Shown here: one piece after another, positions 1 through 16,004 of the stretch
How the letters are laid out: each line of letters starts with the position of its first letter
Numbering within the stretch: position 1 is the first letter of the stretch
DNA from: a virus
Taxonomy: Duplodnaviria; Heunggongvirae; Uroviricota; Caudoviricetes
Direction: 5' to 3' (one strand)
DNA length: 16,004 bases
Virus record (IMG/VR): IMGVR_UViG_2579778633_000006
The notes under the pieces: generated by a model
Databases searched by the model: none
Told to the model about the DNA's origin: nothing
The model's input: the letters and a program-made list of their open reading frames with translations, nothing else
Made by a program: the position numbers and the translations under genes

Positions 1-474
1 ATGTACAGTCCGGTACAAATAGCCAATAAATTCATAACGTTGGGAAACCAACATCATAATCCTCTGACCCACATGCAACTGCAGAAGCTTACTTATATTG
101 CCCATGGTTACTATTTAGCATTAACAGGTAAGCCTTTGCTCAATGAATGTGTCTCCGCGTGGAAGTACGGTCCAGTTATTCCTGGAATGTACGATGCTTT
201 CAAAGACTATGGGAATAAACCTGTTACGAATGTAGCAGTAGCTCCTTTTGGTGGCATCGTTACTATGGATCCGCAAGCAGAGAGCATTATCGGGGCTGTT
301 TATAAGTTTTACGGCTCGAAAAATGGAATTGAGTTATCAACTCTAACTCATATGCCAGGTACGCCTTGGTCACAAGCTTATAATGGTATTGGCTCGTCGA
401 TCATCTCAAATGATGCGATCAAGGCTTATTATCATGATTTATTGAATAACCGACAGCAATGTCAGGGCCTCTGA
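1..474 (+). CDS. Panacea-domain (DUF4065, SocA/GepA-like) protein; putative antitoxin-type component
   Basis: 157-aa ORF starting at ATG at position 1. Motifs recalled from DUF4065 proteins: LQKLTYIAHGYYLA, AWKYGPV, THMPGTPW. Followed after a 22-nt gap by a co-oriented ORF. Confidence 0.65.
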   Translation: MYSPVQIANKFITLGNQHHNPLTHMQLQKLTYIAHGYYLALTGKPLLNECVSAWKYGPVIPGMYDAFKDYGNKPVTNVAVAPFGGIVTMDPQAESIIGAVYKFYGSKNGIELSTLTHMPGTPWSQAYNGIGSSIISNDAIKAYYHDLLNNRQQCQGL

Positions 475-496
475 AAAAGTAATATTCAGGGATGAC

Positions 497-1045
497 ATGT
501 CTCATAATTCAGATATCTATAAACTGATCGGAGCGGCCGCAGGTGTTGAAAATGGTCGCTCTGAAGCATCCTTAAACTCTACTGACAGTCAAGAGCAGGC
601 TTTTGAATCCGCATTTGAGCCGTCTAATCATGAACGCGATGATGATTCTTCTTCAGAAAATAAGGCTATTCTGGAGGAAGAAGAGTTTGGTTCTAATACT
701 GGTGCATTGCATGAGTTTATGCAGCAGAACAGAATGGACAGTCTTCAAGCTCAGCTTGATATGCTCAAATCACAAGTACGGGATAAGATAGCTGACGCAA
801 CTGGTAAAGAAATAGACAATGAGCTCCGGACAAAAATGGCATCATTCACGGTTTGGTTTATGTCGTGTTGGTGCTTATTCGTTGTCGCAATGTTTACATC
901 GTTTCTTATTGCACATGAAGGAAAGGCTCCAGTTGAAGCGATCGTTGCATTACTAGGTACAAGTACAATTAGTATTGTTGGTTTGGTTGGTTTCGTTGTT
1001 AGTGGATTGTTCAAATCAAGAAAAGATAGTGATAAAGAAAAATAA
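497..1045 (+). CDS. Hypothetical small membrane protein (acidic N-terminal region, two C-terminal TM helices); candidate toxin partner of the upstream Panacea protein
   Basis: 182-aa ORF with AGGGA 6 nt upstream of ATG. C-terminal hydrophobic stretches FTVWFMSCWCLFVVAMFTSFLI and AIVALLGTSTISIVGLVGFVVSGLF. Ends at a hairpin terminator. Confidence 0.5.
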   Translation: MSHNSDIYKLIGAAAGVENGRSEASLNSTDSQEQAFESAFEPSNHERDDDSSSENKAILEEEEFGSNTGALHEFMQQNRMDSLQAQLDMLKSQVRDKIADATGKEIDNELRTKMASFTVWFMSCWCLFVVAMFTSFLIAHEGKAPVEAIVALLGTSTISIVGLVGFVVSGLFKSRKDSDKEK

Positions 1046-1078
1046 CCCGTACATATACGGGTTATCCATAGTTTTAGT
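1044..1078. terminator. Bidirectional intrinsic terminator between convergent genes
   Basis: Perfect 8-bp stem AACCCGTA(1044-1051)/TACGGGTT(1056-1063) with 4-nt loop; T-rich sequence on both strands flanking the stem. Confidence 0.5.
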
Positions 1079-1348
1079 TTAGTTATATTTTTTTTCCGTT
1101 CTGACTTTTTCCCACTCAGCTCGCCCTTCTTCCCGTCTTTTGTCAATATATTCCGCAAGATCCTGAATGTTGATGCAGCGTTTTGCTTTTTGTGATGTAC
1201 CGATGCGATATGTAGGTACAGGCAACTTACAAGCGTTTGCTTTTGCTTCTGCTGTGGCTGGACTCATACCAAAGTATTTTTGACTAACTGCTGAGAGTTC
1301 AATGTTTGGGGTATTGAATTCAGCCATCAGTAAAAACAAGGTATTCAT
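1079..1348 (-). CDS. PrtN-family (pyocin activator-like) small DNA-binding protein
   Basis: 89-aa ORF; N-terminus MNTLFLLMAEF and central LPVPTYRIG...SQKAKRCINIQDLAEYID resemble PrtN-family proteins as I recall them. GGAGA RBS about 8 nt upstream of ATG (minus strand). Confidence 0.5.
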   Translation of the reverse strand: MNTLFLLMAEFNTPNIELSAVSQKYFGMSPATAEAKANACKLPVPTYRIGTSQKAKRCINIQDLAEYIDKRREEGRAEWEKVRTEKKYN

Positions 1349-1384
1349 ATCATTTCTCCATCATAACCGGCTGCACCCGGTGAG

Positions 1385-2221
1385 TTACTTATTCATTTCA
1401 ATAATATTATTTTCTATCATTGATTTATTTAAAACCAAAGAAGGAGCAAGATGGTTGTCTATTTTAAACAATGCATAACTTTTAAACTGTTGGTGATATC
1501 CGTAACTAATAAGGATGCTAGAAAAATCTCTTAATTCATCTTCTTTTAAAAAATTAAAATGAAATGGGTTGTCACCATTTATGAACAATGAAACATCTAT
1601 TATGCAGTATTTCTCTCTGTTGTCATTTGCATAGAAAAAAATATAAGACATTCTGTTTGTTAAGACAATGCCATTAAATTTTCTTATGTCTGTAGCTATT
1701 TTGTTTTCCATGTTTGGTGCCACATATTTATTTTCAGAAATACATTTAATTTCATCTCCAGATGTCGTGATTATATAAAAATGAAACTTATCATAAATAT
1801 CTAACTTAACTACGCCATCATTATTATAAAGGCTGCTAAATTTTGGTGGTTCAACTTTTAAAGAATCATAGTTCTTTAAAAGAAGAGGGGAGTCAAATTT
1901 AATAACTTGTAGTATCCCTTTACCTTCAACCTCCATATTGATTGAAGATATAGCAATTGCATTATCTCTTTTATTATTCAGGATTATGGTTGATATATGC
2001 ATGTCATATATTCTACTTGCATTTGCTGAATACGACACTGTCACCTTTTTTGATATTTTTTGCACGCCAAAATATATAGTGAAGGCAGCGGCAAGAATAG
2101 ATAAGAATTTAATGTCAAATAAGGACCATAGCCACATTAGTTGCTCAATTGCTTCAGAGTTAATCATTTGCTTTACCATTATCGCTGTAATACAACACAT
2201 GTGTATATATACGCAATGCAA
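1385..2221 (-). CDS. Hypothetical protein, AT-rich, with N-terminal TM helix; start codon uncertain (alternative ATGs at 2179 and 2167)
   Basis: 278-aa ORF in markedly AT-rich DNA; hydrophobic segment FLSILAAAFTIYFGV near N-terminus; no motif I can assign. Confidence 0.45.
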   Translation of the reverse strand: MHCVYIHMCCITAIMVKQMINSEAIEQLMWLWSLFDIKFLSILAAAFTIYFGVQKISKKVTVSYSANASRIYDMHISTIILNNKRDNAIAISSINMEVEGKGILQVIKFDSPLLLKNYDSLKVEPPKFSSLYNNDGVVKLDIYDKFHFYIITTSGDEIKCISENKYVAPNMENKIATDIRKFNGIVLTNRMSYIFFYANDNREKYCIIDVSLFINGDNPFHFNFLKEDELRDFSSILISYGYHQQFKSYALFKIDNHLAPSLVLNKSMIENNIIEMNK

Positions 2222-2353
2222 TTATTTTGCAAGTGCTTCATTTACTATCAATAGCTTCGTCACGTTATTGTTTAATGGTTCTTTATAGGGGCGGCAATAG
2301 TTAAAATTATCGCTTCCGTAAACGCCCCCGCAGGGGCATTTGCAGTAATGAAA

Positions 2354-3178
2354 TCAGGCGGTGAAAGTACCAATAAAGGTTTCTACTTTGCTGTCTTTGA
2401 ATTTCTCAACAAGCAGATCACGAAATTCGTTAGCCATTTCTTCCTGTACCGCTTCCAGCTGAATAATGCGCAGAACCAGTACAGGACGATCGCCAGTGAT
2501 AATGCTGAGGCGTAATTTAAACGGACGTTCTTTCAGACCTTCAAACGGAACGCATTTAAATTCAAATGCCACTGGCATAATGTCTTTGGTCTTCGCTTCG
2601 ACAGACTCCATCAGGGAGCGTTTGCCGCTGAAGTCATTATCTTCAAAATCAGCGGTCTGGTTCGCTTCAATTGTGATTTTACGGATCGCCGCAGCCGCTT
2701 TGGTTGCCTGAATGGCGTCACCATTAGCATCAAAGCCCACAAGGTAGTCGGCCCAGTCTTCAATCCATTCTGCCAGTGACTTCTGGGAGTTACGCTCGCC
2801 GTTAACAGACAACAGAGCAGAGAACGGTGCTGTCTTTTTCAGTTTGAGAGTGGCGGTGTTATCTGCGTGACCTGGTTCATCAATAGTACCCAGGTTAAGC
2901 ACACTGACGGCACGCATATTATCGGCATCGATAAAGCAGCGGGTGCCTTCATCTGCAAGAACTTTAGAATAACGGGTAAAGTCATCGATGCTGGCAGTGG
3001 AAAGCGCACCACGGAAACGGAAGCGATTTAAATTAAATTTTTCCAGATCATGAATGCGGAAATTCTCAGGCAATGCCACAGCATCGGCACCAATCTTACT
3101 GATAATTTCATTAACACCCTGAGCAGAAATAAGGGCATGGATTTGATTAATTGCGGTTGCGTCTAAGTTCTGAGACAT
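2354..3178 (-). CDS. YfdQ-like (DUF2303) prophage protein
   Basis: 274-aa ORF with E. coli-typical codon usage; GAGGA RBS ~7 nt upstream of ATG at 3176-3178; length and N-terminus match my recollection of CPS-53 YfdQ-family proteins. Confidence 0.5.
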
Positions 3179-3243
3179 AATAAGTCCTCACTATATAAAA
3201 ATATTCAGTGATGAGATAAATAATCAGTTTATTAAGAACGATA

Positions 3244-3606
3244 TTAACGACCTGCTGCGCGGAGTTTTCCGTCAGGTTCACCGGCAAGAGTCAGTAATTG
3301 TCCCTGGTCCTCCTGCAGAATAGTCAGGCGACCACCGCGATTGACATACATCGGCGTTTCGGTGGTGTCTTCTTCGGAAATTTTCCCGCGGTTAGTCGGG
3401 CGAACATATGAGAGTTTGTGTTTGATTTTCACACGGTTCTCATCAAATGGTTCGATTTCCAGGTTGAGTGAGACCTTACCTTTGGTTTTCGTGTTCATCA
3501 CACCGGAAGCGACTTCACTGAGAACTGCGCCGATTTTGGTTTCAAATACGCCGCCGTCCAGCTCCCCGATAAATGCCTGCACATCAGTACTGCGTTCGCT
3601 AGCCAT
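3244..3606 (-). CDS. Conserved prophage protein of unknown function (120 aa)
   Basis: Start placed at internal ATG 3604-3606 (MASERSTDVQ...) because GAGGAG (3614-3619, minus strand) sits 7 nt upstream; the longer 197-aa ORF extension has implausible Cys/His/Arg/Pro-rich composition and runs through strong hairpins. Confidence 0.5.
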   Translation of the reverse strand: MASERSTDVQAFIGELDGGVFETKIGAVLSEVASGVMNTKTKGKVSLNLEIEPFDENRVKIKHKLSYVRPTNRGKISEEDTTETPMYVNRGGRLTILQEDQGQLLTLAGEPDGKLRAAGR

Positions 3607-3654
3607 TTTGCTGCTCCTCATCATATCGACCCTGCAAGGTCGGTTGGTTTCTCC

Positions 3655-3789
3655 ACAAAACAGAGAAGAACACCTGCGGTGGCAGCCGCCCGGATGGATT
3701 GGGTTATGAGCCCGTCGTCCGGTGATGCTCTTCTCTGTTTTGTAAAAAGAGCGGTACCAGCCGGAAGCAAGTGTACAAACTGGTACCGC
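3655..3789 (-). other. Tandem stem-loops in the long leader between candidate OL operators and the first leftward gene (possible structured RNA or antitermination-type element)
   Basis: 16-nt inverted repeat with 1 mismatch (3655-3670 ACAAAACAGAGAAGAA vs 3728-3743 CTCTTCTCTGTTTTGT), followed by a perfect 10-bp inverted repeat GCGGTACCAG(3751-3760)/CTGGTACCGC(3780-3789). No convincing ORF in the 666-bp gap 3607-4272. Confidence 0.3.
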
Positions 3790-4189
3790 CAAAGCAGTGG
3801 CTGTTGTGGTGGGGTTGTCACTCAGGCGTATGGTCAACCTGACAATCCGGTGTCCTCAACGGGGAAAGAGTAACCCCGCCATACTTACCGCCGCGCCATT
3901 TCGCGGATTACCACAACGCTGAGAGCACTTAGCCAGTTACGGCACCACACTTTGTCGCGGTTCCATAAATGCCCTCATCGTTGCACCCTGGTCTCTTCCC
4001 AGGCGTCAAACCGGATCGCCACGCTGGTTAGGCGTCTTATCAGCATCATCATTGACTTGCACATTCCGGCTACCTGGTTTGTTTGCCCGAGCAAGGAGTG
4101 GATTGTCCCCTTTAACGTCCCCAGACCGCTAACGACGCATGTGCCATACGCCGTGTTACAACCAAATTTAGTTTAATCTTGCCTGTGTT

Positions 4190-4228
4190 ATGTATCCTAT
4201 AGATACATTATGTATCTTAAGGGTACAT
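4190..4228. promoter_or_regulatory. Two adjacent 7-5-7 palindromic operator-like sites downstream of the repressor gene (OL-like)
   Basis: ATGTATC-ctata-GATACAT (4190-4208) and ATGTATC-ttaag-GGTACAT (4210-4228); same half-site family as the palindromes in the cI/cro intergenic region. Confidence 0.45.
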
Positions 4229-4238
4229 TGTCAAGTAT

Positions 4239-4262
4239 AAAAAAACCTGCCGAAGCAGGTTA
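4239..4262 (-). terminator. Intrinsic terminator downstream of the repressor gene
   Basis: Stem ACCTGC(4245-4250)/GCAGGT(4255-4260) with CGAA loop; A7 run on plus strand (4239-4245) gives a U-run immediately 3' of the hairpin on the minus-strand transcript; 12 nt after the cI-like stop codon. Confidence 0.5.
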
Positions 4263-4272
4263 TAAATATTGA

Positions 4273-4947
4273 TTAGGCCTTTATTTTGTATCTTCTTGGT
4301 TTTCCTGAGAAAATCACTGTACCAATTATAGAGCAATTACCGTTGATCTTAATGTAAGGTTCAGGCCAGTTTGGGTTTAATGCTTTGAGGTAACGCTGTG
4401 TTCCATCTTCTATCAACCGCTTGAAGGTGGTTTCGCCTGTATCGTGCATCAATGCAATAACGTCGTCACCGTGGCAGGCAGGGACTTCAGGATCAACAAA
4501 AATCATGTCTCCCGGGCGGTACTCATCAATCATTGAATCACCAATCACCCGCAAGATATAAGTCATTTCGCCACAGGGTACAGGGCAGGGATAAGTTTCT
4601 GCTGTGCTCAAATCAACCTCAGAATAGCCAACTTCTTTCCATGCTCCGGCCTGTACCCATGATATGACAGGGACTAACGTTATTTGTTTGTTAGTGATTG
4701 AAACGTCAGGTTTTTTTGTGATGTTCGTTGTCTGGTGTTCTTGATCAAGCCATCCGACAGGCAGGTCGAAACATTTTTCGATGTGCCGTGCCATGCTGTC
4801 ACCGATATTTTTAGTTGCACCATCTCCCATAAACCTGCTGGTCTGGGTTGGCTCGCGATCAATCATGGTGGCAAAGGAAGAATTCCCGCCAACACCATCT
4901 CTCAGTTTTCTGGCGTTAGACCGCCGGATGTCATGGACTGTTTTCAT
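4273..4947 (-). CDS. CI-type phage repressor (N-terminal HTH, C-terminal LexA-like S24 peptidase domain)
   Basis: 224-aa ORF; C-terminal VIGDSM (Ser nucleophile context) and downstream FKRL (Lys) typical of autocleaving CI/LexA-family repressors; divergent from a Cro-like gene. Confidence 0.85.
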   Translation of the reverse strand: MKTVHDIRRSNARKLRDGVGGNSSFATMIDREPTQTSRFMGDGATKNIGDSMARHIEKCFDLPVGWLDQEHQTTNITKKPDVSITNKQITLVPVISWVQAGAWKEVGYSEVDLSTAETYPCPVPCGEMTYILRVIGDSMIDEYRPGDMIFVDPEVPACHGDDVIALMHDTGETTFKRLIEDGTQRYLKALNPNWPEPYIKINGNCSIIGTVIFSGKPRRYKIKA

Positions 4948-4963
4948 AAAGAAATTAAAACCT

Positions 4964-5032
4964 TTGTACCGATAAGGTACAAGTATCTTGAAGGTTCATC
5001 TCAATCATGTAATATGTATACCGGAGGTACAT
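4964..5032. promoter_or_regulatory. Immunity switch region: two 7-5-7 operator-like palindromes plus candidate rightward promoter
   Basis: TTGTACC-gataa-GGTACAA (4964-4982) and ATGTATA-ccgga-GGTACAT (5014-5032); candidate -35 TTGAAG (4988-4993) and -10 TAATAT (5010-5015) with 16-nt spacing; the second palindrome overlaps the -10 and the cro RBS. Confidence 0.45.
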
Positions 5033-5037
5033 ATTGT

Positions 5038-5238
5038 ATGAAAGCGTATTGGGACTCTTTAACCAAAGAACAGCAGGGTGAGTTGGCCGGAAAAGTTGGC
5101 TCAACACCAGGCTACTTACGGCTGGTTTTCAATGGTTATAAAAAAGCCAGTTTTGTGCTGGCTAAAAAACTTGAGCAATGCACGTCAGGTGCAATTACGA
5201 AATCTGACTTAAGACCGGATATCTATCCGAAAGATTAA
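5038..5238 (+). CDS. Cro-like small HTH regulator
   Basis: 66-aa reading frame starting at ATG 5038 with GGAGG 10 nt upstream; the longer ORF 4735-5238 is antisense to the repressor gene upstream of this ATG. Divergent from the CI-type repressor. Confidence 0.55.
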   Translation: MKAYWDSLTKEQQGELAGKVGSTPGYLRLVFNGYKKASFVLAKKLEQCTSGAITKSDLRPDIYPKD

Positions 5239-5269
5239 CAGAACACCTTCAATTTTTAACCACAGAACG

Positions 5270-5833
5270 ATGAGGCTAACCGTGGGTAAGCATCACTGGA
5301 AAGTAGAAAAACAGCCTGAGTGGTACGTGAAAGCTGTCAGAAAAACTATCGCGGCGTTGCCGGGGGGTTACGCTGAAGCTGCTGAGTGGCTGGATGTAAC
5401 AGAGAACGCTTTATTCAACCGCCTTCGTGCAGATGGCGATCAGATTTTCCCGCTGGGATGGGCAATGATTTTACAGCGCGCGGCTGGCACTCACTACATT
5501 GCGGATGCTGTCGCACAGTCTGCTGGTGGGGTGTTTGTATCGCTTCCTGAAATTGAGGAAGTAGAGAACGCCGATATAAACCAGCGCCTGCTGGAAGTCA
5601 TCGAACAGATCGGGAGTTACTCAAAGCAGATTCGTTCGGCAATCGAAGATGGGGTAGTGGAGCCACACGAGCAGACAGCAATTAATGATGAGTTGTATCT
5701 GTCAATTTCGAAGCTCCAGGAGCATGCAGCACTGGTCTACAAAATCTTTTGCGCTCCAGAAAAGAGTGACGCCCGCGAGTGTGCAGCTCCGGGCGTCGTG
5801 GCGTTTTGTGTCTGTGGAGAAACTAACGCATGA
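5270..5833 (+). CDS. Hypothetical early-operon protein in the CII-like position (possible regulator); start may be GTG at 5282
   Basis: 187-aa ORF directly after cro-like gene; stop overlaps next start (ATGA at 5830-5833). Function not recognisable by eye. Confidence 0.45.
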   Translation: MRLTVGKHHWKVEKQPEWYVKAVRKTIAALPGGYAEAAEWLDVTENALFNRLRADGDQIFPLGWAMILQRAAGTHYIADAVAQSAGGVFVSLPEIEEVENADINQRLLEVIEQIGSYSKQIRSAIEDGVVEPHEQTAINDELYLSISKLQEHAALVYKIFCAPEKSDARECAAPGVVAFCVCGETNA

Positions 5834-6666
5834 ACAGTTTAACGGCAAATAACCGTTTGTCGCAACAGCTGGTGGTCAGTGTCGCTGAACACCTGTTGTT
5901 ACGGCATGAATGCAGATTACCAAATCACCTGGCTGTAAGTAACCACAGAGAACTTTACCTGACTGTGGGGGGCGAGTTGTGCAGGAACTTAACCGCTGGT
6001 TTCGTGACGGAAGAGGGCTTTATGTCCATGTTATTCGTTGGGAGCCAGAAACACAGCGCGTTATCTATCTTCGCAAAGACTACCCGCATGAGTGCTTTAG
6101 TCCTTTGTGGAAATTCAGGCGTGATTTTGTTGAGTGTGAAGGACCACCAGCACATTGATTCTGCCATTCCGGGACGTTACACTGTTCAGGCACCTTATAA
6201 AGCGGGTGCCGGGATTGGCGTCCTGGAAATGTTATCGGCGATATATGACGCGCCAGCGTCTTTTTTATCGTCTGCGTCTGTGCACACCCAAATTATGGTG
6301 GGCTGGACGGGGGCACCGAAAGGTGCGCCGGTTTCCGATAACGCCGGTTACGCCAACCCCGTTCAGTTCACCACCAGCGAAATTGGCGTTTCCGGTGGTG
6401 AAGGTAATTCACTGTTATCGGAGGCTGCCATCATGGCTACTGTCCCAGCCCTCACTCGTCTGAATGATGAAGACTTACATAAACTCAGTTATGTAACAAC
6501 TGCACTACGTGCTCTGCGCAAGGTAACTCTTTCGGATCCGCAGGCGCATCAAGTTCTGGTAGAAACCCTTCTTAACTTGCAGGCTGAACGTATTCGTCTG
6601 GCGGATAAGGCTAATTTTCATATTCACCGTCTCCTGAATATCAGCGGAGGGCATCGTCATGCTTAA
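5830..6666 (+). CDS. Hypothetical protein (278 aa)
   Basis: Translationally coupled at both ends (ATGA overlap at 5830; ATG 6659 overlaps stop 6664-6666, AGCGGAGGG RBS); E. coli-like codon usage. No recognisable motif. Confidence 0.45.
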   Translation: MNSLTANNRLSQQLVVSVAEHLLLRHECRLPNHLAVSNHRELYLTVGGELCRNLTAGFVTEEGFMSMLFVGSQKHSALSIFAKTTRMSALVLCGNSGVILLSVKDHQHIDSAIPGRYTVQAPYKAGAGIGVLEMLSAIYDAPASFLSSASVHTQIMVGWTGAPKGAPVSDNAGYANPVQFTTSEIGVSGGEGNSLLSEAAIMATVPALTRLNDEDLHKLSYVTTALRALRKVTLSDPQAHQVLVETLLNLQAERIRLADKANFHIHRLLNISGGHRHA

Positions 6667-6895
6667 TCCGTTGATCCTCAATATTTGCCGTTTGCTTCAG
6701 CGTAAAAAAACATCAATTCCTACAGTTGGGCAGTGGTACACCACACCTGCAGGGCATGTTCTACGTGTTAGCCTGGTTGACCGTGAATGCCAGAAGGTGA
6801 TTTGTGAACCGCTGGGCCGTAATTACCGCGTCAGTATGCCGCTTATAGCCTTTCGCTCCGGAAAAAACATGAAGCATCTCGGAGGTGCAGCATGA
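6659..6895 (+). CDS. Hypothetical small protein (78 aa)
   Basis: Coupled to flanking genes (ATGA overlap with next gene at 6892-6895; GGAGG at 6881-6885 serves the next start). Confidence 0.35.
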   Translation: MLNPLILNICRLLQRKKTSIPTVGQWYTTPAGHVLRVSLVDRECQKVICEPLGRNYRVSMPLIAFRSGKNMKHLGGAA

Positions 6896-7710
6896 GTATG
6901 GAGCTGATGGTTAAAGCGATGAAAATTCGAGTGGGTAATCCATTGCGAAAACTGGTTCTGATCAAGCTGGCTGATAATGCCAGCGATCAGGGTGAGTGCT
7001 GGCCCAGCTACCAGCATATTGCTGACCAGTGCGAGATTAGCAAACGTTCTGTGATGAATCATATTGCGGCCCTTTGTGAGTCCGGGCTGGTAAAAAAAGT
7101 CACCCGGAAAGGTGAAAAAGGTAACTCAAGTAATATCTATCTCCTTCATCTGGATGGTGCAGGAGATTCACTAGGGGGTAGTGCAAATAATTCACTATCT
7201 GGTGCAGCAAATTCACCAGGTAGTGCAGGAGTTGCACCAGGGGGTAGTGCAGGAGATTCACCCAGAACCAGTCACTCTTTTGAACCAGTCAAAGAACCAG
7301 TCAATGAACCAATAGCTGTTGGTGCATCAGTTGATGAGTCCGTGCGAGTTCGTTCAAACCGACCGGAATACTCTCCGGAGTTTGAGCAGGCATGGCTGGT
7401 ATATCCCAAACGTGCTGGTGGCAATTCAAAATCTGCAGCCTTCAAAGCCTGGAAAGCCCGTTTGAATGAGGGGGTAAACCCCGAAACCATGCTGGAAGGT
7501 GTGAAACGCTACGCGGGCTGGGTATCTGCGATGGGTAACAGCGGCACACAATTTGTGAAACAGGCTGTCACGTTCTTTGGTCCGGATCGTCATTTCGAAG
7601 AATCCTGGGAAGTTCCTGCGGTATCTGCAGCCAGACGCGAGGACCCGTACTTCAAAGCCAGTTACGACAACGTGGACTACAGCCAGATCCCGGCAGGATT
7701 CAGGGGGTGA
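6892..7710 (+). CDS. Putative replication protein with N-terminal HTH (winged-helix, HTH_36-like) domain and Gly/Ser-rich linker
   Basis: N-terminal LRKLVLIKLADNASDQGECWPSYQHIADQCEISKRSVMNHIAALCESGLV resembles the HTH found in phage replication initiators; low-complexity linker; C-terminal Trp/Tyr-rich domain. Confidence 0.5.
   Translation: MSMELMVKAMKIRVGNPLRKLVLIKLADNASDQGECWPSYQHIADQCEISKRSVMNHIAALCESGLVKKVTRKGEKGNSSNIYLLHLDGAGDSLGGSANNSLSGAANSPGSAGVAPGGSAGDSPRTSHSFEPVKEPVNEPIAVGASVDESVRVRSNRPEYSPEFEQAWLVYPKRAGGNSKSAAFKAWKARLNEGVNPETMLEGVKRYAGWVSAMGNSGTQFVKQAVTFFGPDRHFEESWEVPAVSAARREDPYFKASYDNVDYSQIPAGFRG
7156..7263 (+). repeat. In-frame imperfect DNA repeats encoding a Gly/Ser/Ala-rich linker
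   Basis: GTGCAGGAGATTCAC occurs at 7157-7171 and 7247-7261; AGGGGGTAGTGCA at 7173-7185 and 7239-7251; encodes AGDSLGGSANNSLSGAANSPGSAGVAPGGSAGDSP. Confidence 0.5.
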
Positions 7711-8141
7711 TCATGAGTCTTTTGAATGAAGTTCAGAAATACATTGAAGCCCATCCGGGGTGTACTTCCGGAGACATTGCGGATGCTTTTGCAGGTTACT
7801 CACGGCAGCGCGTTCTGCAGTCAGCAAGCAAGTTACGTCAGAGTGGTCGTGTGGCTCACCGTTGTGAAGGGGATACACGCAGACATTTCCCGCGCCTGAC
7901 TGAGAGAGCGCAGGAGGCGGAACCGCAACCAGTTCGTGAAACCAGACCTGTGCGCAATTTCTATGTCGGCACTAACGATCCCCGGGTGATTTTGTGCCTG
8001 ACCCGCCAGGCGGAAGAACTGGAGTCGAGGGGCTTATACCGTCGTGCTGCAACGGTGTGGATGGCGGCATTCCGTGAAAGCCACTCCCAGCCAGAGCGAA
8101 ACAATTTTCTTGCGCGTCGTGAAGGCCGCAAAAACGTCTGA
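7707..8141 (+). CDS. PerC-family-like transcriptional regulator (C-terminal GLYRRAATVW motif), N-terminal winged-helix-like extension
   Basis: 144-aa ORF with ATGA overlap to upstream gene; C-terminal LESRGLYRRAATVWMAAF resembles the LE..GLWRRAA.RW signature I recall for PerC/Pch proteins. Confidence 0.45.
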   Translation: MIMSLLNEVQKYIEAHPGCTSGDIADAFAGYSRQRVLQSASKLRQSGRVAHRCEGDTRRHFPRLTERAQEAEPQPVRETRPVRNFYVGTNDPRVILCLTRQAEELESRGLYRRAATVWMAAFRESHSQPERNNFLARREGRKNV

Positions 8142-10536
8142 GACGAATGCGGATAACAGCGCACAGGCGGCAGCGGCCTCACAAACTGCATCGGCAAACT
8201 CCGCGACAGCAGCCAAAAAATCAGAAACCAACGCGAAAAATAGCGAGGCAGCAGCAAAGAGCAGCGAAACTAATGCTAAATCCAGTGAAACAAACGCGGC
8301 GAAATCTGCAGCGGACGCACTTAATTATCGCAACCAGGCACAATCCGTTGTTGGTAACAATATTGGTCTTGGTGAAGTTGCTATGACCTGCACTGATATC
8401 TCTGTTGAGCCATCAGGTTATATTGGATTTATCAGGATTTACATCTCAGCGAAAGGTTATCCATCAGTAGCGTCTAGTGCCGGGGATAATCTTATTTCTG
8501 GTTATATAGTTAGATCAGAAGTGTCAACAAAAAGATATTCCGGTCTATTTGTTGGTTCAGATACAAAATCATTGTATTCGTACATTTACAGCCAAAGTTC
8601 TGGCCCGCAATGGATACGTCATACCCGCAGAGATGAATTAAGCCGCTTTGGTCAAAATGAATCAACAACTCGTATGTATGGTCCAACTGGTGATCGTTTC
8701 TTTGAAATCCATACTAACGGGAGTTGGGGGGTTTATGATTCTTCTTCTGGACAATGGTCTCCGTTAGGTTTAGCCCAGGGTGGTACTGGTGGAAGAACTA
8801 TCGAGCAAGCACGTGCGAACTTGCGGGTAATGTATGAGCAAAAAGCTGGCCTTGCTAATACTGACCTAAACACCCTTACCGGTGAATATTCTGGTTTCTA
8901 TCAACAACCAACGAGCGCTTACGCAACAGAAGAATTAAATTACCCAATCGGTCTGGCGGGCGCTTTAATAGTGCTCCAAACGAGAGCCAACACTGCTTCT
9001 TCCTGCGTTCAGGTGTACCACCCTTATAATAATCCGGGAATTACTTATAGACGAATATATGAAGGAGGTAGCGGTACCTGGTCTGAATGGAAGAGAGATG
9101 TATCAACAGAAAGGGTTGAAGAGGGAAAAGAAACAACTTACGTATATTCTACGTATTCTTCAGGCGCACCACGCTTACAGGTTTCCAAATCTGGTTTGTG
9201 GGGTTGTCATAATGGCACTGGCTGGTTGCCATTAGCTGTTGGGCAAGGAGGTACAGGTGCGACAACAGTAGAAGATGCGCGAAACAACTTAAGTCTTGGC
9301 GAAAGTAGCGCAGTTAAATTTAAAAACCTTACTTTAACCGAAGCGCTCGACACGACATTAGGACTGCTTACAAAAACAGGACGAGACTGGAACGCTCAGC
9401 ATACTGATAACGTCGACAAATTTAGACCAATTGCAGGCAGTACAAACGGCCCGGCAGGCTCTATGGTTCTTGGCGGCATTCATGTTCAATTTAGTAAAAA
9501 TTATGCTGTGCAGTTCGGAGGCCGCAATTCCGGTTTTTGGGGAAGAACAATTGAAAATGGAACGACGCAGGAATGGAAGAAATTACTAACAGTAGACGAT
9601 CTCAATTCATCTACCGCTCTTGCTGTCAGGTCATTAACCACATCTAACCCGATAAAATCTGGCGGAGGGCGGATTGATGTCCTTGGAAGCACGTCAGACT
9701 ATAGCAAAATGGATTGCTTTGTACGTGGGTTTGATAGCACCGGTAATTCTCTCGCGTGGGCGTTGGGTTCATCAGTCGGCGTAAGTAAGATGCTGTCGCT
9801 AAAAAATTTCTTTAGCGGAGCTGAGATACTGCTAAATGGTAATGACGGCGCGGTTCAACTCAAAACAGGTGCTGTTAACGGTGCTAAAGCGCAGGCGCTC
9901 ACTATCAACAAGGATGAGGTTAACTCAACTGTTGATTTAACTCTTACAAAACAAACAGGGACTGGCAATCGTTTTGTTTTACAGAACTTAGGTAATACAG
10001 AACTACCATTTGCTGTCAAGGTGTGGGGTTCAGGTGATCGACAAAACGTTTTTGAGGTTGGAACGTCTGCCGCGTATCTGTTTTATGCTCAAAAAACATC
10101 GTCAGGTCAGCTGTTTGATGTAAACGGTGCTATTAACTGTACAACACTGAATCAGTTATCAGACCGCGAGCTGAAAGACAATATTCAGATTATCAGTGAC
10201 GCAACCGAAGCTATCCGTAAAATGAACGGGTACACCTACACACTTAAGGAAAACGGACTGCCTTACGCTGGTGTTATTGCACAGGAAGCAATGGAGGCAA
10301 TACCGGAAGCGGTAGGCTCATTCACTCATTACGGTAAAGAGTTGCAGGGACCAACGGTTGACGGCAATGAATTACGTGAAGAAACACGTTATCTGAATGT
10401 TGACTACGCCGCCGTGACGGGCTTACTTGTTCAGGTCGCCCGTGAAACAGATGATCGCGTTACCGCGCTGGAAGAAGAAAACGCAGAATTAAAACAAAGA
10501 TTATCTGCAATTGAGGCGGCGCTTGCCTCTAAATAA
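8125..10536 (+). pseudogene. Tail-fibre gene remnant, 5'-truncated (no start codon in the homologous region), with intact C-terminal intramolecular-chaperone-like domain
   Basis: KTSETNA/KSSETNA repeats as in lambda Stf-type fibres; two GQGGTGA-T-E-AR-NL tail-fibre repeats; C-terminal SDRELKDNI...NGYTY...AELKQRL resembles the autocleaving chaperone domain of fibres/tailspikes. Fibre homology begins in the +1 frame inside the last codons of the PerC-like gene; the only in-frame start upstream is a GTG at 8044 translating unrelated sequence. Confidence 0.6.
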
Positions 10537-10542
10537 TATTAA

Positions 10543-10568
10543 GGGGCTGTGCGCCCCGTTTTATTGGG
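10543..10568 (+). terminator. Intrinsic terminator after tail-fibre ORF
   Basis: GGGGC(10543-10547)-tgtgc-GCCCC(10553-10557) followed by GTTTTATTGGG. Confidence 0.5.
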
Positions 10569-10572
10569 TAGG

Positions 10573-10866
10573 ATGAAAATGGGTATAACACCTTTCCTTC
10601 ATGCACTTTGTGCTGTGGCTGCGCAGATACTGGTGGGGCTTTTTACCGGAAACTGGGTTTACGGAGCGATAGCCAGTTGTACGTTCTTCATTGCGGGCGA
10701 ACACACCCAAGCATAATATCGCTGGATTGAAATGTTCGGGCATGGCAAGCGGATTAACATGCCGTGGTGGGGCGGTTTTGATCCACGCGCATGGGATGTG
10801 GCAAGCCTGATGGATTTTGCTGTGCCGATGGTAGCGTGTCTTCTGATCTGGCTGTTGATCCGTTGA
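10573..10866 (+). pseudogene. Small membrane-protein gene interrupted by an in-frame TAA (10714-10716)
   Basis: Single reading frame from ATG 10573 to TGA 10864-10866 encodes MKMGITPFLHALCAVAAQILVGLFTGNWVYGAIASCTFFIAGEHTQA * YRWIEMFGHGKRINMPWWGGFDPRAWDVASLMDFAVPMVACLLIWLLIR; both halves look protein-like and are in the same frame. Confidence 0.35.
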
Positions 10867-10870
10867 ACAT

Positions 10871-10915
10871 AAAAAGCCGCAGCAACTTGCCATGGCAGGA
10901 TACTGCGGCTGGTTT
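10871..10915. terminator. Bidirectional intrinsic terminator between the small membrane pseudogene and the RT operon
   Basis: Stem GCCGCAG(10876-10882)/CTGCGGC(10903-10909); A5 on plus strand upstream gives a U5 run after the stem on the minus-strand (RT operon) transcript; TGGTTTGTG after the stem on the plus strand. Confidence 0.45.
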
Positions 10916-10973
10916 GTGAGTTTAAATAGTGTGTTTATTGCGATATATTTTAATGACTTAATGGATTACATAT

Positions 10974-12350
10974 CTATGATATTCCTGAAATATCCTCTTC
11001 AAGCTCTTTTACTGATTTCGCAATTTTAAATTTAAACTTCCTCTCTATTTCACTATTGCTAAGTTTTTTTTCCTTCTCTTTACCTATCCACATAGAAACA
11101 AGTTCTCGTTTCTGAGATATATGTAGATTGTCAAAGTTAGGTATGTATTTAAAAGTCTCCGCTCTACCTCTGCGGAGTTCATAGAAAGTTTTAATCAAAG
11201 ATTTTGGTTTTATTTCTGATGAAAGGCCGAATCGGCGGATAAGATTATTGATAGTATGATTAACAGAGCGAAGTTGAGCTGTTGAGGTTATTTGTGAGAA
11301 GTACGATACCCATCCCAATCGTTTACCTTCAAACACACATCCCGTAATTCTGAGATTTAGTTTCCACTGACAATATGCAACAGCTCGTTCTTTATCACGC
11401 TTACTTTTAGCTTGTAGTAGAGCGTGCCTATATGCAGTAAAAATTTTTGCTAAGGATGACTCAAATCTAAGAATGCTCTCATGTTTTATCAATAATTCTC
11501 GATTTTCTATGTGGTATCCCAAAAAGTTAAAACTTTCATCCAAACTGCCTACTTTGGATTTTGAGTTCTCTTCATTTAATGGATGTGGGTTTAAATTTAA
11601 TGATTGAAGCTTATCAATGATATGAGAAGCTATTTTTGTTGCTTGATATTTTGGTGTTAAAATAAGAATGTCATCAACGTATCGCATGTACCATATGTCA
11701 TGCATTTTATTGATTTCATCATCGAAATTAGATAGTGATATTTCAGCTAAAATGTTTGATATCGCTAATCCCTGAGGTACTCCTCTGGTATTATTAGGGA
11801 TACCTTTGCTTCCTGTGGTTCCACTTACAGTAGGCACGATTAATGATGATGTTATTAACTGTCTAATTTCTTTTTTTCTAATTTTATTTTTTATTGCATT
11901 AATTATCAATTTATGTTCAATTGAAGGATAGAAACTTTTAAGATCTATTTTTGCATATTCAGCATATAGACTGTTGTTTAATGCTTCTTTCAATGAGTCA
12001 ATTACTGTATGTGGTAGTTTTAATCTGGACTTAGGATATATTTCCGTAAGGCATTCACAGAGAGCTCTAAGAGTAATTCTGTCCCTAGCAGTTGGTATGG
12101 AAATCTGTCTGGGTGTAGAGTTAGCGCCTTTAGATATTAATTTTTCTTTATATGCTGTAAATTTGTAATTGCCAGAATTAACCTTTTCAAAAATGAAAGT
12201 GATCTCATTTTTTATTGTCAAATCAAGTTTTGATGGGCGAATCCGATCTATGCCAATCGCTCCTGATTCTTTGATTTTTTCAGAGTATACTTTTAGAAGA
12301 TTTTTTTTCGAGAATGACTTTTTAAAAATTCTGCTTGCAGTCATAGTCAA
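10974..12350 (-). CDS. Reverse transcriptase (bacterial defence-type RT; retron-like vs UG/Abi-like unresolved), 458 aa with C-terminal extension
   Basis: RT motifs in order: GIDRIRP; RQISIPTARDRITLRAL; IDLKSFYPSIEH; GVPQGLAISNILAEI; YMRYVDDILIL (YxDD catalytic box); FNFLGYHI. AT-rich gene; start overlaps upstream TM-protein gene by ~29 nt. Confidence 0.85.
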   Translation of the reverse strand: MTMTASRIFKKSFSKKNLLKVYSEKIKESGAIGIDRIRPSKLDLTIKNEITFIFEKVNSGNYKFTAYKEKLISKGANSTPRQISIPTARDRITLRALCECLTEIYPKSRLKLPHTVIDSLKEALNNSLYAEYAKIDLKSFYPSIEHKLIINAIKNKIRKKEIRQLITSSLIVPTVSGTTGSKGIPNNTRGVPQGLAISNILAEISLSNFDDEINKMHDIWYMRYVDDILILTPKYQATKIASHIIDKLQSLNLNPHPLNEENSKSKVGSLDESFNFLGYHIENRELLIKHESILRFESSLAKIFTAYRHALLQAKSKRDKERAVAYCQWKLNLRITGCVFEGKRLGWVSYFSQITSTAQLRSVNHTINNLIRRFGLSSEIKPKSLIKTFYELRRGRAETFKYIPNFDNLHISQKRELVSMWIGKEKEKKLSNSEIERKFKFKIAKSVKELEEDISGIS

Positions 12351-12873
12351 TCCAAAGATATATTAATGGGAGTATATAAAGTGCGGCAGTAATAAATATT
12401 CGAAGTAATATCCATAAAATAACAATTATTTTTTCTTTTTGTGTGGGGATCCTCGTCTTAAGTCCAACTTGAGTTACCCTTGAAATTTTATCATCTATGT
12501 CACGGTGATTCTCAACCTCATTGAGCAAATTAAAATATTTTTCTTTCTGTTCAAGAGATAACTGTTGACTGGTGGTAATGTCAAAATAGAGTCGCTGTAG
12601 TGCAATATAATTCCTTCTCATGGCTATTGCTCGACCACGAAAATCTAGGTTAGATACGATCAGAGAAATACCCAGTAGAGCCACTGAAAGTATCGCCGCA
12701 ACGACATCTGTATTATCTCCTAGAACCTTTGGAAATCGCAACGTTACAATTGAAAGTACCGCACTCAATATAGCATACCAAACGAGGATAAATTGAGAGT
12801 GTTTTTCAAGCCATTCTAGTCGATGGTGCGCTTGGATACGTGCTTTATATGTAAACCAAATATTGTCATGCAT
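12322..12873 (-). CDS. Multi-TM small protein, SLATT-like (putative membrane effector of the RT system)
   Basis: 183-aa ORF; AGGA RBS 5-8 nt upstream of ATG 12871-12873; hydrophobic helices FILVWYAILSAVLSIVTL, VVAAILSVALLGISLIVS and C-terminal IIVILWILLRIFITAALYILPLIYLW separated by a charged helical region; 3' end overlaps RT start. Confidence 0.6.
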   Translation of the reverse strand: MHDNIWFTYKARIQAHHRLEWLEKHSQFILVWYAILSAVLSIVTLRFPKVLGDNTDVVAAILSVALLGISLIVSNLDFRGRAIAMRRNYIALQRLYFDITTSQQLSLEQKEKYFNLLNEVENHRDIDDKISRVTQVGLKTRIPTQKEKIIVILWILLRIFITAALYILPLIYLWIDYDCKQNF

Positions 12874-12893
12874 AAAAGATCCTTTTTAAAAGC

Positions 12894-13028
12894 GGAAGGG
12901 GCAGGATATATTGGAACCGTTGAACATCCTGCCCGGCAGGATCAGTGAGCATAAGCTCAACAGTAAAATATTACTGTTCATTATCAGAGCCGCCCTTGCA
13001 TGCGCAAGAGGAAAAACCTGCCCCATCC
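12894..13028 (-). other. Palindrome/inverted-repeat-rich non-coding region upstream of the TM-RT operon (candidate structured ncRNA and/or operator array)
   Basis: 12-bp flanking inverted repeat GGAAGGGGCAGG (12894-12905) vs CCTGCCCCATCC (13017-13028), 1 mismatch, 111 bp apart; perfect 17-bp palindrome ATCCTGCC-c-GGCAGGAT (12926-12942) plus an extra GGCAGGAT copy (12900-12907); CAGTA-aaatat-TACTG (12961-12976); CTTGC-atgc-GCAAG (12995-13008). Confidence 0.3.
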
Positions 13029-13095
13029 CTTTGAATTATTACAATTTAATGATCTTAAAGTCAATACAAGTGAATGGTGTCCAGAGATGATGAAC

Positions 13096-13344
13096 TTAAT
13101 GAACAAACCACTCGTCAGCAGACTCCCAGGTATCTTTCAGAGTCTCCTGAACAAAAGTTTTAGCTGAATCTTTATCAGCGGTGCGCGTAACAGAAAGGCC
13201 ATCGTTGCTGGTGGCTTTTACGATCACTTCTACATCGTCATAACGTTTACTGATGCGTCGGGTTAATTCTTCCTTTAACGCATCCACAGCACCGGTTGGC
13301 ATTTTAGTCATTTTTTCTTTGGCTATGCAGATTTCAATACGCAT
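13096..13344 (-). CDS. dinI: DinI-family protein (SOS-inducible RecA modulator homolog)
   Basis: 82-aa ORF; MRIE..IAK...GA.DAL..EL.RRI...LSV....QET...WESADEWFV match the E. coli DinI pattern as I recall it; two LexA boxes immediately upstream. Confidence 0.8.
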
Positions 13345-13358
13345 AAAAGTCCCCTACA

Positions 13359-13402
13359 CTGTATTTGTATACAGTATTATTTTTAACTGTATGGATAAAC
13401 AG
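13359..13402. promoter_or_regulatory. Two tandem LexA (SOS) boxes upstream of the dinI-family gene
   Basis: CTGT-ATTTGTAT-ACAG (13359-13374) and CTGT-ATGGATAA-ACAG (13387-13402); both fit CTGT-N8-ACAG; located 15-58 bp upstream of the dinI start, overlapping the 3' flank of the integrase stop. Confidence 0.7.
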
Positions 13403-13404
13403 TG

Positions 13405-14502
13405 TCAAGAGGTCTTATTTCTGCTCCTTTGGAGTTCTTCAAAACGATTATGTAAAGATTTCGGATACAGTTCGGTATATACCTGCCATAGCACGTTTAA
13501 TGAACGATGCCCTGTAACCTGAGCGACTTCCTCAATACTAAAACCAGCCTCAAATAAGCGACTTGCCCCTTCTCTACGCAAATCATGGTATCTCAGATCT
13601 TTAATACCTAATTTGCTTCTTACCCTCTGAAATCCTGCGGTAACAGAAGTGCTGTTATATGGAAAAATGAATTCTGATTTTTTGGGTTGTCGCTGGACGA
13701 TATCCCAGGCTTCCCCAAGCAAGGCAACTTTCATATGGTTGCCTTCCTTTTTACGTGGATCTTTCCTGTCTCTTACTAGTATAGATTTTTGTTCCTGGTC
13801 GAGATCTTCCCATCGTAACCGGCATACTTCTCCGATTCGCATACAGGACCACACAGAAAATTTGAGGATATCAACGAACGGAATTTTTGAGCATTTATGA
13901 GTAGATCGTTGTTGAAGGCCTTCAATGAGCATGTTCAGTTCATCAGATGCTGGTCTACGATTACGACGGTTTGATTTACCAATCAAACCGAGTTTAAGTA
14001 GATATGGACGAGCGCTTTTCGCCGGGTTTGATGTGTAATTGATTCCGTATACAGGTTTTGCCGCATCCAGAACACTGCCAAGATAACTAACATCGTGGCT
14101 GACTGTTGCTGGGCCTGCACCAGCGTTGTTTCTTAGCCTGCAATGTTCAATTACGTCATTTTCTGTCAGTTCAGATAGTTTGATCGCGGAGATGTCACTA
14201 TCCATAAGCAGTTCCAGCACATATCTTTTAGTACGGCCTGCTTTACCTCCGGCATTTGGGTCATTTAAATATTTGTGTAGTAAGTCACGGACTGTAAGTC
14301 CGTCAACAGCATTTGATGATGGAATGCCATATAGATCTAATTCCATCACTTTCTGTGCGCCCCATGTTTTGGCATGAGCATGTTTAGGGAATGTTTTGCT
14401 TTCCCTGTAAGTGATAACACCTTTTTCTTTGATAATCACATTACAGCGATAGCGTGGTGTGCCATCGGATTTTAGTCGTTTCTCTATGTTATAGTACGCC
14501 AT
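13405..14502 (-). CDS. int: Tyrosine-type site-specific integrase (phage integrase family), adjacent to and divergent from dusA
   Basis: 365-aa ORF; C-terminal catalytic signatures MRIGEVCRLRWEDLD (Arg), YHDLRREGASRL (HxxR), GHRSLNVLWQVYTEL (His/Trp and Tyr). Confidence 0.9.
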   Translation of the reverse strand: MAYYNIEKRLKSDGTPRYRCNVIIKEKGVITYRESKTFPKHAHAKTWGAQKVMELDLYGIPSSNAVDGLTVRDLLHKYLNDPNAGGKAGRTKRYVLELLMDSDISAIKLSELTENDVIEHCRLRNNAGAGPATVSHDVSYLGSVLDAAKPVYGINYTSNPAKSARPYLLKLGLIGKSNRRNRRPASDELNMLIEGLQQRSTHKCSKIPFVDILKFSVWSCMRIGEVCRLRWEDLDQEQKSILVRDRKDPRKKEGNHMKVALLGEAWDIVQRQPKKSEFIFPYNSTSVTAGFQRVRSKLGIKDLRYHDLRREGASRLFEAGFSIEEVAQVTGHRSLNVLWQVYTELYPKSLHNRFEELQRSRNKTS

Positions 14503-14520
14503 TACACGACCTCGTTATTT

Positions 14521-14557
14521 CGGGTTCCCATAAAGCGTGGGAACCTGTGCGGGAACC
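14521..14557. repeat. GGGTTCCC / GGGAACC repeat cluster in the int-dusA intergenic region (candidate recombinase-binding or regulatory sites)
   Basis: GGGTTCCC (14522-14529), GGGAACC (14539-14545) and GGGAACC (14551-14557): one inverted and two direct copies within 36 bp. Confidence 0.35.
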
Positions 14558-14590
14558 TAACGCGAGAAAAATAGCCTGAAATGTTCAAAA

Positions 14591-15628
14591 ATGCACGATA
14601 ATCCTGAAACACAGAAAACTAATCAAACCAGCGTGATGCCTGAAAAAACTGGCGCTTACTGGAGTTCTCGGTTTAGCATTGCTCCTATGCTCGACTGGAC
14701 GGACAGACATTGCCGCTATTTCTTGCGTCTGCTTTCCCGCAATACGTTGCTGTATACCGAAATGGTGACCACAGGGGCGATTATTCACGGTAAAGGTGAT
14801 TACCTGGCGTACAGTGAAGAAGAACATCCGGTAGCGTTGCAACTCGGCGGTAGCGATCCGGCGGCGCTGGCACAGTGTGCGAAGCTGGCAGAAGCGCGTG
14901 GATATGATGAGATCAACCTGAATGTCGGCTGCCCGTCTGACCGGGTGCAGAACGGCATGTTTGGTGCGTGTCTGATGGGTAATGCGCAGCTGGTTGCCGA
15001 CTGCGTGAAAGCGATGCGCGATGTGGTGTCGATTCCAGTGACGGTGAAAACGCGTATTGGCATCGATGACCAGGACAGCTATGAATTTCTCTGCGATTTC
15101 ATCAACACCGTTTCCGGCAAAGGCGAGTGTGAGATGTTTATCATCCACGCACGTAAAGCCTGGCTTTCGGGGTTAAGCCCGAAAGAAAACCGTGAAATCC
15201 CGCCGCTCGATTATCCGCGTGTGTATCAACTGAAGCGTGACTTTCCGCATCTGACAATGTCGATTAACGGTGGTATCAAGTCGCTGGAAGAGGCCAAAGC
15301 ACACCTGCAACATATGGATGGCGTGATGGTCGGGCGCGAGGCGTATCAGAATCCGGGTATTCTGGCGGCGGTAGACCGGGAGATCTTTGGTTCCTCGGAT
15401 ACCGATGCCGATCCAGTGGCGGTAGTGCGCGCCATGTATCCGTACATTGAGCGTGAACTCAGCCAGGGGACGTATCTCGGCCATATTACCCGGCATATGT
15501 TGGGCTTGTTCCAGGGTATTCCTGGCGCGCGGCAGTGGCGGCGTTATTTAAGTGAAAATGCCCATAAAGCGGGTGCAGACATTAATGTGCTGGAACACGC
15601 GCTCAAACTGGTGGCGGATAAGCGTTAA
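14591..15628 (+). CDS. dusA: tRNA-dihydrouridine synthase A
   Basis: 345-aa ORF with conserved Dus-family sequence ([30 protein letters not shown], catalytic Cys region); followed by pspG as in E. coli. The 5' end may be element-derived; true start may lie downstream of 14591. Confidence 0.9.
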
Positions 15629-15660
15629 CTTTTCACCAAAAAGTAGTCAAATTCACCACG

Positions 15661-15687
15661 CCCTGCGCACCGTCGCGGGGCATTTTG
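15661..15687 (+). terminator. Possible intrinsic terminator after dusA
   Basis: CCCTGCG-caccgt-CGCGGGG stem (one G-U pair) followed by CATTTTG. Confidence 0.35.
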
Positions 15688-15693
15688 CTGTTA

Positions 15694-15726
15694 AATCAAT
15701 AGATTATTTTTGGCATGATTCTTGTA
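15694..15726 (+). promoter_or_regulatory. Candidate IHF site plus sigma54-type promoter upstream of pspG
   Basis: AATCAATAGATTA (15694-15706) fits WATCAANNNNTTR; TGGCAT-gattc-TTGTA (15711-15726) approximates the TGGCAC-N5-TTGCW -24/-12 consensus with two mismatches. Confidence 0.4.
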
Positions 15727-15761
15727 ATGCCAGCAAGAGATTTCATATTTGGGAGAGCATC

Positions 15762-16004
15762 ATGCTGGAACTACTTTTTGTGTTTGGCTTTTTTGTCATG
15801 CTGATGGTCACCGGCGTTTCGTTGCTGGGCATTATCGCCGCGCTGGTTGTGGCGACGGCCATTATGTTCCTCGGCGGTATGCTGGCATTGATGATTAAGT
15901 TGCTGCCGTGGTTACTACTGGCGATTGCGGTGGTGTGGGTTATTAAGGCGATTAAAGCACCAAAAGTGCCGAAATATCAGCGTTATGACCGCTGGCGTTA
16001 CTAA
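15762..16004 (+). CDS. pspG: Phage shock protein G (small inner-membrane protein)
   Basis: 80-aa ORF from ATG 15762 (MLELLFVFGFFVMLMVTGVSLLGIIAALVVATAIMFLGG...KYQRYDRWRY), matching E. coli PspG as I recall it; the listed ORF 15552-16004 is an upstream in-frame extension. Confidence 0.85.
   Translation: MLELLFVFGFFVMLMVTGVSLLGIIAALVVATAIMFLGGMLALMIKLLPWLLLAIAVVWVIKAIKAPKVPKYQRYDRWRY

Follow-up and report, generated by a model that had tools for sequence, protein, structure and literature searches.

The first two genes of the window (the whole stretch of DNA analyzed, 16,004 nucleotides) encode an antitoxin, PanA, and a membrane-acting toxin, PanT, and with a probability of about 0.93 they are the PanAT(Esc. 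col.) type II toxin–antitoxin operon of the lambdoid Escherichia coli prophages that integrate in dusA, the "type II" assignment being, for the E. coli pair, an extrapolation from other PanAT pairs. The pair is a known one that earlier work has described and named, validated by experiment, and annotated in GenBank; the original prediction of a toxin–antitoxin-like module with a membrane-acting toxin is correct and not new. Many complete E. coli chromosomes, for example that of APEC O78, match positions 1–1400 of the window with 100% identity; in APEC O78, the product of the first gene is WP_000287252.1, annotated as "Panacea domain-containing protein", and that of the second is WP_000019186.1, annotated as "hypothetical protein". 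Among the validated pairs in Table 1 of Kurata et al. 2022 (PNAS 119:e2102212119, PMC8832971) is one composed of the toxin WP_000019185.1 and the antitoxin WP_000287252.1, with the membrane as mode of action. It is named PanA/PanT Esc. col. and comes from E. coli STEC O31, and for this locus the dataset of the same study gives the gene order as A|T, the gap as 22 nt, the toxin cluster as T3, and the status as "TA".

The proteins used for comparison were those of the genome STEC1588, which encodes exactly WP_000019185.1. The window PanA is identical to the published antitoxin at 157 of 157 residues. The window PanT, which is the allele WP_000019186.1, agrees with the tested toxin at 176 of 182 positions (97%), and the six differences (window residue, position, tested residue) are E61A, V130A, A131G, T134V, A144P, and S178G. 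Apart from these six positions, the two pairs have in common the antitoxin-then-toxin order, the intergenic distance, and the slot in a dusA prophage. By this identity, its charged N terminus, and its C-terminal transmembrane (TM) helices, the window PanT is placed in toxin cluster T3. The same genes are labeled "PanA antitoxin" and "PanT toxin" in the GenBank record PV340566.1 (Escherichia phage PhiR47_1). The positions of all the features are collected in Table 1.

Table 1. Features of the panAT module and of the rest of the prophage remnant (nucleotide positions are those of the window; aa, residues of PanT)
Feature	Position	Strand	Description and evidence
panA (ORF1), antitoxin	1–474	+	157 aa; Panacea (DUF4065) domain alone, without an N-terminal HTH
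Intergenic spacer	475–496	+	22 nt; read from the sequence
panT (ORF2), toxin	497–1045	+	182 aa; hydropathy, charge counts, phrog match, identity to PanT
panT acidic variable N-terminal region	about aa 1–65		
panT conserved helix-prone segment	about aa 66–112		
panT TM1	about aa 114–140 (nt 836–916)		Hydropathy
panT TM2	about aa 145–172 (nt 929–1012)		Hydropathy
Hairpin	1042–1065	both	Stem 10–12 bp, loop 4 nt; between the convergent panT and excisionase gene
Excisionase-like gene (PrtN/PyocinActivator family)	1079–1348	−	PF11112, E 2.8e-23; phrog_1300 "excisionase", E 7.5e-40
AT-rich ORF	1385–2221	−	
YfdQ	2354–3178	−	
YfdP	3244–3837	−	
S24-family (CI-like) repressor	4273–4947	−	
CII-like protein	5270–5833	+	
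Ash	5830–6666	+	
Replication protein	6892–7710	+	
Tail fibre	8044–10536	+	
UG17 reverse transcriptase	10974–12350	−	458 aa; PADLOC RT_UG17, E 1e-158
SLATT effector (SLATT_5)	12322–12873	−	183 aa; two TM helices; RTasSLATT, E 1.5e-56
DinI-like protein	13096–13344	−	
Integrase	13405–14502	−	

That ORF1 is of the DUF4065/Panacea type, as had been proposed from its motifs, was borne out by the profile search: Pfam found PF13274 (SocA_Panacea) with an E-value of 5.9e-18 and 66.3 bits, against a gathering cut-off of 25.7, over positions 1–112 of the 113 in the profile. In addition, phrog_1281 matched the protein with an E-value of 6.6e-49. The GPV signature is present as G57-P58-V59 (nt 169–177), in the context W54-K55-Y56-G57-P58-V59 (nt 160–177), and this motif is critical for neutralization by PanA (Kurata et al. 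2022). ORF1 thus combines the two features that define a PanAT antitoxin, namely a Panacea domain above the gathering threshold and the GPV motif, and the co-oriented, tightly spaced two-gene architecture of PanAT is also found here. The window starts at the ATG of panA, and the PanA that it encodes is devoid of a DNA-binding domain.

The Panacea domain is shared with SocA, the antitoxin of the type VI system SocAB of Caulobacter crescentus, and the NCBIfam model SocA_antitoxin matches ORF1 with an E-value of 1e-27. PanA could accordingly hand PanT over to ClpXP as a proteolytic adaptor, instead of acting by binding alone, and Kurata et al. (2022) state that one mechanism does not have to preclude the other. 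For the window pair we consider such a route very improbable. ORF1 is not a SocA equivalog, since it reaches 97 bits with the equivalog model NF047745, whose cut-off is 190. SocB is not a membrane protein, and the window PanT presumably bears no resemblance to it. SocA is a ClpXP adaptor and SocB blocks replication, whereas the toxin encoded in the window is a membrane protein with two TM helices, for which NCBIfam holds no family. Furthermore, neutralization by PanAs has been found to be independent of both ClpXP and Lon (Kurata et al. 2022), which argues against the adaptor; on this independence and on the equivalog score, a SocA-type adaptor function was rejected.

The composition of ORF2 is as it had been read originally, with an acidic N-terminal half followed by two C-terminal TM helices. 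Its residues 1–110 contain 24 D+E and 9 K+R, and when Kyte-Doolittle hydropathy was scored in 19-residue windows, the two hydrophobic segments given in Table 1 as TM1 and TM2 exceeded the cut of 1.6. Three of the six differences from the tested allele (V130, A131, and T134) are within TM1. A144, a residue of the loop between the two TM helices, is found only in the window-type allele, and P144 in all the others compared. The family phrog_13343, which has no functional annotation, matches ORF2 from end to end (E 2.9e-111), while phrog_26171 matches aa 79–177 only. No significant family was found for ORF2 in Pfam or NCBIfam; 7tm_6 and DUF2975 appeared below threshold, with E-values of about 0.04–0.07, and were discarded as noise. 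When a genome set with one genome per species was scanned with PanT, no relative was obtained, the E. coli representative in that set evidently being without the prophage.

Small toxins that insert into the membrane and depolarize it are also known from the type I systems, in HokB and TisB. An antisense RNA, rather than a protein antitoxin, controls these toxins, which have a single TM helix and are much shorter than PanT. HokB was used as a comparator by Kurata et al. (2022).

The published phenotypes of the pair are those of a membrane toxin and its antitoxin. PanT Esc. col. is toxic in E. coli BW25113 and is neutralized by its cognate PanA; in metabolic labeling, it shuts down transcription, translation, and replication indiscriminately (Kurata et al. 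2022, Fig. 5). Strong depolarization was seen with DiSC3(5) and permeabilization with SYTOX Green, which the authors of that study read as the formation of large pores. Toxicity and rescue would be expected of the allele WP_000019186.1 of the window, which is 97% identical to the allele assayed. Free PanT would then insert into the inner membrane, the membrane potential would collapse, and pores able to pass SYTOX Green would be formed, as is the case for the 97% identical allele, and the arrest of transcription, translation, and replication would be the result of this damage to the membrane. PanA, a stand-alone Panacea domain, would neutralize the toxin, as its identical counterpart does.

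As to how PanA does so, stable PanA:PanT complexes have been obtained by pull-down for five PanAT pairs other than that of E. coli (Kurata et al. 2022), and it is because these complexes come from other pairs that "type II" is an extrapolation here. For PanT(T12/D11):PanA of Bartonella choladocola (apis), a structural model and mutants indicate that the Panacea core contacts the N-terminal region of the toxin and a short helix preceding the TM segments, and the substitutions Y56A and H120E abolish neutralization (Ernits 2023). The Bartonella pair is compositionally similar to that of the window, with a stand-alone Panacea antitoxin and a toxin that depolarizes and permeabilizes the membrane; its PanT, however, falls in a separate toxin cluster in the clustering of the authors, homology to T3 is only suspected, and the likeness is one of published descriptions. 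From these data we infer that direct binding between PanA and PanT is the most likely route of neutralization: the Panacea core in the vicinity of Y56-GPV would bind directly to the cytoplasmic N-terminal region or to the pre-TM helix of PanT, and the binding would either keep PanT from the membrane or block the assembly of the pore.

ORF2 is small, phage-encoded, and pore-forming, with two TM helices, as would also be expected if it were a holin, or a superinfection-exclusion membrane protein, next to a phage protein unrelated to it. We regard this explanation, under which there would be no toxin–antitoxin system, as extremely unlikely. ORF2 lies beside attL and the excisionase gene, far from a lysis cassette; panT has been kept where the lysis genes have been lost, and it is strictly coupled to PanA. 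Moreover, toxicity and rescue have been demonstrated experimentally (Kurata et al. 2022). A role of ORF2 as a holin or in lysis is contradicted by its position, its persistence in the remnant, and this published toxicity-neutralization assay.

The tight linkage and common orientation of the two genes of the toxin–antitoxin operon agree with the original reading of the sequence, the gap being exactly 22 nt and both genes being on the + strand. Within the gap there is a Shine-Dalgarno-like AGGGA at 488–492, 4 nt before the ATG of panT. The hairpin downstream, which overlaps the stop codon of ORF2, was terminator-like on both strands in a terminator scan, with minimum free energies of −12.7 kcal/mol (+ strand; z-score −2.8) and −14.3 kcal/mol (− strand; z-score −3.6), and it is probably the terminator of both transcripts. 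It had been described beforehand as a strong bidirectional terminator. The bidirectional part of this description holds, but "strong" is somewhat generous on the + strand, because the T-run past the stem is interrupted there (CCATAGTTTTAGTTT) and the stem has just four G-C pairs; on the − strand, the T-run is good. The convergent excisionase-like gene is outside the panAT module and marks its inner boundary.

Upstream of the module, a sigma-70 promoter with all 12 of the consensus positions (TTGACA-16-TATAAT) is directed toward panA in the 100% identical genomes (5816–5843 of the E. coli locus L002), about 160–185 bp before position 1 and outside the window. The promoter is exactly conserved in 18 loci. 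No exact match to it was found in the locus L039 or in the divergent locus L040, both of which include the upstream sequence. Judging from its sequence, panAT would be transcribed from this consensus promoter. Read-through from the promoter of the displaced host dusA may add to the expression of panAT; this is possible in the lysogen because the displaced 5′ fragment of dusA, presumably with its promoter, points the same way. Repeats of the form ACAGTG/CACTGT flank the sigma-70 promoter and could be either arm-type sites of the integrase at attL or operators.

The two genes were found together nearly without exception. A match to the 1,075-bp pair was obtained in 79 of 5,426 complete E. coli genomes, with both genes covered in every case (79/79), and the layout of dusA fragment, panA, panT, and xis was constant in every E. 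coli locus opened. Among the 31 IMG/VR contigs that encode a relative of PanT, 30 have PanA directly upstream, and the remaining one is truncated, beginning at the first base of panT. Of the 37 related loci with both genes, 36 have them 21–22 nt apart. The exception is L040 (positions 436–1564, IMGVR_UViG_2869445338_000004), a divergent pair in which PanA is 76% and PanT 64% identical to those of the window and which is preceded by a DinI-like gene and followed by genes for a Hin-type invertase and for tail fibres. Because this divergent pair has been kept in a different phage context, panA and panT travel as a unit. Its PanT has a rewritten acidic N terminus, and the stretch from "SNTGALHEFMQQNRMDSLQAQLDML" through both TM helices is well conserved, a pattern that agrees with phrog_26171 matching only the C-terminal part of the protein. 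The co-conservation across the E. coli genomes, the viral contigs, and L040 is what was anticipated for a self-contained two-gene unit.

Within this unit, variation was concentrated in the toxin. Of the 37 loci with PanA, 33 encode exactly the same protein; a base-by-base comparison of six loci showed up to nine nucleotide changes in panA, every one of them silent. PanT, on the other hand, has 1–6 amino-acid changes in the closest loci and is down to 92% identical in others. The adjacent xis gene is common to about 746 E. coli records, compared with the 79 that carry PanAT, so that panAT is accessory cargo, present in about one in ten of these prophages. In one relative, phage PhiR40_1 (PV340560.1, L008 222–1212), the slot between attL and xis holds instead a pair annotated as YafM antitoxin and YafO toxin, which suggests that the slot is a hotspot for the exchange of toxin–antitoxin cassettes. 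Because the pair found there is a different one, the slot seems to select for toxin–antitoxin function in general.

The window comprises almost all of a prophage remnant of roughly 15 kb located in dusA. In the 100% identical genomes, 305 bp separate panA from the end of a displaced 5′ fragment of the host dusA (105 nt; attL), which lies upstream; the module is indeed at the edge of the island, as had been supposed, even though the edge itself is not visible inside the window. At the other end, a 5′ end of dusA supplied by the phage, about 80% identical to the host fragment, is fused to the rest of the gene at window position 14591. When the two copies were compared (window 14591–14700 and L002 5592–5696), homology ended near nt 100, and the crossover core is placed there for this reason. 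The integrase gene and the restored dusA, upstream of which it lies, are divergent, with 88 bp between them. The remnant lacks nearly all the structural genes and the lysis genes; panAT is intact. The pair is also present in three phage genome records (PhiR47_1, 1720a-02, and phiSTEC1575-Stx2k), two of which are from STEC strains and one of which is named as an Stx2k phage. In the dataset of Kurata et al. (2022), the row GCF_000281775.1 flags the STEC O31 locus as "NotPhage"; unlike this flag, the context of panAT in the window is clearly that of the remnant of a lambdoid prophage inserted in dusA.

At the attR end, the gene of the UG17 reverse transcriptase overlaps that of the SLATT_5 effector beside the DinI-like gene and the integrase, the arrangement of a DRT-type anti-phage pair, and the remnant carries a membrane-effector module at each of its ends. 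The reverse transcriptase of APEC O78 is broken into two ORFs, with an IS2 inserted nearby. The AT-rich ORF next to the excisionase gene (29% GC, 260–278 aa, with a hydrophobic N terminus) is matched from end to end by phrog_14996, which is without functional annotation, and had no significant match in Pfam, NCBIfam, or PADLOC. It sits where sibling phages have genes for exonuclease VIII, ea22, and eaE, and it may be another accessory cargo gene.

Two candidates for the biological role of the pair are prophage retention and defense of the abortive-infection type. In the latter, a proposal about role that does not conflict with a toxin–antitoxin identity, PanA would be lost to an invading phage through inactivation, titration, or a block of its synthesis, and PanT would depolarize the cell before the invader had finished its cycle. 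It is a possible role, at tentative strength. The pair is an accessory cassette at the end of a prophage, which is typical for defense "morons", it persists in a degraded 15-kb remnant, and the reverse transcriptase and SLATT effector at the other end form a defense pair. Panacea-linked toxSAS/CapRel toxins also defend against phages, and toxin–antitoxin and defense systems have been argued to form a continuum (Ernits 2023). Against this role, neither PanA nor PanT matches in PADLOC (no families at E ≤ 0.01 among the defense models of PADLOC-DB v2). Our literature search found no published phage-challenge data for the E. coli PanAT pair, and on the later function of the pair it found nothing beyond Kurata et al. 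(2022) and Ernits (2023); the sole paper found that names PhiR47_1 concerns the SNIPE nuclease, and PanAT is absent from it.

As an addiction or retention cassette, a role that we consider somewhat doubtful, a long-lived PanT would outlast PanA and penalize the loss of the prophage or of its remnant. The intactness of the pair in a remnant stripped of nearly all its structural genes is in favor of retention, as are the YafM/YafO pair in the same slot of the sibling phage and the invariance of the PanA protein despite up to nine silent nucleotide changes. Addiction effects of chromosomal toxin–antitoxin systems are often weak. Besides, neutralization by PanAs without the need of Lon or ClpXP (Kurata et al. 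2022) does not favor a labile antitoxin.

As a discovery, the finding carries little weight; it is useful as a calibration, since a true toxin–antitoxin module was recognized from the raw sequence alone. What is added is that lambdoid phages integrating in dusA carry the validated E. coli PanAT as prophage cargo at their attL end. Further additions are its survival in a 15-kb remnant, the combination of an invariant PanA with a variable PanT, and the different toxin–antitoxin pair that a sibling phage has in the same slot, and these observations on context are concrete handles on the biological role of PanAT. Taken together in a speculative and rather doubtful proposal, they would make the attL–xis interval an exchangeable toxin–antitoxin slot, expressed in the lysogen from the sigma-70 promoter and by read-through from dusA, in which PanAT would serve abortive infection or retention. 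That PanT has diversified while PanA has stayed constant would, on this view, result from an arms race with triggers or inhibitors encoded by phages. If true, a slot for the exchange of toxin–antitoxin cassettes at attL, with a role in defense or retention, would be of moderate interest.

Follow-up and report, generated by a model that had tools for sequence, protein, structure and literature searches.

The DNA analysed here is a stretch of 16,004 nucleotides (the 16-kb window) from a defective, dusA-integrated E. coli prophage of the CPS-53/lambdoid type. On its minus strand, a single cargo gene lies between yfdQ and an excisionase-type gene of the PrtN family (PrtN/xis). The latter is a conserved phage backbone gene, and yfdQ is a conserved backbone gene of the early-left operon. 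The following features were delimited at the locus.

1079..1348, minus strand: PrtN-family (excisionase-type) gene, the downstream neighbour (Pfam PF11112, E=2.8e-23; RefSeq)
1366..1381, minus strand: hairpin-like element ACCGG-GTGCAG-CCGGT, lying past the cargo stop (1385) and ahead of the Shine-Dalgarno sequence and ATG of the PrtN-type gene
1385..2167, minus strand: cargo CDS, 260 residues plus stop (WP_000610754.1; phrog_14996)
2168..2221, minus strand: 5' extension of the longest ORF, with TTG at 2221, absent from all homologues
2168..2304, minus strand: cassette-specific upstream non-coding DNA (137 bp), candidate for the gene's own promoter
2324..2337, minus strand: GC-rich hairpin GCCCC-TGCG-GGGGC directly past the end of yfdQ, its T-tract poor, read from the sequence
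2354..3178, minus strand: yfdQ (DUF2303), the upstream neighbour (Pfam PF10065, E=2.4e-92; RefSeq)

The original prediction had described an ORF of 278 residues at 1385..2221, without naming a strand, and a frame with exactly these limits, on the minus strand and with a TTG start, is present in the ORF list. The biologically supported start is the ATG at 2167, giving a CDS at 1385-2167 (minus strand) for a 260-residue protein beginning MINSEAIEQ. We regard 2167 as the real start because it is used by RefSeq/PGAP (WP_000610754.1, product name 'hypothetical protein'; annotation in APEC O78) and because the alignments of all homologues, which begin M-[ILY]-N, start there. The extension 2168..2221 is probably not translated, being leader or promoter DNA that lies outside the protein. 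A plus-strand ORF that overlaps the cargo gene (1938-2288, 116 residues) was taken as a chance frame. The cargo ORF itself is a genuine gene under purifying selection. The view that it is a chance open frame within AT-rich non-coding DNA, raised in the original prediction as the outcome that would overturn it, could appeal to the TTG start of the longest ORF, the weak Shine-Dalgarno sequence of the window allele and the unannotated state of the family, but its probability is negligible. Homologues conserve their length down to ~20% identity, dN/dS against Citrobacter-type alleles is 0.13-0.20 (with dS saturated), the AF2 model reaches a pLDDT of 93, and the gene is undisrupted in 99 of 99 carrier genomes. 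Conservation, dN/dS and the confident fold thus rule this view out.

The gene had also been called an orphan, which proved to be wrong. The protein matches phrog_14996 from end to end (E=2.9e-176; all residues, 1-260, fall on positions 1-260 of the 260-position profile). The profile is also matched by 60 of 60 diverse sampled members of the wider family. With a cut-off of E≤1e-3, members of this family fall into no fewer than 220 clusters at 50% identity, which share the same layout of a transmembrane (TM) segment plus domains. Eleven clusters from E. coli, Citrobacter and Klebsiella lie at 40-99% identity, all with ~260 residues, and a locus search by close alignment found one species-representative genome, a Buttiauxella MAG. 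Alleles with 92% identity display dN/dS values of 0.42-0.55; they adjoin YfdQ and YfdP that are 99% identical and a downstream PrtN that is 94-98% identical. The cargo gene diverges faster than its upstream flanks.

Phrog_14996 is annotated in PHROGs v4 as function unknown. The earlier remark that no motif could be placed was borne out, as Pfam, NCBIfam, PADLOC and PDB-sequence searches were all empty. Neither the window protein nor any of 60 diverse relatives matched an entry of Pfam, NCBIfam or the PDB sequences, and no defence HMM of PADLOC-DB v2.0.0 matched the window protein. When the 60 diverse members were compared with PADLOC v2, one borderline chance match (E=0.0099) was obtained. In the literature searched and in the DefensePredictor supplements we found no mention of the accession or the PHROG id, and a literature search on dusA, Panacea and defence found nothing relevant. 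What was taken for an orphan ORF is now a defined, testable family with a confident fold and a predicted topology.

Base composition sets the gene apart. The CDS has a GC content of 28.7% (GC3 26.4%), against a mean of 44.1% for the whole window and 40.0%, 46.1% and 50.7% for the PrtN-family gene, yfdQ and yfdP, respectively. In a sliding-window analysis, the lowest-GC 783-bp segment in all 16 kb begins at 1381, and the low-GC block spans ~1400 to ~2250; 783-bp segments outside the cargo ORF have a mean GC of 0.450 (standard deviation 0.057) with a minimum of 0.307. The proposal that the gene is AT-rich relative to its neighbours therefore stands, as no other part of the window is as rich in AT. 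Two accompanying statements do not: the surrounding genes are not at ~50% GC, the immediate flanks having 40-46%, and the gene is not an isolated case of AT-rich cargo, since a reverse transcriptase (RT, 32.6%) and SLATT (36.1%) pair at 10974-12873 is likewise AT-rich. The prophage in the window carries, besides this RT_UG17-SLATT pair, a Panacea toxin-antitoxin (TA)-like pair. Close homologues of the cargo gene have 29-33% GC against flanks of 45-53% (20 loci), distant family members lie 4-21 points below their own flanks, and an offset to low GC was observed in every homologue examined (28 homologous loci). AT-richness is a family-wide trait of phrog_14996 cargo genes.

Comparison across the E. 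coli pangenome revealed a single-gene cassette of ~920 bp (1381-2304) bounded by sharp homology breaks. In ~2700 genomes with these flanks, flank homology ends at ~1380 and at 2304/2305, and in cargo-less genomes homology of the PrtN flank also reaches ~1380. The cassette is all-or-none among 5426 complete E. coli genomes: 99 of them, or ~2%, carry it, always at full length and in single copy, including ST131, ST648 and APEC lineages. It substitutes for an early-gene block of 2.4 kb between yfdQ and the excisionase-type gene. In sister prophages the slot is filled by 2.4 kb of DNA with an exonuclease gene, yfdR and two more genes, one hypothetical and one for a phage protein; in the O157, E47 and K-12 prophages it is likewise occupied by genes other than the cargo gene. 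The cargo gene is intact inside a prophage remnant without structural genes. The suggestion of a separately acquired moron is thus well supported by homology breaks, all-or-none presence, gene replacement and low GC. The gene combines a distinct base composition with presence or absence between related prophages at sharp boundaries, and it is a prophage moron, a kind already known. We are highly confident that it is real cargo, mobile and horizontally exchanged, of a defective E. coli prophage.

Each edge of the cassette is marked by a hairpin or hairpin-like element. The hairpin at 2324..2337 lies within the conserved yfdQ flank (~2700 genomes) and forms the left-hand boundary; it was not called by the terminator scan. 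The element at 1366..1381 forms the right-hand boundary and occurs once per locus in 25 related loci, always immediately upstream of an xis-type gene; in the window there is one match against 0.01 expected. The exchange junctions are this conserved element upstream of xis and the hairpin after yfdQ, and the locus is a clean illustration of how dusA-integrating prophages exchange cargo at conserved sites in their early-left arm. No intrinsic terminator was found between the cargo gene and xis. Upstream of the gene, the segment 2168..2304 belongs to the cassette because the homology break falls at 2304/2305, and blocks of the upstream DNA are partly conserved with Citrobacter alleles in an alignment of the region. 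A scan detected promoter-like sites, among them TTGATA-16-CAAAAT (2251-2224) and TATACA-18-GATAAT (2207-2178), and a further pair was read by eye (TTGCAA at 2232-2227 and TATATA at 2209-2204, 17 nt apart). The number of sites in the scan, seven against 6.4 expected in shuffles, was not above chance. The cargo gene may have its own promoter and be expressed in the lysogen. The cassette 1381-2304 is a clear cloning unit.

An AF2 model of the protein built on a 60-sequence alignment (pLDDT 93.2, pTM 0.81) displays an N-terminal TM helix and, after it, two domains, of which the first is an Ig-like beta-sandwich and the second is also rich in beta-structure. They are encoded as follows.

2054..2113, minus strand: codons of the TM helix, residues 19-38 (AF2; hydropathy and charge analysis; column entropy)
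1745..2044, minus strand: codons of domain 1, residues 42-141, the Ig-like beta-sandwich
1388..1702, minus strand: codons of domain 2, residues 156-260, beta-rich with short helices (AF2; entropy profile)

The single N-terminal hydrophobic helix noticed earlier is confirmed by the AF2 helix at 19-38 and by a Kyte-Doolittle maximum starting at residue 13. A short acidic N-tail precedes it and a conserved basic juxtamembrane segment follows. By column entropy, conservation within the family is among the highest at the C-terminal end of the TM and in the juxtamembrane motif YF[GA]xxK[KI][IS]xKV. The TM/juxtamembrane region is kept, as is the first domain, where LxN(x)KD(K/N) (residues 63-69) and FxxPLxLK (91-98) are family motifs, and the C-terminus varies, the last ~50 residues of domain 2 being the most variable part of the family. 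The K/R count is 2.5 after the TM versus 0.6 before it, a bias present in 87% of members, and in four members the canonical TM is preceded by an additional TM or signal segment at the N-terminus, in keeping with an N-out/C-in arrangement. The predicted topology is accordingly N-out/C-in, in which the globular part of ~220 residues would be tethered to the inner membrane from the cytoplasmic side. The protein has neither a signal peptide nor a lipobox; signatures of catalysis or nucleotide binding are also lacking, and fold matches were generic Ig-like only. We considered a GTPase-like 'NKxD' at N65-K66-R67-D68, and rejected it in view of the family lysine at position 67, the lack of a P-loop and the beta-sandwich fold. 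A conserved disulphide marking a periplasmic location was also unsupported, as only C142 is kept family-wide.

Relatives of the gene were found in varied surroundings. In several unrelated elements (Citrobacter elements and IMG/VR prophages) they lie immediately upstream of xis-int. One is located between antiterminator Q and holin on the opposite strand, another has an antirepressor gene on one side and a DUF4145 gene on the other; in two phages the strand of the relative is opposite to that of its neighbours. Others follow hsdS, a 267-residue gene and GmrSD, lie near putAbiC, reside on small Acinetobacter plasmids (in one case near MazEF), or adjoin the housekeeping genes pilBCD-coaE-zapD-yacG or genes of unknown function. 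About 14 contexts are independent, and three of these adjoin recognised defence genes. A Pfam and PADLOC scan of the neighbours of nine homologues detected no shared partner gene. Some arrangements would suit a component of a multi-gene system acting with a neighbouring gene: a distant member starts 4 nt past a Type ISP restriction-modification (R-M) gene and upstream of a RE_endonuc gene, in an R-M operon on a mobilisable element; the Klebsiella prophage member, which is in the early operon and on the operon strand, is followed at a 1-nt gap by an ORF of 113 residues; and Citrobacter members are always preceded by a 477-residue gene of unknown function. Such neighbours, however, differ in every lineage and none is present in the window, while the cassette borders in E. 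coli enclose only the cargo gene, and we consider this explanation very improbable.

As for function, an anti-phage exclusion or defence role is our best guess, and a tentative one. The protein would be made in the lysogen and act at the inner membrane to shield the host and its prophage against other phages. It may disturb either genome entry or a phage step bound to the membrane; alternatively, the variable C-terminal domain might sense a phage component and the protein then act through its conserved TM/juxtamembrane segment, probably self-associating, in a manner like abortive infection. The prophage cargo slots and the R-M, GmrSD and AbiC gene neighbours are suggestive contexts for such a role. 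On the other side, defence genes adjoin the family in only the three contexts counted above, no PADLOC v2 defence model was matched, homology to SieA/SieB is absent, and so is the accession from the DefensePredictor supplements and the searched literature. In a tblastn search of 50,697 isolated-phage records, no relative of the window protein or of the distant member P0162 was found. The gene is also co-stranded with the repressor-controlled early-left operon, with promoter-like matches no commoner than chance, and a cytoplasm-facing domain is unusual among classical injection blockers. A broader proposal, possible but doubtful, is that phrog_14996 is an unrecognised, widespread family of single-gene anti-phage immunity borne by prophages, plasmids and defence islands, in which the tethered, cytoplasm-facing double beta-domain would sense a component of the phage and the TM/juxtamembrane segment would bring about exclusion or abortive infection. 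Protection by the family would explain why the cassette persists intact in a decayed prophage.

Taking into account the position of the gene, we also weighed the possibility that it is an accessory of the early-left programme of the phage, in position like the ea genes, which would be transcribed from the repressor-controlled early promoter on induction or infection and benefit the phage by acting on a host inner-membrane target. The gene shares its strand with yfdP, yfdQ and PrtN/xis and lies within their operon, 36 nt upstream of xis, and the scan gave no significant promoter of its own. The position directly upstream of xis-int recurs in the Citrobacter elements and IMG/VR prophages, the Klebsiella member is likewise embedded in its early operon, and in lambda and P22 the corresponding places are taken by ea genes. 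We nevertheless regard this reading as unlikely. Relatives occur outside phages, on small plasmids, in the R-M operon of a mobilisable element and after GmrSD; the opposite strand in two phages, the intact state of the gene in a remnant lacking structural genes and the absence of homology to P22 EaC/EaA also count against it. Under this reading the effect might be, for example, host takeover, inhibition of division or transport, or a change in the timing of lysis or excision. Quite improbable, in our judgement, is a role other than phage exclusion in lysogenic conversion, fitness or addiction, in which the membrane-tethered protein would alter envelope or stress physiology or, as a toxic membrane protein, stabilise the element. 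Membrane-anchored cargo on diverse mobile elements, the vicinity of MazEF on one plasmid, and a conserved TM/juxtamembrane sequence that suggests a specific interaction in the membrane would be in line with this, but no conserved antitoxin-like partner is adjacent in any examined context and no virulence or fitness family was matched. In addition, surface conversion is at odds with a protein predicted to face the cytoplasm and lacking both signal peptide and lipobox.

Returning to exclusion or defence, we compared the gene with known systems. With the morons and lysogen-expressed exclusion genes of lambdoid prophages (lambda sieB, rexAB, bor and lom; P22 sieA and sieB) it shares the character of an AT-rich, discrete single gene, polymorphic for presence and absence, inserted between conserved backbone genes and encoding a predicted membrane-associated product, and its relatives occupy the classic moron slots, Q-holin and beside xis-int. 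Unlike these, it is co-oriented with the early-left operon and is not obviously an autonomous unit. Likeness to SieA and SieB consists in an inner-membrane protein (predicted here to have a single TM) from a temperate phage, a trait common to many unrelated proteins; hhalign with the 60-sequence family profile gave probabilities of 0.2% against P22 SieA and 0.4% against lambda SieB. The ea genes of lambda and P22 (ea8.5 and orf55; eaC and eaA) share its position as the last early-left gene before xis. They are non-essential accessory genes and, as annotated, not membrane proteins; hhalign probabilities against P22 EaC and EaA were below 1%.

The single-pass exclusion proteins HK97 gp15, T4 Sp and lactococcal Sie2009 have ~80-190 residues, with the soluble part facing outward. 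They resemble the cargo protein in general architecture, a temperate-phage product that combines an N-terminal membrane anchor with one soluble module, whereas its domain of ~220 residues is predicted to be cytoplasmic. TM-anchored beta-sandwich proteins of the Ig-like or LEA_2 type, such as archaeal type IV pilins, FlaF/FlaG and the luminal domain of TMEM106B, may be a further point of comparison. If the immunity reading is true, the membrane-tethered double-beta-domain architecture is one not represented among catalogued defence systems, and, should the family protect against phages, the defence catalogue would gain a compact, membrane-based system of a single gene.

The cargo gene occupies an ORF at exactly 1385..2221 on the minus strand, with 278 aa when counted from TTG. 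Translation almost certainly starts at the ATG at 2167 and yields 260 aa; PGAP uses this codon in RefSeq (WP_000610754.1), and all homologues share it. In the alignment, M-[ILY]-N is the N-terminus of every homologue at this position. Composition analysis gave a GC content of 26-32% for ~1400-2250, compared with 39-56% for the adjacent 4 kb. The CDS itself displayed 28.7% (GC1 33.7, GC2 26.1, GC3 26.4) against a window mean of 44.1%, and among 783-bp windows across the 16 kb, the GC minimum starts at 1381. The ORF list and the composition analysis thus confirmed the markedly AT-rich ORF of the original prediction. The flanks, put there at ~50% GC, are actually 40.0% (PrtN-type gene) and 46.1% (yfdQ), and the gene is not an isolated AT-rich cargo, as a second such block (33-36% GC) is present at 10974-12873. 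A plus-strand ORF of 116 aa (1938-2288) overlapping the 5' part of the gene was taken for a chance frame in AT-rich DNA.

It had been considered that the ORF itself might be spurious. A word-indexed search identified 11 clusters from E. coli, Citrobacter and Klebsiella, with 40-99% identity and lengths of 250-313 aa. When 1.84 billion representatives were searched exhaustively with a profile, 220 clusters were obtained at E<=1e-3 (140 of them at E<=1e-10), nearly all with 235-275 aa and the same N-terminal hydrophobic segment. The dN/dS ratio (Nei-Gojobori, dS at or near saturation in both comparisons) was 0.20 between the window allele and a metagenomic allele that clusters with the Citrobacter type (61% protein identity), and 0.13 between two Citrobacter-type alleles. 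AlphaFold2 gave a pLDDT of 83 and a pTM of 0.69 with a 12-sequence alignment, and 93.2 and 0.81 with 60 sequences. The length-conserved homologues, the low dN/dS of 0.13-0.20 and the confident models therefore exclude a spurious ORF.

The better model (60 sequences) displayed the following elements.

Residues 4-16: helix
Residues 17-18: kink
Residues 19-38: transmembrane (TM) helix
Residues 42-141: beta-sandwich
Residues 147-152: low-confidence loop
Residues 156-247: second beta-rich domain with short helices
Residues 248-259: C-terminal helix

In 127 full-length family members, the mean number of K/R was 2.5 in the 15 residues after the TM helix and 0.6 before it, with an excess after it in 87% of the members and an acidic N-tail before it. 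Because of this charge bias and the established positive-inside rule, we predict an N-out/C-in orientation with a cytoplasmic globular part. Four members carry an extra N-terminal TM or signal-like segment, starting MKK or MKN, before the canonical TM helix, which agrees with this orientation. The TM end and juxtamembrane region (residues 31-41, YF[AG]xxKK[IG]xKV), residues 63-69 (LxNxKD[KN]) and residues 91-98 (FxPPLILK) are among the best conserved segments, and the final ~50 residues are the most variable. That the TM sequence is conserved suggests that this helix interacts specifically within the membrane and is more than a passive anchor.

The window, which E. coli chromosomes match at 100% identity, is a defective, CPS-53-like lambdoid prophage whose integration site is dusA. 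Its genes are arranged as follows.

1-474, plus: Panacea-domain gene
497-1045, plus: 182-aa membrane protein gene
1079-1348, minus: PrtN-family excisionase-type gene (xis)
1385-2167, minus: cargo gene, followed by yfdQ (DUF2303) and yfdP
4273-4947: LexA/CI-type repressor gene, followed in order by cII-like, Ash, replication initiator and PerC genes
Between PerC and the next pair: tail-fibre fragment
Between this fragment and the integrase gene: RT_UG17 and SLATT genes
13405-14502: integrase gene
14591-15628: dusA

Head and terminase genes are absent from the 16-kb window, and the same left arm is present on IMG/VR contigs of 34-42 kb. The sole structural-gene remnant is an ORF of 830 aa (8044-10536, plus) that carries a Peptidase_S74 (endosialidase chaperone) domain at its C-terminus; its position directly after the PerC gene indicates a large internal deletion. 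The AT-rich pair adjoining the integrase gene consists of a reverse transcriptase gene of class RT_UG17 (10974-12350, minus; PADLOC E=1.2e-158) and, overlapping it, an RT-associated SLATT 2TM effector gene (12322-12873, minus; E=1.5e-56), a candidate DRT-type defence system. At the attL end, the Panacea/SocA-domain gene (PF13274, E=5.9e-18) is followed after 22 nt by the 182-aa protein gene (phrog_13343, C-terminal hydrophobic helices). The pair looks like a PanA antitoxin with a PanT-like membrane toxin, and sister prophages carry different alleles of both. Within the 278-aa Ash-family ORF (5830-6666), Rfam matches to the Hfq-binding sRNA isrK (6190-6266, plus, 63.7 bits) and to C4 antisense RNA (6291-6378, plus, 82.8 bits) both exceeded the gathering score. 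They suggest a P1/P7-type C4/antirepressor immunity module, and the long ORF call may be partly wrong.

The proposal of a separately acquired moron was supported. With window 1000-2500 as query, ~2760 E. coli genomes match the flanks, and the matches end at ~1380 on the PrtN side and begin at 2304/2305 on the yfdQ side. The intervening 920 bp are found in exactly 99 of 5426 complete genomes, each time full length, single copy and chromosomal (95-100% identity). In sister dusA prophages (O157:H7, strain E47), the slot holds a 2.4-kb block with a 3'-5' exonuclease gene, a hypothetical gene, a phage protein gene and yfdR, and in K-12 CPS-53 it holds yfdR, yfdS, yfdT and torI. By this comparison of sequences, the cassette takes the place of other genes rather than being simply inserted. 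Its boundaries coincide with conserved small elements.

2324-2337: GC-rich hairpin after yfdQ, read from the sequence
1366-1381, minus: hairpin-like element ACCGG-GTGCAG-CCGGT, core GGKTGCAGCCGR

The latter occurs exactly once, 8-10 nt upstream of the xis SD/ATG, in each of 25 related loci (the window, L011, L013, L017-L019 and L021-L039), whereas the lambda and P22 loci lack it. Three xis families lie downstream of it (PrtN, Exc PF07825 and a 68-aa type), and either the cargo gene or the 3'-5' exonuclease gene lies upstream. The element may regulate xis or serve as a junction at which modules are exchanged. E. coli alleles with 92% identity (dN/dS 0.42-0.55) have upstream neighbours that are 99% identical and a downstream PrtN gene that is 94-98% identical; the cargo thus outpaces the upstream backbone in divergence or in recombination.

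Family members occupy several independent neighbourhoods, one of them the E. coli prophage of the window, and no neighbour recurs across lineages. At least three different islands, including a P4-like satellite and a CbtA/CbeA island, end with a Citrobacter-type allele directly upstream of a 68-aa gene and an integrase gene. In three otherwise different Citrobacter islands (L014-L016), a gene for a 477-aa protein (5015-6448, plus), which has no Pfam or PADLOC match, always precedes the homologue at the integrase end. IMG/VR prophages display the order cargo gene, excisionase gene (PF07825), lambda-type integrase gene, or, in another, cargo gene, 68-aa gene, integrase gene. Other members are found in the early operon of a Klebsiella podovirus-like prophage (after an MT-A70 methylase gene) and, on the opposite strand, between antiterminator Q and holin in a 58%-GC lambdoid element and between ANT/Rha antirepressor and DUF4145 genes. 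In a MobA/ArdC element, a member is flanked by a 1683-aa Type ISP restriction-modification gene, which ends 4 nt before it, and a RE_endonuc gene, which follows it. Single members are preceded by hsdS, a 267-aa gene and GmrSD, lie near putAbiC, Bro-N and SHOCT genes, follow pilBCD-coaE-zapD-yacG, or lie among genes without recognised function. Two small Acinetobacter plasmids carry members, one along with MazEF. Member GC is below the surroundings in every locus, by 4-21 points, and a pattern-limited search of 185,579 species-representative genomes found a close relative in only 1. Taken together, this is a single-gene cargo family, sporadic and mobile, whose members often reside in prophages and in some cases within clusters of restriction or abortive-infection genes.

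The results therefore show a mobile, AT-rich cassette of one gene, conserved and under selection, whose TM-anchored, two-domain product has a confidently predicted fold. As for its role, we tentatively regard it as plausible that the protein acts at the inner side of the membrane against foreign phages as they enter or develop. The lysogen would express the gene; the AT-rich 137 bp upstream may drive it, and H-NS may modulate it, as it typically does with DNA below 30% GC in E. coli. The protein may block a membrane-associated phage step, or its variable C-terminal domain may sense a phage product and the conserved TM segment act.

The main alternative, that the gene serves the early-left programme of its own phage as an 'ea-type' accessory, seems to us rather doubtful. 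In its favour, the gene is co-oriented with the early-left operon, lies 36 nt upstream of xis and shows no promoter with statistical support; however, members on plasmids and in R-M/GmrSD clusters, and an intact gene kept although the prophage has decayed, speak against a role confined to the phage itself. Another fitness or addiction role is improbable, and membership in a multi-gene system highly improbable.

Sequence comparison places the protein in the uncharacterised family phrog_14996. It falls outside all PADLOC v2 families and does not belong with SieA, SieB, EaC or EaA, against each of which hhalign gave a probability below 1%. Neither WP_000610754.1 nor the phrog_14996 identifier was found in the literature searched or in the supplements of DefensePredictor. 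In its behaviour, the gene resembles the classical morons and exclusion genes of lambdoid phages; as an uncharacterised addition to this known type of element, it would not surprise phage biologists, but it makes a well-defined candidate for a new family of one-gene, membrane-based immunity systems.

Follow-up and report, generated by a model that had tools for sequence, protein, structure and literature searches.

In phage lambda, the leader of the N transcript is about 220 nt long and contains both nutL and an RNase III site. In HK022, the put RNAs suppress termination in cis through the zinc-binding domain of the RNA polymerase β′ subunit. The CI RNA of P4 and the C4 RNA of P1 and P7 are phage RNAs processed by RNase P, and the tRNA cluster of T4 contains the 'species 1 and 2' RNAs. 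Each HK022 put element is ∼70 nt long, consists of two stem-loops and is situated at or near the 5′ end of its transcript; both PL and PR have one, with putL directly after PL (PMC9378689). DicF is produced by RNase E cleavage, by termination, and by RNase III cleavage of read-through RNA (PMC5069750). sRNA-17, a 193-nt RNA of the mEp460-like prophage in E. coli K1 RS218, has been defined by 5′ and 3′ RACE and Northern blotting, and its deletion raised yfdP ∼95-fold (PMC7719688).

Here we analyze a 16,004-nt stretch of DNA from a Caudoviricetes virus (IMG/VR record IMGVR_UViG_2579778633_000006; hereafter, the window). A preliminary description had singled out positions 3607 through 4272 as a structured RNA leader, transcribed leftward, with two strong tandem stem-loops and two smaller GC clamps. 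All four structures are present, and the reading as a leftward-transcribed RNA leader is borne out. The gene-free leader is a chain of conserved folded RNAs, and is neither junk nor a lambda-style nut or put site. We assign a probability of roughly 55% to a fuller reading, in which the leader, ∼600 nt in length, forms a polycistronic array of noncoding RNAs that heads the early-left (PL) operon, is built like the dicF region of the Qin dicB operon, is processed into stable RNAs, and contains a terminator that gates the early-left genes.

The landmarks of the locus place the leader downstream of the operators in the direction of leftward transcription, as had been proposed. A PL-like σ70 promoter on the minus strand (4207–4234; TTGACA-16-CATAAT, with the −35 at 4234–4229 and the −10 at 4212–4207) matches the consensus at 11 of 12 positions and is overlapped by two tandem 19-bp palindromic operators of the ATGTATC-N5-GATACAT type (4190–4228), identified by an inverted-repeat search. 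A promoter is annotated at the same place in phage Ayreon, and the same promoter and operator sequence is found downstream of ymfK in E. coli K-12 e14. Directly upstream of PL is the intrinsic terminator of the cI-like repressor gene (4244–4261, minus strand), which is also an annotated terminator in Ayreon, and a gene for an S24-peptidase repressor occupies 4273–4947 on the same strand. The first leftward gene is yfdP (3244–3606, minus strand), annotated in RefSeq E. coli genomes, with a Shine-Dalgarno sequence (GAGGAG, 3619–3614), a start codon at 3606–3604, and a small hairpin upstream (3642–3637 paired with 3632–3627). Given this promoter, transcription of the leader would start at ∼4200.

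We assign the leader to the minus strand on the basis of the promoter and operators, the predicted folding, the polarity of G·U pairs, the covariance-model scores, and an amplicon from RS218. Folding of both strands, one of the checks put forward in the preliminary description, gives −234 kcal/mol and z = −7.2 for the whole minus-strand leader, versus z = −3.5 for the plus strand. The primers of the RS218 qPCR amplicon place it at positions 3792–4167; because it covers both the core RNA and the small RNA described below, a single transcript spans the two. No minus-strand ORF of at least 40 amino acids occurs within 3838–4200 and none of the short ORFs in this interval is preceded by a Shine-Dalgarno sequence, in agreement with the earlier statement that the region has no convincing ORF or RBS. 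A search of Rfam, likewise suggested earlier, yielded no match in the leader either at the gathering score or at E ≤ 10; the only hits were C4 and isrK, 2 kb away, the C4-family RNA being located on the PR side of the same window.

The first module in the direction of transcription is a core RNA of 172 nt (3987–4158, minus strand), for which covariation alignments A4 and A6 define seven helices including two pseudoknots. H1 pairs 4153–4148 with 4138–4133, H2 pairs 4129–4121 with 4077–4069, H3 pairs 4056–4054 with 4020–4018, H4 (4035–4032 with 4024–4021) closes the loop CUAACCA, and H5 (4003–3999 with 3991–3987) closes the loop GAAGAGA. Pseudoknot 1 joins GCACAU (4144–4139) to AUGUGC (4064–4059), and pseudoknot 2 joins AACC (4029–4026) to GGUU (4012–4009). 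In A4, a MAFFT alignment of 25 copies, 97.3% of the cells are paired and 10 pairs have changed on both sides, with a covariation score of 0.258 compared to 0.122 in shuffled alignments (0/500). The model-based A6, with 81 distinct copies, has 15 pairs changed on both sides (202 cells) and a score of 0.246 compared to 0.113. Covariance model R1 scores 139.9 bits at the core in the window and 133.7 bits in P1, and copies are found in lambdoid, P1-like, and epsilon15-like phages; in P1 and D6 the core comes directly after tRNA-Ile, while in phiV10 and SPN1S tRNA-Arg comes after the core. The nested GCACAU/AUGUGC helix returned by RNAalifold clashes with the covarying H1 and was kept only as a pseudoknot. 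Two long-range pairings of the minimum-energy fold, of 9 bp (4152–4144 with 3833–3825) and 12 bp (4021–4010 with 3851–3840), are unsupported and were dropped, since the local H1 has compensatory changes of its own and the modules occur separately. Resemblances of the core to SRP RNA and to CsrB-like RNAs were noticed by eye only and have no model support.

Two cassettes separate the core from the terminator. In the long-stem cassette (3913–3984, minus strand; −34.1 kcal/mol, z = −3.5), GCAACG-A-UGAGGGCAU (3984–3969) pairs with GUGCUCUCA-G-CGUUGU (3928–3913) around a variable insert, and in many phages the core is likewise followed by this stem, with inserts that differ. The second module (3803–3917, minus strand) is closed by GUUGUGGU (3917–3910) and ACCACAAC (3810–3803) and holds the small GC clamps of the preliminary description, GGGG-N9-CCCC (3861–3877) and CCGCG-N6-CGCGG (3890–3905). 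Both clamps form hairpins in the minimum-energy fold (3858–3880 and 3891–3906), but the segment 3805–3920 is not significant by itself (z = +0.2) and varies too little among homologues for a covariation test.

The perfect 10-bp stem of the earlier account (arms 3751–3760 and 3780–3789, 10 nt, 100% complementary) is a terminator and the 3′ end of a predicted small RNA, not an antiterminator. We identify it as such because transcription reaches it before the other stem-loop, UCUUUUU comes after it, and the 3′-RACE end of sRNA-17 from a sister prophage falls at the same place. The element (3744–3790, minus strand) consists of a GC-rich stem of 11–13 bp formed by GGCGGUACCAG (3790–3780) and CUGGUACCGCU (3760–3750), directly followed by the U-run U3750-C-UUUUU3744; its hairpin (3745–3800, minus strand) folds with −21.2 kcal/mol and z = −3.8. 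The 19-nt loop is atypically long and was missed by a consensus scan that allowed loops of at most 8 nt. A compensatory variant of the stem, GGUGCCAG/CUGGCACC, is found in the homologue L188, and a different hairpin with a T-run precedes the junction element described below in 26 of 28 divergent copies.

The published primers for sRNA-17 allowed us to locate this RNA on the window. Its 3′-end primer, AAAAGAGCGGTACCAGCCGGAAGCAAGTGTAC, is exactly positions 3745–3776, and 3′ RACE in RS218 placed the RNA 3′ ends at the U-run of a sequence identical to the window terminator. The RACE 5′ end corresponds to C3918, beside the 1×1 internal loop of the long-stem cassette, where the 5′ sequence of sRNA-17, CGTTGTGGT, is found at 3918–3910. 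The Northern probe and the full-length 5′ primer have no counterpart on the window, which thus does not contain the full 193-nt sequence; the rows labeled 'degenerative sRNA-17' in the published alignment (PMC7719688) are equal to the window sequence. From the RACE ends and primers of the RS218 homologue, we predict a small RNA of ∼174 nt (3745–3918, minus strand) that is a variant of sRNA-17 and the positional counterpart of DicF. The ∼95-fold derepression of yfdP in the sRNA-17 deletion mutant could alternatively be due to the cassette inserted in that strain. Other prophage small RNAs that were considered (Pas, HnrS, AgvB, and AsxR) are unrelated and located in the late region.

The predicted RNA occupies the position of DicF in K-12 Qin, being in an early operon, after a conserved upstream block, and ended by a terminator. 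The 107 nt directly upstream of DicF in Qin are homologous to window positions 3811–3917, 18 of 20 nt are common to the two RNAs (UUUGGCGGUA.CAGUUU.UAC), and UUUGGCGGUACCAGUUUGUAC of the window resembles UUUGGCGGUAUCAGUUUUAC of DicF. The DicF covariance model (RF00039) finds no match within 3500–4300 at E ≤ 10, while the same method gives 76.7 bits in Qin. In Qin, a cassette closed by 10 bp lies between the DicF terminator and dicB.

The assignment of the tandem stem-loops as nut or put elements is not supported: the 10-bp stem is the terminator, there is no boxB and no N gene, and similarity to put is absent. The two stem-loops are situated ∼410–550 nt downstream of the inferred start. The sole match to a boxA, as a single-stranded and conserved CGCUCUUA-like sequence, is CGCUCUUUUUAC, which consists of the terminator 3′ arm plus its U-run and is not conserved, homologues having GUCCUUUUU, GCCCUUUUU, or GCACUUUUUU instead. 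Neither the leader sequence nor its fold contains a boxB hairpin (5-bp stem with a GNRA-like pentaloop), and the first gene, yfdP, neither matches a Pfam family nor encodes an arginine-rich motif at the N terminus. Against the PL/PR immunity region of HK022, the best hit of model R1 is at the level of noise (E = 5, in a test run in one direction), and the junction model R2 finds nothing. A 9-mer, CAUGCGUCG, shared with the HK022 PL region had suggested homology to put by eye, and was rejected for want of a covariance-model match.

A put-like function could nonetheless reside in the core. The 172-nt RNA, alone or with the stems that follow, could be a cis-acting processive antiterminator unrelated to that of HK022, binding its own polymerase and carrying it past the terminator at 3750 and later early-left terminators. 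Consistent with such a role, no more than ∼45 nt separate the core from the PL start in lambdoid-type loci, and in several contigs it sits directly at a promoter-like sequence; its invariant single-stranded stretches and two pseudoknots are what would be expected if it docks onto a conserved machine of the host. Its various contexts have no phage protein partner in common, and no N-like gene is present, yfdP coming first. An intrinsic terminator precedes all early-left genes, with another annotated further down in Ayreon, and if termination is efficient the phage would need a means to express downstream genes of the xis/int type. Set against this are the lack of covariance-model similarity to putL and putR, and the presence of a single copy, with no second core in the 16-kb window and no partner downstream of PR. 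Moreover, the phiV10-type unit is made up of core, stem, tRNA-Arg, and a DicF-like terminator that would be expected to work there; the core of P1 and D6 is in mid-operon after a tRNA, and that of some contigs follows other cassettes, not a promoter; and the core is absent from ST64B and e14, in which both the terminator and the junction RNA are present. Antitermination by the core is not the reading we favor, and we regard it as rather unlikely.

Downstream of the terminator, the 16-bp stem of the preliminary description is helix P1 of a larger three-way-junction RNA of 100 nt (3650–3749, minus strand; covariation alignment A2). Its arms extend over 25 nt (3655–3679 and 3719–3743) with 84% complementarity. 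P1 pairs 3744–3724 with 3674–3654; P2 spans 3722–3690 and contains GGG (3713–3711), the loop CUCAUAA (3710–3704), and CCC (3703–3701); P3 pairs 3689–3686 with 3679–3676, and the 3′ flank reads GUGGAGA. A 103-nt element on the minus strand (3648–3750) folds with −51.2 kcal/mol and z = −8.0. The test for covariation suggested earlier revealed abundant compensatory changes in the large stem: in A2, which is biased because the first search for copies required the motif GGG-NUCAUAN-CCC, 98.0% of pairs are kept over 33 distinct copies and 9 pairs have changed on both sides, with a covariation score of 0.206 compared to 0.118 in shuffles (0/500) and 0.03–0.06 in slid controls. With model R2, the minus strand attains 113 bits and the plus strand 40 bits, and the G·U pairs work only in the minus sense. 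The 19–25 bp of P1 match the length of near-continuous dsRNA, ∼20 bp or longer, that characterizes RNase III substrates. A rrn-type boxA/boxC reading of GCUCUU…UGUGUGG in the 3′ arm of P1 was rejected, as the segment is base-paired and covaries away from boxA (GCCCUU).

The second arm of the junction RNA contains 14 nt, CGGGCUCAUAACCC, that are identical to the anticodon arm of the E. coli initiator tRNA, the product of a tRNA-Met gene present in ∼4 copies per genome. The resemblance extends to a 7-nt loop closed by three G-C pairs (GGG-CUCAUAA-CCC, 3713–3701), with a U33-like pyrimidine, CAU, and a purine at 37. These features raise the possibility that the junction, once freed as a stable RNA, imitates the anticodon arm of initiator tRNA in trans, either drawing off, as a decoy, the toxins or defence nucleases (VapC/MvpT type) that cleave tRNA-fMet, or binding to MetRS or to the P site of the 30S subunit, in which case the long helix and terminator would serve only its production. 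GGG-NUCAUAN-CCC is kept in copies found independently of the motif, including P1-like ones (UUCAUAU, GUCAUAU, CCCAUAA). In Klebsiella phages, a tRNA-sized 70-nt version lies 8 nt after a tRNA gene and has a 6-bp acceptor-like stem and an NCCA tail. The downstream gene varies, which argues that the junction RNA is not the leader of one particular gene. However, ARAGORN reports no tRNA or tmRNA, whether run with default, relaxed, or mitochondrial settings. A CCA is missing from the lambdoid version, the e14 copy retains the fold although its loop (UUAAUAA) no longer contains CAU, and A2 carries the bias of its motif-based first search. Our literature searches for tRNA-like decoys, a ymfH small RNA, or put-like RNAs returned nothing relevant. 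We consider it unlikely that action in trans is the main purpose of the element.

Two further explanations deny that RNA structure is what has been conserved. The preliminary description had offered a degraded gene remnant as its alternative, which the compensatory covariation excludes. The wider proposal of pseudogene debris or small real ORFs might draw on the annotation of ORFs at this place, namely ymfH in e14, three hypothetical proteins in Ayreon (among the ORFs there, ones of 39 and 64 amino acids), and a 'hypothetical protein' in some RefSeq genomes. Yet the strand and frame chosen differ between annotators, no RBS is present, variation is concentrated at paired, compensating positions, and the inserts in P3 and H2/H3 differ by non-multiples of three, so that we judge it extremely improbable. 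Alternatively, the blocks could be conserved as DNA, either as boundaries of mosaic recombination or as folded single-stranded DNA signals such as priming sites. Unrelated phages do exchange modules exactly at ACAAC/GUUGUGG boundaries, and the P1 core is located just upstream of the helicase gene ban, but pairing is preserved by compensatory changes with G·U pairs valid on one strand only, the blocks are co-oriented with adjacent tRNA genes and a mapped small RNA, and a transcript spanning them has been amplified. We consider a DNA-level explanation very unlikely.

The noncoding RNA array thus remains our preferred interpretation, and it suggests a model for how the leader could operate. Inactivation of the LexA-like repressor would permit transcription from ∼4200, with a minor contribution from read-through of the repressor-gene terminator. 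Polymerase would transcribe the 172-nt double-pseudoknot RNA, the long-stem cassette, and then the second cassette into the small RNA at the DicF position, and the majority of transcripts would end at the 3790–3744 terminator. The terminated product would be trimmed to a stable RNA of ∼170–190 nt of the sRNA-17 family, possibly with the participation of RNase E; its hairpin and U-tail are typical of Hfq-type regulators and suggest that it may depend on Hfq. Polymerases that read through would make the junction RNA, the closing helix of which begins inside the terminator U-run, followed by yfdP and the other early-left genes. By analogy with the DicF 3′ end and the lambda N leader, the long P1 helix is an expected RNase III site, and a cut there would detach the small RNAs from the mRNA and decide what becomes of the 5′ end of yfdP. 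In phages in which the same modules accompany tRNA genes, tRNA processing may release them instead. The analysis establishes the promoter, the structures with their strand, conservation, and covariation, the shuffling of the modules, and, for a homologue, the ends of the RNA, whereas the efficiency of termination, the RNase III, RNase E, and Hfq steps, and the action of the released core and junction RNA belong to the model.

The modules of the leader recombine independently among phages and are widespread. At least one is present in 4740 of 5426 E. coli genomes, with the junction RNA in 2808 and the core in 1831 of them, and modules also occur in P1, SfV, ST64B, mEp460, Stx2c phages, and K-12 e14 and Qin. 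Wherever it occurs, annotation either leaves the stretch blank or fills it with questionable ORFs, such as ymfH in e14 and upl and plp in P1. Neither the core nor the junction RNA, which are the best conserved RNAs of the leader, is represented in Rfam 15, and these two strongly covarying families are candidates for inclusion. Read as an array, the leader would give lambdoid phages without N a concrete point, at a terminator, at which to control their early-left genes, and would unite DicF and sRNA-17 as one family of processed leader RNAs. That such a replica of the initiator-tRNA anticodon arm has been retained in divergent phages suggests an interaction at the RNA level with translation initiation or with toxins that target tRNA. 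As a bolder and doubtful generalization, the early operons and tRNA clusters of temperate enterobacterial phages (lambdoid, P1-like, epsilon15-like, and Klebsiella) may encode two families of stable structured RNAs not described before, one an anticodon-arm mimic that serves as decoy for tRNA-fMet-cleaving toxins or defence nucleases or docks in the P site, and the other a double-pseudoknot RNA that engages a conserved host machine such as RNA polymerase, the ribosome, or a processing enzyme. If so, the two hairpins first noticed would be the visible edge of an RNA-based toolkit for counter-defence or host takeover. Conceivably, the ∼170-nt double-pseudoknot RNA is even a ribozyme whose self-processing cleaves the array at the recurring ACAAC/GUUGUGG junctions.

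The organization of this leader is both similar to and distinct from that of each of the described systems. Like HK022 put, it places structured RNA in the early-operon leader of an N-less lambdoid phage, and any action on termination would likewise proceed without a dedicated phage protein; a complex fold with non-helical conserved nucleotides is also common to both. Unlike put, the element occurs only once in the window and resembles put neither in sequence nor by covariance model, and the two prominent stem-loops are a terminator and a junction helix. The leader shares with that of lambda N its position between PL and the first leftward gene and, by analogy, a long helix just upstream of the first-gene RBS that may be an RNase III substrate, but it extends over ∼600 nt versus ∼220 nt and has no boxB, conserved boxA, or N gene. 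The correspondence with the DicF/dicB operon is closer, as in both cases a repressor-controlled prophage early operon contains a small RNA that ends in a hairpin and U-run at the same place, with a long-stem cassette between the terminator and the next gene. The place of the core RNA is taken in Qin by the protein-coding genes ydfABC, and the cassette after the terminator is a tRNA-like junction here, unlike in Qin; the 5′ seed region of the small RNA also differs from that of DicF, so the same targets are not expected. With sRNA-17, the window shares the locus, strand, flanking core, and yfdP, the 3′ 65–70 nt including the terminator are identical, and the 5′ end falls at the same CGUUGUGG junction, whereas the ∼100-nt body of the RNA is a different, Qin-type module. 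The authors of that study regarded sRNA-17 as a primary transcript with its own promoter and the upstream core as an ArcA-regulated promoter region, and their account includes neither the core as an RNA, nor the junction RNA, nor the relationship to DicF (PMC7719688); in our interpretation, the core is part of the precursor. Finally, the modules resemble the CI RNA of P4, the C4 RNA of P1 and P7, and species 1 and 2 of T4 in that all are noncoding RNAs of early operons or tRNA clusters released by tRNA-processing enzymes, a route that for the modules would apply in the phages with tRNA genes. They have no sequence or model relation to the C4/CI clan, and mimicry of an anticodon arm is peculiar to the junction RNA.

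The window comes from a lambdoid E. coli prophage, whose immunity region it covers, and is 99% identical to phage Ayreon, 98% identical to phage cdtI and Stx2c-converting phages, and 100% identical to E. coli AR434. A gene for a LexA-type repressor with a Peptidase_S24 domain (4273–4947, minus strand) and its own terminator (4261–4244) are directly followed by a near-consensus promoter, TTGACA-16-CATAAT (4234–4207, minus strand; PL), overlapped by two 19-bp palindromic operators (4190–4228). The first leftward gene is yfdP (3244–3606), after which comes a DUF2303 gene. This layout identifies the interval 3607–4272 as the leader of the early-left operon, ∼594 nt long, with the minus strand as the RNA sense. 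The preliminary description had listed a 16-bp stem (3655–3670 with 3728–3743), a 10-bp stem (3751–3789) and smaller GC clamps (3861–3877 and 3890–3905), all of which are present at these positions. Its claim that the interval is free of genes also holds, as all open reading frames (ORFs) on the minus strand between 3838 and 4200 are shorter than 40 codons and lack a ribosome-binding site. Relative to shuffled sequence, the leader folds as RNA with z = −7.2 on the minus strand and z = −3.5 on the plus strand; the region of the large stem alone reaches −51.2 kcal/mol (z = −8.0) and that of the 10-bp stem −21.2 kcal/mol (z = −3.8). The observation is confirmed, and its initial interpretation is partly supported.

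The transcript reaches the 10-bp hairpin (GGCGGUACCAG, 19 nt, CUGGUACCGCU) before the large stem, with UCUUUUU behind it; the hairpin has the make-up of a terminator, and its sequence forms the 3′ end of a small RNA already mapped in a related prophage. The 193-nt sRNA-17 of E. coli K1 RS218, mapped by 5′/3′ RACE and Northern blot, lies on the negative strand of an mEp460-like prophage, and yfdP is up ∼95-fold upon its deletion (PMC7719688). The primer for its 3′ end (PMC7719688) is identical to window 3745–3776, its 5′ end (CGUUGUGG) is window 3918 by correspondence, and the ‘degenerative’ sRNA-17 copies listed in that study include exactly the version in the window. A variant of this part of the leader has thus been described before. 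In the window, a different module makes up the middle of the RNA, and the sequence of the Northern probe was not found. The fragment used by the authors as the sRNA-17 promoter is window 3918–4167, and their qPCR amplicon is window 3792–4167 (PMC7719688). Because the amplicon spans the latter interval, one RNA extends from just after PL to the small RNA, and the mapping of fragment and amplicon suggests that the 5′ end of sRNA-17 is processed rather than primary. The hairpin sequence is changed in divergent relatives, yet hairpin and T-run are kept in 26 of 28; many of these hairpins begin with UUUGGCGG, and an A-U pair of the terminator stem has undergone a compensatory change to G-C.

The 16-bp stem belongs to a conserved three-way junction (3650–3749, minus strand), of which it is the closing helix. 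An exact-pattern scan of viral contigs with 18 nt from the interior of this element recovered at least 120 contigs, in which the neighbourhood takes 84 distinct forms. In a MAFFT alignment of 33 distinct copies, RNAalifold defines helix P1 (19 bp, 3744–3724 with 3674–3654), helix P2 (10 bp with internal loops, 3722–3690), and helix P3 (3689–3676). Paired cells make up 98.0% of this alignment, and covariation is 0.206 against 0.118 for shuffled alignments (0 of 500 reach the observed value) and 0.03–0.06 for slid partners. Compensatory covariation, the absence of which from the stems was to have refuted the preliminary reading, is present here, with both sides changed in 9 pairs (54 cells). Several of the pairs are G.U and are valid in the minus-strand sense only, and a covariance model scores 113 bits on the minus strand versus 40 on the plus strand. 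The junction RNA is not coding, because length differences in P3 are not multiples of three, and the leader is not gene debris, the alternative initially entertained. Nor is the junction RNA a leader specific to one gene, since the first ORF 3′ of it varies among copies (YfdP-like, RdgC-like, and others). It occurs in 2808 of 5426 complete E. coli genomes.

The second arm of the junction RNA copies the anticodon arm of initiator tRNA. The tip of P2 is GGG-CUCAUAA-CCC, and 14 nt (CGGGCUCAUAACCC) are identical to a tRNA-Met gene present in ∼4 copies in every E. coli genome; this is the gene of the initiator tRNA, whose hallmark is three G-C pairs. GGG-NUCAUAN-CCC is kept in model-found copies from contigs gathered via another motif, with the loops UUCAUAU and GUCAUAU (P1-like elements), CCCAUAA, and GUCAUAA. 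Phage P1 itself (L003, AF234173) has two weaker junction-like cassettes in the sense orientation of the ban operon, 3′ of tRNA-Asn and tRNA-Thr (3607–3697 and 3867–3973, minus strand; 36.6 and 27.4 bits; loops UUCAUAU and GUCAUAU), which overlap ORFs upl and plp, annotated on the opposite strand. Klebsiella phages carry a 70–71-nt version located 8 nt after a tRNA gene (L004 1978–2048, minus strand; also contigs L022, L024, L048, L052, L058, L059, L062, L071, L089, and L110), with a 6-bp acceptor-like stem, then an encoded ACCA or GCCA, an arm with a CAU anticodon-like loop, and compensatory changes in the third hairpin (P3). This version looks like a D-arm-less tRNA-like RNA overlooked by tRNA finders; ARAGORN calls no tRNA in the junction RNA. 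The copy in K-12 e14 (L243, 2440–2600, plus strand; 77 bits) falls inside ymfH, an annotated ORF, with xisE-intE immediately downstream; CAU is lost from its loop, which reads UUAAUAA. The e14 element also shares PL and the operators of the window and has a DicF-like terminator. The junction RNA may functionally mimic the anticodon arm of the initiator.

A second, more widespread RNA lies in the upstream two-thirds of the leader, a 172-nt double pseudoknot (3987–4158, minus strand) that we call the core. Window 3990–4167 is 78–88% identical to noncoding DNA of P1, P7, D6, and SJ46, where it begins as soon as the CCA of the ban-operon tRNA-Ile(CAU) ends, and similarity extends to phiV10, TL-2011b, and SPN1S, where tRNA-Arg comes after the core. 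The invariant 19-mer of the core was recovered from at least 120 viral contigs (103 distinct versions) and is also present among species representatives of Kosakonia, Citrobacter, Klebsiella, Enterobacter, Kluyvera, Phytobacter, Buttiauxella, Erwinia, and others. Aligned with MAFFT, 25 diverse copies support five helices and a pseudoknot (97.3% paired; 10 pairs changed on both sides; covariation 0.258 versus 0.122 shuffled). Aligning 81 distinct copies to the model gives 15 such pairs (202 cells) and covariation of 0.246 versus 0.113, values biased towards the model to which the copies were fitted, a bias of which the MAFFT alignment is free. In the second pseudoknot, formed by the H4 loop CACC and a downstream GGUG, one pair is C-G in 66 copies, A-U in 7, and mismatched in 0; long single-stranded stretches are invariant. 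Of 5426 complete E. coli genomes, 1831 contain the core, and 554 of its places are plasmid-borne. Two metagenome-assembled genomes labelled Oscillospiraceae/Bacillota (L226 and L238, the latter at 161.8 bits) also carry the enterobacterial core, probably as mis-binned phage or contamination. Nothing similar to the core was found in Rfam 15, and its locus is without any RefSeq or GenBank annotation. Within Rfam 15, annotated collections, and the searchable literature, core and junction RNA are undescribed families with strong comparative support.

The antitermination element first proposed for this position is not borne out. A nut site is contradicted by the lack of boxB and of an N gene, and by boxA-like strings that either form the tail of the terminator or lie in covarying pairs. 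Identity with an HK022-type put site was rejected for the leader on sequence, covariance model, copy number, and position. The chief competing reading makes the core an antiterminator, put-like in function; its position after PL and the missing N gene would fit, but we consider this unlikely. We favour an array of discrete RNAs over one regulatory switch, because the leader is a mosaic of separate blocks with separate sets of relatives, ACAAC or GUUGUGG stands at every block boundary (4163–4158, 3984–3979, 3918–3911, 3818–3805, 3743–3737, and 3661–3653), long stems (CAAC..GAGAGCAU / GUGCUCUC..GUUGUGG) recur with differing inserts, and in other phages neighbouring tRNA genes would release the same blocks by ordinary tRNA processing. 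The motifs also occur at cassette boundaries of unrelated phages; they may act as a processing signal, a recombination joint or an alternative pairing. Some ACAAC..GUUGUG cassettes of P1-like contigs (L196 4514–4613, minus strand; L138 3818–3917, plus strand) enclose antisense tRNA T-arm-like sequence, a resemblance that hints at an origin of these cassettes from tRNA genes. In SfV (L242, 1486–2330) the same leader is ∼1.07 kb, and orf33, an additional ORF, and a terminator annotated by the authors separate PL from the terminator/junction module; protein genes can occupy the array.

Building on the promoter, strand, structures, covariation, and modularity demonstrated here, and on small-RNA ends demonstrated in a homologue, we propose that most PL transcripts would stop at 3744–3750 and be trimmed to an RNA of the sRNA-17/DicF type. 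Read-through transcripts would fold the junction RNA, with helix P1 starting at the last U of the terminator U-run, and RNase III could cut this 20–25-bp helix, which would detach the yfdP mRNA from the small RNAs.

Elsewhere in the window, Pfam places a reverse-transcriptase domain (RVT_1, E = 8e-21) in a 458-aa ORF (10974–12350, minus strand); with its neighbours (12322–12873 and 13405–14502, minus strand) this ORF may form a prophage-borne defence cassette based on RT. The ORF at 5830–6666 (plus strand) matches Pfam Phage_ASH at residues 117–210 (about nt 6178–6460), and the match covers exactly the Rfam hits for isrK and C4 antisense RNA (6190–6266 and 6291–6378, plus strand). Either a gene encloses these RNAs, or the Phage_ASH family was derived from translated RNA genes.

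Among the closest known systems is DicF of the K-12 Qin prophage, in which 107 nt homologous to window 3811–3917 lie 25 nt upstream of DicF. The window hairpin takes the place of DicF, and UUUGGCGGUA.CAGUUU.UAC is common to both. The Rfam DicF model has no match at 3500–4300 of the window even at E ≤ 10, so the hairpin is a positional and partial-sequence relative of DicF, not a family member. Production of DicF involves RNase E cleavage; termination gives a 53-nt form, and RNase III cuts read-through RNA to a 72-nt form (PMC5069750). Between the DicF terminator and dicB, Qin (L002, 2250–2420, minus strand) has a ∼150-nt cassette with a 10-bp closing stem (UUUUGUGAUG / CAUCACAAAA), a likely site of the RNase III cut that gives the 72-nt form. 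This cassette starts with UGUGGUGAAUGCGGCUGAGCGC, resembling the 5′ end of sRNA-17. We rate the leader as a DicF-type prophage leader RNA locus with two new RNA motifs.

Follow-up and report, generated by a model that had tools for sequence, protein, structure and literature searches.

Five palindromic sites predicted to be the repressor operators of an e14/SfV-type lambdoid immunity region

Five related 19-bp sites with the core TGTAYC-N5-GRTACA are present around the repressor gene of the window, i.e., the whole 16,004-bp stretch of DNA analyzed here, and they are very likely to be the operators, bound by the repressor, of a lambdoid immunity region of the e14/SfV type. The sites exist, are statistically exceptional, lie on promoter elements, are conserved in the way that protein-binding sites are, and co-occur with the N-terminal domain of the repressor. 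From this we infer in addition the binder and its affinity at each site, activation from the middle site, cooperativity and DNA looping. Read from the sequence, the arrangement is almost certainly that of a standard lambdoid switch, with five sites and not four. The original prediction had described a pair of palindromes on either side of the repressor gene; both sites of the right-hand pair proved to be real, but a third site between them (4981-4999) had been overlooked, and the right operator is a triplet.

The region is the immunity module of the e14/SfV/cdtI/Stx2c-phage type (YmfK-YmfT). The cI-type repressor gene (4273-4947, minus strand, 224 aa) encodes a protein with a Pfam Peptidase_S24 match (E 1.5e-26) that is identical at 223 of 224 residues to YmfK of the E. 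coli K-12 cryptic prophage e14. The divergent cro-like gene (5038-5238, plus strand, 66 aa), which corresponds to e14 ymfT, matches Pfam YdaS_toxin and HTH_3, both weakly, and its product is 98-100% identical to the e14/SfV-type members. Hence, an S24 repressor on the minus strand and a Cro-like helix-turn-helix gene on the plus strand flank the right sites, as had been assumed, and the 90-bp gap between the two genes holds three of the related sites. The cro-like gene is followed by a CII-family gene (Phage_CP76) and then by an Ash-family gene. A Rho-independent terminator of the repressor gene, with a 7-bp stem and then a T run, was mapped at 4244-4261 (minus strand), which places the left sites directly downstream of it, as originally proposed; equivalent terminators are annotated in the SfV and Ayreon records. 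No Rfam match was obtained in 4100-5100 at gathering thresholds. The right operator is 98% identical to that of e14, and the region as a whole shares 96-98% DNA identity with the immunity regions of cdtI, Stx2c-converting phages, Ayreon, 2H10, SfV and SfIV. The genes bear the RefSeq names ymfK and ymfT, and the module was found in 1324 of 5426 complete E. coli genomes.

The two left sites differ slightly in quality. The one distal to cI (4190-4208, ATGTATC-CTATA-GATACAT, 22.7 bits) is a perfect palindrome, and in the one proximal to cI (4210-4228, ATGTATC-TTAAG-GGTACAT, 25.4 bits) 6 of 7 arm positions are complementary. The right site adjoining cI (OR3-like; 4964-4982, TTGTACC-GATAA-GGTACAA, 23.8 bits) is again a perfect palindrome, the right site adjoining cro (OR1-like; 5014-5032, ATGTATA-CCGGA-GGTACAT) scores 20.5 bits, and the middle right site (OR2-like; 4981-4999, AAGTATC-TTGAA-GGTTCAT) is weaker, with two mismatches and 9.3 bits. 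The best consensus match among the right sites is thus the one located over the predicted maintenance promoter. Inspection of the sequence found the four palindromes of the original prediction at the positions given for them. The consensus offered for all four, aTGTAyC-N5-GrTACAt, requires correction at two places, because position 7 of 5014-5032 is A and not C, and the outer positions of 4964-4982 are T and A. In every site the two conserved 6-bp blocks are 11 bp apart, i.e., one helical turn. The centre-to-centre spacings are 17 bp (OR3-like to middle) and 33 bp (middle to OR1-like) on the right, and 20 bp on the left. The spacer and arm of 5014-5032 include the cro ribosome-binding site GGAGG (5024-5028).

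A search of both strands of the 16,004 bp with the pattern WTGTAY-N7-RTACAW returned these four palindromes, against 0.04 matches expected, and none beyond them; four matches were reached in 0 of 200 dinucleotide shuffles. Elsewhere in the window the motif is absent; a similar frequency throughout unrelated DNA had been named in the original prediction as evidence against it. The middle site turned up in a mismatch-tolerant pattern search and also with a repeat finder, which placed it in one family (D2) with both left sites. Furthermore, a weight matrix built only from the sites of other species found precisely the five sites in the window at a cut-off of 8 bits, where 0.43 were expected. One further pattern match, at 1195-1213, has two mismatches, matches in one arm only and scores below 8 bits; it was taken as chance.

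In order to compare the sites across relatives, the genomes were scanned with an alignment of repressor homologues. This returned 47 loci, and the footprint set comprised 28 loci from other species, from Enterobacterales and Halomonadaceae, whose repressors are 100-40% identical. In the 28 relatives the sites are found 85, 52 and 35 bp ahead of the repressor ATG and 44-61 bp after the stop codon. All but one of the 69 strict sites in 180 kb of relatives are at these positions, and the sole exception is a displaced left operator in locus L032. That the palindromes are chance occurrences has in its favor the AT-rich composition of intergenic regions and nothing more; four sites where 0.04 were expected, and positions kept in 28 other-species loci, already refute this reading and leave its probability next to nil.

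The arms and the spacers of the sites behave very differently. For the cI-proximal right site (29 loci) we obtained 1.84 bits per position in the arms and 0.32 in the spacer, with 24 different spacers and 6 arm variants; the cI-proximal left site (24 loci) has 1.92 bits per position in the arms and 0.45 in the spacer, with 19 spacers and only 2 arm variants. The arms of the cro-proximal right site carry 1.69 bits, and its spacer is partly fixed (TCC, which is GGA on the cro strand) because it holds the cro ribosome-binding site. Position 7/13 (C/G) was left free in the search pattern, and yet C was found in 121 of 138 half-sites. The middle right site is found at the identical offset, 17 bp from the OR3-like site and 33 bp from the OR1-like site, in 16 relatives at a 9-bit threshold, and it is visible in the others; its spacer is partly conserved because it includes the TTG of the rightward -35. 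The middle site is a poor match, and the internal -35 hexamer explains part of its conservation. Arms conserved at fixed positions across genera, with free spacers between them, are the pattern expected of protein-binding operators. The recurrence of the motif in related prophages was one of the checks suggested at the outset, and its result lends support to the predicted specificity of the repressor.

The left operator is more variable. Its offset from cI is 44-61 bp in close relatives and 0.7-2.2 kb in others; the Halomonadaceae relatives still have the right operator, and their left-type sites lie 730-1530 bp past cI, and in lambda the left operator likewise lies well beyond cI, past rexAB. 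In most relatives the cI-distal left site retains just the promoter-side arm, ATGTACC, and has a GAAACA-like far arm. The window's version, a perfect palindrome, is unusual in this respect, and it is one base from that of cdtI.

Promoter elements underlie both clusters. A leftward early promoter (PL-like; 4207-4234, minus strand), with TTGACA (4234-4229), a 16-nt spacer and CATAAT (4212-4207), matches the sigma-70 consensus at 11 of 12 positions, and both hexamers are kept in all Enterobacterales relatives. At the equivalent place, over the left pair, a promoter is annotated in the Ayreon record. The site at 4210-4228 fills the -35/-10 spacer of this promoter and the site at 4190-4208 spans approximately -9 to +11, so that the designation of the left sites as an OL-like cluster, right after the repressor terminator and on a promoter, is borne out. 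On the right, the putative rightward early promoter (PR-like; 4988-5015, plus strand) consists of TTGAAG (4988-4993), 16 nt and TAATAT (5010-5015), and the putative maintenance promoter (PRM-like; 4954-4982, minus strand) of TTGTAC (4982-4977; 3/6), 17 nt and TTTAAT (4959-4954; 5/6). Both are weak consensus matches that were placed by eye and by conservation, and neither was called by the promoter scan, the rightward one, with 8/12, being below the scan threshold. In the relatives the rightward -35 TTG and -10 (TAATAT or CATAAT) are conserved, as is a TAAT motif 7-8 nt before the repressor ATG.

The right sites fall on these elements. The site at 4964-4982 covers -17 to -35 of the putative maintenance promoter; the spacer of the middle site contains the rightward -35, with the site itself centred (4990) 43 bp ahead of the predicted maintenance start; and the site at 5014-5032 overlaps both the edge of the -10 and the start of the putative rightward promoter. 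It had been proposed that the rightward -35/-10 pair overlaps this last site. This is so for the -10 (5010-5015), by 2 bp only, whereas the -35 sits in the overlooked middle site. The maintenance start is predicted at about the A of the repressor ATG (4947), which would give a leaderless mRNA. Differential RNA-seq and transcription start mapping in K-12 identified ymfK as one of only five leaderless E. coli mRNAs (PMC4681348), and this supports the placement of the maintenance promoter.

Palindromes in such a region might also be RNA or DNA hairpins, i.e., terminators or processing sites, instead of protein-binding sites, and the scan indeed lists 4982-4964 (minus strand) as terminator-like, with a 7-bp stem and then AGGTTTTAAT. 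However, the five sites share the sequence of their arms, both in this genome and across species, which pairing alone would not require, and in the cI-proximal left site of 9 of 24 relatives a C at position 6 stands opposite an A at position 14, an uncompensated mismatch. Furthermore, in the relatives the T-rich tail past 4964 does not persist as a T run but aligns with the conserved TAAT -10 element, and T tails are missing from the other four sites. On these grounds we rejected 4964-4982 as a terminator, and a hairpin role for the palindromes in general is scarcely credible beside their reading as operators.

The repressor consists of an N-terminal four-helix helix-turn-helix domain (residues 1-70), a linker and an S24 autopeptidase domain. 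No Pfam HTH family was found in the N-terminal domain, but an AlphaFold model of it (75 residues, pLDDT 85) has a four-helix HTH fold. Among PDB structures the DNA-binding domain of SPC32H Rep resembles it most closely (5d50; TM 0.81-0.84, 35% identity), followed by HTH_3-type regulators. The C-terminal domain matches that of lambda cI (1f39 and 1kca, E 1.9e-9; Foldseek 1e-6 to 1e-7); the VQAGAW, GDSM and FKR motifs are conserved in the repressor family, and the Ala-Gly site and the Ser/Lys dyad are present. The recognition helix is predicted at about residues 33-40 (PTQTSRFM), of which T34, Q35, S37 and R38 vary hardly or not at all among family members.

Three loci, a Pseudomonas locus (L038), Pseudomonas phage 5400 (L053) and an Amphritea locus (L046), match the repressor only over the N-terminal ~70-80 residues (47-58% identity, a comparison that covers that domain), and in all three the sites and their spacing are those found here. 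In H-19B, whose cI is 42% identical in the N-terminal domain, the helix reads SQLTQ where the YmfK family has TQTSR, and its intergenic region has no TGTAC-type sites and TTATC-type repeats instead; H-19B was used solely as a contrast in specificity. Short proteins of Thiomicrospira and Hydrogenovibrio with the family's recognition helix (TQVSR) have no clear sites upstream of their genes, a point against the operator reading. Two loci of that set, L040 and L042, have single matches just after the gene.

A Cro homologue is encoded in every motif-positive locus, so that cI and Cro cannot be told apart by co-occurrence as readers of the motif. This is what would favor the alternative in which the S24 repressor has no part and the palindromes are recognized solely by the Cro-like protein or some other factor, for example LexA or a host regulator. 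We consider this very improbable, since a lysogen depends on the repressor for silencing both early promoters and there is no other repeated motif on them; in addition, loci that share only the N-terminal domain of the repressor still have the motif, and in H-19B both motif and recognition helix are different. As for LexA, its boxes (CTGT-N8-ACAG, a 16-bp palindrome) differ in spacing, with TGT and ACA 8 bp apart and not 11 as in the sites described here, and they fall outside the operator regions: none was found in 4100-5100, and the only matches in the window are at 5933, 13359 and 13387. Repressor and Cro probably both read the same sites, as in lambda. The searchable literature yielded no binding experiments for a YmfK-type repressor or its Cro, and lists YmfK only as a putative SOS-sensitive repressor.

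With the five sites as repressor operators, the switch would work as follows. Repressor dimers would bind through the N-terminal helix-turn-helix domain. Since the 6-bp blocks are one helical turn apart, the contacts of each dimer would all be on a single face of the DNA. On the left, dimers at the two sites over the spacer and the -10/+1 region of the strong leftward promoter would block it. On the right, the cro-proximal site would cover the -10/+1 region of the rightward promoter and the middle site its -35. A dimer at the middle site, 43 bp upstream of the leaderless repressor transcript, would occupy the position from which lambda cI at OR2 activates PRM, and the cI-proximal right site, which covers the maintenance -35 and spacer, would serve for shut-off by Cro or by excess repressor. 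Upon induction, RecA-stimulated self-cleavage of the repressor at the Ala-Gly site, for which the Ser and Lys are conserved, would release all the sites.

The left and right clusters may, in addition, cooperate at a distance, with repressor tetramers joining into an octamer and ~0.8 kb of DNA looped out. This idea, which the original prediction had carried over from lambda, is tentative, and it extends the operator model without being an exclusive rival to it; through looping, repression would become tighter and the cI-proximal site would be filled, as it is in lambda. The clusters are 736-833 bp apart, the C-terminal domain of the repressor is homologous to the tetramer- and octamer-forming domain of lambda cI, and helical phase is kept within the pairs spaced by 20 bp (left) and 33 bp (right). 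Against this, the left-operator offset, which varies over 44-61 bp and reaches up to 0.7-2.2 kb, shows no conserved geometry, and the presence of a left operator does not imply looping, because repression of the leftward promoter alone needs it. In 933W, a repressor-mediated loop reportedly has no role in PRM control.

It is also conceivable, but unlikely, that the YmfK-type N-terminal domain defines a distinct class of operator specificity (TGTAYC-N5-GRTACA) with a geometry that gives a different switch logic. Such a class would span Enterobacterales to Pseudomonas, Halomonadaceae and Amphritea. The middle and cI-proximal right sites abut at 17 bp and are out of helical phase, and the 33-bp and 20-bp pairs are in phase; with the best-fitting right site over the maintenance promoter, this fixed geometry is unlike that of lambda. 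If the proposal were true, the switch logic might be, e.g., dominant negative autoregulation, or it might be hard-wired in place of alternate pairwise cooperativity, and the class would for the first time define where a K-12 transcription factor binds for which no site was found on record.

The operator model in its plainer form supplies a testable consensus and a map of sites for a repressor whose immunity type is very common in E. coli/Shigella. The type occurs in K-12 e14, SfV, SfIV, the cdtI phage and the Stx2c phages. The map can be used for predicting cross-immunity among Stx2c, Cdt and serotype-converting phages, and for the design of derepression mutants or reporters. Conceptually it adds one more lambda-like switch and leaves the general understanding unchanged. 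The right operator region had already been flagged in the SfV record, and the site map and consensus are useful for annotating YmfK/e14 as well as phages of the Stx2c, Cdt and SfV types.

The closest known systems are those of SfV and e14, whose DNA is 96-98% identical to the window from the left operator to beyond cro. The 'putative operator region' of the SfV record (U82619, 2002; 26377-26445) is exactly 4964-5032 of the window. In the public records we found the left pair nowhere annotated as operators; there is only the promoter feature of Ayreon. The homology of SfV and e14 to the window stops at ~4177-4190, in or beside the cI-distal left site, and several site spacers differ. At that site SfV and e14 have TTGTTTC-TCTTG-GGTACAT and cdtI has ATGTTTC-TTTTA-GATACAT, whereas the window has the perfect palindrome. 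Among repressors, SPC32H Rep (35% identical) and H-19B cI (42%) have a homologous N-terminal DNA-binding domain. SPC32H Rep is reported to bind palindromic sites (PMC9638917), but it has no S24 domain, is inactivated by an antirepressor and has the recognition helix NLVNRW as compared with TQTSRF here; H-19B has the helix SQLTQV and intergenic TTATC-type and not TGTAC repeats. The Stx2 phage 933W has three OR and two OL sites according to PMC8065619, which cites Tyler et al. 2004. The count of three plus two is like that found here, but the repressor and operator sequences differ from those of 933W.

With lambda, the window shares the divergent cI and cro genes, three right sites over PR and PRM (here putative promoters), left sites on PL just past the repressor unit, a leaderless cI mRNA, a repressor of the S24 type that is predicted to be self-cleaving, and a middle site ~42-43 bp upstream of the PRM start. 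The differences lie in the sites and in their reader. The sites are of the 19-bp TGTAYC-N5-GRTACA type and not of the 17-bp TATCACCGC type of lambda, they are spaced by 17 and 33 bp on the right and by 20 bp on the left and not by 23-24 bp, there are only two of them on the left, and the left and right clusters are 0.75 kb apart as compared with 2.4 kb in lambda. The N-terminal domain of the repressor is not detectably lambda-like in sequence, and its closest structure is that of SPC32H Rep. Finally, the right site that best fits the consensus adjoins cI, which is not the order of repressor affinities in lambda.

The immunity module of the window ends at the left operator. The homology to phage SfV and prophage e14, which have a near-identical module, breaks off around 4177-4190, where the cI-distal site of this operator lies, and this point is a mosaic junction that marks the edge of the immunity module. 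When the loci of relatives were viewed downstream of the left operator (L001, L004 and L007-L017), a conserved non-coding block (CAGGCAGGACGCCCACGAAGTAGCCGCC...) was found directly downstream of the leftward promoter in SfV, in e14 and in many relatives from other genera, whereas the window and cdtI do not carry this block. In the window, the promoter is followed by a stretch of about 590 nt without a convincing ORF (3607-4199, minus strand), the first leftward gene starting with the ATG at 3606. The stretch contains, near 3795-3745, a GC-rich hairpin followed by a run of T residues (GCGGTACCAG...CTGGTACCGC TCTTTTT). No N-like gene was seen.

In Pseudomonas phage 5400 (L053) the right operator has TGTAC-type sites, but on the left such sites are replaced by two CTGTATATACA(G/A) palindromes, located past the CI stop codon (2320-2390). 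In seven loci from Thiomicrospira and Hydrogenovibrio (L039-L044 and L047) the proteins are short (128-175 aa) and lack the S24 domain, and they carry an N-terminal domain as in the YmfK-type repressors, with a TQVSR recognition helix. At the 9-bit threshold no TGTAC-type site was detected upstream of these seven genes, and L040 and L042 showed only single matches, 3-17 bp past the gene.

A tyrosine integrase gene (13405-14502, minus strand) adjoins a gene at 14591-15628 that codes for a dihydrouridine synthase (Pfam Dus), and this suggests that the integration site of the element is a dus gene. In the usual order of a lambda prophage the integrase does not lie on the side of the replication genes, as it does here, and therefore the 16-kb stretch may be a cut-down prophage, or else two elements side by side. 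A DinI-family gene (13344-13096, minus strand) is preceded by two LexA-box matches, CTGTATTTGTATACAG (13359-13374) and CTGTATGGATAAACAG (13387-13402), separated by 12 bp, and a TTGACA hexamer is located on the minus strand directly upstream of the first box. This gene is dinI-like and under SOS control. The CTGT-N8-ACAG motif has 3 matches in the window, against 0.21 expected. Also near the integrase end, a class UG17 reverse transcriptase (PADLOC RT_UG17, E 1e-158) and an adjoining SLATT-domain partner (RTasSLATT, E 1.5e-56) occupy 10974-12873 on the minus strand, and constitute an anti-phage defence pair of the DRT type. The replication and PerC-like genes are directly followed by an ORF of 830 aa (8044-10536, plus strand) whose C-terminal domain is of the Peptidase_S74 (endosialidase chaperone) family, and a SocA/Panacea antitoxin-domain ORF (1-474, plus strand) is found at the left edge of the window.

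Downstream of the cro- and cII-like genes, two Rfam families were matched above their gathering scores on the plus strand, isrK (6190-6266, 63.7 bits) and the C4 antisense RNA (6291-6378, 82.8 bits), both inside or overlapping an Ash-family ORF (5830-6666). This region looks like a second immunity layer of the P1/P7 immI type, and its counterpart in SfV is orf37, which is labelled 'immunity region' in the SfV record.

Follow-up and report, generated by a model that had tools for sequence, protein, structure and literature searches.

A lambdoid prophage remnant at dusA

The window, a stretch of 16,004 nucleotides analysed at its full length, is what remains of a lambdoid prophage that entered the E. 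coli chromosome at dusA. Its early part consists of a gene for a CI-like repressor of the LexA/Peptidase_S24 family (4273–4947, minus strand) and an early-right operon (5038–7710, plus strand) that encodes a Cro-like YdaS, YmfL, Ash, a small open reading frame (ORF) and a replication initiator, with isrK and C4 RNAs embedded in the Ash gene. From the repressor to the PerC-like gene that follows this operon, the sequence is 97–98% identical to phages 2H10, Ayreon and SfV. The right part carries, all on the minus strand, genes for a UG17-class reverse transcriptase (10974–12350; RT_UG17, 1.2e-158, PADLOC), an RT-associated SLATT protein (12322–12873; RTasSLATT, 1.5e-56), a DinI-like protein (13096–13344) and a tyrosine integrase (13405–14502), followed by the host gene dusA (14591–15628, plus strand). 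The reverse transcriptase and SLATT protein are defence cargo; we considered whether the pair is a retron and rejected this, as PADLOC assigned it to the UG17 class of DRT (defence-associated reverse transcriptases) and Rfam revealed no retron RNA.

We found no terminase, portal, capsid, tail or lysis genes in the window, and neither J nor lom is among its genes. The element therefore has an integrase at its attachment site, dusA, and lacks genes essential for the virion, which identifies it as a defective prophage. We identified no excisionase gene. The early operon is separated from the tail-fibre sequence downstream by the PerC-like gene, with no lysis, head or tail gene in between, as the initial annotation had stated. 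By contrast, the intact phages mEp460, Ayreon, 2H10 and SfV have about 30 kb between the PerC-like gene and the fibre gene, comprising the Q region and the lysis, terminase, head and tail genes.

A PerC-like gene stump overlaps a tail-fibre remnant

The PerC-frame ORF extends from an ATG at 7713 to a TGA at 8139–8141 (7713–8141, plus strand, 142 codons), and protein comparison, Pfam and PHROG all indicate that it is a truncated, chimeric member of the PerC family. Codons 1–137 are native and encode 137 of 137 residues identical to WP_072165319.1, the intact allele of E. coli AR434 (164 amino acids as annotated by PGAP, 162 from the ATG used here), after which the two proteins diverge. Codons 138–142 (GRKNV) and the TGA are tail-fibre DNA read out of frame, so that the intact allele continues after residue 137 with RCLRKSSKRA... 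and the window has GRKNV followed by a stop; the native C-terminal 25 residues have been replaced by these five. The conserved region of the family is consequently incomplete. The stump matched the Pfam PerC profile (PF06069) at 23.9 bits, barely above the cut-off of 22.6, over profile positions 5–44, whereas the intact allele scored 39 bits over positions 5–59. The Pfam match to the stump ends at residue 137, as do all PHROG matches to transcriptional activators.

The fibre-frame ORF has an in-frame stop upstream at 7999 and extends for 830 codons from a GTG at 8044 to position 10536. Its first 26 codons (VLQRCGWRHSVKATPSQSETIFLRVV; 8044–8121, plus strand) are PerC coding DNA read in the +1 frame, an artefactual 5′ extension of the fibre sequence, and from codon 27 (AAG, 8122) the ORF reads KAAKTSETNADNSAQ..., an alanine-rich repeat of the kind that characterizes side tail fibres. 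The 830-amino-acid ORF is an accident of the new frame. What follows the extension (8122–10536, plus strand) is an N-terminally truncated remnant of an Stf-type side-tail-fibre gene, as judged by fibre alignments, PHROG (phrog_6578, tail fibre, 4.4e-290) and Pfam. The PerC and fibre ORFs overlap by 23–98 nucleotides. The earlier proposal that the fibre begins within the last codons of the PerC-like gene captured the overlap, but that gene does not retain its own end, and its last five codons are themselves fibre DNA. We also looked in the frame upstream of the joint for fibre homology that the initial annotation might have missed, and found PerC homology there instead.

Comparison with full-length fibres defined what is missing. 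The remnant aligned without gaps to residues 272–1066 of the full-length fibre of strain RMDEC332 (1,094 amino acids; 96.2% identity over 795 residues), whose gene follows J and Lom in a lambda-like tail module, and its alignment to the Stf protein of mEp460 (1,202 amino acids) starts at residue 274. The frame is open throughout and contains no indels. In the full-length RMDEC332 fibre, residues 1–134 form the attachment domain phage_tail_N (PF08400, 3.9e-72), and a Pfam search of the window fibre ORF detected no such domain; the Stf proteins of mEp460, Ayreon, 2H10 and SfV are likewise full length with phage_tail_N. At the other end, the Peptidase_S74 intramolecular chaperone domain (10159–10314, plus strand) is intact. 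It matched PF13884 with 3.8e-13 at residues 681–732 of the 805-amino-acid ORF that starts at 8119, covering profile positions 1–57 of 58, and is also found near the C terminus of the RMDEC332 fibre. Both the absence of the N-terminal domain and the integrity of the C terminus had been anticipated from the DNA letters. A terminator scan placed a terminator-like hairpin directly 3′ of the fibre stop codon (10543–10557, plus strand). Without an attachment domain, and within an element that has no tail, the fibre remnant cannot have a role in a virion.

A survey of start codons in the fibre frame found GTG 8044, GTG 8074, TTG 8110 and GTG 8119 before or at the joint and, beyond it, ATG 8383. GTG 8044 was therefore not the only in-frame start, as had been thought, although it does translate unrelated sequence into the fibre. 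None of these starts is preceded by a well-spaced Shine–Dalgarno sequence, in agreement with the earlier view that the fibre has no ribosome-binding site of its own; the only purine-rich stretch nearby, GAGGGG, lies 11–13 nucleotides upstream of GTG 8044, a distance too great for it to be anything but a poor Shine–Dalgarno sequence. Existing start calls vary, with a gene in a public collection beginning at GTG 8119 (805 amino acids) and PGAP starting the copies in sibling genomes at ATG 8383. Given that no start has a good ribosome-binding site, translation of the fibre remnant is doubtful.

The joint maps to two base pairs

Alignment against full-length fibres and related prophages, as the initial annotation had suggested, allowed us to map the breakpoint to the base. 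The key comparison was with the dusA prophage of E. coli AR434 (NZ_CP029122.1), an element located between zur/DUF2713 and dusA. Positions 1–8122 of the window are 100% identical to the early region of this prophage, and positions 8121–16004 are 100% identical to AR434 DNA that lies 8,915 bp further on. In a three-way alignment, the left AR434 flank reads ...GCGCGTCGTGA and continues past the breakpoint with GCGGTG..., the right flank reads ...TTCCGCGA and continues with AGGCCGC..., and the window reads ...GCGCGTCGTGAAGGCCGC... across the joint. The junction is at 8121–8122, where the dinucleotide GA is common to both parental flanks. The stretch that the flanks share can be widened to CGYGA (8118–8122; CGTGA in one and CGCGA in the other) at the cost of one mismatch at 8120, which is also the single mismatch in the match to the right AR434 flank if that match is taken from 8118 (8118–16004). 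Beyond these 5 bp, alignment over ±30 bp showed no likeness between the parental flanks.

The join is seamless, and its breakpoints fall within two unrelated coding sequences. We found no remnant of an insertion sequence (IS) or other mobile element at the joint. A PerC codon begins at 8121 and a fibre codon at 8122, which confirms that the fibre is in the +1 frame relative to PerC. The onset of tail-fibre sequence is abrupt (8121–8123), as the initial annotation had described; its estimate of about 8125 for the onset is corrected to 8121–8122. The sequences that meet at the joint are separated by 8,915 bp in AR434, by 4,420 bp in E. coli 410 and by 5,182 bp in E. coli EC-TO75. The window cuts both the PerC-like gene and the fibre gene, which elsewhere are whole or run on without a break; this makes the event a deletion in the window's lineage, not an insertion in the others. 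The opposite polarity, in which the window would be ancestral and its siblings derived, is ruled out by the same observation. The deletion scar connects a cut regulator gene with the interior of a tail-fibre gene, giving two broken genes and no visible new function.

Sibling alleles point to successive deletions

We found the same remnant in four complete E. coli genomes, AR434, 410, EC-TO75 and A1_181, with at least 99.97% identity in the shared parts. In these parts, the window is 100% identical to AR434 and EC-TO75 and differs from 410 by a 1-bp indel only. The four siblings differ in their internal deletions. AR434 retains the genes from PerC through Q and the holin, joined to a portal fragment, a tail gene L fragment and the fibre. 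In 410, an intact PerC-like gene and a methyltransferase stump are joined to terminase and portal stumps, the tail-L fragment and the fibre. EC-TO75 has the genes from PerC to a RusA stump, followed by a lysozyme stump, lysis genes, a terminase stump, the tail-L fragment and the fibre, and in A1_181 a YmfL stump leads directly to the tail-L fragment and the fibre. The joint between the tail-L fragment and the fibre is therefore common to all four siblings inspected in full. In AR434, the fibre begins at nucleotide 423 of the full-length gene and is fused to a 72-nucleotide fragment of tail gene L, which is in turn preceded by the portal fragment. The window represents a fifth decay state, and the only one in which the deletion reaches beyond the tail-L–fibre joint. 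The reverse transcriptase–SLATT defence module is kept in all decay states.

These comparisons bear on how the late genes were lost. The initial annotation had proposed that one large internal deletion left a defective prophage; the deletion itself is borne out, whereas the late genes were most likely lost in steps, with the prophage most likely already defective before the window deletion. By parsimony, at least two older deletions shared by the siblings would have preceded it. A one-step origin, in which a fully intact prophage lost all the late genes through one large deletion that also created the joint, would be compatible with the position of the right breakpoint (fibre nucleotide ~811), which lies downstream of nucleotide 423, where the fibre begins in the siblings, so that traces of any older joints would have been erased. 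We nevertheless regard this one-step origin as unlikely. The fibre part that is 100% identical to the window is already truncated in every complete genome for which we saw its context or annotation, with no intact copy among them, and the tail-L–fibre joint recurs in every sibling. Moreover, both flanks of the window joint are 100% identical to decayed alleles, which makes a very recent common origin with these more parsimonious. Because the window deletion took away the very DNA in which the sibling states differ, its size and the stepwise order are read by parsimony, and no sibling state stands out as the immediate parent.

Illegitimate recombination as the probable origin of the joint

Taken together, the joint is very probably the scar of a spontaneous, RecA-independent deletion by illegitimate recombination at a microhomology in a dusA lambdoid prophage that was already defective. 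RecA-independent illegitimate recombination is a common route of prophage erosion. The left breakpoint fell 25 codons upstream of the end of the PerC-family gene and the right breakpoint near codon 271 of a side-tail-fibre gene, most likely one already lacking its first 141 codons, and the ends were joined at the GA dinucleotide at 8121–8122. Depending on the sibling allele used for comparison, the event removed no less than 4.4 kb and as much as 8.9 kb of DNA. Measured against the AR434 allele, the losses comprise the 3′ end of PerC, a Dam-like methyltransferase, a LexA-like gene, RusA, KilA-N, DUF968, the late antiterminator Q, two reverse-strand cargo genes, a second methyltransferase, the holin EssD, the portal and tail-L fragments and 390 bp of the fibre gene. 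The outcome is a PerC stump ending in five foreign residues and a fibre remnant deprived of its attachment domain, its native start and its tail.

From these features we infer slippage or another microhomology-based mechanism, and that neither stump is functional. A microhomology of 2 bp is barely above chance, which makes the mechanistic label a weak one, and the joint is compatible with slippage as well as with end joining of a double-strand break. The junctions that could be mapped in the siblings 410, EC-TO75 and A1_181 have overlaps of 5–7 bp, so that this kind of deletion is a recurrent one at the dusA prophage locus.

We also considered whether the deletion could be the work of a site-specific recombinase or a mobile element, or the product of homologous recombination at repeated sequences. 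The remnant does encode an integrase, and RusA, a phage recombination function, lay in the deleted interval. However, the clean joint described above, whose flanks share 5 bp at most and whose breakpoints are inside two unrelated coding sequences, makes such an origin very improbable, and we retain the spontaneous microhomology deletion as the explanation.

Possible expression of the fibre remnant

With the intervening DNA gone, the early-right operon continues directly into the PerC stump, followed by the fibre remnant. We found no convincing terminator between the operon and the hairpin at 10543–10557, only weak matches at 6247 and 9515, and read-through transcription into the fibre remnant upon SOS induction is therefore plausible. 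As a promoter scan of the plus strand did not find a consensus early-right promoter, the case for such transcription comes from homology with phage immunity regions. Translation of a read-through transcript from the early promoter may be possible at GTG 8044, GTG 8119 or ATG 8383.

One could imagine that, by placing the fibre remnant behind an SOS-inducible early-right operon, the deletion allowed a soluble, S74-processed receptor-binding trimer to be made on induction and to act alone. If so, a truncated fibre trimer could, for example, mask a surface receptor and exclude related phages, and selection, not chance, would explain why the fibre C terminus has survived in all five decay states. 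We give this scenario very little credence. The long open fibre frame does not require selection, because the siblings are 100% identical and the event is too recent for further decay.

The joint is rare but real

Scaffold KK736532.1 of the E. coli draft assembly GCA_000692815.1 contains the entire window at 100% identity. We retrieved the exact 40-nucleotide junction from five loci, each in a separate sample (GCA_000692815.1, the SRA runs SRR24338452, SRR30865886 and SRR1180903, and the ENA metagenome ERZ28588949), and the chimeric 142-amino-acid PerC protein is encoded on 12 contigs. By contrast, a search of 5,426 complete E. coli genomes with a 351-bp spanning query did not find the joint once, nor did one of complete genomes with a 2.5-kb query, and the exact 40-nucleotide junction had no match in JGI metagenome contigs, GTDB species representatives or IMG/VR viral contigs. 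The joint allele is thus rare.

This distribution is relevant to the idea that the PerC-like gene and the fibre are an overlapping gene pair or are read jointly by a programmed frameshift to give a functional product, a reading to which the overlap of the two ORFs and the 2.4 kb of open fibre frame might seem to point. The arrangement is, however, missing from those 5,426 genomes and from both intact phages whose gene order we read. Ayreon has a PerC-like gene (162 amino acids) followed by LexA-like and RusA genes, two more genes, Q, a methylase, holin, lysin and Rz, and mEp460 has J, Lom, Stf (1,202 amino acids, with phage_tail_N), a DinI-like gene and a 365-amino-acid integrase. The fibre frame is +1 to that of PerC and there is no conserved slippery site: the AAAAAC run at 8130–8135 does not qualify as a slippery heptamer when read in the frame of PerC, and even a −1 slip would fail to bring ribosomes into the frame of the fibre. 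As the arrangement originated in a mapped deletion whose recency explains the open frame, we consider a functional joint product extremely unlikely. That the joint is a chimeric contig assembled from two prophage regions, as its absence from complete genomes and the draft status of the source assembly might suggest, has practically no likelihood, because an identical junction in at least five independent datasets, together with the chimeric PerC on 12 contigs, shows that the joint is real.

Relationship to known prophages

A deletion scar in a cryptic prophage is a case of textbook prophage decay, a kind of event that is already known. Among the cryptic lambdoid prophages of E. coli are Rac, Qin, DLP12, e14 and CPS-53. 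Like these elements, the window remnant has lost lysis, head and tail genes through internal deletions and has kept an integrase, an immunity region, cargo or defence genes and side-tail-fibre fragments. It differs from them in having sibling alleles of 99.97–100% identity, so that the joint could be mapped to a 2-bp interval. Decay by deletion is reportedly a general pattern among prophages, as Bobay, Touchon and Rocha are said to have described in 2014.

The right end of the window follows the order of mEp460 (Stf, DinI, integrase), and the mEp460 Stf protein is 84–89% identical to the C-terminal half of the remnant's fibre; the window has a reverse transcriptase–SLATT insert between the fibre and DinI genes, which mEp460 lacks. 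Laboratory lambda PaPa carries a frameshift allele of stf, the gene for the lambda side tail fibre. Lambda stf and the window fibre belong to a homologous class, and in each the gene has been inactivated while the remaining coding sequence stays open, by a 1-bp frameshift in lambda PaPa and by a 5′ deletion and fusion to an unrelated gene in the window. The two fibres also differ in that lambda Stf relies only on a separate assembly protein, Tfa, whereas the C terminus of the window fibre carries the self-cleaving S74 chaperone domain.

A family of dusA-specific integrases, carried by prophages and islands, has been described (Farrugia et al. 2015, PMC4482086). As in those elements, the window integrase adjoins the 5′ end of dusA and diverges from it, and sibling genomes contain a duplicated short fragment of the dusA 5′ end at the far end of the element. 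This mode of integration fits the dusA-specific integrase family, and the window is a decayed example with nothing notably different.

The significance of the joint beyond correct annotation is slight. In this lineage, annotation as an intact gene is warranted neither for the 142-amino-acid 'PerC' ORF nor for the 830- or 805-amino-acid 'tail fibre' ORF. The finding has modest value within the decay series, in which five near-identical states of one dusA prophage provide a base-resolved view of how an element is whittled away by successive short-microhomology deletions while its immunity region, integrase and reverse-transcriptase defence module persist throughout.

A defence module kept across deletion states

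Between the fibre remnant (the N-terminally truncated Stf-type tail-fibre gene) and the DinI and integrase genes, we found a two-gene defence module on the reverse strand (10974–12873). PADLOC assigned its reverse transcriptase to the UG17 class of defence enzymes (RT_UG17, 1.2e-158) and the gene preceding it to an RT-associated SLATT membrane protein (1.5e-56). The module is not a retron. The intact lambdoid phage mEp460, unlike the window prophage, has no RT/SLATT module at the corresponding position. All five decay states of the dusA prophage (the window and E. coli AR434, 410, EC-TO75 and A1_181) kept it.

Two short forward-strand ORFs, 10549–10716 and 10732–10866, lie after the fibre terminator and before the reverse transcriptase gene's 3′ end; both match phrog_1443, a single PHROG family of unknown function. 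The first covers profile positions 1–45 of 97 and the second 52–95, each corresponding to one half of the family. The two ORFs are one small gene split by an internal stop. PGAP annotated the split gene as a pseudogene in sibling genomes.

Accessory genes and small RNAs

The left end of the prophage carries, on the forward strand, a gene for a protein with a Panacea (SocA-like antitoxin) domain (1–474) and, after it, a gene for a 182-aa protein (497–1045) that had no match in Pfam or PADLOC. Together, these proteins could be a toxin–antitoxin or defence pair.

Rfam placed isrK (6190–6266, 63.7 bits) and a C4 antisense RNA (6291–6378, 82.8 bits) next to each other, both on the forward strand within the Ash or 'immunity region' ORF (5830–6666, forward strand). 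The pair resembles a P1/P7-type antisense immunity cassette inside a lambdoid early operon.

Alternative deletions of one prophage

In AR434, the interval from Q to the lysis region holds two reverse-strand cargo genes (12751–15122 of the AR434 locus), one for a nucleoid-associated protein and the other for a hypothetical protein of 408 aa. Both fall within the interval deleted in the window and are gone from its lineage. AR434, 410, EC-TO75, A1_181 and the window show the same dusA prophage in five different states of deletion, with identity of at least 99.97%. The joint between the tail-L fragment and the fibre is common to four of these states, and the three junctions for which a sibling allowed mapping (410, EC-TO75 and A1_181) have overlaps of 5–7 bp. 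The five states constitute a natural series for studies of prophage erosion.

Follow-up and report, generated by a model that had tools for sequence, protein, structure and literature searches.

What kind of reverse transcriptase (RT) system is carried by the AT-rich cassette at 10974-13095 of this viral DNA? The window, by which we mean the whole stretch of 16,004 nucleotides analysed here (IMG/VR record IMGVR_UViG_2579778633_000006), had been read in the original prediction as holding an RT-based anti-phage cassette of unresolved class: a divergent retron, a UG/Abi-type RT with a membrane partner, or an undescribed arrangement. The second of these options stands and the other two fall. With a probability of roughly 0.93, we take the cassette to be an intact DRT10 (UG17) defence system that belongs to the Eco3DRT10 lineage and is carried in E. 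coli by a lambdoid prophage, now decaying, at dusA. The locus combines a full-length UG17 RT, an overlapping SLATT_5 gene, a covarying non-coding RNA (ncRNA), an A-B-A' template 3' of the hairpin SL5, and an RT with both YVDD and a C-terminal Ser; all three components thus belong to DRT10, and the template pattern is in place.

It is a real DRT10 copy, of a system that is already known and not new. The pairing of UG17 with SLATT has been on record since 2022 (PMC9226505), and DRT10, a class 2 UG/Abi RT system, has been defined as an ncRNA-SLATT-RT system in two preprints, by Tang et al. in 2025 (PMC12632851) and by Sanchez-Nieto et al. in 2026 (10.64898/2026.04.29.721553). For Eco3DRT10, defence, RIP-seq, cDNA, priming and mutagenesis data are available, showing that defence requires RT, ncRNA and SLATT together and that the RT makes a protein-primed tandem-repeat cDNA, with serine priming, 9-nt repeats and an A-B-A' rule for the template (Tang et al., PMC12632851). 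The class is not unresolved because UG17 plus SLATT is DRT10, characterised in 2025-26, and the earlier suggestion of novelty does not survive profile classification, which places the RT in a characterised family with this same partner architecture.

The reverse transcriptase and its membrane partner

The RT gene occupies 10974..12344 on the minus strand and encodes 456 aa from the ATG at 12344 (RefSeq WP_001678535.1), which is the start used by RefSeq and by Tang et al. (PMC12632851); read from a TTG, the open reading frame runs 12350..10974 and gives the 458 aa, with YVDD, that had been predicted. In the 456-aa numbering YVDD lies at residues 222-225 (11681..11670), and the protein ends in ...EEDISGIS, with the codon for Ser456 at 10979..10977; all 15 relatives and 5 E. 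coli alleles likewise end in Ser. Against the PADLOC profile RT_UG17 the protein scores 526.5 bits (E 1.2e-158) over positions 1-429 of 429, that is, the full length of the model, and the second-best PADLOC RT model, Drt3a, reaches just 127 bits. Pfam finds RVT_1 and no other family. Among NCBIfam models, no DRT10 model passed by the RT was found, and the cutoffs for DRT2, DRT3 and DRT4 are unmet (Drt2 76.2 against 390, Drt3a 112.6 against 200, Drt4 26.3 against 450). A group II intron RT or maturase fares no better, with TIGR04416 at 144 bits against a cutoff of 300, RVT_1 alone in Pfam, and no intron RNA found. Over the 399 residues that form the compared part of the Eco3DRT10 RT (OKX54664), 394 are identical, and the two proteins share both the terminal serine and a 2-residue N-terminal TTG/ATG mis-annotation. 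RefSeq labels the RT simply as a 'reverse transcriptase domain-containing protein' and its partner as a 'SLATT domain-containing protein'.

That partner, the SLATT_5 membrane effector gene (12322..12873, minus strand; 183 aa; WP_000543834.1), is preceded by a ribosome-binding site, AAGGA, 8 nt 5' of its ATG. The three hydrophobic helices ascribed to it earlier are found at residues 25-48, 54-79 and 146-175, and the overlap with the RT reading frame is 29 nt from the TTG, as first reported, or 23 nt from the ATG. Profile matches bear out the view of an RT paired with a SLATT membrane effector: PADLOC RTasSLATT matches at E 1.5e-56, Pfam SLATT_5 at E 1.3e-28, and NCBIfam SLATT_5 at 136 bits against a cutoff of 60.

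The upstream RNA and its template loop

Upstream of the SLATT gene lies a non-coding region of 222 bp (13095..12874, minus strand), in good agreement with the structured stretch of about 220 bp noted before. Its 143-nt core folds with a minimum free energy of -57.1 kcal/mol (z -4.68), and none of 200 shuffled sequences is equally stable. A sigma-70-like promoter is recognised at 13035..13064 on the minus strand (TTGACT, an 18-nt spacer, AATAAT and a TG extension), with 10 of 12 consensus positions matched and, from the consensus match alone, a predicted transcription start at about 13028. The TTGAC and TG-N-(-10) elements are conserved at the Xenorhabdus, Buttiauxella and Photorhabdus loci, and the DNA farther upstream is not conserved. 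The DRT10 ncRNA is predicted to span 12892..13028 on the minus strand, about 137 nt, with its ends taken from the numbering of the 137-nt Eco3DRT10 ncRNA (PMC12632851). Four stem-loops and the 20-nt template loop lie within a basal stem formed by 13028-13017 and 12905-12894.

Support for a functional RNA, as the original prediction had proposed, comes from homologous loci, with Xenorhabdus, Buttiauxella, Photorhabdus, Pseudomonas and Stutzerimonas represented in the covariation set. Of the 35 pairs in the consensus fold of 16 loci, 15 show compensatory changes, and every one of the five helices has some; 98.4% of alignment cells pair in this fold, against about 50% with slid partners, and none of 500 shuffles reaches the observed value. 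A covariance model (R1), built from 13 non-E. coli loci with no E. coli sequence, matches 13030..12890 at 116 bits (E 1e-26), the sole significant match in the window. Searching 10000-16004 against Rfam with E values up to 1 gave two chance miRNA matches alone, the ncRNA thus being in no described family, and RefSeq leaves it unannotated.

The hairpin SL5 (AUCCUGC-CGG-GCAGGAU, 12926..12942, minus strand) lies immediately 5' of the template loop; all of its alignment cells are paired (100%), and one pair shows a compensatory change. We propose SL5 as the 5' template boundary, and in the work of Tang et al. (PMC12632851) scrambling SL5 abolished repeat products. The loop itself, GUUCAACGGUUCCAAUAUAU (12906..12925, minus strand; 20 nt), contains the A-B-A' arrangement, with A being CAA at 12922-12920, B being CGGUUC at 12919-12914 and A' being CAA at 12913-12911. 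A (U)CAA...(U)CAA direct repeat with a period of 9-10 begins at loop position 3-4 in 16 of the 16 loci.

The predicted DNA product and competing explanations

The template carries A-B-A' with two bases differing from Eco3 (CAACGGUUC against CAAUGAUUC), and we thus infer that the window allele would yield tandem repeats of 5'-GAACCGTTG-3', or (GAACCGTTG)n. In an Eco3-type E. coli locus used for comparison (L019), whose RT is identical to the compared part of the Eco3 RT at 397 of 397 residues, the template reads CAAUGAUUC|CAAU, in agreement with the published product GAATCATTG. Compared with the window, this locus has 4 changes among 143 ncRNA positions, with two falling in the template, and differs at 5 residues of the RT (451/456 identical) and at 4 of SLATT (179/183). 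The homology between A and A' is 3 nt (CAA) in the window allele, against 4 nt (CAAU) in Eco3. At least two ncRNA template alleles, CAACGGUUC and CAAUGAUUC, thus occur within an E. coli lineage that is more than 98% identical.

In the pathway that we propose, the promoter at about 13064-13035 would drive the 137-nt ncRNA, to which the RT would bind, using the hydroxyl of its own C-terminal Ser456 to prime DNA synthesis. The RT would then copy CAACGGUUC, the 9-nt template that lies in the loop immediately 3' of SL5, whereupon the nascent 3' end (..TTG) would unpair and re-anneal to the downstream CAA of A'. Repeated cycles of this kind, which resemble repeat addition by telomerase, would give a long single-stranded DNA that stays covalently joined to the RT and has the predicted sequence (GAACCGTTG)n. 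SLATT would act as the membrane effector, and its activity, we infer, may depend on the state or amount of this DNA, as set by constitutive synthesis against processing factors such as host ExoI/SbcB and phage SSB-like proteins. Infection would disturb the balance and unleash SLATT, with the infected cell being sacrificed or arrested. The two preprints disagree on the direction in which cDNA acts on SLATT, cDNA being reported to drop on infection by Tang et al. (PMC12632851) and to increase by Sanchez-Nieto et al. (10.64898/2026.04.29.721553), the latter also describing control of DRT10 by SbcB and SSB-like proteins.

The same DRT10 system might, however, make another product, either 8-nt repeats, (CGTTGAAC)n, or an imprecise mixture of 8- and 9-nt units. 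Such a product is predicted because a competing register in the window template loop, GUUC-AACG-GUUC, offers a direct repeat of 4 nt (GUUC...GUUC, period 8) that is longer than CAA...CAA (3 nt, period 9); the period-8 GUUC is found in the window and in three other loci (L002, L003 and L016), and a cryptic re-annealing site in Eco1DRT10 is reported to lower repeat precision (Tang et al., PMC12632851). Yet the Eco3 allele also has a UUC...UUC repeat of period 8 and makes a precise 9-nt product, 3 nt of homology was enough in Eco3 truncation tests (PMC12632851), the GUU residues abut SL5 at the proposed template boundary, and (U)CAA is the register conserved across the loci. We thus consider the 8-nt register unlikely, while still giving it some weight. 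The 4-nt alternative realignment site nevertheless means that the window allele may yield a different repeat or period, and we hold it as a long-odds prospect that the natural template polymorphism matters in this way, with a changed repeat unit and perhaps also a period that is changed or mixed (8 and 9 nt). Should this be so, and should the repeat sequence be what SLATT, or a phage trigger or inhibitor, recognises, the alleles could differ in their specificity or in escape.

Two further explanations would set aside a working DRT10 system altogether. Some retrons have a similar gene order, with ncRNA, effector and RT in turn, and a similar effector of the 2TM type; on that view the upstream RNA would be an msr/msd, copied once into a branched msDNA that guards the membrane effector. 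The profile scores refute this: retron_St85_RT of NCBIfam reaches 58.7 bits against a cutoff of 235, in line with the earlier remark that the RT is no textbook retron enzyme, and retrons are absent among the best 25 PADLOC matches, which UG17 leads at 526 bits. Moreover, no Rfam msr/msd family matches, the RNA is a closed five-helix structure with a 9-nt template and not an msr/msd with flanking a1/a2 repeats, and the 99%-identical Eco3 RT is a protein-primed maker of tandem repeats (PMC12632851), all of which leaves a divergent retron with a negligible chance. An inactive relic, carried along in a degrading prophage, would fit a host element that is itself a remnant, with 7.4 kb missing relative to its closest relatives and with gene fragments present, and would fit an internal stop in a small ORF neighbouring the cassette and an IS1 that interrupts the SLATT gene in strain 510016. 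Against this, both ORFs are intact and full length, with YVDD and the priming Ser; the promoter, all ncRNA helices and the A-B-A' pattern are intact; and the cassette is 100% identical across many unrelated genomes, retained while the surrounding prophage decays. A relic is thus quite improbable, and an intact DRT10 system remains the preferred reading.

Related systems and prophage setting

Eco3DRT10 (E. coli 703491) shares with the window the overlapping SLATT-RT operon, the 137-nt ncRNA architecture, the 20-nt template loop, the 9-nt A-B-A' register and a prophage tyrosine recombinase nearby; its repeat is GAATCATTG, as against the predicted GAACCGTTG. The UG17-A DRT10 of Escherichia sp. 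E3659 has the same ncRNA-SLATT-RT order, a SLATT_5 effector, an RT with YVDD and short direct repeats on either side of its template, but belongs to another lineage; its RT is about 445 aa long, its ncRNA has 143 nt and six stem-loops, and its 7-nt repeat, AGTAATA, derives from ACUUAUUACU. It makes cDNA constitutively (Sanchez-Nieto et al., 10.64898/2026.04.29.721553), and it is in this system, not in the Eco3 lineage, that control by SbcB and an SSB-like trigger has been shown. DRT9 (UG28) and DRT2 (UG2), class 2 UG/Abi RTs, likewise use an ncRNA-templated, repeat-adding RT, although SLATT is the core effector of neither. DRT9, too, is protein-primed, and it copies a U-tract into poly-dA; a likeness between its ncRNA fold and that of DRT10 is reported by Tang et al. 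(PMC12632851), and the window RT scores 69 bits against PADLOC Drt9. DRT2 makes a 120-nt rolling-circle concatemer encoding Neo. The likeness to telomerase (TERT and TER) is one of mechanism, in that a short internal RNA template, a boundary-setting helix and product realignment on a repeat of the template start are common to both, and an evolutionary link has been argued by Tang et al. (PMC12632851). DRT10, on the other hand, is protein-primed and not chromosome-end-primed, and serves bacteria as an immune system that acts through a membrane effector.

The significance of the locus is chiefly one of annotation, as it can be labelled with confidence as DRT10, along with the ncRNA, the template and the predicted product. 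Its natural template differs from that of the laboratory model, so that the published A-B-A' rule can be tested simply, and the questions that it raises are those already in the two preprints, mainly how cDNA controls SLATT. The cassette is found in 188 of 5426 complete E. coli genomes (about 3.5%), in prophage ends at dusA or prfC. Among these carriers, 33 are at least 99% identical to the Eco3-template query, and the window-type template appears, on these sequence matches, to be the commoner. When the cassette was compared by megablast with 50,697 deposited phage genomes, no match was found.

The SLATT and RT genes, the upstream ncRNA region and the downstream hairpin are all on the minus strand, an orientation left unstated in the original prediction. 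They form an AT-rich island, as described earlier, with a GC content of 30-37% against about 45-50% in the flanking DNA, and their position as prophage cargo between integrase and tail-fibre genes is borne out by the flanking genes. On one side are a DinI-like gene (13344..13096), the integrase gene (14502..13405) and dusA, and on the opposite side is a tail-fibre gene whose product bears an S74 chaperone domain. DinI was considered as a fourth component of the system and rejected, being present only in E. coli loci and absent from 14 of 14 distant loci; PADLOC profiles gave zero matches to the integrase and five other ORFs of the window.

The terminator predicted to bracket the cassette corresponds to an intrinsic-terminator-like hairpin and U-run at 10868..10910 on the minus strand (GCCGCAGUA...UUGCUGCGGC), 64 nt past the RT stop codon. 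A simple terminator scan with a loop limit of 8 nt did not detect it, and direct folding revealed the hairpin, at 10910..10875 and followed by UUUUUAU, in a 114-nt stretch that folds at -24.3 kcal/mol (z -2.9). The terminator sits between convergent genes and may in addition serve the plus-strand tail-fibre operon.

Identity of the cassette

The window is E. coli chromosome, and the cassette lies on its minus strand. The elements described in the original prediction are all present: an ORF for a small membrane protein with three hydrophobic segments (183 aa, 12873–12322, minus), an RT ORF of 458 aa when read from a TTG (12350–10974, minus) with its YVDD box at residues 222–225, an AT-rich composition (30–37% GC against about 45–50% in the surroundings), a terminator-like hairpin and U-run 3′ of the RT as judged by RNA folding (10910–10868, minus) and a structured 222-bp region 5′ of the small gene. 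RefSeq starts the RT at an ATG at 12344, giving 456 aa (WP_001678535.1); the overlap with the small gene is 23 nt from the ATG and 29 nt from the TTG. The RT ends in ...EEDISGIS, which would make its final residue the priming serine, and a C-terminal serine is retained in all 15 fetched relatives as well as in five E. coli alleles.

Profile searches bear out the suggestion that the RT is of the UG/Abi type and has SLATT as its effector. For the RT, the PADLOC RT_UG17 model matches over its full length (profile positions 1–429 of 429; 526 bits, E 1.2e-158), the runner-up being Drt3a at 127 bits, and the small protein matches the PADLOC 'RT-associated SLATT' profile (E 1.5e-56) and Pfam SLATT_5 (E 1.3e-28) and also exceeds the NCBIfam SLATT_5 cutoff. 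Other classes were rejected for the RT on their NCBIfam scores, namely group II intron RT/maturase (144 against a cutoff of 300), Drt3a (113 against 200), Drt2 (76 against 390) and retron St85 RT (59 against 235).

The pairing of UG17 with a SLATT partner was reported by Mestre et al. 2022 (PMC9226505). Experimental characterisation, under the name DRT10, comes from two preprints, one by Tang et al. 2025 (PMC12632851) and one by Sanchez-Nieto et al. 2026 (10.64898/2026.04.29.721553); both show that the system has three parts, ncRNA, SLATT and RT, and that each of them is required for defence. The window RT is identical to OKX54664, the RT of the laboratory-tested Eco3DRT10, at 394 of the 399 residues compared. 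According to the supplement of Tang et al., this record carries two spurious N-terminal residues, S458 of the record being S456 of the paper (PMC12632851), which is exactly the TTG/ATG situation of the window RT. Their Table S1 also includes the near-identical proteins WP_077903186.1 and WP_340018978.1 (PMC12632851). Judged by sequence, the cassette belongs, at about 99% identity, to DRT10, which has already been characterised and shares its architecture, and the novelty originally envisaged does not hold. The sole new detail is a natural two-base variant of the template, with a predicted product. The reference for this variant is the Eco3-type allele of strain K_EC180 (L019), whose RT is identical to that of Eco3 at all 397 residues compared; between the window and L019, the ncRNA differs at 4 of 143 positions, two of them within the template, and identity is 451/456 for the RT and 179/183 for SLATT.

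The upstream RNA and its template

The 222-bp region is non-coding, and the fold of its core is much more stable than those of shuffled sequences (−57.1 kcal/mol, z −4.68). When 14 loci with RTs 58–84% identical were aligned (Xenorhabdus, Buttiauxella, Photorhabdus, Pseudomonas and Stutzerimonas), a conserved block with sharp edges upstream of SLATT coincided with the folded core; further upstream in this alignment, no conservation was seen except a −35/−10 pair in the enterobacterial loci. The consensus fold comprises five helices and 35 pairs, with compensatory double changes in 15; 98.4% of cells are paired, a share that drops to about 50% once the partners are shifted by 1–3 columns, and none of 500 shuffles matches the observed values. 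A covariance model built from the 13 most distant loci only, leaving out E. coli and Xenorhabdus sequences, finds one strong match in the window (13030–12890, minus; 116 bits, E 1e-26). The earlier suspicion of a functional upstream RNA is upheld.

A sigma-70-like promoter is predicted on the minus strand (TTGACT, 18 nt, AATAAT, with a TG), and its downstream end at 13035 would place the ncRNA start near 13028. If the RNA is as long as that of Eco3 (137 nt) and is numbered in the same way, the window ncRNA spans 13028–12892 and the 20-nt template loop lies at 12925–12906 (minus), directly 3′ of the SL5 hairpin (12942–12926, minus). At 12888–12900 (minus), GCUUUU follows the 3′ strand of the basal stem, only some 15 nt short of the ribosome-binding site of SLATT. 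Together, this U-run and the long basal helix could work as a leaky terminator that determines how much free ncRNA is made relative to SLATT-RT read-through mRNA.

The window template loop reads GUUCAACGGUUCCAAUAUAU. All 16 loci contain a direct repeat, (U)CAA...(U)CAA, that has a period of 9–10 and starts at loop position 3–4, and we equate it with the A-B-A′ signature, a short direct repeat flanking B, which is both required for repeat addition and enough to produce it (Tang et al., PMC12632851). With A as CAA, B as CGGUUC and A′ as CAA, the predicted product of the window allele is (5′-GAACCGTTG-3′)n. The template of L019 reads CAAUGAUUC followed by CAAU, in agreement with the published Eco3DRT10 product GAATCATTG (PMC12632851). 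The window template also holds a 4-nt repeat, GUUC...GUUC, whose period of 8 offers an alternative register for the product; we rank this as a minor rival because Eco3, despite a similar UUC...UUC repeat, still yields a clean 9-mer (PMC12632851). Since only 33 of the 188 carrier genomes have at least 99% identity to an Eco3-template query, the window-type template seems to be the commoner allele.

Proposed mode of action

For Eco3DRT10, RT and ncRNA suffice in vitro for kilobase ssDNA of tandem 9-nt repeats, covalently joined to protein via Ser456; realignment is driven by A-A′ homology and SL5 is needed, and defence depends on the RT active site, the ncRNA stem-loops and SLATT (PMC12632851). 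Tang et al. find cDNA lower during infection and propose that cDNA restrains SLATT (PMC12632851), whereas Sanchez-Nieto et al., working on another DRT10 lineage, find first-strand cDNA higher during infection, toxicity suppressed by SbcB and an SSB-like phage trigger (10.64898/2026.04.29.721553). In the reading favoured here, SLATT would sense the state of the RT-made repeat ssDNA, with a signal direction that differs between the two preprints; this state would depend on the balance of synthesis and ssDNA-processing factors, and the SLATT response would end in abortive infection.

Chromosomal sites and the host prophage

Of 5426 complete E. coli genomes, 188 carry the cassette, in every case on the chromosome and at 90–100% identity, and a megablast search found it in none of the deposited phage genomes. 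On one side it is flanked by a DinI-like gene, a tyrosine integrase and dusA, and on the other by an S74-type tail-fibre gene. It adjoins the integrase at dusA both in the window and in the closest relatives, and in other strains the DinI-ncRNA-SLATT-RT block adjoins prfC (L002 and L019–L021 among the fetched loci). The same block is seen at two chromosomal prophage sites, prfC and that of the dusA-targeting integrase (window 13096–15628), and two genomes hold two copies. DinI is frameshifted in some prfC-side copies, and it was rejected as a system component because it is absent from distant loci. In E. coli 510016 (L018, 3156–4484), an Eco3-template copy has its SLATT gene interrupted by IS1A, a natural effector knockout in which RT and ncRNA are intact.

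The window lacks 7.4 kb found in the closest complete genomes. The missing segment maps to about 8141–8383, where strain 035152 has methyltransferase, lysis, terminase and portal fragments, and at the junction a truncated PerC gene is fused to the region immediately upstream of the tail-fibre gene. What is left at dusA is a decaying prophage remnant in which the DRT10 cassette has stayed intact. A small ORF for a membrane protein (10579–10866, plus), located between the tail-fibre gene and the terminator of the RT, is interrupted by a TAG stop and annotated as a pseudogene in RefSeq; strain K_EC180 has an intact 95-aa version (L019, 5163–5450).

At the far end of the window, the gene for a Panacea/SocA antitoxin-domain protein (1–474, plus; Pfam E 5.9e-18) precedes that for a 182-aa protein of phrog_13343, function unknown (497–1045, plus). 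The two may form a PanA-type toxin-antitoxin pair; PADLOC gave no match for either. A very AT-rich island (26–33% GC; 1385–2221, minus, with 1079–1348, minus) holds an ORF of 260–278 aa (phrog_14996, of unknown function), with no match in Pfam or PADLOC. Its neighbour is a gene for a PrtN-like activator, and it could itself be a further moron or accessory gene.

Follow-up and report, generated by a model that had tools for sequence, protein, structure and literature searches.

Inverted repeats upstream of a prophage SLATT-reverse transcriptase cassette as probable stems of a DRT10 (UG17) template RNA

Locus organization and gene content

The window, i.e. the whole 16,004-nt stretch of phage DNA that was analysed, carries on its minus strand a cassette of two genes in the order SLATT-RT, coding for a SLATT_5 protein and a reverse transcriptase (RT); the two reading frames overlap, the RT starting from an ATG at 12344, and the cassette neighbours are DinI and an integrase (Table 1). 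[quoted passage not shown]

The RT contains the YVDD motif at residues 222-225 and ends with ...EEDISGIS; its last residue, Ser456, does not vary among 20 homologues, the most distant being 59% identical. In the PADLOC ranking the protein scores 526 bits with the UG17 model and at most 127 bits with all the others; DRT3, DRT2 and further UG models come next, and the 25 best models include none for a retron RT. Comparison with the RT of Eco3DRT10 (OKX54664) revealed identity at 394 of the 399 comparable residues (~98.7%), and the two proteins have in common both a misannotation of the start by two codons and the terminal serine. Domain searches on the cassette proteins gave matches only to SLATT_5 and RVT_1, and no gene for an HTH or other DNA-binding protein is present in the cassette. 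The neighbouring dinI-like gene carries LexA-type operators. The hairpin that follows the RT gene was skipped by a consensus terminator scan, its loop being too long, and was revealed by folding.

Table 1. Positions in the window of the genes and of the observed and predicted RNA elements
Feature	Position	Strand	Characteristics
UG17 (DRT10) reverse transcriptase, 456 aa	10974..12344	minus	PADLOC RT_UG17 1.2e-158, full length
SLATT_5 gene, two-transmembrane effector, 183 aa	12322..12873	minus	Pfam SLATT_5 1.3e-28; PADLOC RTasSLATT 1.5e-56
Terminator-like hairpin and U5 after RT gene	10870..10910	minus	fold -21.3 kcal/mol, z = -4.25
Predicted ncRNA promoter	13035..13064	minus	-35 TTGACT at 13064-13059; 18-nt spacer; TG-n-AATAAT, -10 at 13040-13035
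Probable DRT10 (UG17) ncRNA, 137 nt	12892..13028	minus	nt 1 = 13028, nt 137 = 12892
SL1 5' arm, nt 1-12	13017..13028	minus	GGAUGGGGCAGG; one arm of the 12-nt inverted repeat
SL2 hairpin, nt 18-38	12991..13011	minus	97.9% of cells paired; 4/8 pairs compensatory
SL3 hairpin, nt 51-70	12959..12978	minus	a 'small palindrome'; two-sided changes in 6/8 pairs
SL4 hairpin, nt 71-82	12947..12958	minus	GAGC-UUAU-GCUC; a 'small palindrome'; 94% of cells paired
SL5 hairpin, nt 87-103	12926..12942	minus	the 17-bp palindrome; 95.2% of cells paired; 3/7 pairs compensatory
Template loop, nt 104-123, 20 nt	12906..12925	minus	GUUCAACGGUUCCAAUAUAU; between SL5 and the SL1 3' strand
Predicted template A-B, nt 107-115	12914..12922	minus	CAACGGUUC; position homologous to Eco3 template CAAUGAUUC, defined by experiment
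Alignment segment A', nt 116-119	12910..12913	minus	CAAU
SL1 3' arm, nt 124-135	12894..12905	minus	CCUGCCCCUUCC; contains the third 8-mer copy (12900-12907)

Repeats in the intergenic region

The original prediction, made from the letters of the window, described an 8-mer, GGCAGGAT/ATCCTGCC, occurring as a 17-bp palindrome and in a further copy nearby, and a repeat search found both where they had been placed. The palindrome consists of two 8-nt arms (12926-12933 and 12935-12942), which are 100% complementary and separated by 1 nt; the further GGCAGGAT copy is at 12900-12907, and a 9-nt inverted pair joins 12899-12907 with 12926-12934. GGCAGG is found also at 13017-13022, so that four mutually complementary segments are present. 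The 8-mer occurs five times in the 16-kb window, as compared with 0.41 expected, and none of 200 shuffles reaches five; its repetition is thus not due to chance. Three of the five copies fall inside 43 nt. A second GGCAGGAT/ATGTTCAACGG copy near 10860-10901 is restricted to this prophage context and is probably incidental.

The 12-nt inverted repeat that brackets the region was also found at 12894-12905 and 13017-13028 with its 111-nt spacing, but it is not perfect: 11 of the 12 positions (92%) are complementary, and the single mismatch corresponds to U-U in the RNA. Inside it, small palindromes are indeed present, but they were undercounted at two; there are three inner hairpins, formed by the palindromes at 12959-12978, by GAGC/GCUC at 12947-12958 and by CCUCUUGC/GCAAGGG at ~12991-13011. 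The 222-nt intergenic strand is more stably folded than its own shuffles (z = -3.8). The region had been described as non-coding on both strands, which is correct in essence: only mechanical ORFs of 40-59 aa were found and no frame is conserved, because loop indels of 1, 2, 4 and 7 nt distinguish the homologues.

Conservation, structure and strand of the RNA

The element was identified by nhmmer in 116 loci, always 14-32 nt upstream of SLATT (18 nt from the start codon in the window), and it is present in all the 116 loci that were eligible, i.e. whose upstream sequence was long enough and whose RT had an identity of 50% or more. The covariation analysis over homologous RT loci, which had been suggested together with the repeats, supports a conserved structure: among 77 distinct homologues, standard pairs make up 93.9% of the pair cells and compensatory, two-sided changes occur in 25 of the 39 pairs, a level reached by none of 500 shuffles; in slid controls pairing is only 50-55%. 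The basal stem, SL1, has two-sided changes in 10 of its 12 pairs and 93% of its cells paired in the 77 homologues, and when these are folded singly its probability exceeds 0.5 in 77/77. For the 137-nt RNA of the window the SL1-SL5 fold is the minimum-energy structure (-57.2 kcal/mol). SL1, SL2, SL3 and SL5 are recovered independently by RNAalifold. In place of SL4, this program gave a helix pairing nt 39-42 with 71-74, which was rejected, since it displays no two-sided changes, whereas SL4 swaps A-U for G-C (32 versus 31 times among the homologues). The loop of SL5 differs in length among homologues, and past the 3' arm of SL1 the sequence continues with GC-UUUU. The overall architecture agrees with the published dot-bracket of the Eco1-type ncRNA.

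The strand can be assigned as minus, because G-U pairs and covariance scores suit that strand alone: a U-G pair in SL2 is invariant in 77/77 sequences and compatible only with a minus-strand RNA, many further G-U pairs fit in the same way, and a purpose-built covariance model gives 137.3 bits on the minus strand and 13.4 bits on the plus strand. The model found no match in 30 distant UG17-like loci, where the RT is 24-37% identical (mostly ~33%), in agreement with the statement in one of the preprints on this system that DRT10 ncRNA models work only within subtypes. An Rfam scan in E-value mode over 10800-13500 produced only sub-threshold noise, the best score in the intergenic region being 17.9 bits against a threshold of 45 (SNORD43) and that within the ncRNA 15.1 against 70; no Rfam retron msr family matches in the region. 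The DRT10 ncRNA is absent from Rfam 15 and from the RefSeq annotation, and annotation pipelines therefore miss it.

Promoter and transcript

A promoter scan revealed a sigma-70-type candidate with 10 of 12 matches plus a TG extension, from which transcription is predicted to start at ~13028. In 60 of 76 homologues a -10-like hexamer precedes SL1, at a distance of 6-7 nt from its first base, and the DRT10 ncRNA has been reported to be independently expressed from its own promoter (Sanchez-Nieto et al., bioRxiv 2026). SLATT has no evident promoter of its own, and the SLATT-RT mRNA probably starts at the ncRNA promoter. Between dinI and the latter no terminator-like site was predicted.

Relation to the Eco3DRT10 allele

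The class of RNA, its structure and its mechanism are already known from two preprints (2025, 2026), which include a nearly identical E. coli allele. Eco3DRT10 is an anti-phage system of an E. coli prophage with the organization ncRNA-SLATT-RT (Tang et al., bioRxiv 2025, PMC12632851). According to the preprints, the DRT10 ncRNA (137-143 nt) lies upstream of SLATT and is formed by a basal stem and inner stem-loops, with the template in a loop 3' of the last stem-loop, in an A-B-A' pattern. The Eco3 RNA binds the RT, is recovered by RIP-seq and templates the cDNA, and mutations in the template reprogram the product; the cDNA is protein-linked, RNase-insensitive and made of a 9-nt tandem repeat primed from S456. 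Scrambling of SL5 abolished the repeat products, and both the RT-dependent tandem-repeat cDNA and phage defence were shown for this allele (PMC12632851). The two preprints conflict on the effect of infection, cDNA rising in one and falling in the other.

The Eco3 ncRNA was mapped through the residues and the motif that Tang et al. mention in their text; these residues (template C107-C115, U110, C116, A117, U119; 137 nt) fit exactly the CE10 allele. The E. coli alleles CE10 and CFIAFB carry CAAUGAUUC-CAAU, identical to the published template, and their ncRNA differs from that of the window only at two template bases, CE10 having one extra change in SL2. The RNA in the window is, from its sequence, an allele of the Eco3DRT10 ncRNA: the two share the type of locus, the overlapping genes, the 137-nt frame, the five stem-loops and a template at nt 107-119, and they differ for U110C and A112G, which produce CAACGGUUC in place of CAAUGAUUC. 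As a consequence, the identity between A and A' decreases from 4 nt in Eco3 to 3 nt in the window, and the fourth position would be a dG-rU wobble. The CAACGGUUC allele is the commoner one, being found in 154 of 188 carrier genomes, versus 34 for the other.

Template and proposed mechanism

Taken together, the repeats very probably represent the stems of a DRT10 (UG17) template ncRNA, encoded on the minus strand and belonging to an anti-phage system. The present analysis shows the sequence and its conservation, the covariation, the position of the promoter, the strand and the relationship between the alleles; the ends of the transcript, its binding by the RT, priming on the protein, the synthesis of repeats and the role in defence are inferred by homology.

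The pathway would start with transcription from the sigma-70-type promoter, generating an RNA of ~137 nt, in which basal SL1 would enclose SL2-SL5 and leave a single-stranded template loop of 20 nt between SL5 and SL1. Following the mechanism published for Eco3DRT10, the RT would then bind the ncRNA, prime DNA synthesis on its own C-terminal Ser456 and copy CAACGGUUC as far as the boundary set by SL5, which lies directly 5' of the template loop and is presumed to be the template-boundary element. The 3' end of the cDNA would subsequently unpair and re-anneal at the downstream CAA(U), and repetition of this cycle, in a telomerase-like manner, would lead to long single-stranded tandem repeats. 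Finally, the repeat DNA would in some way control the membrane effector SLATT, by which defence is executed.

In the loop, the A-B-A' pattern is recognizable as CAA-CGGUUC-CAA(U) at nt 107-119, and direct repeats 4 nt or longer are found in 84% of the homologous loops and in 25% of shuffled ones. The sequence thus predicts a tandem (GAACCGTTG)n cDNA, with 5'-GAACCGTTG-3' as unit and primed from Ser456, in place of the Eco3 repeat GAATCATTG. However, the longest direct repeat in the loop of the window is GUUC...GUUC, with a period of 8, and not CAA...CAA, with a period of 9; given this, the repeat unit could differ from GAACCGTTG, and the two natural template substitutions might shift the register from the 9 nt expected from homology to 8 nt (CGTTGAAC).

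Alternative interpretations

Two readings had originally been proposed for the region. In one, the 8-mer and the palindrome are an operator array bound by a dimeric regulator of the SLATT-RT operon. The perfect 8+1+8 palindrome, the third copy of the 8-mer 18 nt away, the over-representation of the 8-mer in the window and the LexA-type operators at the neighbouring dinI-like gene are in keeping with it; nevertheless, the homologues make it highly improbable, since pairing is kept rather than sequence. The upper SL5 stem varies (CUGC/GCAG, CC/GG, CCCC/GGGG) with complementarity maintained through compensatory changes, the variable loop leaves the spacing not fixed, in the E. coli MS6193 allele the centre of the palindrome is mutated from CCGGG to CCGAG, and perfect repetition of the 8-mer is limited to an Enterobacterales clade. 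The sites would be located 87-135 nt past the predicted start (the palindrome at +87 to +103), inside a transcribed RNA for which RIP-seq recovered the Eco3 allele, and the cassette encodes no DNA-binding protein. The view that the 1-nt spacer favours protein binding does not hold, a hairpin being feasible when the apical bases open to leave 7 bp and a 3-nt loop. In the other original reading, the region is a structured ncRNA of the retron msr-msd kind, with a1/a2 pairing and msDNA synthesized from the 2'-OH of a branching G. A structured RNA with terminal pairing next to the RT gene is what was found, as an allele of the Eco3DRT10 ncRNA, and some database names label the relatives as 'retron-type RT'; the retron family is instead the part that fails, and its probability is close to nil, as the RT is a UG17 enzyme by its PADLOC scores, retron msr families of Rfam do not match and the cDNA of the near-identical Eco3 system is linked to protein and repetitive (PMC12632851).

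The four complementary GGCAGG/CCUGCC segments might also allow a bistable switch, in which the RNA would adopt either the SL1 and SL5 fold or an alternative one (nt 7-12 with 89-94 and nt 95-103 with 122-130), where SL1 is hidden and the template loop closed; the 5' end, as in SOS-driven read-through from dinI, would decide between the two. The alternative is just 3.3 kcal/mol above the minimum in the 137-nt RNA and is dominant (predicted P 0.97-0.998) in transcripts from the dinI stop codon, with no predicted terminator-like site in the stretch between dinI and the ncRNA promoter. Yet its helices are unconserved, the 3' one being 62% paired and its longer form lacking compensatory change; P(alternative) is ~0 in all the non-E. 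coli homologues, including those Enterobacterales where SL5 is extended, and does not exceed 0.12 among the E. coli alleles, and the prediction for 5'-extended RNA depends on context, since P is 0.12 for a longer read-through. This support is purely thermodynamic, and such a switch appears quite improbable. Folding of the whole 222-nt intergenic strand gave the alternative pairing as well; this was misleading, as the 137-nt RNA and all the homologues prefer SL1/SL5. A version confined to E. coli, where modelling would assign SL1/SL5 to transcripts from the RNA's own promoter and the alternative fold to read-through from the SOS-controlled dinI gene directly upstream, is likewise improbable; if true, bistability would couple the availability of the DRT10 template to the DNA-damage response. 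Finally, the hairpins could be a mere 5' UTR of the SLATT-RT mRNA, or the terminator region of dinI, acting in stability or termination and with no templating. The RNA ends only 18 nt ahead of the SLATT start codon, the mRNA probably derives from the ncRNA promoter and GC-UUUU follows SL1; on the other hand, the single-stranded loop and its A-B-A' pattern are strongly conserved, and the RT binding, templating and reprogramming described for the Eco3 RNA (PMC12632851) render this explanation extremely unlikely. A role as leader is in any case compatible with that of template RNA, and the two are not mutually exclusive.

Comparison with other systems and significance

Besides Eco3DRT10, the DRT10 template RNA proposed here resembles that of UG17-A from Escherichia sp. 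E3659 (Sanchez-Nieto et al., bioRxiv 2026), which has the same tripartite ncRNA-SLATT-RT organization with its own promoter, a template in a loop flanked by short direct repeats and a tandem-repeat cDNA, and in which the SL1 basal stem is needed for RNA stability. Differently from the window, its RNA is 143 nt long with six predicted stem-loops, the template is ACUUAUUACU and the repeat has 7 nt, AGTAATA; judged from the published probe and template, its sequence cannot be aligned with the clade of the window. DRT9 (UG28) likewise belongs to the class 2 UG RTs, is preceded by a structured ncRNA of comparable architecture and carries out protein-primed repetitive synthesis; however, its template is a conserved poly-U, giving poly-dA, and priming occurs from a tyrosine. 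Retron msr-msd elements share an RT-adjacent structured ncRNA with terminal inverted repeats that templates a defence cDNA, but they belong to another RT clade, and DRT10 lacks branched 2'-5' priming and produces a 9-nt tandem repeat rather than a single msd copy; the comparison is an analogy only, right in kind, since both are structured template RNAs, and wrong in family.

An analogy with telomerase RNA was drawn by Tang et al. (PMC12632851): a short template is recopied, the product realigns downstream and a 5' helix limits copying. Conversely, DRT10 primes on a protein serine and telomerase on the chromosome 3' end; the DRT10 RNA is bacterial and of ~137 nt, its RT has 456 aa and is devoid of TEN and TRBD domains, and its product is a free ssDNA for immunity. 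The modest addition made by the window is that the commoner E. coli allele has the template CAACGGUUC, unlike the one studied; natural DRT10 repeat sequences are therefore polymorphic within one species. The element described in this work would serve in phage defence as the RNA component of a telomerase-like bacterial machine for the synthesis of repeats.

Gene neighbourhood and published background

Reverse transcriptases (RTs) of the UG17 group have been described as DRT10 in two preprints, Tang et al. 2025 (PMC12632851) and Sanchez-Nieto et al. 2026 (10.64898/2026.04.29.721553), where DRT10 is an anti-phage system with three components, a ncRNA, a SLATT protein and an RT. The ncRNA, of 137-143 nt, is located just upstream of SLATT and folds into a basal stem with several inner stem-loops, the short template sitting in the loop after the last of them; the RT self-primes at its C-terminal serine (S456 in Eco3DRT10, a published E. 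coli system) and tandem repeats are produced by realignment of the cDNA on A', a downstream copy of the first template bases, A (PMC12632851; 10.64898/2026.04.29.721553). SL5, the stem-loop directly 5' of the template loop, is needed for repeat products, and the two preprints are in conflict on whether repeat DNA rises or falls upon infection (PMC12632851; 10.64898/2026.04.29.721553).

In the window, a degraded lambdoid prophage integrated at dusA has the ncRNA-SLATT-RT unit at its end, beside tail-fibre genes. Together with the DinI-family gene (dinI), it constitutes a module at the integrase end of the dusA prophage (window 13405-14502 and 14591-15628). The module also occurs in E. coli strain MS6193, where dinI is frameshifted; there it adjoins prfC and has different tail-fibre genes alongside. 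The module thus moves between prophages as a unit. A 110-aa ORF downstream of the RT (10561-10893, minus strand) has no match in Pfam or PADLOC, is a pseudogene with an internal stop in RefSeq, and is outside the DRT10 cassette. A copy of the template-loop sequence (ATGTTCAACGGaTC), matching at 13 of 14 nt, lies immediately 3' of the terminator hairpin that follows the RT (window 10859-10872, minus), and the terminator loop holds TATCCTGCC, the SL5/SL1 motif (window 10894-10902, minus). The ATGTTCAACGG copy is limited to the dusA-prophage context, being absent from MS6193, and is probably due to chance or a recombination scar.

Features of the DRT10 locus and stem-loops (SL) of its predicted 137-nt RNA, in which nt 1 is window position 13028 (first base of the 12-nt repeat arm) and nt 137 is 12892
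Feature	Position	Strand	Basis
Tyrosine integrase, adjoining dusA	14502..13405	minus	
DinI-family gene	13344..13096	minus	
222-nt intergenic region holding the ncRNA	13095..12874	minus	
Predicted promoter, TTGACT-18-TGnAATAAT	13064-13035	minus	promoter scan
SL1, basal stem (12-bp inverted repeat)	nt 1-12 with 124-135		
SL2 (absent from the original prediction)	nt 18-38		
SL3 (small palindrome)	nt 51-70		
SL4 (small palindrome)	nt 71-82		
SL5 (17-bp palindrome)	nt 87-103		
Third 8-mer copy, part of the SL1 3' arm	within nt 122-129		
SLATT_5 protein, 183 aa	12873..12322	minus	Pfam 1.3e-28; PADLOC RTasSLATT 1.5e-56
RT, overlapping the SLATT_5 gene	12344..10974	minus	top PADLOC model RT_UG17, 1.2e-158, full length
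Terminator-like hairpin after the RT, with U5	about 10910-10870	minus	

Repeats, folding and conservation of the ncRNA

The repeats noted upstream of the RT were confirmed at their positions by a repeat search of the window: the 17-bp palindrome has two perfect 8-nt arms (12926-12933 and 12935-12942) with 1 nt between them, and a further GGCAGGAT copy lies at 12900-12907. The 12-nt inverted repeat (12894-12905/13017-13028, 111 nt spanned) was correctly located, but its arms are complementary at 11 of 12 positions; a fourth GGCAGG (13017-13022) falls inside its distal arm. The window contains five copies of the 8-mer where 0.41 would be expected, a count that none of 200 shuffles reached, and the intergenic strand is more stable on folding than its own shuffles (z = -3.8). 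The features exist as described; the one correction concerns orientation, since a cassette encoded on the minus strand requires the region to be read as the reverse complement. In the RNA, SL5 folds into 7 bp with a 3-nt loop. The 8-mer is repeated because, in the Enterobacterales clade, SL5 has an extended stem (AUCCUGC...GCAGG) that is similar to the stem of SL1 (GGCAGG/CCUGCC). The repetition is missing from Pseudomonas, Stenotrophomonas and Bordetella, whose SL5 hairpin is short, AUCC(C)-loop-(G)GGAU.

The covariation analysis across homologous RT loci proposed in the original prediction was run on a sample of 163 loci, gathered from genomes, metagenomes, viral contigs and annotated E. coli records. 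With a sequence profile, 116 loci were found to carry the element, in each case 14-32 nt upstream of SLATT; the other 47 either are cut by a contig end or have an RT just 24-40% identical. In the MAFFT alignment used for the structure tests (77 distinct sequences), standard pairs fill 93.9% of cells and 25 of the 39 pairs have changed on both sides (316 cells), values matched by none of 500 shuffles; when the partners are slid by 1-3 columns, pairing is 50-55%. Compensatory pairs account for 10 of the 12 in SL1, which has P > 0.5 in all 77 homologues folded singly, and unguided RNAalifold recovers SL1, SL2, SL3 and SL5. For the 137-nt window RNA, exactly the canonical fold is the minimum (-57.2 kcal/mol, P = 0.98). 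The minus strand alone fits the invariant U-G pair of SL2 and many other G-U pairs, and the covariance model derived from the alignment gives this strand 137.3 bits and the plus strand 13.4 bits. Of the homologous template loops (nt 104-123 in the window RNA), 84% contain direct repeats of 4 nt or more, versus 25% of shuffled loops. These comparisons support a conserved, strand-specific, covarying RNA with a promoter-like site and a single-stranded A-B-A' loop 3' of SL5, where B is the rest of the template.

The region had been given two readings, a structured ncRNA of the retron msr-msd type or an operator array for a DNA-binding regulator. The former was right in kind but wrong in identity, and a retron is very unlikely: the RT belongs to another clade, its top PADLOC model being RT_UG17, and the published product of the Eco3 allele is protein-linked (PMC12632851). 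The operator array is not supported either, since homologues conserve pairing rather than sequence, their loop lengths vary, the palindrome centre is mutated in one allele, the element sits inside the predicted transcript and the cassette has no regulator gene. A plain 5' leader or terminator is compatible with the explanation as a DRT10 template RNA, but leaves the conserved template loop unaccounted for.

Predicted transcription and alternative pairing

From the position of the predicted promoter, the DRT10 RNA would start at about 13028; a -10-like hexamer is found 6-7 nt ahead of SL1 in 60 of 76 homologues. Two LexA-box-like sites (CTGT-N8-ACAG; 13359-13376 and 13387-13404) overlap the promoter of the DinI-family gene (TTGACA at 13408-13403, minus), which reads toward the cassette. 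From the dinI stop (13096) to the ncRNA promoter, no terminator-like site was predicted; given this and the LexA-like sites, SOS induction could send dinI read-through transcripts into the ncRNA.

Four complementary segments permit an alternative fold, in which nt 7-12 pair with 89-94 and nt 95-103 with 122-130; it is the one chosen when the whole intergenic region is folded. In the mature RNA the canonical fold is favoured over it by 3.3 kcal/mol. In the alignment, the long 3' helix of the alternative fold is only 62% paired and shows no compensation, and the probability of this fold is close to 0 in every homologue outside E. coli and does not exceed 0.12 among E. coli alleles. In silico, RNAs starting at the dinI stop codon take up the alternative GGCAGG/CCUGCC pairing with P up to 0.998 (window 13029-13095 with 12892-13028), and RNAs starting at the ncRNA's own start take up the canonical fold (P 0.94-0.98). 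The predicted switch varies with the exact 5' end, and the alternative pairing is, on this modelling, an unproven curiosity.

Relation to Eco3DRT10 and template register

The supplement of Tang et al. (PMC12632851) gives OKX54664 as the Eco3 RT, a 458-aa record whose first two residues are spurious (MTMTASR...), the true length being 456 aa; this TTG-start artefact is common to the window ORF, and of the 399 residues compared 394 are identical in the two RTs. Tang et al. also count loci with near-identical proteins (1-2 substitutions) among the ncRNA-associated DRT10 systems (PMC12632851). The window RT carries YVDD and ends in ...SGIS, so that Ser456 is its last residue, and this serine is invariant in 20 homologues; a UG17 RT with these features, accompanied by a SLATT partner, is supported by sequence.

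In the E. coli alleles CE10 and CFIAFB, the ncRNA differs from that of the window only at two template bases, plus one SL2 change in CE10. Their nt 107-115 are CAAUGAUUC and nt 116-119 are CAAU, and this template and alignment segment match the published ones of Eco3DRT10 exactly; with nt 1 at 13028, the published residue names U110, C116, A117 and U119 all land on the right bases. The window template is instead CAACGGUUC-CAAU, with the substitutions U110C and A112G. We strongly infer that the window ncRNA is an allele of the Eco3DRT10 ncRNA, mapped by named residues and motif rather than by sequence alignment.

By extension from the Eco3 allele, the RT would bind the ncRNA, prime on Ser456 and copy nt 115 to 107, halting 3 nt before SL5; the cDNA end (...GTTG-3') would re-pair with C116-A117-A118, U119 giving a dG-rU wobble in the window allele, and repeated cycles would generate (GAACCGTTG)n. 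With U110C and A112G, the window allele gains a 4-nt GUUC...GUUC repeat with period 8, and an 8-nt unit (CGTTGAAC) would arise if the RT could read to G104; however, the Eco3 data argue for a boundary at C107.

Distribution and template polymorphism

The cassette is found in 188 of 5,426 complete E. coli genomes, with 90-100% identity; ncRNA identity is 95% or higher in all carriers and 97% or higher in each row sampled, and none of the 188 genomes has the ncRNA annotated. The Eco3-type template CAAUGAUUC is present in 34 carriers and not in the other 154; the sampled non-Eco3 alleles all have the window-type CAACGGUUC, which is found too in related Enterobacterales loci. The template (window 12914-12922) is polymorphic within E. 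coli. Thus, the ncRNA element is real but was described before; what is new here is a gap in Rfam and RefSeq annotation and the natural polymorphism of the template.

Follow-up and report, generated by a model that had tools for sequence, protein, structure and literature searches.

In gamma-proteobacteria, LexA recognizes a CTGT-N8-ACAG palindrome with an AT-rich centre, close to TACTGTATATATATACAGTA, and SOS promoters carrying at least two such boxes (those of lexA, recN, ydjM and the colicin genes) are repressed more tightly and induced later. DNA-damage-responsive regulators are also found with defence systems, where CapW, BrxR and CapH/CapP are dedicated to, and encoded with, the systems that they control. 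For prophage dinI genes, the closest described case is that of Gifsy-1, -2 and -3, whose dinI homologues are LexA-controlled and are induced by mitomycin C (PMC3121763) or nalidixic acid (PMC8072944). Gifsy dinI has only one box, and the operon that it heads runs on into an antirepressor and irsA (PMC3121763; PMC8072944). In Klebsiella, ChIP shows LexA bound at the chromosomal dinI, whose 3' end is the source of the processed sRNA DinR (PMC10907235); chromosomal dinI ends in a Rho-independent terminator according to the same paper. The EHEC papers that mention dinI refer to the chromosomal gene only.

The second relevant system is DRT10, a tripartite anti-phage system composed of a 137-143-nt ncRNA upstream of SLATT, SLATT itself and a reverse transcriptase (RT). 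The RT copies an A-B-A' template into tandem-repeat cDNA, and this synthesis is constitutive in the published systems; activity is modulated by the ssDNA exonuclease SbcB and triggered by a phage SSB-like protein (doi 10.1101/2025.10.16.682844; doi 10.64898/2026.04.29.721553). The terms dinI, LexA and SOS have zero occurrences in the DRT10 preprints of Tang et al. (2025) and Sanchez-Nieto et al. (2026).

The locus reported here brings these two systems side by side. It lies in a 16,004-nucleotide stretch of DNA (IMG/VR record IMGVR_UViG_2579778633_000006), analysed over its whole length and referred to as the window, which covers the right-hand end of a lambdoid prophage integrated at dusA, with dusA and then pspG beyond (Table 1). 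Just upstream of a dinI homologue, the original prediction had placed a pair of CTGT-N8-ACAG boxes 12 bp apart, and both are exact matches to this gamma-proteobacterial pattern; the 16-mers are separated by 12 nt, and their centres lie 28 bp apart. On the minus strand, the 20-mer of the proximal box 1 (13357-13376) is TACTGTATACAAATACAGTG and that of the distal box 2 (13385-13404) is CACTGTTTATCCATACAGTT, and the 60 nt upstream of the dinI start codon at 13344 read CTCTTGACA-CTGTTTATCCATACAG-TTAAAAATAATA-CTGTATACAAATACAG-TGTAGGGGACTTTT-ATG. The spacing differs from the 21 bp of lexA and from the overlapping boxes of colicin promoters.

Table 1. Coordinates of the features of the dinI-DRT10 locus and its surroundings, in window positions.
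Feature	Coordinates	Strand	Evidence
UG17 (DRT10) reverse transcriptase, 456 aa from ATG	10974..12344	-	PADLOC RT_UG17, 1.2e-158
SLATT_5 two-transmembrane effector, 183 aa	12322..12873	-	Pfam 1.3e-28; PADLOC RTasSLATT 1.5e-56
DRT10 ncRNA, predicted, ~140 nt	12890..13028	-	folding z = -3.6 vs shuffles; covariation
DRT10 own promoter, predicted	13035..13064	-	TTGACT, 18 nt, AATAAT, TG upstream of -10
dinI-family gene, 82 aa	13096..13344	-	Pfam PF06183 (DinI), 1.1e-19
LexA box 1 (proximal), predicted	13359..13374	-	pattern match; HI 3.9
Sigma-70 promoter of dinI, predicted	13379..13408	-	10/12 hexamer matches
LexA box 2 (distal), predicted	13387..13402	-	pattern match; HI 4.9
Tyrosine integrase of dusA-inserted prophage	13405..14502	-	
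dusA	14591..15628	+	

Box strength was examined with a heterology index (HI), in which lower values are nearer the LexA consensus. The matrix was built on 28 E. coli LexA sites, reportedly those listed in Lewis 1994 and Fernandez de Henestrosa 2000, and its absolute values are approximate; its K-12 dinI site is an exact match to the genome sequence. Matrix scoring had been proposed in the original prediction as a check, and on this approximate matrix both boxes fall in the range of strong E. coli SOS boxes (recA 4.5, sulA 3.9 and chromosomal dinI 4.2, compared with 3.9 for box 1 and 4.9 for box 2). The next best 20-mer in the window has an HI of 11.8, and none of 30 shuffles attained 4.9. By pattern alone, the window holds three CTGT-N8-ACAG matches against 0.21 expected from shuffles. 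The third, at 5933-5948, was rejected as a LexA site; because its HI lies outside the ten best of the window and it sits within an Ash-family ORF, it is probably a chance match.

Both boxes overlap the predicted core promoter of dinI. A perfect TTGACA (13408-13403), overlapping the stop codon of the integrase, forms the -35, and TAAAAA or AAAAAT (13385-13379) the -10. Box 2 occupies the 17-18 nt spacer between the two hexamers, and box 1 lies over the start site predicted near 13372. A Shine-Dalgarno sequence, AGGGGA, is found at 13350-13355, five nucleotides before the dinI ATG, and the DinI match of the product spans the whole domain (profile positions 1-63 of 63).

As in Gifsy (Lemire et al. 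2011; Mérida-Floriano et al. 2021), a prophage dinI homologue thus stands behind a promoter-overlapping LexA box, but there are two boxes here and one in Gifsy, and the gene lies at the int/att end, whereas Gifsy dinI follows the replication genes. Downstream, the Gifsy antirepressor and irsA give way to a defence system, DRT10; no antirepressor is present and the prophage repressor is of CI type with an S24 peptidase domain, which sets the locus apart from a Gifsy-type dinI-antirepressor operon, a type that goes with a non-cleavable repressor. Chromosomal dinI of K-12 is likewise a short gene, monocistronic in K-12, for a DinI family protein with an SOS box at its promoter, but it has, as the original prediction stated, only one box in the genome, CTGTATAAATAACCAG. 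Since high-affinity boxes overlap the promoter, their cores are invariant (see below) and the Gifsy experiments provide a precedent, the SOS control of this dinI-family gene that the original prediction proposed is well supported, and we consider it very likely by analogy with those prophages. While dinI and its promoter form a common, already sequenced prophage feature, and this site already carries the label 'promoter', with LexA unmentioned, in the GenBank record of phage mEp460, no description of the LexA operators of this module was found in the literature sources searched.

The dinI-plus-promoter module (13096-13411) is widespread, occurring in 1807 of 5426 complete E. coli genomes, with at most seven copies per genome, and in 103 phage records, among them mEp460, cdtI and many Stx1/Stx2 phages. 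In copies that differ in integrase and attachment site (dusA, prfC, yecD), the shared homology starts at about the -35 hexamer, and both boxes are kept in all of the 60-odd IMG/VR loci that include the upstream sequence. Among 24 haplotypes, a set that leaves out the decayed JLK-2012 copy, which introduced an alignment gap, none of the 16 CTGT/ACAG positions varies, compared with 26 of the 49 others (Fisher p = 7e-5); the variable positions include some in the -35 hexamer. Since the family is closely related, mostly 90-100% identical, this conservation is of limited independent weight. The twin-box layout is also found in the distant copies of PhiR12_1 (81% identity) and P-EibC (74%), with JLK-2012 carrying a decayed version of the region, while a single box occurs in one Klebsiella phage and at chromosomal dinI of K-12. 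These comparisons mark the twin layout as a fixed trait of this prophage family and the promoter-plus-dinI unit as a conserved end-module of E. coli lambdoid prophages, of the mEp460, cdtI and Stx-phage types.

What follows dinI differs from prophage to prophage. The cargo may be cdtABC, the type III secretion effectors espW/espM2/nleG, tail-fibre assembly genes, recombinases or DRT10, and the cargos other than DRT10 are often convergent with dinI, as with cdtABC, the tail fibre genes and espM2. Such a distribution points to a slot for variable cargo, flanked by the promoter-plus-dinI unit on one side and the tail-fibre genes on the other.

The prophage that carries the slot in this window has a CI-type S24 repressor, cII and Ash-family, DnaD-like and PerC-like genes. 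At 7707-10536, the PerC-like gene and the beginning of an 830-aa tail-fibre ORF with a C-terminal S74 chaperone domain overlap, and no lysis, head or tail genes are found between the two. Because of this overlap, the prophage appears to carry a large internal deletion and to be defective. Directly past the tail-fibre stop, and about 400 nt past the RT stop, lies a GC hairpin at 10543-10557 (GGGGCGCACAGCCCC) that is terminator-like on both strands and probably terminates both convergent transcription units. At the other end of the window, the plus strand of positions 1-1045 encodes a SocA/Panacea-domain protein (1-474, Pfam 5.9e-18) and, after it, a protein of 182 aa that is hydrophobic in its C-terminal part and matches no family; the two may be a Panacea-type toxin-antitoxin pair. 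A 278-aa minus-strand ORF at 1385-2221, between a PrtN-type excisionase gene (1079-1348) and a DUF2303 gene (2354-3178), had no Pfam or PADLOC match and may be a moron or defence gene.

The cassette behind dinI was identified by its protein matches and gene arrangement. It combines an RT of the UG17 class, matched over its full length by RT_UG17 and equal in length (456 aa) to its homologues, with an adjacent SLATT_5 gene that overlaps the RT ORF by 29 nt (RT counted from its TTG start) and a structured ncRNA upstream of SLATT, features that assign it to DRT10. The original prediction had described a candidate abortive-infection system; the word 'candidate' is too weak for a family, UG17/DRT10, in whose homologues anti-phage defence has been demonstrated experimentally. 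A P4-satellite or retron reading was ruled out by the PADLOC and Pfam matches, and the RT-SLATT system of UPEC H120 (Rousset et al.), with its opposite gene order, is a different one. The locus resembles published DRT10 in its SLATT-RT order, overlapping genes and ~140-nt ncRNA with a basal stem and four inner stem-loops; the putative template loop after its last stem-loop offers two candidate A-B-A' patterns. Unlike published DRT10, it follows a predicted SOS-controlled gene at a distance of 32 nt and without an intervening terminator. Among 53 DRT10 loci from other genomes, no dinI homologue was found within 3 kb, and in the 48 proteobacterial loci scanned, no LexA-like 20-mer with HI below 9.5 occurs in the 700 nt upstream of SLATT. 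DRT10 is therefore not generally tied to SOS.

The 222-nt gap between dinI and SLATT (12874-13095), whose content the original prediction missed, contains the conserved DRT10 promoter and ncRNA. The -35 of the promoter begins 32 nt past the dinI stop codon, its predicted start is near 13028, at the base of the long stem and the ncRNA 5' end, and across genera the -10 holds the same register relative to the ncRNA stem. The ncRNA has a basal stem, pairing 13027-13017 with 12905-12895, plus the four inner stem-loops. Since an Rfam scan of 10400-13500 gave no family match and DRT10 ncRNA has no Rfam family, support was sought in covariation. In an alignment of the regions upstream of SLATT from 19 genomes, the window included, the consensus has 35 pairs, 21 of them with compensatory changes; 96% of cells are paired, compared with about 50% when the partner is slid, and none of 500 shuffles matched the observed values. 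The template loop at 12906-12925, after the last stem-loop, reads GUUCAACGGUUCCAAUAUAU and offers two A-B-A' candidates, GUUC-AACG-GUUC (8-nt repeat) and CAA-CGGUUC-CAA (9-nt repeat), the latter pattern being positionally conserved in other genera. The predicted cDNA repeat would be CGTTGAAC (8 nt) or GAACCGTTG (9 nt), and neither the ncRNA of the window nor its predicted repeat has a match in the searched portion of the supplements of Tang et al. The palindrome AACAGTAA-N4-TTACTGTT at 12960-12979 is one of the ncRNA stem-loops and not a LexA-type site. The predicted 3' end of the ncRNA lies about 16-21 nt from the SLATT start codon, so SLATT and RT must be transcribed through it; we infer that strong termination occurs neither in the ncRNA nor anywhere else past the DRT10 start.

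The dinI gene and the cassette lie on the same strand, and a simple terminator scan found no hairpin-plus-T-run terminator on the minus strand between 13096 and 12873, which bears out the original prediction of no hairpin-plus-U-run terminator between the dinI stop and the same-strand TM-RT genes. Such a scan misses the long or mismatched hairpins found after dinI in other prophages, which folding detects. The dinI 3' region was classified in 80 sampled loci with other cargo. A conserved 3'UTR of about 68 nt follows the dinI stop in 68 of the 80, and in 66 of these 68 it is followed by a GC-rich hairpin (dG <= -12 kcal/mol). In the DRT10 lineage, homology ends directly at the dinI stop, and the segment with the 3'UTR and hairpin is wholly absent. 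The claim that a canonical terminator had been deleted was dropped, as a U-rich tail stands behind only about 20 of the 66 hairpins (including those of mEp460, the O111 prophage and cdtI); because the hairpin is often without a U-tract, its loss may change little. The 3'UTR and hairpin, the first ~110 nt after the dinI stop, are kept whatever cargo follows (loci L003, L004, L005 and most of L006-L085), and this 3'UTR could be the source of an sRNA like Klebsiella DinR (PMC10907235), or a recombination anchor.

This DRT10 is present in 188 complete E. coli genomes and is contiguous with dinI and the boxes in 182 of them, which reflects one ancestral event at the junction. E. coli AR434 (NZ_CP029122.1) matches the window at 100% identity over 12330-13411. 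The exceptions to contiguity include IS insertions in or beside the cassette, one 6 nt past the dinI stop in IMG/VR locus L056 and the other, ISKox3, within the matched stretch in NZ_CM151387.1 (H1), both of which are natural breaks of any read-through. As for a single dinI-DRT10 operon, the shared strand and the empty terminator scan agree with it, but the conserved promoter at 13064-13035 is internal to such a unit.

One DRT10-carrying lineage, of 54-75 complete genomes, has a frameshifted dinI pseudogene whose stop codon is also lost; it is found at yecD (L002, L144, L145, L147), with a related form at prfC (L146). The dead dinI carries 22 substitutions and 9 indel columns in 250 nt against 7 substitutions in 271 nt of flanking sequence (p = 0.002), a divergence that could reflect a mosaic allele. 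The -35, the -10 and both boxes are intact, and the CCAG in box 2 of one variant still makes a legitimate box. This retention hints at selection on the promoter apart from DinI, although the lineage is essentially one clone.

Taken together, these observations are best accommodated by the following explanation, which as a whole we regard as likely. Both boxes would be operators of a LexA-repressed promoter driving the prophage dinI homologue, with one LexA dimer bound between the -35 and the -10 and a second one on the start site, keeping the promoter tightly shut in undamaged cells. RecA-stimulated LexA cleavage would lower the level of LexA until the promoter fires, presumably late, as multi-operator SOS genes do. 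The unit is the end-module bordering a cargo slot, in which DRT10 is expressed from its own promoter; because DRT10 stands in place of the 3'UTR and hairpin, a share of the dinI transcripts induced by SOS probably runs on into the cassette and would add a damage-inducible component to its expression. In comparison with CapW, BrxR and CapH/CapP, any damage coupling would here pass through host LexA and the putative read-through. What the analysis shows directly is the sequence features and their conservation, whereas LexA binding, SOS inducibility, late timing and, above all, read-through are inferences.

Several other explanations were weighed against this one. That both palindromes are chance occurrences or non-LexA elements, for instance integrase- or att-related sites, draws on their position, directly beside the stop codon of the integrase and, elsewhere, beside the end of the prophage. 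However, only 0.21 matches are expected per window, the two indices stand far below the next best 20-mer (3.9 and 4.9 against 11.8), the cores are invariant and the position of the boxes relative to the -35 and -10 stays constant whatever the integrase or att site; we find this reading barely credible. A different possibility is that SOS transcription from the dinI promoter interferes with DRT10, through 5'-extended ncRNA precursors and a shifted ratio of ncRNA to SLATT/RT, which could damp self-triggering at prophage induction. The DRT10 -35 does lie only 32 nt past the dinI stop, and the DRT10 start site falls on the 5' end of the mature ncRNA. This scheme is purely inferential, however, and since the prophage looks defective, self-protection on induction is moot; we consider it improbable.

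A more serious contender is that dinI is monocistronic and DRT10 fully autonomous, the two being neighbours by way of the cargo hotspot, with Rho or the dominance of the DRT10 promoter leaving SOS without meaningful effect on the cassette. The DRT10 promoter and ncRNA are preserved in other genera, where neither dinI nor LexA boxes accompany them, and cargo of other kinds is often oriented convergently to dinI. The DRT10 papers describe cDNA synthesis as constitutive and make no mention of dinI, LexA or SOS. Moreover, the 68 untranslated nt after the dinI stop are G-poor and, by inspection, unstructured, and Rho-dependent termination could occur there. Against this stand the empty terminator scan and the absence of the usual 3'UTR and hairpin, the need for transcription to cross the ncRNA to make SLATT and RT, and the boxes retained beside a dead dinI. 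We give full autonomy slightly less than an even chance. Read-through from the putative SOS promoter into DRT10 is plausible given the shared strand, the lack of an intrinsic terminator, the loss of the 3'UTR and hairpin and an ncRNA that must itself be transcribed through. A functional SOS link is open to doubt because DRT10 has a strong-looking promoter of its own and is autonomous elsewhere, its cDNA synthesis is constitutive, the junction reflects a single event, Rho may act and the lost hairpin is often non-canonical. A measurable LexA-dependent increase from read-through is thus possible, with the balance leaning somewhat against it.

The strongest form of the proposal is that the loss of the dinI 3'UTR and hairpin has placed DRT10 behind a doubly LexA-repressed promoter in about 3% of complete E. 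coli genomes, with DNA damage or prophage induction raising SLATT, RT and ncRNA precursor, and that selection for this has retained the promoter beside the dead dinI. We rate this combination as unlikely. If true, SOS signals would reach a defence system in which ssDNA metabolism already sets the threshold, through SbcB and SSB-like triggers.

LexA-controlled prophage dinI genes were known already, and the boxes themselves are unsurprising. What is new is a two-operator design fixed in a very common prophage end-module, carried by one third of complete E. coli genomes and including those of Stx and cdt phages, and a lineage in which the predicted SOS promoter points into DRT10 without a terminator. 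If the read-through is real, this locus would be a straightforward natural example of a reverse-transcriptase defence tuned by SOS signalling of the host, and it could explain strain-specific changes in toxicity or defence under DNA-damaging antibiotics.

Follow-up and report, generated by a model that had tools for sequence, protein, structure and literature searches.

The 5' end of Escherichia coli dusA as the attR junction of an mEp460-like prophage with candidate arm-type integrase sites

The window analysed here, 16,004 nucleotides of E. coli DNA recorded as a Caudoviricetes virus (IMGVR_UViG_2579778633_000006), contains towards its right end an integrase gene, int, and the tRNA-dihydrouridine synthase gene dusA, which diverge from a short spacer (Table 1). 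The longest dusA reading frame (14591..15628, plus strand) encodes 345 residues and is followed downstream by pspG. Its start lies 88 bp from that of int (14503..14590), the distance given in the first-pass annotation. The ATG at 14636 is the annotated dusA start in strains of the U13A type and may be the true start, which would widen the untranslated gap to 133 bp.

Table 1 Features of the integrase-dusA junction and of related attachment sites
Feature	Position	Strand	Sequence, evidence or remark
PrtN-family gene, RdfN homologue, near the other end of the element	1079..1348	-	PF11112, E 2.8e-23
int, tyrosine integrase of the dusA-specific (DAI) family, 365 aa	13405..14502	-	PF00589, E 8e-21
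Part of int encoding residues 1-58, the N-terminal domain (candidate arm-binding domain)	14329..14502	-	modelled as three beta-strands and one helix
Extended -10-like element directed towards dusA, candidate element-supplied dusA promoter	14487..14495	+	TGTTATAGT; within int codons 3-6
int-dusA spacer, 88 bp, int-proximal arm of attP	14503..14590	.	one substitution relative to the mEp460/Lys8385Vzw attP
Site 1, inverted GGGAACC copy	14521..14531	-	CGGGTTCCCAT
Site 2, first unit of the direct pair	14537..14547	+	GTGGGAACCTG
Site 3, second unit of the direct pair	14549..14559	+	GCGGGAACCTA; 12 bp from site 2
Block kept across lineages with differing repeat words (for example the GGGGTGCT class)	14568..14581	.	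AAAATAGCCTGAAA; conservation profile
Element-derived replacement dusA 5' end, codons 1-32	14591..14686	+	present in free-phage attP
Common core (crossover segment) of attP, attB, attL and attR, 8 bp	14687..14694	.	ATGCTCGA; from alignments and the end of phage similarity at 14694
Rest of dusA, of host origin (tRNA dihydrouridine 20/20a synthase)	14695..15628	+	PF01207, E 8e-105
Far arm of attP bearing the second site pair			TTTGTGGGAGCCTATTGGGAACCTAT
Repeat motif, Burkholderia phage DC1			TGTACCA
Repeat motif, Ralstonia phage NK-7			GCACACC
Repeat motif, Pseudomonas phage F1Pa			GTAGCAA
Repeat motif, Acinetobacter prophage			GGTGTAAAT

By homology, the integrase is a member of the dusA-specific (DAI) tyrosine integrase family. 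It is 98.1% identical over 365 residues to the integrase of phage mEp460, which Farrugia et al. 2015 (PMC4482086) named among the dusA-associated integrases, and shares 99.5% identity with its counterpart in phage Lys8385Vzw. In the integrase alignment, each of the catalytic residues R222, H306, R309, H332 and Y342 is either invariant or shows at least 90% conservation. The first-pass annotation had assigned the enzyme to a dedicated dusA integrase family and had allowed that it might instead cluster with a family directed at another site; the closely similar integrase of mEp460 is dusA-specific. The marks of the family are a position at the dusA 5' end, replacement of that 5' end, semi-conserved imperfect attL and attR repeats, and frequently a prtN homologue (PMC4482086). 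The repeats are direct, extend over ~21 bp and cover the codons for an APM(L/M)DWTD motif; int is the sole gene common to all dusA islands, and the nearest characterised family by sequence is Rci (PMC4482086). The locus agrees with these islands and prophages in its int divergent from the dusA 5' end, new 5' end, imperfect attL/attR repeats, prtN homologue and RHRH/Y catalytic pattern, and shows no essential difference from them. The PrtN family supplies the directionality factor RdfN, whose function was shown for IMEVchUSA3 and whose gene was reported to be apparently ubiquitous in dusA-specific islands (Durand et al. 2021, PMC8409611).

The attachment core was placed from the attP of free phages, the attB of K-12 and the far junction (attL) observed in NZ_CP101705, a genome that matches the window at 100% identity except for one deletion and whose far junction lies outside the window. 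A four-way alignment showed that the window junction consists of element DNA up to ATGCTCGA and of K-12-type dusA beyond it. The part of the window that begins at the int start and takes in the spacer, a 96-nt dusA-like stretch and ATGCTCGA corresponds to the left half of the contiguous attP of mEp460 (JQ182728) and Lys8385Vzw (MT225100); this half is almost identical to positions 14503-14694. At the far junction, a K-12-type dusA 5' fragment extends up to ATGCTCGA and is followed by the right half of attP, and the free-phage attP aligns as the left half from the window plus this right half from NZ_CP101705. In that genome the end of the element, ~300 bp outside the left edge of the window, is marked by a 105-bp pseudogene annotated as 'tRNA-dihydrouridine synthase, incomplete', with DUF2713 and zur following. 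Counted from the sequences, attR (TTGCTCCTATGCTCGACTGGACGGA) and attL (TTGCACCAATGCTCGATAGGATGTA) share 19 of 25 positions. The attP core sits within the inverted repeat TCCTAT-GCTCG-ATAGGA, which would be the expected shape of core-type sites flanking a 7-bp overlap. No second copy of the core with up to three mismatches was found inside the 16-kb window, in line with the earlier remark that the other junction is absent from it. On the evidence of these alignments, positions 14503-14700 are shown to be the attR of a lambdoid prophage that resembles mEp460, has become defective and was inserted into the 5' end of E. coli dusA by a dusA-specific tyrosine integrase.

Because the two attP halves match both junctions and similarity to the phages stops at 14694, 32 dusA codons come from the element, which agrees with the replacement of the dusA 5' end proposed in the first-pass annotation. 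The phage attP holds a 96-nt imitation of the dusA 5' end immediately to the left of the core, and recombination with the host core fuses this copy in frame to host dusA. DusA remains intact with 10 residues altered among its first 32, the original 5' end is left stranded at the other junction to the left of the window, and excision would need the PrtN-family RdfN homologue (Table 1). Integration at dusA with a replacement 5' end is established biology of a known system, and the junction is a textbook case of a mobile element repairing the gene that it interrupts.

The boundary is equally visible in comparisons with strains that lack the element. Before the core, dusA differs from that of K-12 at 18 of 96 nucleotides and 10 of 32 residues, whereas past the core the differences amount to 10 of 942 nucleotides and no residue; the GC content is 43.8% in codons 1-32 and 54.2% in the rest of the gene. 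The alignment with element-free dusA recommended earlier located the core and revealed a 5' end that is not identical to the native one. The accompanying claim that the first ~30 codons are atypical stands for GC content and for divergence from K-12, but not for the CTC codon (codon 34), which lies in the host-shared core and is not specific to the element.

The native versions of the gene are themselves of two types. K-12 MG1655 carries a DUF2713 pseudogene upstream of a 345-aa dusA, and in strain U13A zur immediately precedes a 331-aa dusA whose start differs. The U13A-type gene also diverges from the window up to the same point, and the window, K-12 and U13A versions converge at ATTGC.CC.ATGCT. 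The two native 5' ends (locus L001 3850-4100 for K-12; locus L002 5801-6010 for U13A) likewise diverge from one another exactly to the att core. The K-12-type 5' end is 84% identical to the phage mimic over 110 bp, and its start sits behind a 1.6-kb DUF2713 segment that U13A lacks; it may descend from an old integration. Searches of the K-12 zur-dusA region with tblastn and blastn revealed no significant integrase remnants, and no displaced U13A-type 5' end was found in K-12.

A megablast search of 5,426 complete E. coli genomes identified 734 (~14%) that carry int adjoining dusA. Most of the remaining genomes match the window only from position 14588 and a minority only from 14678. The far-arm sequence is joined to a U13A-type dusA start in 80 genomes, which shows that both native dusA types serve as targets. 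In one of these, strain 2014C-3338 (locus L092, NZ_CP027452 1617000-1666800), the int, DinI, PrtN and Panacea module flanks a complete ~46-kb stx2a prophage at dusA. Both attL and attR of this strain read ATGCTTGA, with T at core position 6, and because both junctions carry T, the C/T polymorphism at this position in U13A-type hosts, which we tried to use for mapping cleavage, was uninformative. The deposited genome of Lys8385Vzw (locus L005) contains a tandem duplication of the attP core (ATGCTCGAATGCTCGA; alignment columns 207-222), which could be an assembly artefact from joined prophage ends or a real 8-bp crossover duplication.

The spacer contains one inverted and two direct copies of GGGAACC, as first noticed in the initial reading (14523-14529, minus; 14539-14545, plus; 14551-14557, plus). 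These are the only copies in the 16-kb window, all three fall within 35 bp, and the extended site consensus is nTGGGAACCTn. The attP far arm contains a second pair, GTGGGAGCCTA and TTGGGAACCTA, located 50 and 61 bp beyond the core in the same orientation, and the mutual similarity of three E. coli far arms stops directly past these two sites. The attP of the E. coli phages therefore carries three copies in the int-proximal arm and two in the far arm, all unrelated to the core sequence. Any 7-mer is expected about once in 16 kb, and 13 of 200 shuffles gave at least three copies somewhere in the window, which speaks for a chance cluster. When the count was confined to the 88-bp spacer, however, at least three non-overlapping copies of any 7-mer on either strand occurred in only 14 of 20,000 dinucleotide shuffles, and dozens of lineages show this layout with other words in place of GGGAACC. 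Taken together with the far-arm copies, the shuffles and the recurring layout effectively refute a chance origin, to which we assign a negligible probability.

The recurrence was assessed in 62 non-redundant spacers drawn from a panel of 80 loci from different species with integrases 52-99% identical. In 47 of the 62, two identical 7-mers in direct orientation lay 10-13 bp apart and no more than 100 bp from the int start, compared with 1.6 in shuffled sequences and none in a control region. The spacing was 12 bp in 31 loci and 11 bp in 12. An exact inverted copy accompanied the direct pair in 14 of the 47 loci (0.28 expected), nearly always on the int side of the pair and separated from it by a gap of ~8 bp. 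The direct pair is retained in relatives that do not adjoin dusA. The phages DC1, NK-7 and F1Pa and the Acinetobacter prophage, each with a motif of its own (Table 1), all have inverted copies near the int start, and three of the four also possess a direct pair with a 12-bp spacing. Far-arm copies are present in the free phages DC1, NK-7 and F1Pa, which together with the E. coli phages makes four phage lineages. The conserved block AAAATAGCCTGAAA may belong to the int promoter or serve as a site for a host factor.

We regard it as probable that the GGGAACC copies and the far-arm pair are arm-type sites for the N-terminal domain of the integrase. The first-pass annotation had named arm-type sites or int-promoter operators, which is the best-supported reading after the comparative analyses described here. 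The AlphaFold model of Int (mean pLDDT 85) consists of a confident N-domain (residues 2-58), a low-confidence linker, and the core-binding and catalytic domains. Full-length lambda Int (1z1g_A) aligned with Int over 370 columns, and no sequence homology was detectable between the two N-domains. Across 40 loci, the distance between site sequences correlated with that between Int N-domains (Spearman 0.44) and continued to do so when the rest of Int was controlled for (partial 0.43, permutation p<0.0005), although the N-domain codons lie 20-60 bp from the sites and co-inheritance by linkage could inflate the correlation. The corresponding values for the rest of Int were 0.12 and, as a partial correlation, -0.06. 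In the largest motif class (GGGGTGCT, 15 loci), both units are invariant and the bases between and beside them vary, which goes some way towards answering the linkage objection. A host factor was excluded as the binder of the sites because the motif word changes from lineage to lineage. If Int is the binder, the five sites would let a lambda-type heterobivalent integrase bridge the arms and the core within an attP of ~260 bp.

The main rival to arm-type integrase sites is that the phased direct repeats bind the RdfN excisionase or another element-encoded regulator, and set directionality or repress int. Tandem, helically phased repeats on a single attP arm are a common target of directionality factors such as lambda Xis and P2 Cox. 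Apart from Int, no protein other than RdfN is common to dusA-specific elements, and the sites lie where the int promoter must be. However, the site sequence tracks the Int N-terminal domain, and copies on both arms in the same orientation together with an inverted copy form the pattern of integrase arm sites. The direct pair is, moreover, kept in the relatives away from dusA. We therefore consider binding by RdfN or a similar regulator unlikely.

Alternatively, sites 1 and 2 could pair into a hairpin, as RNA or as DNA, within the leader of dusA or int, one conceivable role being to modulate dusA expression, with site 3 being incidental. The plus-strand RNA can indeed form an 11-bp stem (CGGGUUCCCAU/GUGGGAACCUG) with a free energy of -17.7 kcal/mol (z = -2.26). 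In the 99%-identical module of Escherichia sp. MOD1-EC7003 (locus L010), sites 1 and 2 alone carry a compensatory double change, GGTTCCC to GGTCCCC in site 1 and GGGAACC to GGGGACC in site 2, which keeps them complementary. Counted from the int start, these changes fall at positions 24 and 40 of the spacer, with essentially no change in site 3 or in the Int N-domain. The double change could be a templated quasi-palindrome mutation or reflect a hairpin constraint, and the paired change fits such a constraint better than it fits shared recognition by a protein. Nevertheless, the exact inverted copy is limited to 14 of the 47 lineages, and the conserved feature is the direct pair, which is unable to pair with itself. 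A hairpin also leaves the far-arm copies of attP unexplained, the fold of the whole spacer is unremarkable (z = -1.4 and 0.09), and no U-tract follows the stem. This makes a hairpin a very unlikely account of the sites compared with arm-type binding by Int.

An extended -10-like element, TGTTATAGT, is embedded in the first codons of int and directed towards dusA. The pattern TGnTATA[AG]T occurs at this place in 29 of 41 distinct integrase genes of the MA[YH][YF] clade and in none of 34 other integrases. Residue 5 of Int varies (S, N, T, I), yet its codon follows ANx without exception, and AGY encodes the serine in 24 of 24 cases; the free position of this codon is the 'n' of the pattern. Upstream of the native gene, K-12 carries TGGTATAGT and U13A carries TGCTATAGT. 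A consensus promoter and terminator scan of positions 14300-14800 returned no hits and did not flag TGTTATAGT, and no convincing int promoter was found by eye. TGTTATAGT is a candidate for an element-supplied dusA promoter. Measured from the int start codon, the GGGAACC sites are 21-57 bp upstream, and they are downstream of TGTTATAGT; if TGTTATAGT is a promoter, the dusA transcript would contain all three sites among its first 60 nt, close to int on its upstream side. By occupying the sites, the integrase might then also repress int, the element-supplied dusA transcript or both, a suggestion that we make tentatively.

A wider proposal, which we offer as a possibility with the balance somewhat against it, is that dusA-specific integrases are heterobivalent through an unrecognised N-domain that reads lineage-specific sites in phased pairs 11-12 bp apart on both arms. 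In the enterobacterial clade, the same ~100 bp would also accommodate two divergent promoters, and Int occupancy would couple recombination, int autoregulation and dusA expression. The extended -10 of the dusA promoter would then lie within int codons 3-6, and codon 5 would be constrained to ANC at the level of DNA.

The arm-site and embedded-promoter observations are, as predictions from sequence, the sole new elements of this analysis. Neither was found in the literature searched, which held nothing relevant on arm-type sites in dusA integrases or mEp460; the term 'arm-type' does not occur in Farrugia et al. 2015 (PMC4482086), and the study of the Vibrio dusA elements contains no dusA promoter mapping (PMC8409611). 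IMEVchUSA3 and the other Vibrio elements share the dusA target and RdfN of the PrtN family with the locus described here, but are IncC-mobilisable islands with AcaCD-controlled rdfN, whereas the window carries a lambdoid prophage remnant (PMC8409611). The lambda Int/attP system resembles the present one in its three-domain integrase (here from the model) and in repeated non-core sites on both arms that include adjacent direct repeats. Unlike in lambda, the target lies inside a coding region, attP carries a mimic of a gene start, and arm binding is predicted from sequence. ICE SXT, which occupies the 5' end of prfC, differs in integrase family and target and is a conjugative element. For a family known solely from its core site, the comparison contributes a proposed layer of mechanism that is open to experiment, an incremental gain and not a surprise. 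With the rival readings weighed, the explanation as a whole, a prophage attR junction at dusA with the GGGAACC copies as probable arm-type sites, appears to us highly probable.

The modules of mEp460 and Lys8385Vzw have the same arrangement as the window, with DinI adjoining int and a PrtN-family gene across attP. Unlike these phages, the window element is defective, with a 7.4-kb internal deletion and a cargo of a UG17 reverse transcriptase and a SLATT protein. The window is 100% identical to NZ_CP101705 but lacks 7,435 bp at 8121/8122. It is conceivable that the junction is a fossil, the prophage being degraded, the module immobile and the repeats leftovers in this strain, a rival that concerns present activity alone and not the identity of the sequences. 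The loss of these 7,435 bp and the truncated portal, tail, lysis and RusA genes already present in NZ_CP101705 are consistent with such decay. By contrast, int is full length with its catalytic residues intact, the RdfN homologue is intact, attR matches the attP halves of functional phages, and attL is intact in NZ_CP101705. Free phages with a joined attP exist, which indicates that the integration module is functional in relatives. We consider a fossil junction rather unlikely. In other E. coli the same module carries complete Stx2a-converting phages, so that precise knowledge of its att core and arm sites is of use in delimiting such prophages and predicting their mobility.

Several features of the element's content were recorded alongside the junction. 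The segment absent from the window (locus L003 8675-16109) contains methyltransferase, RusA, lysis, terminase and truncated portal genes. Because this segment is absent, a tail-fibre/S74-chaperone gene is extended upstream across the deletion joint into an 830-aa reading frame (8044-10536). Adjoining the left end of the element on the plus strand are a gene for a Panacea-domain (SocA-like antitoxin) protein (1-474) and, following it, one for a 182-aa protein with a hydrophobic C-terminus (497-1045). Neither gave a padloc hit; the two may act together in defence or as toxin and antitoxin. A cargo region on the minus strand (10974-12873), bounded by dinI and the tail-fibre gene, encodes a UG17-group reverse transcriptase (padloc RT_UG17, E 1e-158), whose gene overlaps that of an upstream 183-aa SLATT_5 protein with two transmembrane segments (RT-associated SLATT, E 1.5e-56). 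These two genes are a candidate defence-associated reverse transcriptase system in a phage 'moron' position.
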